Made by a program: the position numbers and the translations under genes
The notes under the pieces: model-generated
Database searches by the model: none
What the model was told of the DNA's origin: nothing
Seen by the model: only the letters and a program-made list of their open reading frames with translations
In this document: piece by piece, positions 1 through 64,000 of the stretch
How positions within the stretch are numbered: the stretch's first letter is position 1
Layout of the letters: every line of letters begins with the position of its first letter
Origin: Hemiscyllium ocellatum
Taxonomy: Eukaryota
NCBI RefSeq assembly: GCF_020745735.1
Contig: NC_083449.1
Span: 4,376,923 to 4,440,922, forward strand
Length of the DNA stretch: 64,000 nucleotides
Direction of reading: 5' to 3'

Positions 1-2286
1 GTGGAGGCGGAGGAATTGGGAATACAGGATGGCATTTTTGCAAGAGATAGGGTGGGAAGAGGTGTAATCCAGGTAGCTGTGGGAGTCGGTGGGTTTGTAA
101 AAAATGTCAGTGTTAAGTTGGTCATCATTAATGGAGATGGAGAGGTCCAGGAAGGGGCGGGAGGTGTCAGAGATGGTCCAGGTAAATTTAAGGTCAGGGT
201 GGAATGTGTTGGTGAAGTTGATGAATTGCTCAACCTCCTCGCGGGAGCACGAGGTGGCGCCAATGCAGTCATCAATGTAGCGGAGGATAGATGGGGAGTG
301 GTGCCGGTGTAATTACGGAAGATCAACTGTTCTACGTAGCCAACAAAGAGACAGGCATAGCTGGGATCCATACATGTGCCCTTTGGTCTGGAGGAAGTGG
401 GAGGATTCAAAGGAGAAATTGTTACGGGTGAGGACCAGTTCGGCCAAACGAATGAGTGTCGGTGGAAGGGTACTGTTGGGGGCGTCTGGAGAGGAAAAAA
501 CGGAGGGCTTGGAGGCCCTGGTCATGACGGATGGAGGTGTAGAGGGATTGGATACCCATGGTGAAGATAGGCATTGTGGGCGGGGGAAACGGAAGTCTTG
601 GGGAGGTGGAGGGCATGGGTGGTGTCTCGAACTTATGTTGGGACTTCCTGGACTAGGGGGGACAGGACAGTGTTGAGGTAGGTAGAGATGAGTTCGGTGG
701 GGCAGGAGCATGCTGAGACAATGGGTCGGCCAGGGTGGTCAGGCTTGTGGATCTTGGGAATGAGGTATAACTGGGCAGTGTGGAGTTCCTGGACTATGAG
801 GTTGGAAGCTGTGGGTGGGAGATCTCCTGAGGTGATGAGGTTCTGGGAGATGATAGTTTGGTGATGGGGAGTGGGGTCATGGTCGAGGAGGCAGGAGGAA
901 GAGCTGTCCTCGAGTTGGCGTTTAGCTTCAGTGGTGTAGAGGTCAGTGCGCCAGACTACCACTGCACCCCCTTTATCCACTGGCTTAATGGTGAGGTTGG
1001 GATTGGAGCAGAGGGATTGGAGGGCTGCGCGTTGTGAGGGTGAGAGGTTAGAGTGGGGGAGGGGGGTAGACAGGTTAAGGTGGTTAATGTCCCGGCGGCA
1101 GTTGGAAATGAAGAGGTCGAGGGCAGGTAATAGGTCAGCGCGGGGTGTCCAGGTGGATGCAGCGTGTTGGAGGTGGGCGAAGGGGTCCTCGGAAGGTGGG
1201 CGGGAATCCTGATTGTGAAAGTAAGCTCGGAGGCGGAGGCGACGGAAGAATTGTTCGACATCACGGCGTGTATTAAATTCATTGATGCGTGGACGGAGAG
1301 GGATGAAGGTGAGTCCTTTGCTGAGGACTGATCGTTCGTCCTCAGTGAGGGGGAGGTCTGGAGGGATGGTGAAAACTCGGCAGAGCTGGGATCTGGTGTG
1401 GGTGTGGAGCTGGGAGTGGGGTCGGAGCCAGTACCAGGAGTGGGTGTGATGGTGGGGGGAATGGGGGTGGAGTCATGAGCAGGGGTAATGTGCCTCTCAG
1501 GGTTCTGGGGGGTGTGGAGAGTGATAGTGGGGTCTGTGGGAGGCGTGTCAGCAGACTGCAGGTGAGTGGCGCTGGTGGGTGCGGAAGTGGTGGCAGAAAT
1601 AGCAGTAGGGGTGGCGGAAGTCACTGAGCGTGTGGCATCAGCGATGATGTGAGGGCCGGAAGTGGCTTTGGGAGTGGCCATGATGGGGGCGGAAGTGATA
1701 TCATCAATCAGCGTGGGAGTGGAAGCTGCATCAGCCGCATAGCTAATGGCGTTTCCGAGGCTGGGGGAATCTTCTGGAATGTTTGAGGAGTGCTGGTTAT
1801 GGAGGTGGGTGGATAAAAGTTTGTTGTACTTACAGTTTTTGATGTTTGAGATGGAATTGAAATACTGTTTGTTGAGAGTATGAATTCTCCTAAGGATGTA
1901 GTACAGAGTGGCTCCTTTGCAATTCTGAGAGAGTGTGGCCCTCAGGTGAGGCAGTGCTGACTGGAGAGAGGTTGGGTGCCAGCGCATTGCTGCAAGCGTG
2001 GAGCGGAGGATCCTGAAAGAGAACTGTTGCTGGTGTTTTTGAATCTGTAGTCTGTACTGTGTGTCCTGTTCGGGTCCGAACTCTGCTGGTTTAAAGGTGG
2101 TTCGGAGTCCGTGTGGGATGAATTGGTTACGGAGGCAGGGACTGAGGAAGCAAATGTGGCTGTGGTACCGAGTTTGTTTCACGACATGGTTGAAGAGCTT
2201 CAGGGCAGAGGAAATGACCTGGGAGTTGCAGTGGGAGAGGGACTCCCTGAGATTCTTGTAGAGAGAGGAGGAAAACTTCTTCAAGG
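1..2286 (-). mobile_element. Penelope-like retroelement, frameshifted N-terminal region and RT
   Basis: Minus-strand ORFs 956..2284 and 633..980 (DKGGAVVVW...IPKIHKPDHPGRPIVSACSCPTELISTYL) and RT fragments (LAELVLTRNNFSF) typical of Penelope/Poseidon RT; runs off the window start. Confidence 0.85.
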
Positions 2287-2617
2287 CTCATTGAGGAGCA
2301 TTTACTCAGAGTGCAAGAGGTTTGTTTGAAACAGACCGCAATGGAGAGATCAGCGCCCAGGGAAGTGAGGGAAAGCAGGCTCCTTCCAGCAACACATTGG
2401 GATGGGAGCCCGGGACACAGAGGGGGCTCCGAGACCGGGATGGATTTGGGGTGAGTTCAGGGAGAACCGGGGCTGTTTGTAAGAGGCCGAGCGGAGCAGG
2501 AACTGGTCCCGGAACTTGGAGTGAGCGGGCTGGGGGAAAGAGAGAGGCCTTTCTCGGGCTGTGTGTGGGCCTACTGAGGGAGGCAGAGCGGGAAGAAGCT
2601 ACTGTGGGACATTCTTG
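2287..2617 (+). pseudogene. Decapitated + strand copy of the first exon and GC-rich intron start of the histone-linked divergent gene
   Basis: Near-identical to the reverse complement of 25221-25511 and 41030-41358; the donor ACTCA|GTGAGT has become ACTCAGAGT; the upstream promoter is replaced by the Penelope element. Confidence 0.65.
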
Positions 2618-2943
2618 TGGTTTTTCATTCCCTAAACACTGATGGGAATTCTGTTTGGCTTCTGTTTCCTGCTGTTTGTTGATATTGGGCTGTGAATATT
2701 ACATAATCCTGCACGGACCATAATTTTGTGACAATCCTATAAAGGACATGTGTTAGAATGAACAGATTTGAAGTTTCGAGTGAAGCATTAGACATAGCGT
2801 GCCTTGTTCTTTCCTTCAACATTTAGTATATTGGCAGTTTGCTATTGATGCATTGCAGCTGCTTCAGGAATTCTCATTCATGGAGGACAACAGATGTTAG
2901 TTCTGGATCTCACCCAATTGCCACAAAGTTGCAAATAAAACAA

Positions 2944-3014
2944 ACGGACACCAGGAGCAACTCAGGGAAAAGAGTGGAATCAAAATCTGGTTCTGTTTGA
3001 ATTGCTAGGTTTGA
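2944..3014 (+). pseudogene. Degenerate copy of the ~22-codon DKEQL..PWFCLNC small-ORF module
   Basis: ACG GAC..CAG GAG CAA CTC AGG..GTG GAA TCA..TGG TTC TGT TTG AAT TGC TAG; homologous to 18893-18961. Confidence 0.5.
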
Positions 3015-3092
3015 AAATACCCTAATGATTATTAACTGACTGCCACACTGATCAGTTTAATCTTGCCTAACTTGGCATATGTTGATTTACAG

Positions 3093-3199
3093 CTGAAAAA
3101 TCTTGTCTTCTGCCAAGCAAATATTTGAATGATGAAGACAAATGTCATATTTCTTCAGTACAAAGCCAAGTGTGACCAGCTGTTTCTAACAAACAGCAG
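3093..3199 (+). other. 107-nt exon-like module
   Basis: ttgatttacAG acceptor with upstream CTAAC and CAG|GTATGT donor; homologous to six minus-strand copies. Confidence 0.55.
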
Positions 3200-4539
3200 G
3201 TATGTCAAAGCAGAGAACATCCTTTCCACATGCACAGAGCAGATTGGATCAGACTTAGTTTGAGCTCAATTTCCAGAGATATATCCAAACAAGCAAATAG
3301 TCAGACTCAACTGCGGAAAGACAAGTTTCTTTTTTTCTCTGCATTCTCCATCAACATATTCCCGGTTTCAATTAATATGATTCACAGGCCATGAACATTC
3401 ACAGCAAGTTTGAAGATGACTGGTTGTTTAAAGTAGGCAATTGGTGTACTAAATCAAGTTTACATTTTAAAAGGGCATTTTAAATGTCACAAACCGGATA
3501 AACAATGACATCGTGCTTTTACATAGTTTCAATAGCCATATGTGATGAGTAGTGAATCATTACTGAGAACACACACACATATACAAAGGTACTGACTGAT
3601 TCAGATTGAACCACCAAGTCAACACACAAGATACAGAGACTAACAGCGATGTACACACATTTACATTGTAGGAAACAGAAATGAATATATACAAAATGTT
3701 TACACAAAAACAAGCGACTAAATCCCATTCAGGCAGCATTCCATTTCAATAAGGGTGTCAAGGCAGCAGAGGAGCTGCCAATCCCACCTTGATCTCAACA
3801 TCATTCTCAACATATTCACCTTGCTGGGATAAAAATTAAATTTTCACTCTGCCCAGTATTAATTTATTTTTATTTAAAAATGTGTAACTCGGTCTCCAAA
3901 TTCACTTTACCTTCTACGAAGAATCCCAAATGTCCCACCCTATGAAATATTACAAAAAAGCAAGAAAATAGTGTCATATCATCAATTTAACAATATAATC
4001 AAATAATTACCCTTTAAATCAAACAAAGGAATTTAGCCAAATCTTGTAATTTGAAAATTCTCATTCTTTTTGCAGGAAGAGTTCAACCATGTTCAATAAA
4101 TTTGCCTGAATGATTTAAATCTTTTCCAATGTATGACAAAAATACAAGTCTTTTCACTTTCCTCATTGCCACCACAGATCATCAGGAGAGTACTGCTAAC
4201 GGCTTGCACCGTCACACCACAGAGCAGGATTATGTAATATTCACAATAGAATAATGAAGTGAAGTAGCCAATTCTCTTTCCTGTAGCAGAACATTGTGGT
4301 CAGTCGGCTACAATACAATTTATTTGTTCACTTCCCTTTCCGTGAGACATTACCAAAGGAATGTAACGCCTGTCTATTTCTCAGCATTATTCACAAAAGT
4401 ACGTAGCTATGCTGATGAAAAACTGATGACATCCTGAAGAACAGCCCATGGGATCATTCCTCCCAGTTCGAGTCTGCTCTATAGGAGTTGGAAAGCCCTT
4501 TAATTTTCTATTGCGCAGTCCATGACACAAAACAAATGC

Positions 4540-5545
4540 ACTGAGCAGAAACTGACAGGTACAGATTGATAAGTGCACTCACACATTCACATAGCTGAAA
4601 TTGACAGGCACAGATTAATATCTAAATTTAGAGTCACAAAGAAGCTGGCCTGTGTAGTTTGGTGACTGGACTTATGCATTCACAGAGCAGTCAGATTGGT
4701 AACTATATTGCGATGTTCACATTGCAGAAAAGTGCATGTACAGATTGCTAACTGCACGCTGTAACACATACAGTAGAAATCAACAAGGAGAAATTGAGAC
4801 CGATATTGACACATCAGAACTGGCAGGTACAAATTGGTAAGCACATTCACATAGAAGCTGATAGGGTAACATTGATAAATGCACTCACACATTCACATGG
4901 TAGACACTGATAGTTACAGATTAATAACTGCACACTCAAATACATAGAGCTGAAACTGACAGGAACAAATTAGTAAATACACCCTGACATTCACATTGTA
5001 GTGACTGACAGGGGTAATTACTGACAGAAAAAACTTGATAACAAATGTATCATGTTCACGAAGCAGAAACTGACAGGAACAGATTAACAATAACACACAG
5101 TTTCATATTGCATAAACTGACAAGTAATTTTTGGTAACTAATCTCACAGTTTCACACAGGTATCGGACAAGTATAGATCAATTACAATACTCAGTTTGAC
5201 AAGCAAAAACTGACAACTACACTCTTACGTTCAACTCCTATTCACATGGCAGAAACAGTTACAGCTTGATATCTACTCACCCATTCATATTACAGTAACT
5301 TACTGGGACAGACCGATGATGACACTCACACATTTATATGACAGAAACTAACAGAGGTTCAGCTCCATAACTAACATCACATATAGATGTTGGAGAAGCT
5401 GACAGCTAGAGACTGATAATTATACTCTCATTCACATTGCAGAAACTGAGATGGATAACTGCACCCACATATTCATTAAGAAACTGACAGGTACAGATTT
5501 GATAACCACATTCAGATTGCAATAACTGACAGGAACAGTTTGACC
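4540..5545 (+). repeat. Degenerate ~47-bp minisatellite array (GCAGAAACTGACAGGTACAGATTGATAACTACACTCACATTCACATA-like)
   Basis: GCAGAAACTGACAGG / GATTGATAACT / CATTCACA recur at about 45-50 bp spacing. Confidence 0.8.
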
Positions 5546-5682
5546 TTCCCTATGAGATAGTCCCAAAAAAGTAATAAAACAATGCCATTTATTCAAATTA
5601 TCAATACAGCTCCCTTCAACATTATGGAATATAATTGATCAGGTCCCAGAATTTGAGACACATTTACGTTTTTTTAACTGCA

Positions 5683-5935
5683 GTCTCACAGTACCAGGGA
5701 CCTGGGTTCAATTCCTGCTTTGGATGACTGTCTGTGTGGAGTTTGCACATTCTCCCTGTGTCTGCATGGGTTTCCTCCCACAGTCCAAAGATATGCAGGT
5801 CAGGTGGATTGGCCATGCTAAATTGCCCCTAGTGTTAGGTGTGTTAGTCAGAGGGGAGTGGGTTACTCTTTGGCGGGTCGGTGTGGACTTGTTGGGCCAA
5901 AGGGCCTGTTTCCACATTGTAGGGAATCTAATCTC
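5683..5935 (+). mobile_element. HE1-type tRNA-derived SINE, 5'-truncated
   Basis: GGTTCAATTCC B-box, TGTGTGGAGTTTGCACATTCTCCC core and AATCT tail. Confidence 0.85.
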
Positions 5936-6011
5936 ACAGATTTTAAAAGGCACCAAGCCTAGAAATAAAAAATAAAAAGGTAAAGGCCAAAACGGAAATG
6001 AATATTTAAGT

Positions 6012-6338
6012 GGGCGGCACGGTGGCACAGTGGTTAGCACTGCTGCCTCACAGCGCCTGTAGACCCGGGTTCAATTCCCGACTCAGGCGACTGACTGTGT
6101 GGAGTTTGCACGTTCTCCCCGTGTCTGCGTGGGTTTCCTCCGGGTGCTCCGGTTTCCTCCCACGGTCACAAAGATGTGCGGGTCAGGTGAATTGGCCGAG
6201 CTAAATTGCCCATAGTGTTAGGTAAGGGGTAAATGTAGGGGTAGGGGTATGGGTGGGTTGCGCTTCGGCGGGTCGGTGTGGACTTGTTGGGCCGAAGGGC
6301 CTGTTTCCACACTGTAAGTCTAAGTCTAAGTCTAAATC
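6012..6338 (+). mobile_element. HE1-type SINE, full length and young
   Basis: GGGCGGCACGGTGGCACAGTGGTTAGCAC A-box head, GGTTCAATTCC B-box, V-SINE core and (TAAGTC)n tail. Confidence 0.92.
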
Positions 6339-6342
6339 TCTT

Positions 6343-6475
6343 GCACCCAGAGTAAACCCACACAGACCCTGGGAGAATGTGCAAACTCATGCAGACAGTC
6401 ACCTGAGGCTGAAATCGAATCCAGGTCCCTAGCGCTGTGAGGCAATGGAGCCAATTGCTAAGCTACTGTGCCATA
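6343..6475 (-). mobile_element. HE1-type SINE 5' fragment
   Basis: Reverse complement of the SINE head and core (GGGAGAATGTGCAAACTC...GCGCTGTGAGGCA). Confidence 0.75.
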
Positions 6476-6494
6476 TAATGTACCACATTATACA

Positions 6495-7129
6495 AGAATA
6501 TTCACACTGCAGAAACTGACTGGCACAGATTGATTACAACACATGTATGTTCACAGAACAAAAACTGACAGTTACAGATTGATAACTACATTTTCATATT
6601 CACATTGGAGAAAAGGACACGTATGATTTAATGAATACATTTGCATTTTTACAAGCAGAAACATTCAGGGATATATTAGTAACAGCATTCATACATTCAC
6701 ATATCTGAAACTGATAAGTACAGATCAAAAATTAAACTTGCTTATTGACGTAGCAGAAACTAAGACACACAGATTGATACTTGCACTCATACATTCAGAT
6801 AGCAGAAACTGACAGGCACAGATGGATAACTATATTCACATAGCAGAAACTGACAAGAACTTTCCCATCGCATAACCCATCAAGTAACGACTTATTACTA
6901 CACTTTCAAATTCACAGAAGGAAAATCACACTGTCATGTACAGTTTGATAACGATACTCAAACATAACAGATCAGAATCTCACAGGTACATATTGGTAAC
7001 TACACTCTCTCATTGACCCAGCAGAAATTGACACATGCAGACTGATAATTATACTGACACATTCACAGCACAAACTGACAAGAACAGATTGACAACTACC
7101 CTCATTCATTTATGTAGCAGGAACTAATA
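6495..7129 (+). repeat. ~47-bp minisatellite array
   Basis: Same GCAGAAACTGACAGG unit. Confidence 0.75.
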
Positions 7130-8957
7130 GGTAGTGCAGGAGTCTTCTGTGGCTATCCCCATTGCAAACAAGTATGCTGTTTTTGAAAATGTAGGGAGTG
7201 ATTGGTTCACAGGGGAACGTAGCACAAACAGCCAAGTTTCTATTATTGAGACTGGCTCTAATGCAATGAGAGGTACGTCGGGTTCCAAGAGATCAATTGT
7301 GTTAGGGGACTCTCTAGTCTGACGTACAGACAGATTTTTCTGTGGTCAGCAGTAAAAAATCAGAATGGTGTGTTGCTTCCTTGGTGCCAGGATCAAGGAT
7401 GCCTCAGAGGATGCGGAATGTTTTCAAGGGAGAGTGAGGCCAGCAGTAGTTCATTGTCCACATTGGAACCAATGACACAGGAAGGGAAAAGGTTGAGATT
7501 CTGAAGGGAGATTACAGAGAGTCAGGCAGGAATTTAAAAAGGAGGTCCTTGAGTGTAGTAATATCTGCATTACTCCCAGTGCTACGAGGTGGTGAAGGCA
7601 GTAGTAGGAGGATAGAGCAGATAAATGCATGGCTGAGGAGCTGGTGTATAGGCAAAGGATTCACATTTTTGGATCATTGGAATTTCTTTTGGTGTAGAAG
7701 TGACCTGTACAAGAAGACAGATTGCACCTAAATTGGGACTAATATACTGGCAGGGAGATTTGCAAGAGCTGCTCGAGAGAGTTTAAACTAGTAACATGGT
7801 TGTTGGGGGTGGGTGGGACCCAGGGAATTAGTGAGGAAAGAGATCAATCTGAGACTGGTACAGTTGAGAACAGAAGCGAGTCAAACAGTCAGGGCAGGCA
7901 GGGACAAGGTAGGACTAATAAACTAAACTGCATTTCTTTCAATGCAAGTGGCCTAACAGGGAAGGCAGATGAACTCAGGGCATGGTTAGGAAGATGGGAG
8001 TGGGATATCATAGCAATTACAGAAACATGGCTCAGGGATGGGCAGGACTGGCAGCTTAATATTCCAGGATACAAATGCTACAGGAAGGATAGAAAGGGAG
8101 GCAAGAGAGGAGGGGGAGGTGGCATTTTTGATAAGGGATAGCATAAAAGCTGTACTGAGGTAAGATCCACCCAGGGAAGCTATTTGGGTGGGACCGAGAA
8201 ATAAGAAAAGAATAATCACCTTATTGGGATTGTGTTTTACACCCCCTAATAGTCAGAGGGAAATTGAGAAACAAACTTGTCAGGAGATATCCGCTATCTG
8301 TAAGAATAATAGGGTGGTTATAGTAGGAGATTTTAACTTTTCAGATTTGTTAAGTGTACAAGAACATTTTCTGATTCAGTATGTGGATGTACCTAGTAGA
8401 GAAGGTGCAAAACTTGACCTACTCTTAGAAATAAGGCAGGGCAGGTGACTGAGGTGTCAGTGGGTGAGCACTTTGGGCCAGCGACCATAATTCTATTAGA
8501 TTTAAAATAGTGATGCAAAAGGATAGACCAGATCTAAAAGTTGAAGTTCTAAATTGGAAAAAAAGCCAATTTTGATGGTATTAGACAAGAACTTTCAAAA
8601 GCTGATTGGGGGCAAATGTTCACAGGTAAAGGGAAGCCTTCAGAAATGATATAACGAGAATCCAGAGAAAGCATATTCCTGTTAGGATGAATGGAGAGGC
8701 TATTAGGTAGGGAATGCTGGATGACTAAAGAAATTGAAGGTTTGGTTAAGAAAAAGAAGGAAGCATATGGAAGGTATAGACAGGTTAAATTGAGTGAATC
8801 CTTAGAAGAGTATAAAAGCAGTAGGAGTATACTTAAGAGAGAAATCAGCAGGCAAAAAGGGGACGTGAGATGGCTTTGGCAAATAGAATTAAGGAGACTC
8901 CAAAGAGTTTTTACAAATACATTAAGGACAAAAGGGTAACTAGGGGGAGAATAGCAC

Positions 8958-8997
<40 letters not shown>

Positions 8998-10760
8998 CCC
9001 CAGATCACCAAGGCATCCTTGTGTGGAGCCGCAGAAAATGGGGATATACTAATTGAGTATTTTGCATCAGTATTTATTGTGGAAAAGGATATGGAAGATA
9101 TAGACTGTAGGGAAATAGATGGTGACACCTTGAAAAATGTCCATATTACAGAGGAGGAAGTGCTGGATGTCTTGAAATGCATAAAAGTGGATAAACCCTA
9201 TGGACCTGATCAGGTGTACCCTAGAACTCTGTGGGAAACTAGGGAAGTGATTGCTGGGTCTCTTGCTGAGATATTTGTGTCATCAATAGTCACAGGTGGG
9301 GTGCTGGAAGACTGGAGGTTGGCAAACGTGGTGCCACTGTTTAAGAAGTGTGGTAAGGACAAGCCAGGGAACTATAGACAGTGAGCCTGACATCGGTGGT
9401 GGGCAAGTTGTTGGAAGGAATCCTAAGGGACAGGATGTACATGTATTTGGAAAGGCAAGGATTGATTAGGGATAATCAACACTTTTTGTGCGTGGCAAAT
9501 CATGTCTCACAAACCTGATTGTTACTTCTTCAAAAAACTCAAAGAGGATTGATGAGGGCAGATCAGTAGATGTGATCTATATGGACTTCGGTCAGGCGTT
9601 TTGTGAAGGTTCCCCATGGGGGACTGGTTATCAAGATTAGATCTCATGGAATACAGGGAGAACTAGCCACTTGGATACAGAACTGGCTCAAAGGCAGAAG
9701 ACAGAGGGTGGTGGTGGAGAGTTGTTTTTCAGAATGAAGGTCTGTGACCAGTGGAGTGCCACAAGGATCAATGCTGGGTCCTCTACATTTTATCATTTAT
9801 ATAAATGACTTGGATGCGACCCTAAGAGGTATCGTTAGTAAGTTTGCAGATGACACCAAAATTGGAGGTGTAGTGGACAGCGAAGAGGGTTACCTCAGAT
9901 TCCAACAGGATCTTGATCAGATCAGCCAATGGGCTGAGAAATAACAGATGGAGTTTAATTCAGATAAATGTGATCTGTTGCATTTTGGGTAAGCAAATCT
10001 TCGCAGGACTTGTACCTTAATGGTAAGGTCCGAGGGAGTGTTGCAGAACGAAGAGACCTTGGAGTGCAGGTTCATAGCTCCTTGAAAGTAGAGTCACAGG
10101 TAAATAGGATAGTGAAGAAAGCATATGGTATGCTTACATTTATTAGTCACTGTATTGAGTACAGGAGTTGGGAGGTCACTTTGCAGCTGTACAGGACATT
10201 GGTTCGGCCACTGTTGGAATATTGTGTATAATTCTGGTGTCCCTCCTATCAGAAAGGTGTCGTGAAACTTGAAAGGGTTCAGAAAAGATTTACAAGGATG
10301 TTGCCAGGGTTAGAGGATTTAAGCTATTGGGAGGGCTAAACAGCAGGGGCTGTTTTCCCTGGAGTGTCGGAAGCTAGGGGTGACATTATAGAGGTTTCCC
10401 AAATTTTAAGGGGCATGGATAGGATAAATAGACAAAGTCCTTTCCCTGGGGTGGGGAAGTCCAAAACTAGAGGGCATAGGTTTAGGATGAGAGAAGAAAG
10501 ATATAAAAGAGACTTAAGAGGCAACGTTTTCACACAGAGGGTGATACATATATGGAATGAGCTGCCAGAGGAAGTGGTGGAGACGGGTATAATTGCAACA
10601 TTTAAGAGGCATTGGATGGGTATATGAGTGGAAAGAGTTTGGAGGAATATGGGCCGAGTGCTGGCAGGTGGGACTAGATTGGGTTGGGATATCTGGTCAG
10701 CATGGACAGGTTGGACCAAAGGGTCTGTTTCCTTGCTGTACATCTCTGACTTTGTGACTG
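7130..10760 (+). mobile_element. CR1 LINE, near full length and decayed (ORF1 SGNH esterase-like; ORF2 APE endonuclease and RT)
   Basis: Fragments [51 protein letters not shown] and a CR1 3' UTR with degenerate tail; many stops and frameshifts. Confidence 0.92.
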
Positions 10761-12895
10761 AGAGGTACAGATGATAACCACTAATTGCATATTCATAGAG
10801 CCGAATGTTCCAATACTGGGCTCACACATTCACATTACAGAAATTGACGTACATTTTGATCAAGGCATTCGGACATTTCCAAACCAAAAACTTACAGCTA
10901 CATGTTCATATCAACATTCTCTCACACAGACAGCAGAAACTCACAGGGATACATTGGGAAATACACATACACATTCACATAGTGGTAACTGACATGTCCA
11001 TATTGATGACTATATTTGGATTTCACAAAGCAAAGACAGATTGATAACTGCACCATATTCACAGAACATAATCTGACAGGTAGAAATTAATAACTATACT
11101 TCTATAAGCAGATAGTTGAAACTGACAGGTTTACAAATTGATAACCTCATTCACCATATTCACAACACAGATACTGACAAGGAATGATTGATATATGCAT
11201 TAACATATTCACCAAGCAGAAACTGACTGGTACAAATTGATAACTAAACTCACATGTTGAAATAACATAAGTTGAATGTTGCAGACTTATAGCTCATACT
11301 GCCAGATATTGGTTGAGATGTACACTCTCATTCACATAGCAAAAACTGGCAGGTATAGTTTAATTACTTCCTCAGATATAAGAAGGAAACACTGACAGGA
11401 ACAGATTACACTCTTCTCATCAAATAACAGAAAATCACATGTACAAACTAATAACAACACTTCCACTTTCACATAACATAAACTTGCAGATTCAGTTTGA
11501 TAAGTACACTCAATTTTACATAGAATCTGACAGGTAGAGATTGAAAATTCTATCTCCATATGACTCACACATTGACTTGGCAGAACAGATAGGCATACAT
11601 TCAAACCTGTGGTCCCATACTTACGTTGACAAAACTGACTGGTATACTACAGTATAGATAGAGAAAATTTCCTGACAAGTATAATTTGATAAAGACATAC
11701 ATACGGCAGAATGTATTCATCACAACACTGTCTCACCGAGCAGAAACTGATGGGGAAATATTAATAAATGCACTCATATATTCACATTGTAGAGACTGAC
11801 AGGAAGCATTGCTTCCAAATTTCTCATATTCACACAGTGGAATTGGTCGGGGATAGACTGACATTTTCGCACACATATTCAGCCAGAAAAACTGACAGGT
11901 ATGGATTGGTAACTACATTTGCAGATGCACATACATTTCGACAGGGACAGATCAAAACTAAACTCTCAGAAAACCTCAATGCAGAATCTGACAGATACAA
12001 AATGATGAATGCATTTATACATTCAAAAAACCAAAAACTGATAGTTACTAATTGATAATTAAAAACTCTGATTCGGAGAACAGAAACTGAGGAAAGATTG
12101 ATCAATTCACTTTCATATTGCAAAGACTGGCAGCAATAGTTTGATAAATACACCCACAAACACAGAGCAGAAACTGATAGGTACAAATTGATAACCACAC
12201 ACGTATGCACGTAGCAGAAAGTGACATAGACAGATTGGTAACTACAGTCACATGTTCTCATTGCAAAAACTGACAGCGACACATTGATTGACAACTACTT
12301 GTTGACATGGTTAGGTGAATTAGCCATGCTAAATTGCCCGTAGTGTTAGCTGAATGGGTAAATGTAGGGGAATGGGTCTGGGCGGGTTGCTCTTCGGAGG
12401 GTCGGTGTGGACTTGTTGGGCTGAAAGGCCTGTTTCTACACCGTAAGTAATCTAATCTAATGACAAAACTGACAGGCAGAGACGGAAAATGACAGCCACA
12501 TTTACACAGCAGAATCTAACAGGCACATATTGATAATTGCATTCTCACATTCACTTTGACTGAAACTGACAGGTATATGTTGATAAATGCATTCACCTAT
12601 TAACAAACCAGAAACTGACTGGTGCAGGTTATTCCTGACACTCTCACATTAACAGAGCAGTTACTGACAGGGATAGGCTGGTCAATAAACTCACACGTTG
12701 ACATTGTACAGACTGACAAATTCATATTTGGAACTGTATTTTGACATTTACAAATAGAGATGGATAACTCAATGCAAATATTCATACAGAAGAAACTGAC
12801 AGGTACAAATTGATAGCTACATTTACATATCCACGAAACAGAGACTGACTGGAACAAATTGAAAAATACATTCTCATTGCAGAAATGGACAGTGC
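10761..12895 (+). repeat. ~47-bp minisatellite array, interrupted by a SINE
   Basis: Same repeat unit, resuming directly after the CR1 tail. Confidence 0.78.
12310..12461 (+). mobile_element. HE1-type SINE 3' half
   Basis: GGTGAATTAGCCATGCTAAATTGCCC...GTCGGTGTGGACTTGTTGGGC...TAATCTAATCT. Confidence 0.85.
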
Positions 12896-13237
12896 TTTCA
12901 GCTACAGGGTTATGGGGTAGGTGCAGGAAGATGGGATTACCATGGCCATCTAGTGTATTTGTGTTGGAATGAACAAGATAGGCCAAATGGCCCCTTTATG
13001 TATAATTTCATTGCAATGGATCGGTAGTTGTACATCAATCTGTCCCTGTGAAGCACTGTTATGTGAATACATAAGTAATATATAAGAAAACACAAGTAAT
13101 TTCAGAAAGGCTTAGAGGGACAAAATGTGAGAGAGGGACACCTCACTCAATTGGTGTTGAATTAACAAAAAGAAAAATCACCAGACATGGAGCAAAGGGC
13201 CTGTTTCCACACTGTAGATTATCTAATCTAATCTCAT

Positions 13238-13890
13238 CTAAGGTCACCCCTCCACCTCCACTCCAGCCAAAACAGCCTATTCAGCTTCTCCCCATAGCTC
13301 AAATCCTCCAACCCTGGCAACAACCTTGTAAATCTTTTCTGAACCCTTTCAAGTTTCACAATATCCTTCTGATAGGAAGGAGATCAGAATTATACACAAT
13401 AGTGAAACAGTGGTCTAACCAATGTCCTGTACAGCTACAAAGTGACCTCCCAACTCCTGTACTCAATACAGTGACCGATAAAGGAAGGCATACCAAATGC
13501 CTTCTTCGCTATCCTATTTACCTGCGACTCCATTTTCAAGGAGCTATGAACCTGCACTCCAAGGCCTCTTTGTTCAGCAACACGCCCCAGGACCTTATCA
13601 TTAAGTATATAAGTCCTGTTAAGATTTGCTTTCCTAAAATGCTGCACCTTGCATTTATCTGAATTAAACTCCATCTGCCACTTCTCCGCCCATTGACCCA
13701 TCTGATCAAGATCCTGTTGCAATCTGAGGATAACCTTCTTCGCTGTCCACTACTCCTCCAATTTTGGTGTCATCTGCAACTTACGAACTATACCTGTTAT
13801 GGTCGCATCCAAATCGTTTATATACATAATGAAAACTGGTAGACCAAGCACCGATCCTTGTGGCACTGTGCTGGTCACGGGCCTTCAGCC
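13238..13890 (-). mobile_element. CR1 RT C-terminal fragment
   Basis: ORF 13435..13722: QDLDQMGQWAEKWQMEFNSDKC. Confidence 0.88.
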
Positions 13891-14225
13891 TGATCTTCAG
13901 AGAGTGCAGAGCAAGAAACACAAGCAAAAGCGAACATTCCTTAACTCCCATTTTGCTCCAACACAATGTAATTCTCCAGTAGTTCCGTCATTTCCAAGAG
14001 TAAAACACACTGCCTGTCAGATTGCAGTGCATTTTCTCACTGGACAACAAATGTGATGCCATTTTAAAATGGAAGAGAAAAGAAAACCATTATCTAAAGA
14101 AGCAGAGTACATTACAATTAGAAGCTCACGTCCTAGAGTGAGCTCGAAATTTGGTCCCTTCACAAAATTTCGATTAGTGGTTCCGATGATGTTGCAGATC
14201 CTGACTGATCCACATTGAGTCCCAA

Positions 14226-14331
14226 ACTAACCAATCAGAGAGAAGATAACATGCCTACAAAGTAGTCAATCTGGAGCCATGCTTTCCTCCATCCTTCATT
14301 AGCATGGCTGACGCCGTCAGTCTATAAAGAG
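14226..14331 (+). promoter_or_regulatory. Orphan histone H2B promoter (CCAAT, octamer ATTAGCAT, TATAAA) with no coding region
   Basis: ACTAACCAATCAGAGAGA...CCATCCTTCATTAGCAT..ACGCCGTCAGTCTATAAAGAG matches the reverse complement of the H2B promoter at 28757-28872. Confidence 0.8.
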
Positions 14332-14332
14332 T

Positions 14333-14582
14333 TAAAAATCACACAACACCAGGTTATAGTCCAACAGGTTTAATTGGAGGCACACTAGCTTTTGGAGCGA
14401 CACTCCTTCATCACGTTCTCCCGAGTCAGTACATTAATAGTGAACACGATCGTTCGAGAATATTTTAAAGTTACCCTCCCTATTGCTCCTTCATCAGGTG
14501 ATTGTGGAGGGCTCGATCGTAACACAGAATTTATAGCAAAAATTTGCAGTGTGATGTAACTGAAATCATACATTGAAAAAAA
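14333..14582. mobile_element. Penelope-type terminal repeat fragment with decayed hammerhead motif
   Basis: AAAAATCACACAACACCAGGTTATAGTCCAACAGG...CTAGCTTTTGGAGCGACACTCCTTCATCA; shorter copies near 19275, 24920 (inverted), 36750 and 59055. Confidence 0.6.
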
Positions 14583-14689
14583 TTTCAGCATCATCCTCCC
14601 AATCACTCATCTCCCTGGGTTAGTATCAACTGCAAATTCAGAAATTATATACTCAACACCCAACTCCGAATCATTTATATAACCAATGT

Positions 14690-15215
14690 AGTTATCAATG
14701 TCAGTTACTTCTGTATGCATGTAACTATCGATCTCTCCCTGTCAGTTTCCCCGATGTGAATGTGAGTGTATTTACCAGTCTGTTCCTGCTCTGTGAATTG
14801 AGACTGTCAATATTAATCTGTACTTGTCAATTTCTCCTATCAGTATGTGAATACAGTTACCAATCTATGCCCCTCAGTCTCTGCCTTGTCAATATGTGAA
14901 CTTAAATATCGATTTCTACCTGTCAGATCCAGTTTGATGAATGTGAACAATGCAGGTACTAATATGTACCTGTGAGACTCTGCTCTGTGAATTCTATTTC
15001 TGTCAGTTTTAGCTTCGTGAATGAGAGTGTAGTTGTTAATCTGTTCCTGACAGTTACTGCAATGCGAGTGTGAGACTTCAGTTGAGAGAAACTGACCGAT
15101 GGAGACTATTAGTCACAGATTTGCATCACAGTAACTGTATCATCATCATTTGTTTGTCTATTTCTGCAACATGAATGAGTGTGTAGTTATCAGCCTGCAC
15201 TTGTCAGTGACTGCT
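14690..15215 (-). repeat. ~47-bp minisatellite array, reverse orientation
   Basis: CCTGTCAGTTTC / GTTATCAAT / TGTGAATGTGAG repeats. Confidence 0.72.
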
Positions 15216-17454
15216 CTTGTGTATCAAAGTGGAAGCTAGTAATATTCTCTGTGTCTATGTGATACATTCTGTGATATTTGTTATGAGGGTGATGAGACTG
15301 GATCTTCATCTTTTCCACATTTTCTGATTTTTTTAGTTGACTGTCAGTCTGTCGGGGTGGATGGGGGAGAGAGGAGAAAGGGCGTTGGCAGAAAGGAAAC
15401 TGCTTTATTCTGAGAACCATTCTGAATTATGGTCACGTATTTCCTGTTTGGGTAGAGAGTCTGGGATCTGTGGTATCACTGAGACATTTAGTTTTAATTT
15501 GTACCCAGACATTGTTGGTGTTTATTTTGTGAAAGAGAGTTTTATTCTACATGTCAGTCCATTTGTGTCTGATATTTTCCATACCAATATGCAACATAAC
15601 AGCATGTCATCTCCTTTCTCGTCAAAATCAGAGTCACTGGTATGGTACAACTCAGAAGCAGACCATTCAGCCTATTGTGTCTGTACTGGGACATCCTGTT
15701 ATGCATCAGTTCTGCAGTAATTGTTGGGAATGTGAACTTCATCCACTCATTGTCAGTGTCTCTATGGAAAGGACAATTTGGCATCAGTTCTGCTGTCATC
15801 TGACTTTTAATAAGTATAGTGCTCGTTTTGATATGTTTCCCACAATCTCAATCACAGATCATTGGTCACATCTCATTTGTGTTCAGTTCTGAGCACTTTT
15901 TTTAAAGGGAGGATTCTCAATCTCTGGAGGGTTCATTGGAGAATTACTTGATCTCGTTCATTTATGTTCAGTTGTGGGTTTATGTCTGTGTAGCATAAAC
16001 TCTGAATAAACTCTTTTCAATGATGCTTAATTATATTGCATTTCAGTCTCAGATTATTGTTACATTGTGTGTGCATGTCTGTATAGTAGATTTTATCAAG
16101 CGCTGCTGGGCACTGCATATCCTCAGCTGTGATAAGTGATGTTGAGAGTCAATACATATCTGGAAATAATTCATACCTAATTTTATTATTTTCCTTTCAG
16201 CATTCAGTGGCTGAGTAGGAGTGAGTTTGCTCTTATGCTGCCACTCTGTAACTCAGTTCATGTCTCCTGTAGTGGATGGGGAAACAGCCAAAGTTCTTTA
16301 ATTGTTAGTGCCGGTAGGAATCACGTGTAAGTGAAAACGTAACTCACTCCAACAGAAAGGATTCTATGCTGTTCTTCAGAGTCAAGGTAGGATACACAAT
16401 GAACCTTTTGTATCTTGTATAATGCAGAATCTAATAGCAGTATTGGTATAAAATGTTAGTCTTCAGAATGCCATTAATTTTGTTTCAGTGCATATTGATG
16501 TACTTTTCTGAACACTGCTGAATCAAGTCAGTGTAAACTGAATCCATTTGCAACAAAGTGAAAGGGTGACAAACTATTCAACTGCATTGGAGCTGACTGA
16601 CCATAATGTTCCTTGTACAGAAAAGTCAATTGGCTAATTAATTTTTTCTGATGTAGACAGAACATTACCCTGCTCTGTAGTGTGATGATGTACCATTAAC
16701 AGTACTCTTGTGTTACTCTATAGTAGAAAGGAGGAAAGGAAAAGGATTTTTCTTTTGTCACGCAGTGCAGAATATGTAAACTGTCAAATTCAATTTATGG
16801 AAAAATCAACACTGTTCAACTCTGCTTGAAAATATAATGAGCAGCCTTACAAACCGACCAATTTTGGCTTTTTTTCCCCTTTCTCCACTGCTTTGAAGGG
16901 TGGTTATTAGATTCCATTGATGAATTGTGAAATTGCAGTCAGATTTCACGCTTTTATGTGATACTTCCTCGGGAAAGATAGGACGAATGCATAGCTCTTT
17001 GCAGATAATTGCAACTAATTTTGAAAGTAGTACACAATTATCTTTCAAAAAGTTTCTGGTTGGACTGAAACAGACAAAACAAAGTCTTCTACTGCAATAT
17101 GAAGAAATGGTGAATGATGTTGTGACAAAGATGGGGCGGTAGCTCCTCTGCTACCACGATACATTTATGCAAATTGATGCTGGCTGATCATGATGAAAAT
17201 TGTTAGCTGGTTGTTTCTGATCAGCGTAGACTCTAAAGTTTTGAAGGGTCTGATTCTGTGCTGTCGGCCTCTCTCTCTCTCTCTGACAAAGGATCTGTGG
17301 GTAGAAATAATTTTGAATGTAACATTTTCTGTTACTTGCAATGTCAATGGAACTGCAAGGCAGTTAGACATTGGAAAGTATGTCAGGATGGTGTATGTTT
17401 TTGAAACTCACTAAGTCAGAGAGAGAGAGTCATTCCTTGAAGTCACAGTAGAGC

Positions 17455-17882
17455 AAACAGCCAATGGGGAGCTACAAACCAGCATCTACAGAAAAACACG
17501 TACAGACCAAATATTGAACTACAGAAGCAATCATCCCAACACCCACAAACGAAGCTGCATCAGAACATTGTTTCAATGAGCCAACACACACTGCAGCACA
17601 GAGGAACTATGCAGAGCGGAGGAAAATCACTGATACAGTGTGTTCAAAACGAATGGGTACCCATTGAACACAGTCCGCCAATTTCTCAGCAACTAACCCA
17701 AACAAACAGACAAAACACGTCCAGAAACCCCACCCACTGTCTCCTACATCAAAGGTATCTCAGAAATTACTGCCAGACTAGGCAGACTCCTTGGCATCAT
17801 GATAGCCCATAAACCCAACACATAGTAAAACAGCAGCTAATGAAGTTGAAAGACCTTATACAGATAACAAGCAAAACTGATA
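17455..17882 (+). mobile_element. Penelope-like RT C-terminal fragment
   Basis: Conceptual translation (with frameshifts) ELQTSIYRK..TDQILNYRSNHPNTHKRSCIRTLF..GYP. Confidence 0.75.
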
Positions 17883-18320
17883 CTGTTGGAATATCGCTGC
17901 AATTCTGGTCTCCTTCCTATCAGAAAGATGTTGTGAACCTTGAAAGGGTTCAGGAAAGATTTACAAAGATGTTGCCATGGTTCGAGGATTTGAGCTATGG
18001 GGACAGGCTTAACAGGCTGGGTCTGTTTTCCCTGGAGCGTCAGAGGCTGAGGGGTGACCTTATAGAGGTTTACAAATTTATAAGGAGCATGGATAAGGTA
18101 AATAGGCAAAGTCTTTTCCCTGCGGTTACGGACTCCAGAACTAGAGGGCATAGGTTTAGGGTGAAAGGGGAAAGATATAAGAGACTTAAGGGGCAACTTT
18201 TTCATGCAGAGGGTGGTACGAGTATGAAATGAGCTGACAGAAAGTGGTGAAGGCTGGTACAATTGCAACATTTAAGAGGCATTTGGACAGGTATATGAAT
18301 AGGAAGGGTTTGGAGGGACA
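17883..18320 (+). mobile_element. CR1 3' fragment
   Basis: QFWSPSYQKDVVNLERVQERFTKML...RRLRGDLIEVYK-like. Confidence 0.88.
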
Positions 18321-18325
18321 TGATG

Positions 18326-18585
18326 AGATTAGATTAGATTACTTAGTGTGGAAACAGGCCCTTTGGCCCAACAAGTCCACACCGACCCGCCGAAGCGCAA
18401 CCCACCCATACCCCTACATTTATCCCTTACCTAACACTACGGGCAATTTAGCATGGCCAATTCACCTGACCCGCACATCTTTGGACTGTGGGAGGAAACC
18501 GGAACACCCGGAGGAAACCCACGCAGACACGGGGAGAACGTGCAAACTCCACACAGTCAGTCGCCTGAGTCAGGAATTGAACCCT
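18326..18585 (-). mobile_element. HE1-type SINE
   Basis: (AGATT)n tail and the reverse complement of the SINE core, close to the copy at 6012. Confidence 0.9.
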
Positions 18586-18712
18586 ACTTCCTTGGTGGTG
18601 TTTGACTCTTGGTTTGAATATATCTCTCTGGAAATAGAGCTCAGTGTGAGTCTGACTCAATCCACTATGTGACTGGAAAGGATGTTCTTCACTCTTGATA
18701 GCAGTAACAAAC

Positions 18713-18820
18713 CTGCTGTTTATTCGAAGCAGCTGGTCACACTTGGTTCTGTACCGAGGGAATATTACATTGTCTTGGTCCTTTGAGTACTTGCCTGGAG
18801 GAAGACAGAGGAGATACCTC
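18713..18820 (-). other. 108-nt exon-like module, distal type
   Basis: ttgatttcCAG acceptor; donor CAG|GTTTGT (weakened). Confidence 0.5.
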
Positions 18821-18892
18821 CTGGAAATCAACATCAGTTGTGATTGGCAACATCAATGGAACATTCAGTTAGAGATCATTGATTTTTTTTGT

Positions 18893-18961
18893 TCAACGCC
18901 AGCAATTTAAACAGAACCACGGGTCTGATTCCACTCCTGCTCTGAGCTGCTCCTTGTCCAT
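18893..18961 (-). CDS. Candidate 22-aa small ORF MDKEQLRAGVESDPWFCLNCWR
   Basis: AAAATGG start context, open to TGA; paralogs differ mostly by synonymous changes. Confidence 0.35.
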   Translation of the reverse strand: MDKEQLRAGVESDPWFCLNCWR

Positions 18962-19371
18962 TTTTTTCTTAAAATTCTAAAACCCATTGAGTGAGATTCA
19001 GAAACTAAACAACACCCACACAGCTCCATGAATGGGGCCACCTGATGCAAGCAAGTATGTGGATATGTGAGTTTAGTTATTGATCTATACCTGTCTGTTC
19101 CTGCTAGGTTGCGAATTCCAGATACCCACCAATCTCTGCATGAACAACATTTTTCCTCATTTATCATCCAATCCTATAGCCACTTAGCTTGAATCTGTGA
19201 CCCCTGGTTTTTGAACTCTCTGCCAAAGAAAATAGGTTCTTATCTATTCTAATGTCTACCTCTCAATAATTAGTTAAAAATCACTCAACAGCAGGTTATA
19301 GTTCAACAGGTTATTTGGAAGTGCATGCTTTCAGAGTGCTCCTTCTTCATCAGCTAGCTCACTATTTAGTA

Positions 19372-19607
19372 CTGTAGACCCCCCCCCCCCCCCACCCCGT
19401 CCCAATGGGGGATACATTCCAGGACCTATGGAGGAAACCCAAATCTGTAGATAGGTGTGAACCCATTAATTTAAATGGAAATATACGTTCCCGGCAACCT
19501 CCTCGTCCCTTGATCTGAAACATTCCCTTTTATATGCTCGGACGACAGTAAACCGCAGGTCAGTGAAACTGGGATAATCGGACCTAGGGATATGGGGGGT
19601 CACCCTG
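19372..19607. mobile_element. Tigger/pogo-like non-autonomous DNA transposon (MITE)
   Basis: Flanked by TA on both sides; ends CTGTAGACCCCC...GGGGGATACATTCCAGGACC and GGATATGGGGGGTCACCCTG resemble Tigger/MER2-type termini. Confidence 0.6.
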
Positions 19608-19609
19608 TA

Positions 19610-20324
19610 TTCCTTAATCATGGCACCTCTGTTCCAAGGAACACAACCCCAACCTCTCCTGATAGCCACAATTCACCAGCCCTGGCAACATTCTAGTAAA
19701 TCTCCTCTGTACTCTCTCCAGAGCAATGACGTCCTTGCTATGATGTGGTGACCCAGCTGCACACAATACTCCTGCTGTAGCCACCAGTTCCTCATACATT
19801 TTCATTGTTATTTCCCTACATTTCTGTTCCATCCCTCTGCCAATCAAGGAGAGAATTCCATGTGCCTTCCATTCGACCCGACCCACTTTAGGAACCTGTG
19901 CACTTGCACACCAAGGTCTCTCACTTAACCTGTCCCCTCAGTATATTCCCATTTATTGTCTGACTTCCAAATTGCATTCCCTGATACTTATCAGAGCTGA
20001 ATGCCATCTGCCACTTTCCTGCCCACTCCACCAAACCAACTATATAGGTTTGGAGTTTACAGCTATCCTCTATATGCCATTTTTTGTGTTGTCTGCAAAT
20101 TTCACATATCTGCCCACCATATACAACTCCAAATCATTAATGTATAAAACAAATGGCAGTGGTTCCAACACTGAGCCATGCAGACTACTGCTTGTAACAG
20201 CTTTCCATTCACAATGGCCACCATTGACCATTATCCTTTCTTTCCTGTGACTGAGCCAACTCTGGATCCAATTCAACACATTACCCTGTATCCCATGGTC
20301 TTTTGCTTCTTGGACCAGTCTGCT
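19610..20324 (-). mobile_element. Old CR1 RT fragment
   Basis: ORFs with SVLEPLPFVLYINDL, KFADNTK and LERVQRRFTRMLPG. Confidence 0.8.
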
Positions 20325-22785
20325 GTTATGATGCTGCTCCTTTAACAAGCTTATAAAAGACACCGGCTCCAAAAAGACTGAGTCAATGGGTTTTAGGGCT
20401 ATTTTGACTTTAGCTGACAGGTAAAGCCTCAGGCAAAAAGCTTCCACATTTTTAATAAGTGGCTCAGTTTTCCCAGCTCAGCTTTTCTCTGGTTTGATTT
20501 GGTTTTTGGCTGTCTGCTATTGACTGAAAGCAGTCAGGCAGTTGAAAAAGCTGCGGAACCCAAAGAAGCAGGTCCATGATGGTACTCTATCTCTCTCTCT
20601 GACATCTCTCTTGTAAGACCCTGTGTTTGATTTTAACTTTTTTGTGCCAAGGGGTGCTTATTGGGATTGTTTTAAATTTTGGAAACACCATCATTAATTA
20701 AGTTGGTATAATCAGTTGGGTTTTGGATTTGTTAAGTAATTCAATATTCTGTTCTCTTTTGGTAATTTTTGAAATCAATACTGTTTTGTTTAAAACTACG
20801 TTGTTTGACCAGCTGCATCCCTCCTGGAATATCTTCATTACACCGGCTTAAAACAACTAGCAAAGTCAAGGTCTGGGTTACTTTCTTGAAAGGGGGTCTG
20901 GCCTTTTCCATAACGGATTGGGGGCTGTTTGCAGAGTTTTATTCTGTAGTGTAGTTCTGATTTGGGATTCAGGTTGTTGAACTTGAAGATAGCGAGTGCC
21001 AAATCTTAGTGTCTTATTCTGGGTGTTAAATTTAATTGGTTTTAACGGTGCTCGGAAAAAGTGAGGACTGCGGATGCTGGAGATCGGTGACAAGAATGTG
21101 GTGCTGAAAAAGCACAGCAGGTCAGGCAGCATCTGAGGAGTAGGAGAATCAATGTTTTTGGGCATCAGGCCTTCATCAGGAAATAGTGCTAGGGATAGAA
21201 ATGGCTCTGAGTCATCAAGAGTTTTCTGTGGGGTGGAAGAAGTGACTTCAGATTTTTGCAAAAAAGTGATTAAGGCCAAGTTGCTGGAATTAGCCGACAA
21301 GCTGGGGCTCAACCGGCCTCCATCCACAAGGAAAAGGGCGATAATGACAGTAATAGCTCAACAGATAATGGCTGGAAATGCCATCAGAATCTTTAGAGTG
21401 GCTAACATTCAATTGAAAATGAAGCAACTTGAGTTAGAAGCAAAAATCAAGGAAAGGGCAACAGAAACGAAACAGTTTGAATACCAATTAAAAGCAGAAG
21501 GGAGGGAGGAGAGAGAAAAGGAAGAAAGAGGGAGTTTGAACATCAGAAATTGGCACTTAGACAGGAGTTCAAAAGTTTGCTTCCTGAATTAATGAGAACT
21601 CATGTGGAAGGGCAGAGTGTTGAAACAGCAAGACTGGCATCAGAAATGGCTGATGATTGAGTTGATCGATAAATCAAAATTAGGCTGCCAAAATCAATTT
21701 CACTCTGAGGGATAATAATTGTGGATAAGAGAAATTCTCACGTGGAAAGTAAAAAGTAGATCTCTGTGAAGATCATAAGGAAAGAGAAGTGAAAAAGCTC
21801 TGATGTTTTCAATAAAGTAGGCCACGTGAAATCAGTGTTGGTGGGTTAGGAAATGCACTGAGAAGCCAGATGTAGGAAAACAGGATAAACCAGTGAATTT
21901 TGTTGGAGTGGTAACAGAGAGCACTGTGGAGACTAGAAAGCTGTACCAAGATGTACAAGCTGGTCAGAGGTTGCTTATAGAGGAAGTGCCAGATCTTCTT
22001 AAACCATACACCATGAAGCTAAAGTTTACTCACATGGGTCAGAAGCAGCAGGTAAAGAGGTAACAATACTAAGAGATAGAAGGATCCTCTCAATCTGTGA
22101 TGCTAAAAGATGTGGATATATGTACCTCTGAAGGACTATTGCCAGAAAAGGTATGAGTAACAGGAATTCACATAGAGACAAGAAATACACAATTGTTAGA
22201 TGTGAGGTTAGAGTGCCTAGTGAAGAGGGGGAAAGTCATAGTCGGTGTACTAGACAAACGCTTAGCTCCAGGAATACAATTTGTTGTTGGTAGTGATGTT
22301 GCTGATTCACCGGTAGGAGTGCTGCCGACTGTGGCTGAAAAGCCAATGGAAATTCAGGCAACTGAACTATTGCAGGATGTTTCCTGACTGTGTGGTTACG
22401 AGGTCACAATGGCACCGGTTGAAACAGAAAAGATCAAAGAATACAGATAAGGAAGTTGAAGGGAAATTAGCAGATTAGCAAATTAGTTTGATCAGATGGC
22501 TGAGACAAACCAGGAACAGAGATGACAAAGCAGACATCTTTAGCTCAGGTAAATTAACTGAGTTACAGCAAAAAGACCAAAATTTAAAGCAATTGTATCA
22601 AAAGGCATACACAAAATGAATCCAAATGTATCCCTGAATGTTATTATCTTTAAAAATGATGTCTTAAATGAGGAAATGGAGAACATCACATTCAGGCAGA
22701 TGAGAAATGGGCAGAAGTTTATCAAGTTGTATTGCCAATGGGTTATAGATAGGACAAATTGCAAGTAGCACATGAGGTACCTGCA
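20325..22785 (+). mobile_element. Decayed Gmr1-like Ty3/Gypsy element (5' LTR about 20325-20915, tRNA-Pro-type PBS, gag/protease remnants)
   Basis: LTR starts TGTTATG, followed by TTGGGGGCT PBS-like sequence; gag KAKLLELADKLGL; homologous to 37373-39810. Confidence 0.72.
21053..21182. mobile_element. Penelope-type terminal repeat (pLTR-like) inserted in the Gypsy element
   Basis: AAAGTGAGGACTGCGGATGCTGGAGATC...GGCATCAGGCCTTCATCAGG; absent from the paralogs at 38150 and 60460. Confidence 0.65.
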
Positions 22786-24581
22786 TAGATTGTGTGTTTG
22801 AAATTCACATTATTTAATTGTCATCTCTGTATGTGACAACTATTCAGTAAAGGATTAATTCTGTCCTTCTCAGTCACACACAAACTCAGTGGAAATATGA
22901 TTCATCCCGGTTGGAGAATTTGAGCTATTGCAGAGGCTGAATAGGCTGGAACTGTTTTACCTGGAGAGTGACCTTATAGAAGTTTATAAAATCATAAGGC
23001 ACACGGAGAAGTGGAGGAACCTGGTAAAATTACAACATTTAAAAGGCATCTGAGTGGGTATAATAAGAAAGTCTTGAAACTTGCCCTTAAATACTTAGAT
23101 TAAATGTAATGTTGAATTATAGAACACAAGAGAATAAACAGGACAGGCAGGGAGGCATCAGGCCACAAAAGGGGAACCTAGAATGTACAGAAGTTTTAAA
23201 AAAAATCTGTTCTCACCAAGTGAGAACAGGATGCTCTCAAGCAATTAAGAACATTTGCCTTAACATCAATGAATCTGTGTAAAAAGGATATAGAGTGATA
23301 ACATTCACGGATGTTAGCTTTTGAAATTAATGACAATGTTTGATCGTGATCTCGGAAACTCGGTGTCGTCTCAGAAGCATGCCAAAAGCCTTGTAATAAA
23401 CAGTCAGGTCCTGTCAATTATAACGGATTCTTATTGTGTGAGAGAGAGTGAGTGAGATGAAGCCATCACTGATTATGAAATGCAGACTCTAAAATGTAAC
23501 CTTTCAGCCTCAGGTACAGAATGATTTTATGTTTAAGATAAAAAGCAGGAGTCTGCTCCTAGATTAAAAATTATTCTAAACTGATCATTGAAGAGATTCT
23601 GACACAATCTGTCAGGAAGCCATTTTATGGTCAAAGCTTGCCCTCCTCACTAAGATGCCATTTTGTAAAACAATGATATCTGACATGCAAGCTGTGCAAG
23701 GTTACCTTATGCCCTCTCCCACTTAGTTTAGACAGGGACTTACCTCACCAACAGGTACTGACTGGGCTGGATTTGTTTTCCCACCTGATGGATGGCTAAG
23801 GGCCTACAGGAGTGATCAGTAAAGCGCACAGACCTGTTAATTAACTTCTCTTCCTTACAAATTATTGCCTTTCCACTGTCTGTCTAATTAAGAACATGCA
23901 GCGTTTATTGTAAAATTTTGTAAAAAGGAAGCCTATTTGAGACAGAAGAGTGGAGTAGTGTGCGAGGGCTCTTAAAGGAAGAGCTGGTATCCTACATTTC
24001 TAAGGTTTTAGGTGTCAATGTTACGTTGTAACAGTGATGCTATTGATAAATAAAGAGCAAGGCTAAAATTGAGCTAAACTGTTTGTAAGAGGTTTTTATT
24101 CCAGACTACCAAACAGTACGATTTTCAGAACGAACCAGGATCTCCAGGACAAGGCTTATAGGTCTGAGTCCACAAGTGATTCCCAGGGCCATCTCAAATC
24201 TGTACTTTAACAATATGAATAGGAACGGTTTAGACGGAGATGGGGAAGTGCTGGCAAATGGGACCAGATTAGGTTAGGATATCTGGACAAGTTGGACCGA
24301 AGGGTCTGTTTGCATGCTCTCTGTCTCTGTGACTCAACGACTCTTCAGTAACTCTTGCCTTGTCGGTGAGCAGTTTCCCTCCATCTCTGTACTTAAGCCC
24401 TATTTCACAGATGGTCATTGAAATGATGCAACAATGTTGCCTATTTGACTATCTTCATTGTAACTTTGAAAATGCTCTTAATAACTGCAGATTTTAATGC
24501 TATTCCTGAACGTCTATTTTAGATGAGAACTCAGTATATCTACCTCCAACACTGGTGTGTAAACATCAATGGGCTACATAC

Positions 24582-24688
24582 CTTCCGTTTGTTAGAGACA
24601 GCTGGTTACTCTGTGATTTGAACTGAGGAAGTTTTACAGCGTCTTAGTCTCTCAGGTGTTTTTCTGAAGGAAGACACAGGGACACCAC
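24582..24688 (-). other. 107-nt exon-like module, proximal type
   Basis: ttgatttgTAG acceptor and AAG|GTATGT donor. Confidence 0.55.
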
Positions 24689-25220
24689 CTACAAATCAAC
24701 AAGAGGCTAGTCTGGCAATATTGAACTGATCATTGTCACATTTATTGCATATTAAGTATGATGGTTTTTTTTATTAAACCAACAACTTTACCAGAACCAC
24801 GGATCTGATTCCATTGTTGCCCTAAGCTGCTCTCTGTCTGGGAATTGTTTGTTTTTCTTGTGATTCGATACCAGTTGATTTGGAGATGCTAGTGCATAAT
24901 GTTACACATCAAGTGCTTCAAAAAAACCTGTTGGACTATAACCTGGTGTTGGGATTTTTAACTTGATATCAGTTGAGTGAGATCCAGAAACTGAGCAACA
25001 ACTACCCAGCACCATGAATGGGAATACTCAACCACCAGCACGCTTACACAGTTCAATATCCAACTCCCTGTTCGAAAGAGGAAAAACGGCGCTAATTGTA
25101 ATGTTTTTACAAGACTATCATATGCCTTCAGTTGGTCCACCTAAATTCAAGAAAGAGCGGAAAACACATTGAAATTAAAACAGGGTTCGTTCAGAGGATT
25201 GGAAACCGCATGAATCTCCC

Positions 25221-25530
25221 TCAGTAGGCCCACACACAGCCCGAGAAAGGCCTCTCTCTTCCCCCCAGCCCGCTCACTCCAAGTTCCGGGACCAGTTCCT
25301 GCTCCGCTCGGCCTCTTACAAACAGCCCCCGGTTCTCCCTGAAGTCACCCCGAATCAATCCCGGTCTCGGAGCCCCCTCTGTGTCCCAGGCTCCCATCCC
25401 GATGTGCTGCTGGAAGGAGGCTGCTGTTCCCTCGCTTCCCTGGGCGCTGATCTCTCCATTGCGGTCTGTTTCAAACAAACCTCTTGCACTCACTGAGTAA
25501 ATGCTCCTCAATGGCAGCGCTGGGGGAGGG
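25221..25530 (-). other. Putative first exon (donor TCA|GTGAGT, GTGAGT at 25488-25493) and GC-rich intron start of a gene divergent to H4
   Basis: Consensus donor just downstream of the NRF1 motif; the block is conserved in four copies. Confidence 0.5.
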
Positions 25531-25712
25531 TCTCACGCATGCGCTCCTCCACTCAGGAACAGTCAGCTTTGGGGTGAAAACTATCAGTCCCAGATACAGT
25601 TGGGGCGGGAGTGAGCTGGATGATCTGTCTGTCACTCAGTTTCCCTCCGGACCCGCCTCTCACTCTCTGTCAGCTCTTTCTCAGTCAGGTCGGGCCGGGC
25701 TGTATAAAAAAG
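25531..25712. promoter_or_regulatory. H4 promoter with bidirectional-promoter motifs
   Basis: NRF1-like ACGCATGCGC 25535-25544, ZNF143-like AACTATCAGTCCCAGA 25579-25594, GC box 25602-25610, H4 site II-like TCAGGTC and TATAAAAA 25703-25710. Confidence 0.7.
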
Positions 25713-25756
25713 GAAGGGGCGGCAGCTCGGCTCTCATTCGGCAGCGATTGGAGTGA

Positions 25757-26077
<321 letters not shown>

Positions 26078-26108
26078 GGGTAAAGCGACCCTTTTCCAGC
26101 GAACCAAA

Positions 26109-26150
26109 GGCTCTTTTCAGAGCCACCCAAACCCTCCGAAAGTGAGCGGG
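26109..26150 (+). promoter_or_regulatory. Histone 3' stem-loop and U7 downstream element (H4)
   Basis: GGCTCTTTTCAGAGCC ACCCA followed by a purine-rich GAAAGTGAG. Confidence 0.95.
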
Positions 26151-26791
26151 GACCTGAGGTCGTGAGAGGCAGCGCATTGAGGGAACTGTTATTGTGGCAG
26201 GTTATTTCACGTTTATCGCGTCTTTTAAAATTATCTCAGTTTCGAAAATGTACCAGTACCGTGTTTTGCGGTACGGCAGAGAGCATTCGGAGTGGACTGT
26301 TCACTTTGTTGCTGTTTACGGTGGCAAATGATTTTACAATTGTATGTACACCTGTAGTGTGGATGAGGTTATTCGGCCAATTGAGGCTACTGTTGTGTAA
26401 GCTGATGTAAAGAATCCCATCTTTGTAATAGTGAGGTGTACGTGCATCAGGGGGTGGAGGGAAGAATGAACCGAGCAGAGAATGAAATGAAGAGGGAAAC
26501 GCTGCAGACAGTGGGAGGAATCAGCTTATTGATGTATTAACGGAAACGTGAAGCCAAACCCGATCGGGAACATCCGTGACACTATTCTAGACTCATTGAT
26601 CAAACATAAAGGTCACTCAGGCAGTGACCCTAATGAGGAATAAAGTATCCAGACACTCTTACAATTTTCCTCTGCTGCCACCGACAGTAACAATATCCAA
26701 TAACAAGAAGATTGAAATGTAGCAATGTTAGGTAAAACGGCAAGGGTTCTACACATTATAAGGAAAGTAATTCAACCCGACAGAGAATTCA

Positions 26792-27497
<706 letters not shown>

Positions 27498-28267
27498 CCA
27501 AACAAAGCAGTATGTTTTACCTGAAAAATGAAGTACAAAAAACTGAGCAAGTTGAAAAAATATTAAGACCCATGTTATTTACTTTTAGTTTACAAATGTG
27601 GACTGTTCTCACACGGTCTTACTCTCCCTCATTTGCCGATCTGTAACTGTCCATTTCTGATCTTGAGAGTGGGTTATTTTCTAAACCTTAAGAAGCAGAG
27701 AAACAACAGGTCAAACACCGCAGTCTGCAACCTGTCTTTCCTTTTCACATTTCAATCCCACCCCGATATGCTGATAAAACAGCACACAGCATTCTTCCGG
27801 CTCAGCATCGAGGGCGAACACGTTTATTTTTCAGGCGATATTTTAAAGCTGACCTCCCTTATCGATCTCGATCAAATTCAGCAAAAGCTCCACGTTTCTG
27901 TCCGGTAGCTGTGTTGGTGTTCTCTTGGTTCGCTTTGGAATTTCTCACCAACGGCATGAAGTGTTATTTTGCAGAGCGAGAAGTCGGCTCAAACCCGCGC
28001 ATTGGAAATGTAAAGTAAATCAGAAGGGAAAATGCATCAACGTGGGGGTGAAAGACGTGGGCATTTTTCTGTCAGGGGTAAACAAGATTAAAAATGACTC
28101 ACTGGCGCCTGATCTGCTCTCGTCCACCCCACTCCCGAATAATTTGCAAAAAAGCACTTATTAACTCAGAAACATATAACGCGATAAGTTAAATTGCTCT
28201 ATCAATAATCACGAACTAAAACAAACAACCGAAGGAATGGTTCAGCTATCTTAGGGACGTTGAGGAT

Positions 28268-28283
28268 GGCTCTTATAAGAGCC
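28268..28283 (-). promoter_or_regulatory. Histone 3' stem-loop (H2B copy 1), variant loop TATA
   Basis: GGCTCTTATAAGAGCC. Confidence 0.88.
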
Positions 28284-28324
28284 TTTGGGTTGTGAATGTG
28301 TGTGTTTCAGTGCAGTGCGGTCCT

Positions 28325-28705
28325 TCACTTGGAGCTGGTGTACTTGGTCACTGCCTTTGTGCCCTCCGACACGGCGTGCTTGGCCAGCTCCCCGGGCAAC
28401 AGCAGCCGCACAGCGGTCTGGATTTCCCGGGAGCTGATGGTGCTGCGCTTGTTGTAATGGGCCAGGCGGGAAGCCTCCCCCGCGATGCGCTCGAAAATAT
28501 CGTTGACGAACGAGTTCATGATGCTCATGGCCTTGGAGGAGATGCCGGTGTCGGGGTGAACCTGCTTCATCACTTTGTAGATGTAGATGGAGTAACTTTC
28601 TCTCCTGGACCTTTTCCTCTTCCTGCTGCCCTTTGCTGGCGCCTTCTTAATGATTTTCTTCGCGCCCTTCTTGGAGGTTTGCTGGGCTTTCTTCTCATCA
28701 GCCAT
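28325..28705 (-). CDS. H2B: Histone H2B
   Basis: [17 protein letters not shown]...[25 protein letters not shown]...AVTKYTSSK, 126 codons, intact. Confidence 0.98.
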
Positions 28706-28756
28706 CGTCCTACTCACTTTCAGAAACAGAATAAGGTACAGTGGGCTCGGAGCTCC

Positions 28757-28872
28757 CTCTTTATAGACTGACGGCGTAAGCAATGCTAATGAGGGATGGG
28801 GAAAGGCTTGCCTTAGATTGGGTAGTTTACCAAGAGGCATTCCCAAACACGGAGTCTCTCTGATTGGTTAGT
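28757..28872 (-). promoter_or_regulatory. H2B promoter (two CCAAT boxes, octamer ATTAGCAT, TATAAA)
   Basis: Motifs read directly on the minus strand upstream of the H2B ATG. Confidence 0.8.
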
Positions 28873-29690
28873 GAGATCCAATGTGTATCTGCAACGAAAC
28901 GTGAAGTGGATGGTGATTCTGTTCCTGTCAGTCTGACTGAGGGAGATTTGTTTTGTGTCTGCGACACAGAAAGTGACGGTGGTATTGGCTCGGTTTCCTT
29001 TTGCTTGTTGTGATGCTGATGTGTTTCTAGTTCCGCATGTCTGTTCTGTTCCTCTGTATAGGATGGAATTAACACAGAACTTTTCACTGTGTGAAAAAAA
29101 GCTCTCATCCATTCGAAATTGCGATTACATTTGCTGTCAAGCTTCACATACCACTGGAACCTGACTGAATGTTTTCTCCACTTGGGGTTCATCCAACTCA
29201 TTCTCAATTGCACGGAGTTGGAGAAATTATAAGAAAAAGTTTATATGGAGTACTTTTGTTGAGTCATATATTGATGAATATATTTCTGAGATCTTGACTG
29301 ATAACTATGGGCCCAGAAACGTATCGATAACTGGGTGCTTTGAAAGTACCTGCAGTGTACTGAACCACGTTGCTGCACTTTTCAATTAGGCGTCTTGCAG
29401 TTTCATGCAGGGATTTATAACTTTTCTCCGTCTTACGCGAATGCCTGTTAACCAGCAACTGTCAGCATGTTATACATATATGTGTCACTTTAACTTTATA
29501 TCTGTCATGTTCTAATTTACACATTTTGCATTAACTCAACATCTGTCCAATGAGGCTCTGGTCCTCCATCTAATAGTCAGTGTTATTTCAAGACCGATTT
29601 TATTCTGTAACCATCAAACACTGATGTGAGCGGTAAAACGTTACACTATTTGCCAGCCATTTAGAAATATTCCTCCAATCTGTGCCCCCA

Positions 29691-29837
29691 GGAGAAAGTG
29701 AGAACTGCAGATGCTGGGGATCAGAGGCTTATGCCCAAAACGTCGAGATGAAGGGCTTATGCTTAAAACAACGATTCTCCTGCTCCTCGGATGCTGCCTG
29801 ACATGCTGCGCTTTTCCAGGACTACACTCTCGACTCC
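29691..29837. mobile_element. Penelope-type terminal repeat with internal inversion and two decayed hammerhead motifs
   Basis: GAGAAAGTGAGAACTGCAGATGCTG followed by the opposite-orientation GGCTTATGCCCAAAACGTCGA-GATGAAGGGCTTATG; paralogs at about 42110 and 52323. Confidence 0.6.
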
Positions 29838-30539
29838 AATCTGTGCCCGTCTGTTTCTGAGATGTATTTTTGTAAACTCTACTTCACAATCTTAACATGT
29901 CAGTATGTTACTGGACTGTAACTCAAACCTTCCAAAGTGTACCTTGTTGCTTTACTCTGTCGGTGTGAAATTTGAAAGTACCAGGTACCACTTTGGACAG
30001 ACTCAGGTAGGACTCACTACCCTCCACTCCCATGCCCCATGAATATCAGCTTCTGCAAATTGAACTTGGGTTTGTATTTATAACTGCAGCATTTTGATAA
30101 AGGATAATGTACATTGTTACTGACAATATCTGCAACATCACTGCGGATGTTACATTGGCTAGAAACTGGCATAAACAATCAATAGTTGTATTATATCCTA
30201 ACGATTTATTGCTTTGCAACTGACTCAGTATTTCATTCTATAAATGCCAGTTTATTCTTTCTAATCTTGTATTTACTCAGTATCAGTCAATTACTGGCAT
30301 GACATAGAGCAAATATCTCAACATCTCAAAGTTTCTGATGAAATGGGTGGTTTTTTTTCCACTCCATCCTTGATATATCTGGGTAACTTATAACTGAATC
30401 GATCAGTGTGTGATCTGTGAGCACACACACATCAGTAAGTTAAAGATAAAGTGTATAGTGAATGATGCTGCAGATACAGTGTCTCTGCTGTAGTTATTAA
30501 TTTCTTTCAATCTTCTGTCACTTTAAATATCTCAAAGCA

Positions 30540-30952
30540 GAAGACCATAAGAAGCTTGAGAATTCTGTGACATTTCTATCTGCATGTGTGTACTCTGTCC
30601 TGAGAAGAGATCACAAAGACTTTAGTTATGGTCTTCATCTCATTTTGATGTTTAGTGCCCATAACCAAAGACTCCCTGATGTATCAAAAAAGATATATGG
30701 CTACATTAGCATAAAGTAAGCTGATAACTCAACCCTAACAGCTTTCTGTGGAACAGAATAAGGGGACAATGTTCTGCATTGCTTTCTTAGACAGAAGGCT
30801 TCCTGTTCAAAACTGTGTCCCTCACTCGGGATTCTCTCATGAGCAGTGACATAACCCCAGCATCAACTCTGTCAACTCCCTTCAGATCATTTTTATTTTG
30901 CTCTAAAGGTCATCCATTGTTCTTCAAAACTCCAATGAGAATATACCCAACC
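30540..30952 (-). mobile_element. Old CR1 3' end
   Basis: AGACCATAAGA tail and similarity to 43712-44130 (AAACTCCAATGA). Confidence 0.5.
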
Positions 30953-30974
30953 ATTTTATACGTATAATGAGAGC

Positions 30975-31990
30975 ATATCAATCTGCATCTCTAAGCTTCT
31001 GCTATTTGAATATGAGGGTACAGGGATCACACTTTCCCAGTAAGATTCTGCTATGTGCATACCTATGTGAATTTCTCACCCTAGACCTGTTGGTTTCTAC
31101 TGTGTGAAAACAACAGTTTCTACTCTCAAATGGGATAGTTTAATCAATCGTCCATGTCAGTTTCTGTATTGTTAAAATGTGAACGTAGTTATCAATGTCA
31201 ACCTGCCATCTTCTGTGAAGTGAACATGTGGGGGTCCATATTGAAATGTACCTGTTGCTTTCAGCGACAGGAATGCATGAGTTTAGTTATCATTATTTTC
31301 CTGTCAGTTTCTTCGATGTGAATGAATTGGTGTAGTTATCCACCTGTACTGATGAAGGGCTTTTAAACAAAACGTCGATTCTTCTGCTCCTTGGATGCTT
31401 TCTGGCCTGTACCTTTCCAGTACCACACTCCTGACTCTAATCTCCAGTATCTGCAGTCCTCAGCTTTGCCTATCCATTTGTACCTGTCAGTTTCTGATCT
31501 GTGAATATGGAAGTGTCGTTATTGATCTGTCCATCAGTTTCTTTAATTTGAATATGACTGTCTAGTCATCTATCTCTCCCTGTCAGTTTCTGTGATGTGA
31601 TGACAGTCCAATTATTTATCTGCCCTTGTCAGTTTCTGCTGTGTGAATATGAGAGTGGCATTATCAGTCTCTACCTGTCAGCTTTTGCTATGTCAATGTG
31701 ATTTTAGTTATCAATCTGCCTCATTAGGTTCTAGGTGAATGTAAAAATGTAGTTATCAATATATACCTGTAGATTCTGCTCTGGGAATGTGGGTGTGTTA
31801 TCAAAATGTACCGGTCAGTTTCTGCAACGTGAATGTTTGAGTGCAGATTTCAATCTGTATCAGACAGTTTCTGCAATCATCAGTCTATCCCTGACATATA
31901 GTTGAAGCTGAATGGATGAGTGCATCTGTACCGGAAAGTATCTGTACCTGTCAGTTTGTGTTCTGTGAATAAGTGAGTGTACTTACACAT
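30975..31990 (-). repeat. ~47-bp minisatellite array (reverse) with a pLTR-like insert at about 31350-31470
   Basis: CCTGTCAGTTTCTG repeats. Confidence 0.72.
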
Positions 31991-32094
31991 TTGTCTCTGT
32001 TAAACATGACACTTGCAGAAACAGCAGGAGCTCTATTTACTTCAAATCTCTATTGCTCAACATGAATAAGATTTTATCTATTGCCATCCATGTC

Positions 32095-32425
32095 AGGGTG
32101 GCATGGTGGCACAGTTGTGCCAGGGACGCAGATTCAATTCCAGCCTTGGTTCATTATCTGTGTGCAGTTTGCACCTTCTGCCAGTGTCTGCATAAGTTTC
32201 CTCTGCGTGCTCTAGTTTCTTTGCATGGTCCAAACATGTGCAGGTTTGCTGGAATAGCCATGGTAAATTGTCCTGTATTATTCAAGGATGTGCAGTGTCA
32301 GTGGGTTAACTGTGGTAAACGTGAAGTTATGGGGATAGGGTGGGGTCTACGTCTATGTGGGATCAGATTTGGAGAGTTGTTGCAGGGGACTGGGCCAAAT
32401 TACCTCTCTCTGCACTGGAGAAATT
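32095..32425 (+). mobile_element. Old diverged HE1/V-type SINE
   Basis: GGCATGGTGGCACAG..GATTCAATTCCAGCC..TGTGTGCAGTTTGCAC..GCCATGGTAAATTG. Confidence 0.7.
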
Positions 32426-33792
32426 CTATGTATTGTAAATGAAAGTGAGACTTTTGCTATCATTAATCAATCTCAACAGTGTAAAGCAGTTTGGATAATT
32501 TCCACAACTTTTATTCAATGGCACAGTTTTTGATTAAGTTATATTCGGCATCTGTATTTGAATTTATTGTTCACATGTTTATAAACAGACCACTTTATGA
32601 GAGCTTTCTCACTGTGTGTCCAATCACCTCTGGTATCTGTCTGAATGTGTACCTCTTCATGTCAATATTTGATTTCCCTTTGTACAGGTATGATGTTCTG
32701 GAAAGTGTAGGGGGGTGATGGCTGTTCATGCTACATTCCCCTGAGAATCCAAGTTTCTGGTACTGAGACTGGCTCGAATGCAACGAGGGGTACATCGGCT
32801 TCCAAGAGATCAATTGTGTGAGGGGATTCTGTCGTCCGAGGTACAGACAGACGTTTCTGTGGCCAGCAGCGATAAAGCAGAATGGTGTTGGTTCCGTGGT
32901 GCCAGGATCAAGGGTGTCTCAGAGAGGGTACAGAATGTTCTCACGGGTGAAGAGGGGACAGCAAGAGGTCATTGTCCACATTGGAACCAACAACATAGGA
33001 AGGGAAAAGGTTGTGATTCTGAAGGGAGATTACAGAGAGTTAGGCAGAAATTTAAAAAGGAATTTACAAGCTAGTGAGAGCAGGAATAGGAGGATAGAAC
33101 AGATGAATGCATGGCAGAGGAACTGGTGCATGGGGAAGGATTCATATTTTTGGATCATTGGAATCTCTTTTGGGGTAGAAGTGACTTTTATAAGGAGGAC
33201 GGATTGCACCTAAATTGGAAGGGGACTAATATACTGGCAGGAAATTTCTTCGATCTGCTCGGGACAATTTAAACTAGTAAGGTGGGCGGGGGGAAACGGG
33301 ACCACGGACGTAGTGAGGAAAGAGATCAGTCTGAGACTGGTACAGTTAAGAACAGAAGTGAGACAAACAATCAGGGCAAGCAGGGACAAGGTAGGACGAA
33401 TAAACTAAACTGCATTTACTTCAAGGCAAGGGAAGTAAATGCAGGGAAAGCAGATGAACTTAGGGCATAGTTAGGAACATAGGACTGGGATATCATAGCA
33501 ATTACAGAAACATGGCTCAGGGATGGGCAGGATTGGCAGCTTGATGTTACAGGATACAAATGCTACAGGAAGGACATAAAGGGATGCAAAAGAGGAGGGG
33601 GTGTGGCATTTTGAGAAGGGATAACATTACAGCTGTGCTCAGAGAGGATGTTCCTGGAAATACATCCAGGGAAGTTATTTGGGTGGAACTGAGAAATAAG
33701 AAAGGGATAATCACCTTATTGGGATTGTATTATAGACCTCCGAATAGTCAGAGGGAAATTGAGAATCAAACTTGTAAGGAGGTCTCAGCTAT

Positions 33793-35005
33793 AACCACGG
33801 TAGCGTGGCCGAGTGGTCTAAGGTGCTGGATTTAGGCTCCAGGCATTTTAATTTCAGTAAAGTGTTCGACAAGGTTCACCATGGGAGCTGATTAGCAAGG
33901 TTATATCTCATGGAATACATTTGAATACAGAACTGGCTCAAAAGTAGAAGACAGAAGGTGGTGGTGGAGGGTTGTTTTTCAGACTGAAGGCCTGTGACCA
34001 GTGGAATGCCACAAGGATCGGTGCTGGGCCCTCTACCTTTTGTCATTTACATAAATGATTTGGATGCGAGCATAAGAGGTACAGTTAGTAAGTTTGCAGA
34101 TGACACTAAAATTGGAGGTGTAGTGGACAGCGAAGAGGGTGACCTCAGATTACAATAGGATCTGGACCAGATGGGCCAATGGGCTGAGAAGTGGCAGATG
34201 GAGTTTAATTCAGATAAATGCGAGGTGCTGCATTTTGGGAAAGAAAATCTTAGCAGGACTTATATACTTAATGGTAAGGTCCTACGGAGTGTTGCTGAAC
34301 AAAGAAACCTTGGAGTGCAGGTTCATACCTCCTCAAAAGTAGAGTCGCAGGTAGATAGGATAGTGAAGAAGGCGTTTGGTATCTTTTCCTTTATTGGTCA
34401 GAGTATGGAGAACAGGAGTTAGGAGTCATGTTGCGCTGTACAGGACATTGGTTCGGCCACTGTTGGAATATTGCGTGCAATTCTGGTCTCCTTCCTATCG
34501 GAAAGATGTTGTGAAACTTGAAAGGGTTCAGAAAAGATTTACAAGGATGTTGCCAAGGTTGGAGGATCTGAGCGATAAGATAAGCTGAACAGTCTGGGGC
34601 TGTTTTCCCTGGAGCGTCGGAGGCTGAGGGGTGACCTTATAGAGGTTTACAAAATTATGAGGAGCATGGATAGGATAAATAAGCAAAGTCTTTTCCCTGG
34701 GGTCAGGGAGTCCAGAACTAGAAGGCATAGGTTTAGGGTGAGAGGGGAAAGATATAAAAGAGACCAAAGGGGCAACCTTTTCACATAGAGGGTGGTTCGT
34801 GTATGGAATGAGCTGCCAGAGGATGTGGTGGAGGCTGGTGCAATTGCAACATTTAAGAGGCATTTGGATGGTTATATGAATAGGAAGAGTTTGAATATGG
34901 GTCGGGTGCTGGCAGGTGGGACTAGATTGGGTTGGGATATCTGGTTGGAATGGACGGGTTGGACGGATGGGTCTGTTTCCATGCTGTACATCTCTATGAC
35001 TCTAT
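33793..35005 (+). mobile_element. Chimeric retrocopy: tRNA-Leu 5' half fused to a CR1 RT/3' end
   Basis: Inserted between host CR1 bases GCTAT and CTGTAAGAATAAT, which are contiguous in the CR1 copy at 8293-8310; ends in a TCTATGAC-type tail. Confidence 0.8.
33799..33848 (+). pseudogene. tRNA-Leu(UAG) 5' fragment (acceptor 5' strand, D arm, anticodon arm, part of variable arm)
   Basis: GGTAGCGTGGCCGAGTGGTCTAAGGTGCTGGATTTAGGCTCCAGGCATTT matches vertebrate tRNA-Leu-TAG; T arm and 3' acceptor are missing. Confidence 0.9.
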
Positions 35006-35902
35006 CTGTAAGAATAATAGGGTGGTTATGGTAGGGGATTTTAACTTTTCAAACATAGACTGGGACTGACATAGTGTTCAAGGTTTAGATGGAGAGCAAT
35101 TTGTTGAGTGCGTACACGACAATTTTCTGATTCACTATGTGGATGTATCTACCAGAGAAGATGCAAAACCTGACCTACTCTTGGGAAACAAGGCAGGGCA
35201 GGTGACTGAGGTGTCAGTGGGTGAGCACTTTGGGCCAGCGACCATAATTCTATTAGATTTAAAATAGTGATGGGAAAGGATAGACCAGATCCAAAAGTTG
35301 AAATTCTAAATTGGAGAAAGGGCAATTTTGACGGTATTAGGCTCCTACCAGTCCATGCCGACCAGATATCCCAACCCAATCTACTCCTGCTGCCAGCACC
35401 TGGCCTATGCTGTACATCTCTATGACTCTGAGACATAAGGGGCAGTTTTATTTTTAAACAAAGTGATGGTAGCAGTGGGACACACTGCCTGGGGTGGAGA
35501 TGGAGGAAGATACAACAAGGGTATTGAAAGGACTTTTAGGTAAGCAAATGAATATGTAAAGACTAGAGGATTATGGACCAAGCCAGGGAGAAGGGATTAA
35601 TTGCATTTTGGTGGCATGTTCGGCACAACATGGTGGGCCGAAGGACCCATTCCTGTCCGTACTGTTCGATGTTCATATTTTAATGCAGTGTATATTTTGG
35701 ATGAGAATGCATTCAAGTTGATTGAAACTGGGTAGGATGCATTTAGAATATAGATTAAAAAATATAAACTTCAGTTTCCTTGGTGGTGTTTGACTCTTGG
35801 TTTGAACATATCTCTCTGGGAATGGAGCTCAATGTGAACCTGACTCAATCCACTCTGTGACTGTGGAAAGGATTGTTCTTCACTCTGATAGCAGTAACAT
35901 AC

Positions 35903-36010
35903 CTGCTGTTTGTTCGAAGCAACTGGTCACACTTGGCTCTGTACCGAGGGAATATTACATTGTCTTGGTCCTTTGAGTACTTGCCTGGAGGAAGACAGAA
36001 GGGATACCTC
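35903..36010 (-). other. 108-nt exon-like module, distal type
   Basis: aatcaCAG acceptor and CAG|GTATGT donor. Confidence 0.55.
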
Positions 36011-36068
36011 CTGTGATTGGCAACATCAACGTAACATTCAGTTCCTCATCATTAAGGTTTTTTTTAAA

Positions 36069-36137
36069 TTAAAGCCAGCAATGTCAACCGAACCATGGGT
36101 CTGATTCCACTCCGGCCCTAAGCTGTTCCTTGTCCAT
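36069..36137 (-). pseudogene. Small-ORF module MDKEQLRAGVESDPWFG* (premature stop)
   Basis: The first 16 codons encode the same protein as 18893-18961 despite five third-position changes. Confidence 0.45.
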
Positions 36138-36385
36138 TTTTTATTAAAATAGTAAGCCCAAAGGAATGAGATCCAGAAATGAAACAACACCCGTACAGCT
36201 CCATAAATGGGACCTACCAGATGCAAGTGGGTATTTGGATATGTGAGTTTAGTTATTGATCTATGTCTGTCAGTTTCTGCTTGGAGAATGTGAGAGTGTA
36301 GTTATAAAACTGTAACATTCATTATATGGTCAATATATTTACATATTCACACTGCAAAGACTGGCAGGGTCCAATTGATAACTAT

Positions 36386-37372
36386 AGAATCATAAAAATA
36401 ATACAGCACAGAGGGGGCTACTTAGCCGTCTTATCCATGCCAACCCAAAAACACCCAAAGGCCCTTTCTCATCCCATCTTCTTGCCGCAGCCCGTAACCT
36501 TGCAGTTAACGGAACTGGGAGTGCAGTTCCAGAGATTTTTGTTTAAAAGAGTTTAGGGTCTCTGCCTCCAGCACCAAATCAGGCAGGAAATTCCAGATAC
36601 CCACCACTCTATGCATAAAAAAAATTCCTCACGTATCATGTAATCCTACACTACTTAGTTTGAATCAATAATCCCTTGTGTTTGAACTCTCTGCCAAAGG
36701 AAACAGGTTCGTCCTGCGTACTCTAATCTCTCCCTCTCACTATTTCGTGAAAAATCACACAACACAAGGTTATAGGTATATTTGGAAGCACAAGCTTTCA
36801 GAGTGCACACAATACTCCAGTTGTAGCCTCATCAGTGCCTTATATGGTTTCATTGTTATATCCCTACTTTTCAATTCCATCCCTCTGCCTATGAAGGAGA
36901 GCATTCCACGTGCCTCCTTCACAACTCCATCTACCCATAGTGACCCATACACTTGCACACTCACCCAGCCCCTCAGTATATTCCCATTTACTGTTTGACT
37001 TCCCAAAATGCATTCCCTCACACTTCTCAGAGCTGAACTCCATCTGCCATTTTCCTGCCCACTCCACCAAACCATCTATAATACTTTTGGAGATGACAGC
37101 TATCTTCTACACTATCCACTAAATAGCCAACTTTTGTGTCATCTGCAAATTTCACAAATCTGCCCATCACATTCAAGTCCAAATCCTTAATGTATAAAAC
37201 AAACAGCAGAGGTCCCAACACTGAGCTATACAGAGCACCACTTGAAACAGCTTTCCATTCACAAGAGCAGCCATCAACCATTACCATTTGTTTCCTGTTA
37301 CTCAGCCAACTTTGCATCCAATTCAACACATTACCCTGTATCCCACAGCTTTTACTTTTTGAACCAGTCAGC
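36386..37372 (-). mobile_element. Old CR1 RT/3' fragment
   Basis: SSVLGPLLFVLYIKDL, KFADDTKVG and WQMEFSSEKC. Confidence 0.82.
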
Positions 37373-39810
37373 TGTGATGCTGCTGCTCCTTTAACAAGCC
37401 TATAAAAGACACAGGCTCTGAAAAGTCTGACTTGATGGGTTTTAGGGACATTTTAATTATAGCTAATAGATAATACCTCAGGCAAAAGGCTTCCACATTT
37501 TTAAAAAGAACACTTGTACAATGAAAGGGGAGTGGTCCAGTTTTCCCAGCTCAGCTTTTCTCTGGTTTGATTTGGTCTTTAGCTGTCTGGCCATTGACTG
37601 AAAGCAGTCAGGCAGGTCAAAAAGTTGCTGAACCCAAAGAAGCCAGTCCATGCTGGCACTCTCTCTCTCTGACATCTCTCCTGTAAGACCCTGTGTTTGA
37701 TTTTATCTTTTTTGTGCCAAGGGGTGTTTGTGGGGAGTATTGCAAGTATTGGGAACAGCATCATTAAGTTGGTATAATCTGTAGGGTTTTTGGACAGGTT
37801 AAGTTATTTAGTATTCTGTCCTCTTTTAAGACATAGGAACATTTGTTTGTGTTTCATTTGATAATCTTGTAAATCAGTTCTGTTTTGTTTAAAACAACGG
37901 GGTTTGACCAGCTACATCACTCCTGGAACATCCATGTTACACCTGCTTAAAACAACTAGCAAAGTTCGGGTCCGGGCTACTTGAAATGTTATGAGGGGGT
38001 CTGGCCTGGTCCATATCAGTTAGGGGGCTCTTTGAAGGATTTATTCTGTTGTTATGATTTGGGATTAGGGTTGTTGGACTTGAAGGCAGCGAATGGTAGG
38101 TGTTAGTGTCTTTTGTTCCAGGTTTTGAATTCAGTTGGTTTAAACTGTGCTTCGGAGAGCAACAGCTCTTTCACTCAACCAGAGTTTTCTGCAGGTGGAA
38201 GAAGTGATTTTAGGCCTTTTACAAAAGGTGATTAAGGGTAAGCTGCTGGAAATAGCAAACAATCTGGGATTGAGGCTGTGTCCTTCCATGAGGAAAGGAG
38301 AGAAAATTACAGCAGTAGCTCAGCATTCACGCTTGTTGAAAACACCATCAGAATCTTCAGAGATGGCTAACATTCAATGAAAAATGCTGCAACTTGAGTT
38401 AGAGGCACAAAACAAGGAGAGGGCAACAGAAATGAATTTTTTTTTGAACTATGATTAAATGCAGAAGAGAGAACGAGAGAGAGAGAGAAAAGGAGAGAAA
38501 GGAAAGGAAGAAGGAGAGGGAGTTTGAACATTGGAAATTGGCATTTAGACAGGAATTCAAAAATTCACTTCCTGAAGTAGTGAAAACTCATGTGAAAGAG
38601 CAGAGAGTTAAAACGGCAAGACTAGCAGCTGAAACGGCTGATGATTATGAGTTGATCAAAGTTTGACTTCTAAAACCAATTTCAATCCATGAGAGATAGA
38701 AGTTGAGGATAAGAGAAATCCTCACATGGAAAGGAAATGATAGATCTCAGTGAAGGTCGTAAGGATGACTTATCACAAGTTAAAAAGGAAATCCTTGAAG
38801 GGGAAAGGGAAGTTAAAAAGCTCTGGTGTTTTCCCTGCAATAAAGTAGGCCACATGAAATCATGTTGGTGGGTTAGGAAAAACACTGGGAAGCCAGATGT
38901 AGGAAACAGGAGAAGCCAATGAATTTTGTTAGAGTGGTAACAGAAAGCACAACAGAGATTCGAAAGCTGCACCAGAATGTACGAGCTGGACGGAGGTGCC
39001 AGATCTTCTTAAACCATCCATCTCTGAAGGTAACGTTTTAATCGCATGGCTAGGAGGATCAGGTAAAGTGGTTACAATATTAAGAGATACAAAGATCCTC
39101 TCAATCTGTGATGCTGAAAGATGAGGTGATACATACCTCTGAAGGACTATTGCTCGAAAATGTACTAGTAACGGGAATTCATGTTGTGAGAAGTGAGGTT
39201 ATAGTGTCCAGTGCAGTGACGAGTGGAGAAGTTGTGGTAGGGGTAGTGGACAAACTCTCAGCTCCGGGAATACAATTTGTCCTTGCTAATGATATTGTTG
39301 ATTCACTGGTAGGAGTGCTGCTGTTGAAAAGCCAGTGAAATCTCAGGCAACTGAATTAGTGCTGGACATATAACCTGGGCATTTTCCAGACTGTGTGGTG
39401 ACAAAGTCATCAGTTGAAACAGGAGAGATCAAAGAGTACAGATAAGAAAGTTGAAGTGAAATTAGCAGAGACCCTGGTTGATCAGATGGTTGAGACAAAC
39501 CGGGAAAAGATAGATGACAAAGCAGACATCTTTAGCTGAGATAAATTAACCAAGTTACAGCAGAAAGATGAAAATTTAAAGGAATTGTACCAAAAGGCCA
39601 ACACAGAAAAATAATATGAATATATCCCTGCATAATATTATATTAATAATAATGTATTAATGAGGAAATGGAGACCATCACACATTCAGGCTGATGAGAA
39701 ATGGACAGAACTGTATGAAGTTGTATTGCCAGTGGGTTATGGAAAGGAGGTGTTGTGAGTAGCACATGAGCTACCACTAGGTCATCATTTAGGAGCGAGA
39801 AAAACTCAGA
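37373..39810 (+). mobile_element. Decayed Gmr1-like Ty3/Gypsy element (LTR 37373-38018, PBS, gag with SCAN-like and CCHC motifs, protease remnant)
   Basis: TG...CA LTR followed by GGGGGCTC; FKNSLPEVVKTHVKEQRVKTARLAAETADDY; CFPCNKVGHMKSC; VTILRDT. Confidence 0.78.
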
Positions 39811-40383
39811 CTTTTGCAGAGACTGTTTGGAAATCACATTACTTAATTGTCGTCTCTGTCTGTGATGACTATTCAGTAAAAGATTAATGCTACCCTTCTC
39901 AATTACAGATAAACTCCATGTAAATGTGCTTCACTTGGGTTGGAGGATTTGAGTTAGCAGTAGAGGCTGAATAGGCTGGAGCTGTTTTCCCTGGAGAGGG
40001 ACCTTTATAGAGGTTCATAAAATCATGAGCAGCATGGATAAGTGGTAGAGGCTGCACCGAAGGGTCTCTTTCCGTGCTGTACATCTCTATGATTCGATGG
40101 CTGTAAATAATAACACTTGTTGGAAATGGGGTGATGTGCACTGAGAATGGAGAGAGAGAGAAACTGCTGATGAGCACAGTTTCCCTCCATCTCTGTACTT
40201 AGCAGCTACCTCACAGATGGTTGTTGAAACTATGTAACAGTATGATCTATTTGTTTATTTACATTGTAGAAAATGTTCTTATTAAAAGCAGATTTTAATG
40301 CTGACCCTGAGTGTCTATTTTGGATGAGGATTCAGTTTATCTATCTTTAAAACTGAATCTTCAAATGTCAACGGGCTACATAC

Positions 40384-40490
40384 CTGCTGTTTGCTCGAGG
40401 CAGTTGGTCCGACTTCCCTTTGAACCGAGGAAGTATTACAGTGTCTTAGTCCCTCAGGTATTTGTCTGGGGGAAGATAGATAGACACCAC
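40384..40490 (-). other. 107-nt exon-like module, proximal type
   Basis: ttgattaaTAG acceptor and CAG|GTATGT donor. Confidence 0.55.
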
Positions 40491-40632
40491 CTATTAATCA
40501 ACGTGAAGCGAGACTGGTAATATTGATCAATGCTGAAAATATGTTGCTGGAAAAGCGCAGCAGGTCAGGCAGCACGCAAGGAACAGGAGATTCGACGTTT
40601 GGGGCATAAGCCCTTCTTTAGGAATGTCATAT

Positions 40633-40728
40633 TCATCGCATATTCGTTAGGATAAGCCAGCAACTTAAACAGAACCACGGATCGGATTCCATTGTTGCGC
40701 TGAGCTGCTCTTTGTCTGGAGATTGCAT
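40633..40728 (-). CDS. Candidate 31-aa small ORF MQSPDKEQLSATMESDPWFCLSCWLILTNMR
   Basis: ATG-to-TGA open frame homologous to the 18893-18961 module. Confidence 0.3.
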   Translation of the reverse strand: MQSPDKEQLSATMESDPWFCLSCWLILTNMR

Positions 40729-41029
40729 TTATTTCTCATATGATTCGATACCAATTGAGTGAGATGGAGAAACTGAGCAACTGCACAGCTCCATGAGTAG
40801 GACTACTCACCACCAGAATGCTAACACAGTTCAAAATCCAACTCCCAATACACTACCTGTTGGAGAGAGAAAAAACGGTGATATACCTTATTTTTTCCCA
40901 AGACACACTCCTTTTACAGGAGTATCCCATTCCTACAGTCGGTCTGCGATTCCGATATTGACTGCACAATCTCAACAAACAATCGGAAACAATGAAATCT
41001 CAACAGAGTTCAGAGGATTGTAAACTCCA

Positions 41030-41508
41030 GGAATGTCCCACAGCAGCTTCTTCCCGCTCTGCCTCCCTCAGCAGGCCCACACACAGCCCGAGAAAGGCCT
41101 CTCTCTTCCCCCCAGCCCGCTCACTCCAAGTTCCGGGACCAGTTCCTGCTCCGCTCGGCCTCTTACAAACAGCCCCCGGTTCTCCCTGAACTCACCCCGA
41201 ATCAATCCCGGTCTCCGAGCCCCCTCTGTGTCCCAGGCTCCCATCCCGATGTGCTGCTGGAAGGAGCCTGCTGTTCCCTCGCTTCCCTGGGCGCTAGTCT
41301 CTCCATTGCGGTCTGTTTCAAACAAACCTCTTGCACTCACTGAGTAAATGCACCTCAATGGCAGCGCTGGGGGAGGGTCTCACGCATGCGCTCCTCTACT
41401 CAGGAATAGTCAGCTTTGGGGAGAAAAAGGTTCCGTCCCAAATACAGCTGGGGCTGGAGGCAGAGCTGGATGATCAAGACATTGATCGGTCTGCCACTTA
41501 GTTTCCTC
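41030..41508 (-). other. Divergent-gene promoter, first exon (GTGAGT at 41335-41340) and GC-rich block; no adjacent H4
   Basis: Homologous to 25221-25645; NRF1 motif retained. Confidence 0.6.
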
Positions 41509-41514
41509 TGAACG

Positions 41515-43320
41515 CTGAATTAACACAGAACTTATCAATGTATGAAAAAAAACTCATCCATTTGAAATTGTGATTACATTTGTCAACAAGTTACACAATC
41601 TGCTGGAACCTGACCGTGATTGTTTTCTACGCTTGGGGTTGAGGCAACTCATTCTCAATTGCCCAGGGTTAAAGAGAAATGGAAAGAAAAAGTTTCTGTG
41701 CCATACTTTTCTTGAGTCAAGAGTTGAGTCACATCTCGAGTGTGGAATTAATATATTTCTGAGAACTTGATTGATAACCATGGGCCCAGAGACCTATCAA
41801 TAACTGTTTCGGCATCGTGCAGCTCCATGTAGGGATTTATAGCATTTCTCAGTGTTATGCGAACGCCTGTTAACCAGCAACTGTTAGCATGCAATATATG
41901 TGTCAATTTAACTCTGCACCTGTCGCGTCCTCATTTACACATTTTGGATTAACTCAACATCTGTCCATTCAGACTCTGCTCCTCCGTGTAATAGTCATTT
42001 AGTGTTATTTCAAGAGAGGTTTTATTCTGTACCATCAAGCACTGATGTAAGCTGTAATATGTTACACTATTTGCCAGCTACTTAGTAACATTCCTGCAAT
42101 CTGTGCCCCAAGGAGAGGTGAGTTCTGCAGATGCTGAGGATCAGAGGGCTTATGCCTGAAACGTTGAGATGAAGGGTTTATGATTCTCCTGTTCGTTGGA
42201 TGTTGCTGGACCTGCTGTGCTTTTCCATCACCACATTCTCTAACACCAATCTGCGCCGTCTGTTTCTGGGATGTAAAGCATTTTTATAAATCCGTTTTCA
42301 GTCTTTACATGTCAGTATGTTACTGGACTGTAACTCAAACCTTTATAAGTGTAACTTGTTTTACTCTGTAAGGTGTCATCCATTGACATAAGAATGTGTT
42401 TCATGTATACCTACAACTTTGAATGTACTGGATTCTACTTTGGACAGACTCAGGTAGGATTCGCTGCCCTCCACTCCCACACCCTACGAATATTAGCTTC
42501 TGCACACAGACAGTCACCCAAGGCTGGAATCGAACCTGGGACCCTGTTGCCGTAAGGCAGCAGTGCTAACCACTGTGCCACCCCACTAGCAGAGGTGGGA
42601 TCTCTAGTGAGAATATGCCCAACCATTCTACAGTTACAACAAGAGTCTATGTATCAATCTGCAACTCACACATTCTGCCACGTGAATATGTGAGCACAGT
42701 TGTCGCTCTCTCCCTGTCAGTTTCTGTGATGTGCATACTTGAGTGAAGTTATCTGCCTGTACCTGTTCCACTCACTGAATATACGAGTAGAGGTATTACT
42801 CTCTCTCTCTCTCTATAGGATTCTCGTACATGCATACTTGAGAGAAGTTATCACCCCATACCTGTTGGTTTCTGCTATGTGACGATGACAGTCTTTGCTC
42901 TGTGAATGTGATTGTTTAATTATCAATTTCAGCATTGTTAAAATTTGAACATTGTTATCAATATCTCGGGTTGGGGTCTACATCTGGGCGAGATCCGCTT
43001 TGGAGAGTTGTTGCAGGGGGAGGTCCAAATGACCTCTACCTGCACTGGAGAAATTCTATGTAAAAGAAAATGAGAGATTTTATACCATTGTCAGTGTCTG
43101 ACAGTGTAGAGTAGTTTTGGACCATTTCCACAACTTCTATTCTATGGTAGGGTTTATGATTGTAAATTATATTCTGAATATGTATTTTGAACATGTGAAT
43201 TATTGTTCACATGTTTATAACAAGACCATTTTATGAGAGCTTCTTCATTCTGTGTCCAATAATCTCTGGGTATCTGTCTGAATGTGTAACTTTTCATGTC
43301 AATATTTCGTTTCCCTTTGG
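41515..43320 (+). repeat. Older partial paralog of the spacer upstream of H2B (29063-32680) with internal deletions
   Basis: Colinear blocks GAATTAACACAGAACTT, CCTGTTAACCAGCAACTG, TTTGGACAGACTCAGGTAGG and TTATGAGAGCTT. Confidence 0.8.
42505..42584 (-). mobile_element. HE1-type SINE head fragment
   Basis: GGCTGGAATCGAACCTGGG..GCAGCAGTGCTAACCACTGTGCCACC. Confidence 0.8.
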
Positions 43321-43598
43321 ACCACTTGAAAACAAAGCATTTATTCAGTCATTTTGTAAGAGATGTGTTCTGTTTTCACTTTGTGGAAATGAATTAAATT
43401 GCAATATTTGTTTCACTCTAACACTTGGCCTGCTATCTAATTCCTCCAGTTTGGAAAAACAGAATTGATACATGAATTACATACAGTCATAGAGTCAGAC
43501 AGCAAGTTTAGACCATGGTAAAATAATTGGAGGAATAATTAATCTGAATGTTCATTTATTTCTTTCCCTACTTATCTGGAATACATTCTGACCATGTA

Positions 43599-43633
<35 letters not shown>

Positions 43634-43711
43634 GGGGGGTAGCGGGGGTTCAGTATTTCTGAATAAACAAGTGGAGTTTACTTTGTGACCAATGTGACGC
43701 CATGCACTTAA

Positions 43712-46455
43712 AACCATAAGACCATAAGACATAGGAGTGGAAGTAAGGACATTCGGCCCATCGAGTCTGCTCCGCCATTCAATCATGGCTGATGGGCATT
43801 TCAACTCCACTTACCAGCGTTCCCCCGTAGCCCTTAATTCCTTGAGACAACAAGAATCTATCAATCTCGACCTTGAAGACATTTAGCATCCGGCCTCCAC
43901 TGCACTCCGTGGCAATGAATTCCACAGGCCGACCACTCTCTGGCTGAAGAAATGTCTCCGCATTTCTGTTCTGAATTGACCCCCTTTAATTCTAAGGCTG
44001 TGTCCACGGGTCCTAGTCTCCTCACCTAATGCAAACAATTTCCTAGCGTCCACCCTTTCCAAACCATGTATTATCTTGTACGTCTCTATTAAGTCTCCCC
44101 TTAATCTTCTAAACTCCAATGAATACAATCCCAGGATCCTCAGCCATTCCTCATATGTTAGACCTGCCATTCCAGGGATCATCCGAGTGAATCTCCGCTG
44201 GACACGTTCCAGTGCCAGTATGTCCTTCCTGAGGTGTGGGAACCAAAACTGGACACAGTACTCCAAATGGGGCCTAACCAGAGCTTAATAAAGTCTCAGT
44301 AGCACATTTCTGCTTTTATATTCCAACCCTCTTGAGATAAGAGACAACATTGCATTCGCTTTCTTAATCACAGACTCAACCTGCATGTTTACCTTTAGAG
44401 AATCCTCGACTAGCACTCCCAGATCCCTTTGTACTTTGGCTTTACTAATTTTCTCACCATTTAGAAAGTAGTCTATGCTTTTATTCTTTTTGCCAAAGTG
44501 CAAGACCTCGCACTTGCTCACGTTAAATTCCATCAGCCATTTCCTGGACCACTCTCCCAATCTGTCTAAATCCTTCTGTAGCCTCCCCACTTCCTCAGTA
44601 CTACCTGCCTGTCCACCTAACTTCGTATCATCGGCAAACTTCGCTAGAATGCCCCCAGTCCCCTCATCCAAATCATTAATACATAATGCGAATGGCTGTG
44701 GCCCCAACACTGAACCATGCAGGACACCGCTCGTCATCGGCTGCCATTCTGAAAAAGAACCTTTTATCCCAACTGTCTGCCTTCTGTTAGACAGCCAATC
44801 CTCAATCCATCCCAGCAGCTCATCTAGAACACCATGGGCCCTCACCTTGCTCAGCAGCCTCCCGTGTGGCACCTTATCAAAGGCCTTTTGAAAGTCTAGA
44901 TAGACCACATCCACTGGGTTTCCCTGGTCTAACCTACTTGTTACCTCTTCAAAGAATTCCAACAGGTTTGTCAGGCATGACCTCCCCTTACTAAATCCAT
45001 GTTGACTTGTTCTAATCAGACTCTGCTCTTCCAAGAATTTAGAAACCTCATCCTTAATGATGGATTCTAGAATTTTACCAACAACCGAGGTTAAGCTGAT
45101 TGGCCTATAACTTTCCATCTTTTGTCTTGATCCTTTCTTGAACAAGGGGGTTACAACAGCCATCTTCCAATCATCCGGGACCTTTCCTGACTCCAGTGAC
45201 TCTTGAAAGATCTCAACCAATGCCTCTGCTATTTCCTCAGCCACCTCTCTCAGAACTCTAGGGTGTATCCCATCGGGGCCAGGAGATTTATCAATTTTAA
45301 GACTTTTTAACTTTTCTAGCACTATCTCTTTCGTAACGGCAACCATACTCAACTCAGCCCCATGACTCCCTTTAATTTTTGGGATATTACTCATGTCTTC
45401 CACTGTGAAAACTGACGCAAAGTACTTGTTAAATTCTCCTGCTATTTCCTTATCTCCCATCATTAGGCTTCCTGCATCAGTTTGAAGTGGCCCAATGTCT
45501 ACTTTTGCCTGTCGTTTGTTTCTTATGTATTGAAAGAAACTTTTCCTATTACTTCTAATATTACTGGCTAGCCTACCTTCATATTTGATACTCTCATTTC
45601 TTATTACACTCTGTTATCCTCTGTTTGTTTTTGTAGCCTTCCCAACCTTCTGTTTTCCCACTGTTCTTAGCCACTTTATAGGATCTCTCTTTTTCTTTAA
45701 TAGATTTCCTGACTTTGTCAGCCATGGCTGTCAATTCCCTCCCCAGATAATCTTTCTTTTCTTGGGGATGAACCTCTGTACAGTGTCCTCAATTATACCC
45801 ACAAACTCCTGCCATTTTTGCTCTGCTGTCTTCCCCACTAGGCTCTGCTTCCAGTCTATTTGTGTCAGTTCCTCTCTCATGCCCTCATAATTACCTTTAT
45901 TTAACTGTAACACCATTACATCTGATTTTGCCTTCTTTCTATCAAACTCCAGACTGACCTCTACCATATTATGATCGCTACTTCCTAAGGGTTCCCTTAC
46001 TTTAAGATCTTTTAAAAAGACTGGTTCATTGCAAAGCACTAGGTCCAGAATAGCCTGCTCCCTTGTGGGCTCCATGACAAGCTGTTCCAAAAAGCCATCC
46101 TGTAAGCATTCCATGAAATCCCTTTCTTTGGAGCCACTAGCAACATTATTTACCCAGGCCACCTGCATATTGAACTCTCCCATAATCACTGTGACCTTGC
46201 CTTTCCAACATGCCTTCTCTATTTCCCGGTTCATGTTGCGTCCCTGGTCCTGACCACTATTAGGAGGTCTATATACAACTCCAATTATGGTTTTTTTGCC
46301 TTTGTGGTTCCTCAATTCCACCCACATAGACTCCACATCATCCGACGCTATGTCATTCAATACCATTGATTTAATTTTGTTCTTAACTAACAAGGCAACC
46401 CCACCTCCTCTGCCCACCTCTCTGTCTTTTCGATAAGTTGAAAAACTATGGAGGT
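43712..46455 (-). mobile_element. Young 5'-truncated CR1 LINE (different subfamily), ORF2 broken into pieces
   Basis: ORFs 45731..46417 (endonuclease), 44285..45463 (YRPISLTS, YLDFQKAFDKVPH, KFADDTK) and 43883..44266; (TCTTATGG)n tail. Confidence 0.95.
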
Positions 46456-47023
46456 TTGATTAGAAGTTCACTTGTACACTGGGACTGACATATTTCACTC
46501 TTACCCTGTCCTGTTTAACTTTATTAATGAAATGCTAGCTCTCCCAACCATGCGATCCTTGTAGCCATGATTTTTCTACTTTTGCCTGTGGACCTACTAA
46601 CCTGACAGTGTTTCTGTGCTTTGCAAGTTATTCTATACCCACTGTGTATTGGCATAATCTCAATCTTTGTTGAGTCCAGAAATCAGTTTCCTTCACACCC
46701 TTCATTACATGAATAAGAACAATAACTGGCGCAGTCAGAAACTATTTGCTCTGCTCTTCCATTCACTTGTACGGCTTGTGTACTCGGGAATTAGTATCTA
46801 CCTGTTGGTCTGTGGTACTCAATGAGACTGGCCCTTCAAAACTCTAATCAGATATGACAGGCTGCCACAGAGTAGAGCCACCTTGTCTAGTGAAGACGTT
46901 GGACACTAAAATTTAATGTTGACTACTCCAGCTATTCTCCATTGTGTATACACACTGATTTTAGGTATTAAAAAAGATTTTTGAAAGGAACAGTTATGAC
47001 ACAGGGAGGTTGCCCATACTCAC

Positions 47024-47135
47024 TTGACCCTGCTCAGTCTTCCTGTGTTGTGTTACTGAACAGTTTAAATGTTTGCTGTAAAGTGGACAGCCAGTTAGCA
47101 GAGTGGGACAAGGGAGCGTTCTCAGTTCTTGTTTC
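47024..47135 (-). other. Candidate isolated exon
   Basis: tctttcctattcacttCAG acceptor and CAA|GTGAGT donor in non-repeat sequence. Confidence 0.3.
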
Positions 47136-47332
47136 CTGAAGTGAATAGGAAAGATCTTATTTTCTGTAATTGTTTGTATCTGTAGGATTCTCAGACAAGT
47201 AAAACTGCAACACATTGTCACAAAAACAAGTCTGTGTTGTTCTTAAAAGTCAAGGTGGGAAAAGCAATGGACTTTTGCAACTCTGATTATGCGGAACCTA
47301 ACTAGGAGTGATATCAAGGTCAGGCCTTCAAA

Positions 47333-47793
47333 GTGTCATACAGTTGTCCAGCACAGAAACAGGTCCTTTGGTCCAAGCTGTTAGTGCTGACCAGAGATCC
47401 TAATCTGACCAAGTCCCATTGGCCAGCATTTGGTCTGACTCCCTCTGAACCCTTCCTCTTCATGTACCTATCCAGTTGTCTACAAAAGATTGCAATTGTA
47501 CCCACCACCTCCACTTCCTCTGGTAGCTCATTCCATACAAGCACCACCCTCTGCAATGATAAAGTAACCCCACAAGTGCTTTTTAAATCTTTTCCATCTC
47601 ACCTTAAACCTTTGCCCTCTATTATTGGACTCCCCAGCATTAGAAAGAAGACCTTGCATATTCACCCTCGCAATGTCACTCATGATTTTATTAACCTCAA
47701 TAAGGTCATACCTCAGCCTCAGACAGTCCAGGGGAAAAAAACAACAGCCTATTTGGACTCTCCCCATAACTCAAATCCTCTAGTCCTGGCAAT
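47333..47793 (-). mobile_element. CR1 3' end fragment
   Basis: QRVVLVWNELPEEV and LRYDLIEVNKIM. Confidence 0.8.
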
Positions 47794-48863
47794 GAAATAT
47801 ACTGATGGGAGTAGTGCATGTGATACAGTTTACATGGACAACAATAAGGACTTGAAGGAGCATAATCCCTGAACAGAGAAGAAAGACTCAGGAAGCAGGC
47901 AGGATTCAGGCAAGTGGTAGGTGTTTCTTCAAGCAGAAACCGATTAATGCAGGGAGAGGGCCTAAGGATCTTCCCCTGAGACTGGCCTCGGAGGAGAGAT
48001 GCATGGCACACTCTGATTTTACATTAAAAAAAACAGTAATTATTGTACACTTTCTGTGAACAATCACATACAATGTGATTAATATATTCCTCCCTCTTAC
48101 TTTGTATACGCTATCATATGAGACACCTCATCAATGTTGGGCATCCATTGGACAGCTCCAGGTTCACATGATCTCAAGGTGATTAGCAGATACTGTCATC
48201 GCTCGGCCTTGGGATCTTTCGATGTCTCCTATTTGTTCACATTCCAGAGTTACTTGCGATACCCCTTCGGGTTTCTGTCAGTCTAGCTTATCTTGAGGGA
48301 CATCCTGAATGCTGTTATTCATTGTATTTAATTTTAATCAAATTCTATTGCTCTTCTTACGTGCCCCATGGTCCTTATTATATATGAAGAAAAAACAGAA
48401 AACAGTTAATATTGTATTACTTGCTAATAATTTGTAATTTTGATTTCTCTTAAAGTTAGTTAAAATGTGTAAAGTCATACAGTTATGAAACGGAGTAGTA
48501 TAAGATAACTTTAGCTGTTGCCCCCTCAGTTGTTTTAGGGGATTAATGGGCTGTATCGAACATCTGGTGCCTGTTCATTTAATGGTACAATTCCCTTTCA
48601 TTTAATGTGGCTGGAGTTACTCGTTTCTCAGACCTTAGGTCTGCTGGTCAGAACTGTTTCGAATGGAAACAGGCTGGGTCCTTATTACTGTCCTCTGAGT
48701 GGGTTGTTCAATGGTATCATTATGCCTCACTGTGTGTGAACAGGCTGATGTGCTTAGTTTCTGCTATTGTCTCTCACGTCCTGCTGTTTAATTCCACTTA
48801 TCGGTCAATTTGTGTTAACAGATATGGGCCACTCTATTCTGGCAGGTACAGGCCACCCCGATA

Positions 48864-49087
48864 GCCTTTGACAAAGTCCCATATAAAAGGCTGGTCTAAG
48901 ATTGGCTCTTGGACTCTTAAGCAAACTTGATCTGAAATTACCTTGCAGACAGGATGCAAAGTGTGATGGTGATGGGTTGTGTTTGTGATTGAAAGCCTGT
49001 GACCAGAGGTGCCCCACAGGGATCAGTGCTAGGACACTTGCTGTTCATTATGTACATTAACGACTTGGATGTGAATGTGGGCGGTGA
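48864..49087 (+). mobile_element. Old CR1 RT fragment at the duplication junction
   Basis: Encodes AFDKVP and SVLG.LLFIMYINDLDVNVGG. Confidence 0.65.
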
Positions 49088-49446
49088 AATGAACCGAGCA
49101 GAGAATGAATAGAAGAGGGAAACGCTGCAGAGACAGTGGGAGGATTCAGCTCTTAATGTTGCTTCAAAGGAAACGTGAAGCCAAACCTGATCGGGAACAT
49201 CCGTGACACTGTTCTAGACTCATTGATCAAACATAAAGATCTTCCAGACAGTGACAGTGCAATGAGGAATAATGTAGTTCCAGACACACTTGCAATTTTC
49301 CTCTGCTGCCACCGACAGTAACAATAGCCAATAAAAAGGAGATAGAAATGTAGCAATGTTAGGTATAACGGTCAGGGTTCTACACATTAAAAGGAAAGTA
49401 ATTCAACTCGACAGAGAGTTCAGTTCCCTTCACAGATGCTGTGAGT

Positions 49447-49462
49447 GGCTCTGAAAAGAGCC
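49447..49462 (-). promoter_or_regulatory. Histone 3' stem-loop (H2A copy 2)
   Basis: GGCTCTTTTCAGAGCC followed by ACTCA on the minus strand. Confidence 0.95.
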
Positions 49463-49492
49463 TTTGGGTTGTCAGATTCAAGATTAGTCTCT

Positions 49493-49882
49493 TCACTTTT
49501 TAGCAGATCCAGCAGCGGAAGTTTTCTTGGGCAGCAGCACGGCCTGGATATTAGGCAGCACCCCGCCCTGAGCGATGGTCACCCCTCCCAGCAGCTTGTT
49601 GAGCTCCTCGTCGTTGCGCACGGCCAGCTGCAGGTGCCTGGGGATGATGCGGGTCTTCTTGTTGTCCCGGGCCGCGTTGCCGGCCAGCTCCAGGATTTCA
49701 GCCGTCAGATACTCCAGCACCGCAGCCAGATAGACCGGCGCTCCGGCACCCACACGCTCAGCATAGTTGCCCTTTCTCAGGAGCCTGTGAACACGGCCCA
49801 CCGGGAACTGCAGGCCAGCCCGGGACGACCGAGACTTCGCCTTGGCGCGACCTTTCCCACTACCTTTTCCTCTACCAGACAT
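49493..49882 (-). CDS. H2A: Histone H2A, intact
   Basis: [40 protein letters not shown]...[15 protein letters not shown], 129 aa. Confidence 0.98.
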
Positions 49883-50898
49883 CTTCACAAACACTGTCAC
49901 AGAGAATGCTACACTCCGCCCACATTGCGGCCTCTTATACCTTCGGGAGGAATGGTGGGGCGGCTGTTTCTGATTGGTCCCATTGTTCAGCCCCGCCTAA
50001 TGTTGTTTCAATTCCCAATCAGATATCTGCCTCATTCCCCAATCCGGAGAGGGCCCGGGGAGGAGGGCAGAAAGTACCGGCGCCAAATCATCAACCGCTT
50101 TCTTTACAATTTGAAAAGCCCGCCAAATTCCAAACAAAGCAGTATGTTTTACCTGAAAAATGAAGTACAAAAAAACTGAGGAAGTTGAAAAAATATTAAT
50201 ACACATGCTATTTACTTTTAGTTGACAAATGTGTACTTCGCACGGTCTTACTCTCCCTCATTTGCCGATCTGTAACTGTCCATTTCTGATCTTGAGAGTG
50301 GGTTAGTTTCTAAACCTAAAGAAGATGAAACTTAACAGGTCAAACACCGCAGTCTGCAACCTGTCTTTCCTTTTCACATTTCAATCCCACCCCGATATGC
50401 TGATAACGCAGCACACAGCATTCCTCCGGCTCAGCATCGAGGGCGAACACGTTTTTTTTCAGGCGACGTTTTAAAGCTGACCTCCCTTATCGATCTCGAT
50501 CAGATTCAGCAAAAGCTCCACGTTTCTGTCCGGTAGCTGTGTTGGTGTTCTCGTGGTGCGCTTTGGAAGTTCTCACCGACAGCATCAATTGTTATTTTGC
50601 AGAGCGAGAAGTCGGCTCAAACCCGCGCATTGGAAATGTAAAGTAAATCAGAAGGTAAAATGCATCAATGTGGGGGTGAAAGACGTGGGCATTTGTCTGC
50701 CAGGGGTAAACAAGACTAAAAACGACTCACTGGCGCCTGATCTGCTCTCGTCCACCCCACTCCCGAATAATTTGCAAAAAAGCACTTATTAACTCAGAAA
50801 CATATAGCGCGAGAACTTAAATTGCTCTATCAATAACCACAAACTAAAACAAACAACTTTTAAAGAAATGGTTCAGCCGTCTCAGGGATGTTGTGGGT

Positions 50899-50914
50899 GG
50901 CTCTTATAAGAGCC
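50899..50914 (-). promoter_or_regulatory. Histone 3' stem-loop (H2B copy 2), variant loop TATA
   Basis: GGCTCTTATAAGAGCC followed by ACCCA. Confidence 0.9.
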
Positions 50915-50955
50915 TTTGGGTTGTGGACGTGTGTATTTCAGTGCAGTGCGCTCCT

Positions 50956-51336
50956 TCACTTGGAGCTGGTGTACTTGGTCACTGCCTTTGTGCCCTCCGA
51001 CACGGCGTGCTTGGCCAGCTCCCCGGGCAGCAGCAGCCGCACGGCGGTCTGGATCTCCCGGGAGCTGATGGTGCTGCGCTTGTTGTAATGGGCAAGGCGG
51101 GAAGCCTCCCCCGCGATGCGCTGGAAAATATCGTTGACGAACGAGTTCATGATGCTCATGGCCTTGGAGGAGATGCCGGTGTCGGGGTGAACCTGCTTCA
51201 TCACTTTGTAGATGTAGATGGAGTAACTTTCTCTCCTTGACCTCTTCCTCTTCCTGCTGCCCTTTGCTGGCGCCTTCTTAATGATTTTCTTCGCCCCCTT
51301 CTTGGAGGTTTGCTGGGCTTTCTTCTCATCAGCCAT
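50956..51336 (-). CDS. H2B: Histone H2B (E71Q)
   Basis: Same protein as 28325-28705 except NDIFQRIA. Confidence 0.97.
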
Positions 51337-51387
51337 AACGCCGCTCGCTTTTAGAAACAGAATAAGGGAAAACAGGCGCTGAGCTCC

Positions 51388-51503
51388 CTCTTTATAGACT
51401 GACGGCGTCATCAATGCTAATAAGGGATGGGGAAAGCCTTGCTTCTGATTGGGTAGTTTACAAAGAGTCATTGCGAAACATTAAGTCTCTCTGATTGGTT
51501 AGT
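51388..51503 (-). promoter_or_regulatory. H2B promoter copy 2
   Basis: Two CCAAT boxes, ATTAGCAT and TATAAA. Confidence 0.8.
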
Positions 51504-53599
51504 GTGAGATTCAATGTGGATCTGCAACGAAATGTGAAGTGGATGGTGATTCTGTTCCTGTCAGTCTGACTGAGGGAGATTTGTTTTGCGCCTGCGATAC
51601 AGAATGTCACTGTGGTATTGGCTCGGTTTCCTTTTGCTCGTTGTTATGCTGATGTGTTTCTAGCTCCGCATGTCTTTTCTGTTCCTCTGTATAGGATGGA
51701 ATTAACACAGAACTTTTCACTGTGTGAAAAAAAGCTCTCATCCATTCGAAATTGCAATTACATTTGCTGTCAAGTTACACATACTACTGGAACCTGACTG
51801 AATGTTTTCTCCACTTGGGGTTGATCCAACTCATTCCCAATTGCACGGAGTTGGAGAAACTATAAGAAAAAGTTTATATGGAATACTTTTGTTGAGTCAT
51901 ATATTGATGAATATATCTGAGACCTTGACTGATAACTGTCAGCCCAGAAACGTATCGATAACTGGGTGCTTTGAAAGTACCTGCAGTGTAACTGAACCAC
52001 GATGCTGCACTTTTCAATTAGGCGTCTTGCAGTTTCATGCAGGGATTTATAACATTTCTCCGTCTTACGCGAATGCCTGTTAACCAGCAACTGTCAGCAT
52101 GCTAAACATATATGTGTCACTTTAACTTTATATCTGTCATGTCCTAATTTAAACATTTTGCATTAAGTCAACATCTGTCCAATGAGGCTCTGGTCCTCCA
52201 TCTAATAGTCAGTGTTATTTCAAGACCGGTTTTGTTCTGTAACCATCAAACATTGATGTGAGCGGTAAAACGTTACACTATTTGCCAGCCACTGAGAAAT
52301 ATGCCTCCAATCTGTGCCCCCAGGAGAAAGTGGGAACTGCAGATGCTGGGGATCAGAGGCTAATGCCCAAAACGTTGAGATGAAGGGCTTATGCTTAAAA
52401 CAACGATTCTCCTGCTCCTCGGATGCTGCCTGACATGCTGCGCTTTTTCAGGACTACACTCTCGACTCCAATCTGTGCCCGTCTGTTTCTGAGATGTATT
52501 TTTGTAAACTCTACTTCACAATCTTAACATGTCAGTATGTTACTGGACTGTAACTCAAACCTTCCAAAGTGTACCTTGTTGCTTTACTCTGTCGGTGTGA
52601 ATTTTGAAAGTACCAGGTACCACTTTGGACAGACTCAGGTAGGACTCACTACCCTCCACTCCCATGCCCTATGAATATCAGCTTCTGCAAATTGAACTTG
52701 GGTTTGTATTTATAACTGCAGCATTTTGATAAAGGATAATGTACATTGTTACTGACAATATCTGCAACTTCACTGCGGATGTTACATTGTTTATGCCAGT
52801 TTCTAGCTCATCAATAGTTGTATTATATCCTAACAATTTATTGCTTTGCAACTGACTCAGTATTTCATTCTATAAATGCCAGTTGATTCTTTCTAATCTT
52901 GCATTTATTTACTCAGTAACAGTCAATTACTGGCATGACAGAGAGCAAATATCTCAACATCTCAAAGTTTCTGATGAAATGGGTGGTTTTTTTTCACTCC
53001 ATCCTTGATACATCAGGGTAACTTATAACTGAATCGATCAGTGTGTGATCTGTGAGCACACACACATCTGTAAGTTAAAGATAAAGTGTATAGTGAATGA
53101 TGCTGCAGATACAGTGTCTATGCTGTAGTTATTAATTTCTTTCAATCTTCTGTCACTTTAAATACCTCAAAGCAGAAGACCATAAGAAGCTTGAGAATTC
53201 TGTGACATTTCTATCTGCATGTGTGTACTCTGTCCTGAGAAGAGATCACAAAGACTTTAGTTATGGTCTTCATCTCATTTTGATGTTTAGTGCCCATAAC
53301 CAAAGACTCCCTGATGTATCAAAAAAGATATATGGCTACATTAGCATAAATTAAGCTCATAATTCAACCCTAACAGCTTTCTGTGGAACAGAATAAGGGG
53401 ACAATGTTCTGCATTGCATTCTTAGACAGAAGACTTCCTGTTCAAAACTGTGTCCCTTACTCGGGATTCTCTCATGAGCAGTGACATACCCCCAGCATCA
53501 TCTCTGTCAACTCCCTTCAGATCATTTTCATTTTGCTCTAAAAATTCTTCAAAACTCCAATGAGAATATACCCAACCATTTTATACGTATAATGAGAGC

Positions 53600-54612
53600 C
53601 TATCAATCTGCATCTCTGAGCTTCTGCTATTTGAATATGAGAGTACAGGTATCACCCTTTCCCAGTAAGATTCTGCTATGTGCATACCTATGTGAATTTC
53701 TCACCCTATACCTGTTGGTTTCTACTGTGTGAATACGACAGTTTCTAATCTGCAAATGGTATAGTTTAATTAATCGTCCACGTCAGTTTCTGAATTGTTA
53801 AAATGTGAACATAGTTATCAATGTCAACCTGTCATCTTTTGCGAAGTGAACATGTGGGGGCCCATATTGAAATGTACCTGTTGCTTTCAGCGACAGAAAT
53901 GCAGGAGTTTAGTTATCATTCTTTTCCTGTCAGTTTCTTCGAAGTGAATGTATTGATGTAGTTATCCATCTGTACTGATAATGGGCTTTTAAACAAAACG
54001 TCGATTCTCCTGCTCCTTGGATGCTTTCTGGCCTGTACCTTTCCAGTACCACATTCCTGACTCTAATCTCCAGCATCTGCAATCCTCAGCTTTGCCTATC
54101 CATTTGTACCTGTCAGTTTCTGATCTGTGAATATGGAAGTGTCGTTATTGAGCTGTCCATCAGTTTCTTTAATTTGAATATGACTGTCTAGTCATCTATT
54201 TCTCCCTGTCAGTTTCTGTGATGTGATGACAGTCCAATTATTTATCTGCCCTTGTCAGTTTCTGCTGTGTGAATATGAGAGTGGCATTATCAGTCTCTAC
54301 CTGTCAGCTTTTGCTATGTCAATGTGATTTCAGTTATCAATCTGCCTCATTAGGTTCTAGGTGAATGTAAAAATGTAGTTATCAATATATACCTGTGAGA
54401 TTCTGCTCTGGGAATGTGGGTGTGTTATCAAAATGTATCGGTCAGTTTCTGCAATGTGAATGTTTGAGTGCAGATTTCAATCTGTATCTGACAGTTTCTG
54501 CAATCATCAGTCTATCCCTGACATATAGTTGAAGCTGAATGGATGAGTGCATCTGTACCTGAAAGTATCTGTACCTGTCAGTTTGTGTTCTGTGAATAAG
54601 TGAGTGTACTTA
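53600..54612 (-). repeat. ~47-bp minisatellite array (duplicate of 30975-31990)
   Basis: CCTGTCAGTTTCTG repeats. Confidence 0.72.
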
Positions 54613-54724
54613 CACATTTGTCTCTGTTAAACATGACACTTGCAGAAACTGCAGGAGCTCTATTTACTTCAAATCTCTGTTGCTCAACATGAATAAGATT
54701 TTATCTATTGCCATCCATGTCAGA

Positions 54725-55050
54725 GTGGCATGGTGGCACAGTGGTGCCAGGGACACATTCAATTCCAGCCTTGGTTCATTATCTGTGTGCAGCTTGTACG
54801 TTCTGCCAGTGTCTGCATGAGTTTCCTCTGCGTGCTCTAGTTTCTTTGCATTGTCCAAACATGTGCAGGTTTGCTGGAATAGCCATGGTAAATTGTCCTG
54901 TAGTCTTCAAGGATGTGCAGTGTCCGTGGGTTGACTGTGGTAAACGTGGAGTTATGGGGATAGGGTGGGGTCTACGTCTATGTGGGATCACATTTGGAGA
55001 GTTGTTGCAGGGGACTGGGCCAAATTACCTCTTTCTGCACTGGAGAAATT
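54725..55050 (+). mobile_element. Old HE1/V-type SINE (duplicate)
   Basis: Paralog of 32095-32425. Confidence 0.7.
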
Positions 55051-55310
55051 CTATGTATTGTAAATGTAAGTGAGACTTTTTCCATCATTAATCAGTCTCA
55101 ACAGTGTAAAGCAGTTTGGATAATTTCCACAACTTTTATTCAAGGGCACAGTTTTTGATTAAGTTATATTCTGCATCTATATTTGAATTTATTGTTCACA
55201 TGTTTATAAACAGACCACTTTATGAGAGCTTTCTCACTCTGTGCCCAATCACCTCTGGGTATCGGTCTGAATGTGTACCTCTTCATGTCAATATTTGATT
55301 TCCCTTTGGG

Positions 55311-57736
55311 CAGGTATGATGTTTTGGAAAGTGTAGGGGGGTGATGGCTGTTCATGCTACATTCCCCTGAGAATCCAAGTTTCTGGTACTGAGACTGGCT
55401 CGAATGCAACGATGGGTACATCGGCTTCCAAGAGATCAATTGTGGATTCTGCAGTCCGAGGTACAGACAGACGTTTCTGTGGCCAGCAGCGATAAAGCAG
55501 AATGGTGTGTAGTTTCCCTGGTGACAGGATCAAGGATGTCTCAGAGAGGGTGCAGAATGTTCTAATGGAGGAAGAGGGGACACAAGAGGTCATTGTCCAC
55601 ATTGGAACCAACAACATAGGAAGGGAAAAGGTTGTGATTCTGAAGGGAGATTACAGAGAGTTAGGCAGAAATTTAAAAAGGAATTTACAAGCTAGTGAGA
55701 GCAGGAATAGGAGGATAGAACAGATGAATGCATGGCAGAGGAACTGGTGCTTGGGGAAGGATTCATATTTTTGGATCATTGGAATCTCTTTTGGGGTAGA
55801 AGTGACCTTTACAAGAAGGACGGATTGCACCTAAATTGGAAGGGGACTAATATACTGGCAGGGAAATTTCTTCGATCTGCTCAGGACAATTTAAACTAGT
55901 AAGATAGGGCGGGGGAGGGGGGGGGGGGGGGGGGGGGAACCACGGACATAGTGAGGAAAGAGATCAGTCTGAGACTGGTACAGTTAAGAACAGAAGTGAG
56001 ACAAACTATCAGGGCAAGCAGGGACAAGGTAGGACGAATAAACTAAACTGCATTTACTTCAAGGCAAGGGAAGTAAATGCAGGGAAAGCAGATGAACTTA
56101 GGGCATAGTTAGGAACATAGGACTGGGATATCATAGCAATTACAGAAACATGGCTCAGGGATGGGCAGGATTGGCAGCTTGATGTTACAGGATACAAATG
56201 CTACAGGAAGGACATAAAGGGAGGCAAGAGAGGAGGGGGTGTGGCATTTTGAGAAGGGATAACATTACAGCTGTGCTCAGAGAGGATATTCCTCGAAATA
56301 CATCCAGGGAAGTTATTTGGGTGGAACTGAGAAATAAGAAAGGGATAATCACCTTATTGGGATTGTATTATAGACCTCCGAATAGTCAGAGGGAAATTGA
56401 GGATCAAACTTGTAAGGAGATCTCAGCTATAACCACGGTAGCGTGGCCGAGTGGTCTAAGGTGCTGGATTTAGGCTCCAGGCATTTTAATTTCAGTAAAG
56501 CGTTCGACAAGGTTCACCATGGGAGGCTGATTAGCAAGGTTATATCTCATGGAATACATTTGAATACAGAACTGGCTCAAACATAGAAGACAGAGGGTGG
56601 TGGTGGAGGGTTGTTTTTCAGACTGAAGGCCTGTGACCAGTGGAATGCCACAAGGATCGGTGCTGGGCCCTCTACCTTTTGTCATTTACATAAATGATTT
56701 GGATGCGAGCATAAGAGGTACAGTTAGTAAGTTTGCAGATGACACTAAAATTGGAGGTGTAGTGGACAGCGAAGAGGATTACCTCAGATTACAATAGGAT
56801 CTGGACCAGATGGGCCAATGGGCTGAGAAGTGGCAGATGGAGTTTAATTCAGATAAATGGGAGGTGCTGCATTTTGGGAAAGAAAATCTTAGCAGGACTT
56901 ATACACTTAATGGTAAGGTCCTACGGAGTGTTGCTGAACAAAGAGACCTTGGAGTGCAGGTTCATAGCTCCTCGAAAGTAGAGTTGCAGGTAGATAGGAT
57001 AGTGAAGAAGGTGTTTAGTATGTTTTCCGTTATTGGTCAGAGTATTGAGAACAGGAGTTAGGAGTCATGTTGCGCTGGACAGGACATTGGTTCGGCCACT
57101 ATTGGAATATTGCGTGCAATTCTGGTCTCCTTCCTATCGGAAAGATGTTGTGAAACTTGAAAGGGTTCAGAAAAGATTTACAAGGATGTTGCCAAGGTTG
57201 GAGGATCTGAGCTATAAGATAGGCTGAACAGGCTGGGTTGGGATATCTGGTTGGAATGGACGGGTTGGACGGAAGGGTTTGTTTCCATGCTGTATATCTC
57301 TATGACTCTATCTGTAAGAATAATAGGGTGGTTATGGTAGGGGATTTTAACTTTTCAAACATAGACCGGGACTGACATAGTGTTCAGGGTTTAGATGGAG
57401 AGCAATTTGTTGAGTGCGTACACAACAATTTTCTGATTCATTATGTGGATGTACCTACTAGAGAAGTTGCAAAACCTGACCTACTCTTGAGAAACAAGGC
57501 AGGACAGGTGACTGAGGTGTCAGTGGGTGAGCACTTTGGGCCAGCGACCATAATTCTATTAGATTTAAAATAGTGATGGAAAAGGGGAGACCAGATCTAA
57601 AAGTTGAAATTCTAAATTGGAGAAAGGGCAATTTTGATGGTATTAGGCTCCTAACAGTCCATGCCGAACAGATATCCCAACCCAATCTACTCCTGCTGCC
57701 AGCACCTGGCCTATGCTGTACATCTCTATGACTCTG
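55311..57736 (+). mobile_element. CR1 LINE with nested tRNA-CR1 chimera at 56431-57311 (duplicate)
   Basis: Paralog of 32685-35430. Confidence 0.88.
56437..56486 (+). pseudogene. tRNA-Leu(UAG) 5' fragment
   Basis: Identical to 33799-33848. Confidence 0.9.
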
Positions 57737-58206
57737 AGACATAAGGGGCAGTTTTATTTTTAAACAAAGAGATGGTAGCAGTGGGACACACTGCCTGGGG
57801 TGGAGATGGAGGAAGATACAACAAGGGTATTGAAAGGACTTTTAGGTAAGCAAATGAATATGTAAAGACTAGAGGATTATGGACCAAGCCAGGGAGAAGG
57901 GATTAATTGCATTTTGACGGCATGTTCGGCACAACATGGTGGGCCGAAGGACCCATTCCTGTCCGTACTGTTCGATGTTCATATTTTGATGCAGTGTATA
58001 TTTTGGATGAGAATTCATTCAAGTTGATTGAAACTGGGTTGGATGCATTTAGCATATCGATTAAAAAATATAAACTTCAGTTTCCTTGGTGGTGTTTGAC
58101 TCTTGGTTTGAACATATCTCTCTGGGAATGGAGCTGAATGTGAACCTGACTCAATCCACTCTGTGACTGGAAAGGATTGTTCTTCACTCTGATAGCAGTA
58201 ACATAC

Positions 58207-58314
58207 CGGCTGTTTGTTCGAAGCAACTGGTCACACTTGGCTCTGTACCGAGGGAATATTACATTGTCTTGGTCCTTTGAGTACTTGCCTGGAGGAAGAC
58301 AGAAGGGATACCTC
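58207..58314 (-). other. 108-nt exon-like module, distal type
   Basis: CAG acceptor and CCG|GTATGT donor. Confidence 0.5.
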
Positions 58315-58688
58315 CTGTGATTGGCAACATCAACGTAACATTCAGTTCCTCATCATTAAAGTTTTTTTAAATTAAAGCCAGCAATGTCAACCGAACCATG
58401 GGTCTGATTCTACTCTGGCCCTGAGCTGTTCCTTGTTAATTTTTTCTTAAAATTCTAAGCCCAAAGGAATGAGATCCAGAAATGAAACAACACCCATACA
58501 GCTCCATAAATGGGACCTACCTGATGCAAGTGGGTATGTGGATATGTGAGTTTAGTTATTGATCTATGTCTGTCAGTTTCTGCTTGGAGAATGTGAGAGG
58601 GTCGTTATAAAACTGTAACATTCATTATATGGTCAATATATTTACATATTCACACTGCAAAGTCTGGCAGGGTCCAATTGATAACTAT

Positions 58689-59693
58689 AGAATCATAAAA
58701 ATAATACAGCACAGAGGGGGCTATTTAGCCGTCTTGTCCATGCCAACCCAAAGACCCCCAAAGGCCCTTTATCATCCCATCTTCTTGCCGCAGCCCGTAG
58801 CCTTGCAGTTAACGGAACTGGGGGTGCAGTTCCAGAGATTTTTGTTTAAAAGAGTTTAGGGTCTCTGGCTGCAGCACCAAAATCAGGCAGCAAATTCCAG
58901 ATACCCACCACTCTATGCATAAAACAAATTCCTCACATATCATGTAATCCTACACTACTTCATTTGAATCAATAATCCCTGGTGTTTGAACTCTCTGCCA
59001 AAGGAAACAGGTTCGTCCTGTGTACTCTAATCTCTCAATCTCACTATTTCGTGAAAAATCACACAACACTAGGTTATAGGTATATTTGGAAGCACAAGCT
59101 TTCAGAGTGCACACAATACTCCAGTTGTAGCCTCATCAGTGCCTTATATGGATTCATTGTTATATCCCTACTTTTCAATTCCATCCCTCTGCCTATGAAG
59201 GAGAGCATTCCACGTGCCTCCTTCACAACCCCATCTACCCAGAGTGACCCATGCACTTGCACACTCACCCTGCCCCTCAGTATATTCCCATTTATTGTCT
59301 ATTCCCATTTACTGTTTGACTTCCCATAATGCATTCCCTCACACTTCTCAGAGCTGAACTCCATTTGCCATTTTCCTGCCCACTCCACCAAACCATCTAT
59401 AATACTTTTGGAGATGACAGCTATCTTCTACACTATCCACTAAATAGCCAACTTTTGTGTCATCTGCAAATTTCACAAATCTGCCCATCACATTCAAGTC
59501 CAAATCCTTAATGTATAAAACAAACAGCAGAGGTCCCAACACTGAGCTACACAGAGCACCACTTGAAACAGCTTTCCATTCACAAGAGCCGCCATCAACC
59601 ATTACCATTTGTTTCCTGTTACTCAGCCAACTTTGCATCCAATTCAACACATTACCCTGTATTCCACAGCTTTTACTTTTTGAACCAGTCTGC
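58689..59693 (-). mobile_element. Old CR1 fragment (duplicate)
   Basis: Paralog of 36386-37372. Confidence 0.82.
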
Positions 59694-62140
59694 TGTGATG
59701 CTGCTGCTCCTTTAACAAGCCTATAAAAGACACAGGCTCTGAAAAGTCTGACTTGATGGGTTTTAGGGACATTTTAATTATAGCTAATAGATAATACCTC
59801 AGGCAAAAGGCTTCCACATTTTTAAAAAGAACACTTGTACAATGAAAGGGGAGTGGTCCAGTTTTCCCAGCTCAGCTTTTCTCTGGTTTGATTTGGTCTT
59901 TAGCTGTCTGGCCATTGACTGAAAGCAGTCAGGCAGTTGAAAAAGTTGCTGAACCCAAAGAAGCCGGTCCATGCTGGCACTCTCTCTCTCTCTCTGACAT
60001 CTCTCCTGTAAGACCCTGTGTTTGATTTTATCTTTTTTGTGCAAGGGGTGTTTGTGGGGAGTATTGCAAGTATTGGGAACAGCATCATTAAGTTGGTATA
60101 ATCTGTAGGGTTTTTGGATAGGTTAAGTTATTTAGTATTCTGTTCTCTTTTAAGGCATAGGAGCATTTGTTTGTGTTTCATTTGATAATCTTGTAAATCA
60201 ATTCTGTTTGGTTTGACCAGCTACATCACTCCTGGAACATCCACGTTACACCTGCTTAAAACAACTAGCAAAGTTAGGGTCCGGGCTACTTGAAATGTTT
60301 TGAGGGGGTCTGGCCTGGTCCATACCAGTTAGGGGGCTCTTTGCAGGATTTATTCTGTTGTTCTGATTTGGGATTAAGGTTGTTGGACTTGAAGGCAGCG
60401 AATGGTAGGTGTTAGTGTCTTTTGTTCCAGGTTTTGAATTCAGTTGGTTTAAACTGTGCTTCAGAGAGCAACAGCTCTTTCAGTCAACCAGAGTTTTCTG
60501 CAGGTGGAAGAAGTGATTTTAGGCCTTTTACAAAAGGTGGTTAAGGGTAAGCTGCTGGAAATAGCAGACAATCTGGGATTGAGGCTGTGTCCTTCCATGA
60601 GGAAAGGAGAGATAATTACAGCAGTAGCTCAGCATTTACGTTTGTTGGAAACACCATCAGAATCTTCAGAGATGGCTAACATTCAATGAAAAATGCAGCA
60701 ACTTGAGTTAGAGGCACAAGACAAGGAAAGGGCAACAGAAATGATTTTTTTCTGAACTATGATTAAATGCAGAAGAGAGAACGAGAGAGAGAGAGAAAAG
60801 GAGAGAAAGGAAAGGAAGAAGGAGAGGGAGTTTGAACATTGGAAATTGGCATTTGGACAGGAATTCAAAAATTCACTTCCTGAAGTAGTGAAAACTCATG
60901 TGAAAGAGCAGAGAGTTAAAACGGCAAGACTCGCAGCTGAAATGGCTGATGCTTATGAGTTGATCAAAGTTTGACTTCTAAAACCAATTTCAATCCATGA
61001 GAGATAGAAGTTGAGGATAAGAGAAATCCTCACATGGAAAGGAAATGATAGATCTCAGTGAAGGTCATAAGGATGACTTATCACAAGTTAAAAAGGAAAT
61101 CCTTGAAGGGGAAAGGGAAGTTAAAAAGCTCTGGTGTTTTCCCTGCAATAAAGTAGGCCACATGAAATCGTGTTGGTGGGTTAGGAAAAACACTGGGAAG
61201 CCAGATGTAGGAAACAGGAGAAGCCAATGAATTTTGTTAGAGTGGTAACAGAAAGCACAACGGAGATTTGAAAGCTGCACCAGAATGTACGAGCTGGACG
61301 GAGTTGCCAGATCTTCTTAAACCATCCATCTCTGAAGGTAACGTTTACTCGCATTGGCTAGGAGGATCAGGTAAAGTGGTTACAATATTAAGAGATACAA
61401 AGATCCTCTCAATCTGTGATGCTGAAAGATGAGGTGATACATACCTCTGAAGGACTATTGCTCGAAAATGTACTAGTAACGGGAATTCATGATGAGACAA
61501 GAAACACTGAATTGTGAGAAGTGAGGTTATAGTGTCCAGTGCAGTGACGAGTGGAGACGTTGTGGTAGGGGTAGTGGACAAACTCTCAGCTCCGGGAATA
61601 CAATTTGTCCTTGCTAATGATATTGTTGATTCACCGGTAGGAGTGCTGCTGTTGAAAAGCCAGTGAAAACTCAGGCAACTGAATTATTGCTGGACATATA
61701 ACCTGGGCATTTTCCAGACTGTGTGGTGACAAAGTCATCAGTTGAAACAGGAGAGATCAAAGAGTACATATAAGAAAGTTGAAATGAAATTGGCAGAGAC
61801 TCTGGTTGATCAGATGGTTGAGACAAACCGGGAAGAGATTGATGACAAAGCAGACATCTTTAGCTGAGATAAATTAACCAAGTTACAGCAGAAAGATGAA
61901 AATTTAAAGGAATTGTACCAAAAGGCCAACACAGAAAAATAATCTGAATATATCCCTGCATAATATTATATTAATAATGATGTATTAATGAGGAAATGGA
62001 GACCATCACACATTCAGGCTGATGAGAAATGAACAGAACTGTATGGAGTTGTATTGCCAGTGGGTTATGGAAAGGAGGTGTTGTGAGTAGCACATGAGCT
62101 ACCTCTAGGTCATCATTTAGGAGCGAGAAAAACTCAGACT
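59694..62140 (+). mobile_element. Decayed Gmr1-like Gypsy element (duplicate; LTR 59694-60327)
   Basis: Paralog of 37373-39810 with CFPCNKVGHMKSC. Confidence 0.78.
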
Positions 62141-62692
62141 TTTGCAGAGGCTGTTTGGAAATCACATTATTTAATTGTCGTCTCTGTCTGTGATGACTAT
62201 TCAGTAAGAGATTAATGCTACCCTTCTCAGTCACAGATAAACTCCATGTAAATGTGCTTCACTTGGGTTGGAGGATTTGAGTTAGCAGTAGAGGCTGAAT
62301 AGGCTGGAGCTGCTTTCCCTGGAGAGGCACCTTTATAGAGTTTCATAAAATCATGAGCAGCATGGATAAGTGGTGGAGGCTGGACCGAAGGGTCTCTTTC
62401 CGTGCTGTACATCTCTATGACTCGATGGTTGTAAATAATAACACTTATTGGAAATGGGGTGATGTCCACTGAGAATGGATAGAGAGAAACTGTTGATGAG
62501 CACAGTTTCCCTCCATCTCTGTACTTAGCAGCTACCTCACAGATGGTTGTTGAAACTATTTGTTTATCAACATTGTAGAAAATGTTCTTATTAAATGCAG
62601 ATTTTAATGCTGTTCCTGAGTGTCTATTTTGGATGAGGATTCAGTTTATCTATCTTTAAAACTGAATCTTCAAATGTCAACGGGCTACATAC

Positions 62693-62799
62693 CTGCTGTT
62701 TGCTCGAGGCAGTTGGTCCGACTTCCCTTTGAACCGAGGAAGTATTACAGTGTCTTAGTCCCTCAGGTATCTGTCTGGGGGAAGATAGAGAGACACCAT
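62693..62799 (-). other. 107-nt exon-like module, proximal type
   Basis: atgattaaCAG acceptor and CAG|GTATGT donor. Confidence 0.55.
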
Positions 62800-62941
62800 C
62801 TGTTAATCATCGTGAAGCGAGTCAGGTAATATTGATCAATGCTGAAAATGTGTTGCTGGAAAAGCGCAGCAGGTCAGGCAGCATCCAAGGAATTGGAGAT
62901 TCGACGTTTCGGACATAAGCCCTTCTTAAGGAATGTCACAT

Positions 62942-63037
62942 TCATCGCATATTCGTTAGGATAAGCCAGCAACTCAAACAGAACCACGGATCGGATTCCA
63001 TTGTTGCACTGAGCTGCTCTTTGTGTGGAGATTGCAT
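62942..63037 (-). CDS. Candidate 31-aa small ORF MQSPHKEQLSATMESDPWFCLSCWLILTNMR
   Basis: Open frame; differs from 40633-40728 by two synonymous changes and one replacement. Confidence 0.3.
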   Translation of the reverse strand: MQSPHKEQLSATMESDPWFCLSCWLILTNMR

Positions 63038-63335
63038 TTATTTCTCATATGATTCGATACCAATTGAATGAGATGGAGAAACTGAGCAACTGCACAGCTC
63101 CATGAGTAGGACTACTCACCACCAGAATGCTAACAGTTCAAAATCCAATTCCCAATACACTACCTGTTGGAGAGAGAAAAAACGGTGCTATACCTTATTT
63201 TTCCCCAAGACACACTCCTTTTACAGGAGTATCCCATTCCTACAGTCGGTCTGCGATTCCGGTATTGACTGCACAAACTCAACAAACAATCGGAAACAAT
63301 GAAATCTCAACAGAGTTCAGAGGATTGTAAACTCC

Positions 63336-63822
63336 AGGAATGTCCCACAGCAGCTTCTTCCCGCTCTGCCTCCCTCAGCAGGCCCACACACAGCCCGAGA
63401 AAGGCCTCTCTCTTCCCCCCAGCCCGCTCACTCCAAGTTCCGGGACCAGTTCCTGCTCCGCTCAGCCTCTTACAAACAGCCCCCGGTTCTCCCTGAACTC
63501 ACCCCGAATCAATCCCGGTCCCGGAGCCCCCTTTGTGTCCCAGGCTCCCATCCCGATCTGCTGCTGGAAGGAGCCTGCTGTTCCCTCGCTTCCCTGGGCG
63601 CTGATGTCTCCATTGCGGTCTGTTTCAAACAAACCTCTTGCACTCACTGAGTAAATGCTCCTCAATGGCAGCGCTGGGGGAGGGTCTCACGCATGCGCTC
63701 CTCTACTCAGGAACAGTCAGCTTTGGGGAGAAAAAGGTTCCGTCCCAGATACAGTTGGGGCTGGAGGCGGAGCTGGATGATCAAAGACATTACCCTGCTC
63801 TGTCTGTCACTTAGTTTCCTCT
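63336..63822 (-). other. Divergent-gene promoter, first exon (GTGAGT at 63642-63647) and GC-rich block; no adjacent H4
   Basis: Paralog of 41030-41508. Confidence 0.6.
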
Positions 63823-64000
63823 GAATGCTGAATTAACACAGAATTTATCACTGTGTGAAAAAAAAACTCATCCATTTGAAATTGTGATTACATTTGTCAA
63901 CAAGTTACACAATCTGCTGGAACCTGACCGTGAGTGTTCTCTACGCTTGGGGTGGATTGAACTCATTCTCAATCGCCCAGAGTTAAAGAGAAATGGAAAG

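Follow-up and report, generated by a model that had tools for sequence, protein, structure and literature searches.

Among the classic cases of concerted evolution are the histone gene clusters, which also nucleate a nuclear body of their own. To our knowledge, no vertebrate histone repeat is known to include a non-histone RNA gene as a regular and conserved part, and our literature search found no relevant lncRNA from sharks or from a histone locus. A stretch of 64,000 nt from the histone cluster of the carpet shark Hemiscyllium ocellatum (contig NC_083449.1, positions 4,376,923 to 4,440,922; here called the window and numbered from its first nucleotide) raises the question whether such a gene exists. 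The original prediction for this DNA was an unannotated, spliced lncRNA or micropeptide gene, oriented divergently from the histone H4 promoter and amplified with the histone repeat. The motifs, splice sites and repeat copies which it had located are all in place. The question is what they amount to.

The G-rich block and its uniformity

Central to this question is a G-rich block of 350–430 bp. Four copies of it are found in the window, three on the minus strand, in the units termed u1, u2 and u3, and one inverted:

25216-25580, minus strand: u1 block with core promoter, head-to-head with H4
25216-25513, minus strand: conserved G-rich block of u1, which would comprise the first exon and the beginning of intron 1
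40987-41427, minus strand: u2 block with core promoter, without H4; candidate donors at 41341/41340 and 41196/41195
63294-63734, minus strand: u3 block with core promoter, without H4; recent duplicate of u2; candidate donors at 63648/63647 and 63503/63502
2289-2681, plus strand: inverted block copy, without promoter; GT of the first donor deleted, two 1-nt deletions

As had been predicted, the layout of u1 recurs in u2 and u3. The GC-rich segments of the three units (25216-25513, 41063-41362 and 63370-63669) share 97–98% mutual identity and are accompanied by six exons of 82 nt; the corresponding segment of the inverted copy (2289-2582) is 95.6% identical. Across all pairings, copies from Chiloscyllium punctatum included, block identity is 96–97%, compared with 60–89% for the DNA just downstream. 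This holds for H. ocellatum versus C. punctatum as well as for paralog lineages whose flanks are 60–62% identical. Between u1 and the C. punctatum copy L002, for instance, the block is 95.6% identical and 2 kb of flanking sequence 84–87%, and, for the same pairs of sequences, the divergence on either side of the block is 10–16%. At approximately position 25580 of u1, conservation steps up from 78% to 92–98%. It then stays even for 130–210 nt beyond both candidate splice donors, and therefore does not have the shape of a simple exon footprint.

Selection and ancestral gene conversion are not cleanly separable as sources of this uniformity when sequences are compared. The block could be a functionless hitch-hiker, homogenised by local GC-biased gene conversion in the histone array in the way that histone repeats generally are, and several observations fit such a scenario. 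Variation in the block is star-like and consists for the most part of singletons. Out of 36 private changes 25 are from GC to AT and five from AT to GC, therefore some force restores GC; eight are CpG transitions. The predominance of GC to AT changes, together with a CpG observed/expected ratio of 0.5, also suggests some germline methylation or decay. At site 25531, the two species show a fixed difference that extends across paralog types. Between the recent duplicates u2 and u3, the block differs by 2.7% and the flanks by about 4%; the block evolved no slower than its surroundings here, and thus recent constraint is not demonstrated by this pair. Moreover, mutation rates in sharks are very low (PMC10587355), so that a difference of 3% might approach the neutral divergence between genera; the epaulette shark genome paper gives no figure for the divergence of Hemiscyllium and Chiloscyllium. 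However, the block has the same boundaries in three or more old paralog lineages, and this holds for both genera. Identity across both species and lineages equals the identity within a species, and gene conversion cannot cross species. Neither the divergence of both flanks in the same pairs nor the presence of two separate conservation peaks, at the predicted first and distal exons, is in line with mere hitch-hiking, which we regard as rather improbable.

In composition, the block does not qualify as a CpG island (for which the minima are a GC content of 0.5 and a CpG observed/expected ratio of 0.6, over 200 bp or more). Its GC content is 0.58–0.60 and its CpG observed/expected ratio 0.51–0.54, compared with a ratio of 0.84–0.94 for the H4 gene. 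The u1 block has a GC content of 0.60, a sense-strand GC skew of +0.32 and 15 G-runs; over all copies, 15–17 G-runs and two to three G4 motifs are found on the sense strand. This bias would suit an element that works at the level of DNA in the histone cluster, be it a promoter, an insulator, an R-loop- or G-quadruplex-prone origin or a seed of the histone locus body, with transcripts as by-products. Conservation that is uniform over the core promoter and approximately 330 nt, irrespective of either donor, points the same way. So do the folding of the block, which has no excess stability over shuffled sequence on either strand (z = -0.14 and -0.11), and the lack of a matching Rfam family.

Core promoter, candidate splice donors and the histone H4 gene

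The region between the u1 block and H4 is organized as follows:

25506-25580, minus strand: constrained core promoter of u1, with an NRF1-like site (25535-25544), a CT-box (25519-25530) and a CCAT initiator-like element (25506-25518)
25588-25611, plus strand: ZNF143-like core and GC box, both within the spacer that separates the block from H4
25703-26149, plus strand: histone H4 gene, with TATA box (25703-25713), ORF (25766-26077) and 3' stem-loop (26104-26149)

The three core motifs are present in u1, u2 and u3 and in the C. punctatum copies L001, L002 and L003, the last of which is degenerate. Among the motif identities proposed originally, the NRF1-like site holds: GCGCATGCGT at 25535-25544 has exactly three occurrences in the window, one in each minus-strand block, with zero expected. 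The other two fared less well. The match of the ZNF143-like TCCCAGATACAG at 25588-25599 is limited to its TCCCAGA core, and GCTGCCATTGAGG at 25506-25518 is a weak match to the YY1 site for which it had been taken. Further short motifs, read by eye as CTCF, snRNA PSE/DSE, U7, snoRNA C/D box and CHR elements, were no better than chance and were discarded.

The H4-side spacer, which also contains the GC box at 25602-11, is 78–91% identical between units. Its ZNF143-like and GC-box motifs drift at the rate of the flanks and are missing upstream of the blocks in L001 and L002 of C. punctatum. Judged by this distribution, they are probably upstream elements of H4, located outside the constrained core. 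The idea that the unit shares the H4 promoter can be kept for the arrangement only. In u1, the putative minus-strand start at about 25510 and the start of H4 are approximately 200 bp apart and head-to-head, but the constrained core is separate from the motifs on the H4 side. Furthermore, H4 is absent from u2, u3, the inverted copy, L001 and L002, and this geometry is found in u1 only. The unit had also been expected to persist where H4 is missing, and it does: u2 and u3 retain it although H4, H2A and H2B are deleted there, and copies in Chiloscyllium exist also at loci without a nearby histone gene.

Two candidate splice donors are located in the u1 block. The first (25494/25493) was predicted as a consensus donor; it has the GTGAGT at 25488-25493, but the TCA on its exon side is non-consensus. 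The internal one (25349/25348) reads GTGACT in u1 and GTGAGT in the other copies, and it is this donor that is spliced by the gene models of C. punctatum.

Exons, gene models and the inverted copy

Modules containing a short exon are present in six minus-strand copies and in one inverted copy at 2850-3260; a 21-nt module anchor has six matches against zero expected. Each minus-strand unit holds two such exons, one proximal and one distal to the block:

24582-24663, minus strand: u1 proximal exon (module 1); CAG acceptor and GTATGT donor intact in all copies
18713-18794, minus strand: u1 distal exon (module 2), second conservation peak
18588-18712, minus strand: conserved tail after the donor of the u1 distal exon, 85–100% identical between u1 and u2, stopping at a SINE insertion
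40384-40465, minus strand: u2 proximal exon, 82 nt
35903-35984, minus strand: u2 distal exon, 82 nt
62693-62774, minus strand: u3 proximal exon, 82 nt
58207-58288, minus strand: u3 distal exon, 82 nt; the last exon bases are CG, not AG

All six minus-strand exons are exactly 82 nt long and are bordered by intact YAG acceptors and GT(A/T)TGT donors. For the u1 proximal exon, an alternative acceptor 25 nt upstream moves the exon start to 24688; this upstream acceptor is used by the C. punctatum model P0002. Conservation of the proximal exon is at the level of its flanks and no better. It is the distal exon, 5–7 kb away from the block, at which conservation peaks again: u1 and u2 are 92–98% identical there, compared with 73–85% in the sequence upstream. 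Relative to the Chiloscyllium plagiosum copy L004 the distal exon is 97.6–98.8% identical and the flank 81–91% (in the pair L004 and u2, 98.8% in the exon, about 76% in the 29 nt before the acceptor and 81% in the flank). The tail at 18588-18712 is common to all copies of the module-2 type and is possibly an extension of the exon, or else intronic.

Two side observations concern these modules. Each module has an A-run after its upstream part, and behind the module-2 copies there is a T-run. L001 and L004 contain assembly gaps (N), and such a gap may hide the block that should lie upstream of the module in L004.

The same splice sites appear in gene models from two other species, all of them automated. 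In C. punctatum, the models chiPu_0020654 and chiPu_0022556 have the internal donor of the block spliced into module exons. In C. plagiosum, the RefSeq model LOC122544537 uses the donor of the distal exon and has canonical GT-AG introns; its 3' exons have no counterpart within the window. These models are difficult to reconcile with a pure DNA-level element. So is the coincidence of the second conservation peak with a spliceable 82-nt exon 5–7 kb away, as is the retention of splice sites and exon length in six copies and their loss in the promoter-less one. On this evidence, we consider it unlikely that the block acts as DNA with transcripts being by-products.

The promoter-less copy is bordered by foreign sequence:

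1-2288, minus strand: retroelement, its 5' end abutting the inverted block and replacing the promoter of the latter
3117-3199, plus strand: exon-like segment of the inverted unit, 83 nt, with the acceptor CAG changed to CAA

The retroelement contains a 442-aa ORF at 956-2284 as well as reverse-transcriptase-like fragments, and homology to the block ends at 2289. Thus, the inverted copy is without a promoter because the retroelement abuts it at 2288. It had been predicted as an inverted unit of the same layout with one module. One module and the block are indeed there, but the promoter is absent and both the donor GT and the acceptor AG are lost. In addition, the exon gained an indel, and private changes are more numerous than in any other copy. 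The inverted block is probably a decaying copy.

Abundant LINE and SINE fragments in the window, together with the A-runs and T-runs of the modules, which hint at old retroposon-derived material, bring up the possibility that block and modules are fragments of a dispersed transposon. This was also the alternative raised with the original prediction. Over 140 kb of window and loci, however, block and module copies are confined to the colinear unit, in which their order and orientation are constant. The ends of the block show no terminal repeats, target duplications or tail, and its flanks can be aligned across lineages. Since near-identical blocks are embedded in flanks of 60–89% identity, independent insertions are ruled out as their source. 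We therefore give the transposon next to no credence.

Coding capacity, possible role and known systems

A protein-coding function would require that block and exons form a 5' UTR and small ORFs, or that the 22-codon ORF of the module (18893-18961) is translated. Sense ORFs of 96–113 codons do span the block, splicing from the internal donor, as in chiPu_0020654, keeps the block frame in phase with an open one in the distal exon, and the C. plagiosum RefSeq annotation calls a protein of 211 aa. However, 1-nt indels interrupt the block in the inverted copy, L001 and L002, and L002 has lost the ATG at 25459-25457 (CAATGG), the start of an ORF of 34 codons. Synonymous and non-synonymous changes in the block stand at about 1:2–3 in every frame, without synonymous excess and with three to four changes to stop codons; in the stretch from the internal in-frame ATG to the internal donor, every change is non-synonymous. 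The proximal and distal exons have no open frame in common. Nor did the micropeptide survive closer inspection: one copy has the 22-codon ORF in full, in u2 it is truncated, and u3, the inverted copy and every module-1 copy lack its ATG. Exons and ORFs were searched separately, and Pfam yielded no domain match. A HMMER search against 1.84 billion protein representatives and a word search found three automated C. punctatum models as the only relatives; the P0005 HMMER match, a bacterial Ig-like repeat protein, was rejected as spurious. A protein or micropeptide gene thus appears very improbable.

Searches for known RNA classes were likewise negative. At the gathering score, Rfam identified nothing but histone 3' stem-loops, and at E-values up to 10 nothing meaningful for block and module; it detected no snoRNA or miRNA in the introns. 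ARAGORN found no tRNA. Stretches of complementarity between the block and the genes for H4, H2A and H2B are at most 10 nt long, and a metagenome scan with a 24-mer from the block gave no match.

Taken together, we consider it fairly probable that the units are copies of a spliced, multi-copy lncRNA gene, specific to carpet sharks and embedded in the histone cluster. The central part of the original prediction, a multi-copy unit amplified with the histone repeat, is upheld; the unit has a promoter-like start of its own, conserved splice sites and the two conservation peaks. In the proposed gene, RNA polymerase II would start on the minus strand at approximately 25505-25520, driven by a compact TATA-less core (NRF1-like, CT-box, CCAT) inside the conserved block; in u1 this start would sit about 200 bp head-to-head with that of H4. 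The G-rich 5' segment would be spliced from the 25494 or the 25349 donor to the proximal and distal 82-nt exons, and the transcript would then continue into unit-specific 3' exons. The conserved 5' block and the distal exon may be the working part of the RNA. Because the unit was amplified jointly with the histone repeat and, like it, is kept uniform, we propose that this RNA probably acts at or for the histone locus. A more specific version appears doubtful to us: block and distal exon could constitute a regulatory or architectural RNA specific for the histone locus, one per repeat unit and perhaps co-regulated with H4, which organises or tunes the multi-megabase carpet-shark cluster and hence would be co-amplified and uniform.

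If functional, the unit would be tractable, being short and multi-copy, with the promoter-less inverted copy and the degenerate L003 of C. punctatum as natural knock-outs. It could show how a gene array comes to recruit a lineage-specific lncRNA, and in what way selection and gene conversion shape its exons only. If it is not functional, it would be a clean case of highly local homogenisation inside a drifting repeat.

Several known systems offer themselves for comparison. In Drosophila, the bidirectional H3-H4 promoter is the seeding element of the histone locus body. The shark block resembles it as a short conserved sequence next to an H4 promoter, once per unit, an analogy that concerns the DNA-level element discussed above. 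However, the two are not related in sequence, and the shark block enters a predicted spliced unit and occurs also away from H4. With the non-coding small-RNA host genes of the GAS5/SNHG type, the lncRNA gene proposed here has in common short exons, at least one of which is poorly conserved, the lack of an ORF and repeated exon-intron modules. It differs in having no intronic snoRNA or miRNA according to Rfam, a conserved first-exon region rather than conserved introns, and no evident 5'-TOP.

A further comparison is with the divergent promoter lncRNAs of vertebrates, which start less than 1 kb from their partner at TATA-less promoters of the NRF1/Sp type. The u1 start, about 200 bp from H4 and on the opposite strand, is alike, and so are the NRF1-like site, the CT/GC-rich core, the predicted multi-exon structure with canonical splicing and the absence of coding potential. 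Unlike these, the shark unit is multi-copy, having been amplified along with a tandem gene array. The uniformity of its first 330 nt by far exceeds what is usual for lncRNA exons, three of its four copies in the window are without a partner gene, and its constrained core is distinct from the upstream elements of the partner.

Finally, tandem histone repeats that undergo concerted evolution can carry non-histone sequence, as do the newt histone clusters with their transcribed satellite spacers. The shark cluster likewise has one non-histone sequence per unit, uniform between units. Here, however, uniformity is limited to the block and the distal exon, with the rest drifting; it spans genera, and the uniform segments bear splice signals instead of satellite repeats.

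Repeated units in the histone cluster

Within this TE-rich part of the shark histone cluster, a G-rich conserved segment (hereafter the block) recurs in three minus-strand units (u1, u2, u3), where it includes a predicted core promoter and is followed by a proximal and a distal exon-bearing module (module 1 and module 2), and in one inverted unit (inv), which has a single module and no promoter. Judged from sequence, these units represent a real, repeated non-coding gene that is probably transcribed and spliced. The features described in the original prediction of a spliced lncRNA or micropeptide gene sharing the H4 promoter were all located at its coordinates, and the layout indeed recurs: each minus-strand block has one NRF1-like decamer, and the 64 kb contain no others (three matches, 0 expected); a 21-nt anchor of the modules has six minus-strand matches (0 expected), and a seventh module lies inverted at 2850–3260. 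A transposon was rejected as the identity of this repeated gene.

Features of the window (coordinates, strand, description)
2289–2681, plus, inv block
25216–25580, minus, u1 block
24663–24582, minus, u1 proximal exon
18794–18713, minus, u1 distal exon
40987–41427, minus, u2 block
40465–40384, minus, u2 proximal exon
35984–35903, minus, u2 distal exon
63294–63734, minus, u3 block
62774–62693, minus, u3 proximal exon
58288–58207, minus, u3 distal exon
25766–26077, plus, ORF of the sole H4 gene in the window
26104–26149, plus, 3' stem-loop of the H4 gene
26789–27268 and 49493–49900, both minus, two H2A genes
28325–28846 and 50956–51471, both minus, two H2B genes

Self-comparison of the window revealed a recent and an older layer of duplication. 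The recent one (22.3–22.6 kb) pairs 26465–34598 with 49088–57237 and, in a second segment, 34928–41686 with 57234–64000, both at about 95–96% identity; the older one relates 18588–25625 to 35776–41475 and 58082–63782 at 76–84%. Both u2 and u3 are without the 3.4 kb (u1 25625–29049) that hold H4, H2A and H2B, and their sequence picks up at the homologue of u1 29049–29266; the junction in u2 is a 28-nt stretch (41475–41503). The simplest explanation is that the u2/u3 lineage lost this segment by deletion. The u2 unit alone has an inserted LINE segment (44285–46417, minus), fairly intact, whose endonuclease and reverse-transcriptase domains match Pfam Exo_endo_phos_2 and RVT_1. The H2A copy at 26789–27268 (minus) resembles the other one over residues 1–119 only, after which its frame shifts and the ORF continues across the gene's own 3' stem-loop (Rfam match 26791–26836); it also carries G to D within the AQGGV motif, and could represent a variant or a pseudogene.

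Conservation and decay of the copies

Related loci were reached through automated gene models translating the block or the distal exon: three from Chiloscyllium punctatum (P0001–P0003, block) led to loci L001–L003 and one RefSeq model from C. plagiosum (P0004, LOC122544537, distal exon) to L004. The L001 and L004 sequences contain assembly gaps. By the insertions they have in common, the copies fall into at least three old paralog lineages: u1, L002 and L003; inv and L001; u2 and u3. The first is recognized by a SINE-like insertion (CCAACACCAGGTTATAGTCCAACAGG...) in module 1 (window 24880–24975, minus), common to its three members.

A 40-bp identity profile places the block limits at about 25580 and 25216. 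Identity over the core block (u1 25216–25560) is 96–97% for any two copies, whether from one species or from two; comparisons with inv give 88–89%, only because a retroelement replaced the first ~50 columns. Just downstream it is 88–89% inside the u1/L002/L003 lineage, 76–84% between these copies and u2/u3, and 60–69% in pairings with inv or L001. For u1 versus L002 the block reaches 95.6%, the 2 kb flank 84–87%. Gene conversion alone might be thought to account for this uniformity. However, the block has the same boundaries across three old lineages and in two genera, identity within species equals that between species, and both conservation peaks fall on predicted exons. Within the block, most variants are singletons and their pattern is star-like; 25 of 36 changes run from GC to AT (eight are CpG transitions), a bias which points to some force maintaining the GC-rich consensus. 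Site 25531 is fixed in a different state in each of the two species, irrespective of lineage, which is a trace of homogenisation. Between the recent duplicates u2 and u3 the block differs by 2.7% and the flanks by about 4%, a slowdown that is not significant. The honest reading is therefore that ancestral conversion was mixed with purifying selection. PMC10587355 reports a mutation rate that is very low and gives no figure for the divergence between Hemiscyllium and Chiloscyllium.

The second peak is the distal exon. Each of the six module exons on the minus strand measures exactly 82 nt and has a pyrimidine tract, a CAG acceptor and a GT(A/T)TGT donor; conservation of the proximal ones is no higher than that of their own flanks. 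Over 18864–18705, u1 and u2 share 92–98%, upstream 73–85%. The C. plagiosum distal exon differs from u2 at one and from u1 at two of 82 positions, its upstream flank being 81% identical to u2 and 91% to u1, and the 29 nt before its acceptor about 76% identical. In every module an A-run comes after the conserved upstream part (e.g. 18880–18900, minus), and in u2, inv, L001a and L001b a T-run comes after the module-2 tail (e.g. 35700–35776, minus); parts of the modules may be ancient retroposon-derived sequence.

The inverted copy serves as a natural control. A retroelement (1–2288, minus) abuts it at 2289, exactly at the expected promoter site. Only inv is missing the GT of the predicted block donor (u1 25494/25493), has the exon acceptor CAG changed to CAA and an 83-nt exon, and combines these losses with two 1-nt deletions and the largest number of private substitutions (nine). 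L003 adjoins an H4 promoter, yet has two large deletions within the block. Thus, copies can decay, and a position next to H4 does not require the block to be intact and does not ensure that it is. The retroelement contains a 442-aa ORF (956–2284) without a Pfam match and reverse-transcriptase-like fragments (313–980); its 5' end stands head-to-head with the inverted block, at the place taken by H4 in u1.

Coding potential and splicing

The block is neither coding nor a known RNA. Three copies (inv, L001, L002) carry 1-nt indels, and the three sense frames show synonymous to non-synonymous changes of 9:25, 8:23 and 12:21; changes that create a stop codon number 0, 4 and 3, respectively. From the internal in-frame ATG to the internal donor every change is non-synonymous. 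Neither the ORFs of the window nor the proteins of the four gene models matched a Pfam family; among 1.84 billion representatives, a full HMMER scan returned just the three models from C. punctatum and one bacterial repeat protein, which is spurious; Rfam matched histone stem-loops only, and neither block strand folded more stably than shuffled sequence. The sense strand is G-rich (GC 0.58–0.60, skew +0.32), with 15–17 G-runs, 2–3 G4 motifs and a CpG o/e of about 0.5. No frame is open in both the proximal and the distal exon type. A micropeptide gene was also rejected: the 22-codon ORF has both ATG and stop intact in just one copy.

The predicted block donor is consensus on the intron side (GTGAGT) and non-consensus on the exon side (TCA). 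The C. punctatum models splice from a block-internal donor (GTGAGT after GGG) at the equivalent of u1 25349/25348, where u1 has GTGACT, and join the CCAG acceptor or one 25–26 nt upstream. The distal-exon donor is used by the C. plagiosum model exactly as foreseen. That model then spans canonical introns (17.4 and 12.5 kb), and its further exons have no counterpart within the window. These Chiloscyllium models, which are automated predictions, show that the annotators' evidence in the relatives favours splicing at the putative sites and suggest that 3' ends vary from unit to unit. The LOC122544537 'protein' (L004 10001–40597) has 211 aa, no Pfam domain and no relatives, and the acceptor before its 82-nt exon is CAC, not CAG; this CDS is probably spurious, on a non-coding transcript.

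Putative core promoter and relation to H4

The 5' block limit lies only 45–70 nt upstream of the CCAT element, hence the constrained promoter (NRF1-like site, CT-box, CCAT) is compact and lies inside the block. An extra ~28 nt are conserved in u2, u3, inv, L001 and L002 and deleted in u1. The YY1-like motif matches in part, the ZNF143-like one over its TCCCAGA core but not the remainder. ZNF143-like and GC-box motifs sit outside the block, in an H4-side spacer that changes at the flank rate (78–91% identity), and are not present upstream of the block in either L001 or L002. The proposed tie to H4 holds, as a head-to-head arrangement, in one unit; elsewhere the gene is independent of H4, and u2 and u3 keep it without the H4-H2A-H2B segment, in line with its anticipated persistence. 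Established work on vertebrate H4 promoters leads us to presume that the GC box, about 130 nt upstream of H4, is more likely an Sp1 site belonging to H4 itself.

What the first reader, a model, noticed from the sequence alone, without database searches (positions are those of the whole stretch)
33793..35005. tRNA-Leu(UAG) 5' half fused to a CR1 3' end: a proto-SINE-like chimeric retrocopy
Seen: an insert splits a host CR1 exactly at GCTAT|CTGTAAGAAT. It starts with 6 nt (AACCAC, possibly a pre-tRNA leader), then 50 nt of tRNA-Leu-TAG cut in the variable arm. This joins about 1.15 kb of CR1 RT/3' UTR ending in the TCTATGAC-type tail, whose last CTAT matches the target. The A box is intact. The CR1 'AFDK' codons supply GTTCGA at position 66, versus about 62 for the B-box core in the native tRNA. 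Established: LINE RT template switching makes small-RNA/LINE chimeras, and many SINEs are tRNA heads on LINE tails. Inference: a snapshot of SINE birth, possibly with a reconstituted but imperfect Pol III promoter.
Basis: partly seen in the sequence, partly recalled or inferred. Interest (0 to 1): 0.7.

Follow-up and report, generated by a model that had tools for sequence, protein, structure and literature searches.

The report
tRNA-Leu fragment fused to CR1 retrocopy
A shark jumping gene (a CR1-like LINE) was pasted once into an older copy of its own family with the front part of a leucine tRNA stuck to its broken front end; this is a clean fossil of a known copying accident, later duplicated with the surrounding histone-cluster DNA, and not a working new SINE.

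Summary
At 33793-35005 a 1,213-base block splits an older CR1-like LINE. A paralogous uninterrupted LINE copy is continuous at exactly that point (8297|8298).

The block has four parts:
- 6 nt of leader
- 44 nt that form the 5' strand, D arm and anticodon arm of a tRNA with anticodon TAG
- 10 ambiguous nt
- about 1.15 kb of LINE, from the RT motif FSKAFDKV to a native 3' end with an 8-nt repeat

The second copy (56431-57311) lies inside a colinear duplication of at least 15 kb at 95-97% identity. Both copies therefore record one event.

The best reading is one target-primed reverse transcription in which the RT switched from LINE RNA to a (pre-)tRNA-Leu.

The "proto-SINE with a rebuilt Pol III promoter" reading is not supported:
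- A T4 run sits between the A box and the B-box look-alike.
- Seven more T4/T5 runs follow.
- The look-alike lacks the B-box CC.
- No copy with different flanks is seen.

The genome-wide junction search could not be run.

This scan has noted the same chimera 85.7 kb beyond the window (unchecked), and other small-RNA/CR1 chimeras elsewhere in this genome. It is a new member of a known kind, of modest interest.

The parts
32749..33792 (+). Host CR1-like LINE, left part (up to the middle of the endonuclease domain); ends ...GCTAT
   Evidence: Matches the paralogous copy at 7232-8297. It is contiguous with the right part in that paralogue.
33793..33798 (+). 6-nt stretch ahead of tRNA position 1: a possible pre-tRNA 5' leader, or filler
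   Evidence: Read. It is absent from the empty site. Its origin was not testable here.
33799..33842 (+). tRNA-Leu(TAG) fragment, 44 nt: acceptor 5' strand, D arm and anticodon arm. Anticodon at 33833-33835; A box at 33806-33816.
   Evidence: Partial match to Rfam RF00005 with all stem pairs standard. Identical in the twin copy. ARAGORN finds no whole gene.
33843..33852 (+). Ambiguous junction of 10 nt (tRNA variable arm, diverged LINE codons or filler); contains the T4 run at 33846-33849
   Evidence: The paralogue reads VDVIYMDF here and the insert reads ..FNF, so the exact switch point cannot be fixed.
33853..35005 (+). 5'-truncated CR1-like LINE: RT from motif FSKAFDKV to the end of ORF2, then the 3' UTR. 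Decayed, with many stops.
   Evidence: 85.7% identical to 9606-10747. RVT_1 hit at 3e-7 for 33994-34155. Translations.
34992..35005 (+). Native LINE 3' terminus: 1.75 copies of an 8-nt unit. Its last CTAT repeats the host CTAT at 33789-33792.
   Evidence: Alignment of family 3' ends. The unit differs at 1 of 8 positions from the amniote CR1 microsatellite AUUCURUG quoted in PMC5729268.
35006..35340 (+). Host LINE, right part (rest of the endonuclease region); starts CTGTAAG
   Evidence: Matches the paralogue at 8298-8584.
35341..35429 (.). End of the host LINE: an inverted 66-nt piece of the LINE 3' region (35343-35408), then a direct 23-nt LINE 3' end (35407-35429). The host lacks its whole RT region.
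56431..57311 (+). Twin copy of the whole chimera (leader 56431-36, tRNA part 56437-80, LINE part), with a 329-nt deletion matching 34599-34927
   Evidence: The flanks are 98.2% and 96.6% identical to those of copy 1.
26465..41686 (+). Segmental duplication, unit A, of the histone-cluster repeat that carries the chimera. The partner unit is 49088-64000.
   Evidence: Colinear megablast blocks at 94.8-97.0% identity. Histone 3' stem-loops at matching positions.

Best explanation
This is a single retrotransposition accident, now an inert fossil.

1. A CR1-like LINE RNA began target-primed reverse transcription at a nick inside an older, already rearranged copy of its own family. Its terminal ...CUAU may have paired with the target's CTAT.
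2. After copying about 1.15 kb, and while inside the RT-coding region, the enzyme left the LINE RNA. It continued on a tRNA-Leu(TAG) molecule, entering at or just past the 3' side of the anticodon stem and running to the 5' end.
3. That molecule was probably a nuclear precursor, because 6 extra nt precede position 1 and positions 26 and 37 were read through cleanly.
4. The composite cDNA was joined to the other side of the break.
5. Later the histone-cluster repeat unit that carries it was duplicated, and one copy lost 329 bp.

Shown: the anatomy, the single target site, the native LINE 3' end, and the duplication. Inferred: the switch itself, the precursor nature of the tRNA, and any role of microhomology at the switch point.
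For: - **Empty site.** A paralogue shows the tRNA piece and the LINE piece arrived together between two adjacent host bases.
- **Orientation.** The tRNA piece is in the same orientation as a 5'-truncated LINE and at its 5' end, as expected if the RT moved from one RNA to the next.
- **LINE 3' end.** It is complete and ends in the family's 8-nt repeat, so reverse transcription started there.
- **Fragment boundaries.** The tRNA fragment starts within 6 nt of a mature 5' end and has a perfect A box. Its only departures from the vertebrate tRNA-Leu(TAG) I recall from memory are two CpG-to-TpG sites.
- **One event.** The two copies lie in one colinear duplication at 95-97% identity.
- **Literature.** tRNA-half/L1 chimeras are described at 21 loci (PMC11838501). 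Template switching by CR1 RT onto a tRNA was proposed for PittSINE (PMC5729268). Template switching is seen in many LINE clades (PMC4476161).
- **Leads only.** Unchecked notes of this scan list several other small-RNA/CR1 chimeras in this genome.
Against: - No unambiguous target-site duplication: only 4 nt (CTAT), which may be priming microhomology.
- The switch point cannot be placed within 33843-33852.
- End-to-end template jumping would give a whole tRNA. A fragment needs either a cleaved acceptor or an internal, microhomology-guided entry, and neither is shown.
- The 6-nt 'leader' could be filler.
- Other genomic loci could not be examined.
Confidence: 0.72

Rival explanations
1. The chimera is a copy of a pre-existing chimeric master: a tRNA-headed, CR1-tailed non-autonomous element, or a tRNA gene disrupted by a LINE. 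It would be transcribed from the tRNA start and mobilised in trans by CR1 proteins. This is the proto-SINE reading.
For: - It begins a few nt before tRNA position 1, as a Pol III transcript would.
- The A box is intact.
- It keeps the complete LINE 3' tail needed for recognition by a stringent RT.
- An unchecked scan note reports a third copy of 1,210 nt, 85.7 kb beyond the window.
Against: - A T4 run at tRNA positions 48-51, plus seven further T4/T5 runs on the sense strand, would stop Pol III.
- The B-box look-alike lacks the conserved CC.
- At 1.2 kb it is far longer than SINEs.
- Both copies in the window share flanks within one duplication.
- The third copy lies on the same piece as the window. 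Other notes of the scan place histone-cluster repeats millions of bases along that piece.
Confidence: 0.08
2. DNA-level capture. The 5' end of an ordinary truncated LINE cDNA was joined to the chromosome by end-joining, and a stray DNA or cDNA fragment of a tRNA gene was picked up as filler.
For: 5' junctions of LINE insertions often carry extra nucleotides. The 10-nt ambiguous junction and the 6-nt stretch could both be filler.
Against: The fragment starts almost exactly at a tRNA 5' end and is in the sense orientation. That fits an RNA template read to its end better than a random DNA piece. No flanking tRNA-gene sequence beyond 6 nt is present.
Confidence: 0.08
3. Two independent insertions at the same spot: a 3'-truncated tRNA retropseudogene and a 5'-truncated LINE, in either order.
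For: 3'-truncated 'tailless' tRNA retropseudogenes exist (cited in PMC4476161).
Against: It needs two hits at one phosphodiester bond. There are no separate target-site duplications. The empty-site paralogue lacks both parts, and both duplicated copies carry both parts.
Confidence: 0.07
4. The tRNA likeness is chance, and the 50 nt are just unknown 5' filler.
For: The Rfam score (17.3 bits) is below the family's gathering score of 29, and ARAGORN finds nothing.
Against: - Both stems pair perfectly, with a 7-nt loop and T before the anticodon.
- The A box matches at 11 of 11.
- A further 9 nt of acceptor strand fit the vertebrate tRNA-Leu(TAG) as I recall it.
- A low score is expected for half a tRNA.
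Confidence: 0.03

Closest known systems
U6/L1-type template-switch chimeric retrocopies, including the tRNA-half/LINE-1 chimeras of mammals (PMC11838501; Buzdin 2002/2003 as cited in PMC7245038)
   Same: A small Pol III RNA copy sits at the 5' end of a 5'-truncated LINE. The two were inserted as one unit at one target site. The tRNA is present only as about half a molecule.
   Different: - The LINE here is CR1-like, with a stringent, microsatellite-ended tail, not L1 with poly(A).
- There is no long TSD.
- The tRNA is in sense orientation, whereas most tRNA/L1 chimeras are antisense and are ascribed to twin priming.
- The fragment ends after the anticodon stem (position 43-49), not in the anticodon loop.
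CR1-mobilised tRNA-headed SINEs: TguSINE1/PittSINE of passerines (PMC5729268) and the shark V-SINE HE1 with its partner LINE HER1 (table in PMC3747384)
   Same: A tRNA-derived head is joined to a CR1-type tail ending in an 8-nt repeat. For PittSINE the authors proposed the same founding event, a switch of CR1 RT onto a tRNA.
   Different: - Those are short, multi-copy families with A and B boxes.
- This is a 1.2-kb single event with half a tRNA, no true B box, internal T-run terminators and no sign of amplification.
U6/CR1-like chimera in turkey (PMC4476161)
   Same: A small RNA is fused to a CR1-like element, taken as a sign that template switching is not limited to L1.
   Different: That case could not be fully characterised because of an assembly gap. 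Here both junctions and the empty site are readable.

Membership tests
LINE-mediated template-switch chimeric retrocopy | A small-RNA copy directly joined, in sense, to the 5' end of a 5'-truncated LINE that keeps its native 3' end | tested here: met
LINE-mediated template-switch chimeric retrocopy | Both parts inserted as one unit at one target site | tested here: met
   The uninterrupted paralogue is contiguous at 8297|8298, matching host 33792|35006.
LINE-mediated template-switch chimeric retrocopy | A target-site duplication or other insertion hallmark flanks the whole unit | tested here: inconclusive
   Only CTAT (4 nt) is repeated. It could be a short TSD or pairing of the LINE's terminal repeat with the target.
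LINE-mediated template-switch chimeric retrocopy | The small-RNA part is derived from a transcript, so its 5' end equals the transcript start | not testable with these tools
   This needs a shark tRNA-Leu(TAG) gene and its leader. None is in the window, and the letters could not be searched.
tRNA-derived SINE (CR1-mobilised) | Internal Pol III promoter: A box and B box | tested here: not met
   The A box matches at 11 of 11 (33806-33816). The B-box look-alike matches only GTTCGA (33864-33869) and lacks the CC.
tRNA-derived SINE (CR1-mobilised) | No Pol III terminator (T4 or longer) before the LINE-derived tail | tested here: not met
   Sense-strand T runs start at 33846 (T4), 33975 (T5), 34038, 34233, 34384, 34603, 34691 and 34778.
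tRNA-derived SINE (CR1-mobilised) | Many dispersed copies with unrelated flanks | tested here: not met
   The window holds two copies, both in one duplication with the same flanks. The genome-wide test could not be run.
tRNA-derived SINE (CR1-mobilised) | 3' tail shared with a partner LINE | tested here: met
   The tail is the LINE's own.
CR1-clade LINE | APE-type endonuclease plus reverse transcriptase | tested here: met
   Exo_endo_phos at 5e-8 for 7800-8138 of the paralogue, and RVT_1 at 3e-7 and 9e-8.
CR1-clade LINE | 3' end formed by an 8-nt microsatellite (amniote consensus AUUCURUG), with no poly(A) | tested here: met
   The end at 34992-35005 holds 1.75 units. The unit differs at 1 of 8 positions from the consensus quoted in PMC5729268.
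CR1-clade LINE | Hairpin just upstream of the microsatellite (RT binding site) | tested here: inconclusive
   The fold of 34916-35005 is no better than shuffles (z = 0.46).
CR1-clade LINE | RT groups with CR1 rather than L2 or Rex1 in a phylogeny | not tested
   No reference RT sequences were on hand. 'CR1-like' rests on the tail.
tRNA gene (functional tRNA-Leu) | Complete cloverleaf with T arm and acceptor 3' strand | tested here: not met
   ARAGORN finds none. Rfam matches model positions 10-42 only.

The most novel reading that the evidence does not exclude
The chimera, or a close relative of it, was itself mobilised at least once by CR1 proteins through its intact tail, for example from a Pol II read-through transcript. 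More broadly, the CR1 RT of this shark may switch onto nuclear Pol III precursors unusually often. The set of tRNA, 5S and 18S/CR1 chimeras noted by the scan would then give a countable record of the first step of SINE genesis in a stringent-type LINE.
Probability: 0.1. Interest if true: 0.55.

Novelty: new member of a known kind. Interest (0 to 1): 0.3.

Why it matters
Template switching by LINE reverse transcriptases is the accepted route by which SINE heads and tails come together. Almost all well-resolved examples are L1 chimeras in mammals.

For CR1-type ("stringent") LINEs the step has mostly been inferred from finished SINE families. Here both junctions, the empty site and the native LINE end are all readable in one locus, which makes this a tidy documented case in a cartilaginous fish.

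By itself it adds an example, not a principle. It has no sign of function or spread. Its value would come from a genome-wide count of such chimeras and of the small RNAs and break points they use.

Tried and rejected
- **Reads.** Read laying on 33500-35300 with four runs was meant to look for junction-bearing contigs with other flanks. Scripts worked beside those places.
- **Sequencing runs.** Runs under four coded organism labels hold 38-68% of the sampled words. Without laying them this says only that near-identical LINE-bearing DNA exists there, and nothing about independent loci.
- **tRNA gene calls.** ARAGORN and Rfam at gathering threshold find no tRNA. Only the permissive scan shows the half-tRNA.
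- **RT-binding hairpin.** Folding the 3' end gave nothing better than shuffles.
- **One complex event.** I considered a single event making both host and insert, because the host lacks its own RT region while the insert supplies RT. I rejected it. The RT would have to return to exactly the next base (8297 after 8298), whereas a nested insertion explains this simply.
- **SINE head.** I considered that the tRNA-like part is the head of a SINE. I rejected it. No SINE body follows, and the fragment is nearly undiverged from a tRNA.
- **Clade.** Placement by protein search or tree was not attempted. It was judged not worth the shared compute, since the verdict does not depend on it.

Full report
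**What is there**

Reading 33500-35300 shows a LINE endonuclease-domain reading frame (...QREIENQTCKEVSAI) that breaks after 33792 and resumes at 35006 (CKNNRVVMVGDFNF). Between these points lie 1,213 bases.

A second LINE copy of the same family elsewhere in the window (about 7169-10747) is roughly 85% identical to the host. It matches the host's left flank up to its base 8297 and the right flank from base 8298, with nothing in between. This paralogous "empty site" fixes both boundaries to the base. It also shows that neither a tRNA gene nor the LINE 3' half was resident there.

**Anatomy of the block**

| Coordinates | Part |
|---|---|
| 33793-33798 | six extra bases |
| 33799-33842 | 44-nt tRNA fragment |
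| 33843-33852 | ambiguous junction, contains a T4 run |
| 33853-35005 | 5'-truncated LINE, about 1.15 kb |

- **tRNA fragment.** The permissive Rfam scan aligns 33808-33842 to tRNA model positions 10-42, and every D-stem and anticodon-stem pair is standard. The score is 17.3 bits, with E = 0.38 over 4,227 families, which is about 1e-4 if only the tRNA family is asked. The 7-nt loop carries TAG at 33833-33835. Positions 33806-33816 fit the A-box consensus at 11 of 11. ARAGORN and Rfam at gathering threshold call nothing, as expected for a tRNA that lacks its variable arm, T arm and 3' strand.
- **LINE part.** From 33847 the sequence reads FNFSKVFDKV. The twin copy reads FSKAFDKV, and the paralogue reads VDVIYMDFGQAF at the same place. 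This is the RT motif region. Further on, an ORF piece hits Pfam RVT_1 at 3e-7. The whole stretch is 85.7% identical to 9606-10747.
- **3' end.** The block ends in the family's native 3' terminus, 1.75 units of an 8-nt repeat. The unit differs at one position from the CR1 microsatellite AUUCURUG quoted by Suh et al. (PMC5729268).
- **Junction.** The ten bases 33843-33852 cannot be assigned.
- **Target.** The last four bases (CTAT) repeat the four host bases before the block. This is either a 4-bp duplication or pairing of the LINE RNA end with the nicked target.

**How many events**

The junction and the tRNA fragment each occur twice in the window. The second copy is at 56431-57311.

Histone 3' stem-loops sit at matching positions. 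The host-LINE flanks of the two copies are 98.2% and 96.6% identical.

So the two copies are one insertion, copied later with a histone-cluster repeat unit. Copy 2 has since lost 329 bp (34599-34927).

An unchecked note of this scan reports the same kind of chimera, 1,210 letters long, 85,692 letters beyond the window's end on the same piece. Other notes place histone-cluster repeats millions of bases along that piece and name the animal as the epaulette shark. I could not read that copy's flanks.

**Mechanism**

The simplest account is one target-primed reverse transcription.

1. Synthesis began at the LINE's true 3' end and ran about 1.15 kb.
2. It then passed from the LINE RNA to a tRNA-Leu(TAG) molecule and continued to its 5' end.
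3. The product was joined to the other side of the break.

Three features fit an RNA template read to its end:
- the sense orientation
- the position of the tRNA piece at the 5' end of a truncated LINE
- the start of the tRNA piece within six bases of a mature 5' end

The six extra bases, together with clean read-through of positions 26 and 37, suggest an unprocessed nuclear precursor. In mature tRNAs those positions usually carry reverse-transcription-blocking methylations; this rests on my own knowledge and is inference.

Why only the first 44-50 nt were copied is open. One possibility is a cleaved acceptor. Another is entry at an internal site helped by a few bases of likeness between the LINE codons and the variable arm.

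The literature supports the kind of event:
- tRNA-half/L1 chimeras at 21 loci in mammals, mostly antisense (PMC11838501)
- a switch of CR1 RT onto a tRNA proposed as the origin of PittSINE (PMC5729268)
- template switching in several LINE clades, with the one U6/CR1-like case unresolved because of a gap (PMC4476161)
- chimera formation in SINE birth (PMC7245038)

**Why it is not a proto-SINE**

Seven more T4/T5 runs follow on the sense strand. In vertebrates four or more T's end Pol III transcripts (established knowledge), so the LINE tail would not be transcribed.
- The look-alike also lacks the conserved CC of the B box.
- The unit is 1.2 kb, and no copy with different flanks is seen.
- The LINE part is riddled with stops.

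**Limits**

From then on I sent none of those letters to any search tool. The genome-wide junction search, the check for a leader upstream of a genomic tRNA-Leu(TAG) gene and any reads-based test remain undone.

The run search shows near-identical DNA in runs under four coded organism labels but cannot speak to independent loci.

"CR1-like" rests on domain content and the terminal 8-nt repeat. No phylogeny was made, and the upstream hairpin was not supported.

**Verdict**

The SINE-birth and Pol III promoter reading is not.

This is a well-resolved, non-functional example of a known copying accident in a CR1-type LINE. It was duplicated passively with its surroundings. The scan has noted the same and similar chimeras elsewhere in this genome.

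Noticed in passing
window 35341-35429 (twin at about 57647-57735): The host LINE is itself rearranged. After paralogue position 8584 it jumps to an inverted 66-nt piece of the LINE 3' region (35343-35408), then to a direct 23-nt native 3' end (35407-35429). It therefore lacks its whole RT region. This looks like a snap-back or template jump early in reverse transcription, followed by a long internal skip.
   Followed up: partly
window 34599-34927 versus 57237|57238: Copy 2 of the chimera has a clean 329-bp deletion. The breakpoints lie in short TGGG-type repeats.
   Followed up: partly
window 26104-26149 (+), 26791-26836 (-), 49422-49467 (-): Three histone 3' UTR stem-loops score above the Rfam gathering score. 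The window is part of a histone gene cluster whose unit (at least 15 kb, 95-97% identical) is repeated at an offset of 22.3-22.6 kb.
   Followed up: partly
window 25216-25515, 41063-41362, 63370-63669: A 300-nt block is present three times at 97-98% identity, which is better conserved than the surrounding duplicated DNA. An earlier scan note reads it as the start of a repeated non-coding gene beside histone H4.
   Followed up: no
window 5682-5934, 6067-6329, 12309-12460, 18329-18607 (-), 42500-42582 (-): A repeat of about 260 nt occurs several times (76-93% identity), once directly abutting the 3' end of a truncated LINE copy at 17882-18322. It may be a SINE. It was not characterised.
   Followed up: no
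window 8957-9002 and 43601-43642 (-): A run of proline codons (13 P in the translated ORF) lies inside the paralogous LINE. It is matched by a similar simple run elsewhere and is probably a simple-repeat expansion.
   Followed up: no
window 33700-35100: Public runs under four coded organism labels hold 38-68% of the sampled 31-mers of this stretch. No run holds more than 68%.
   Followed up: no
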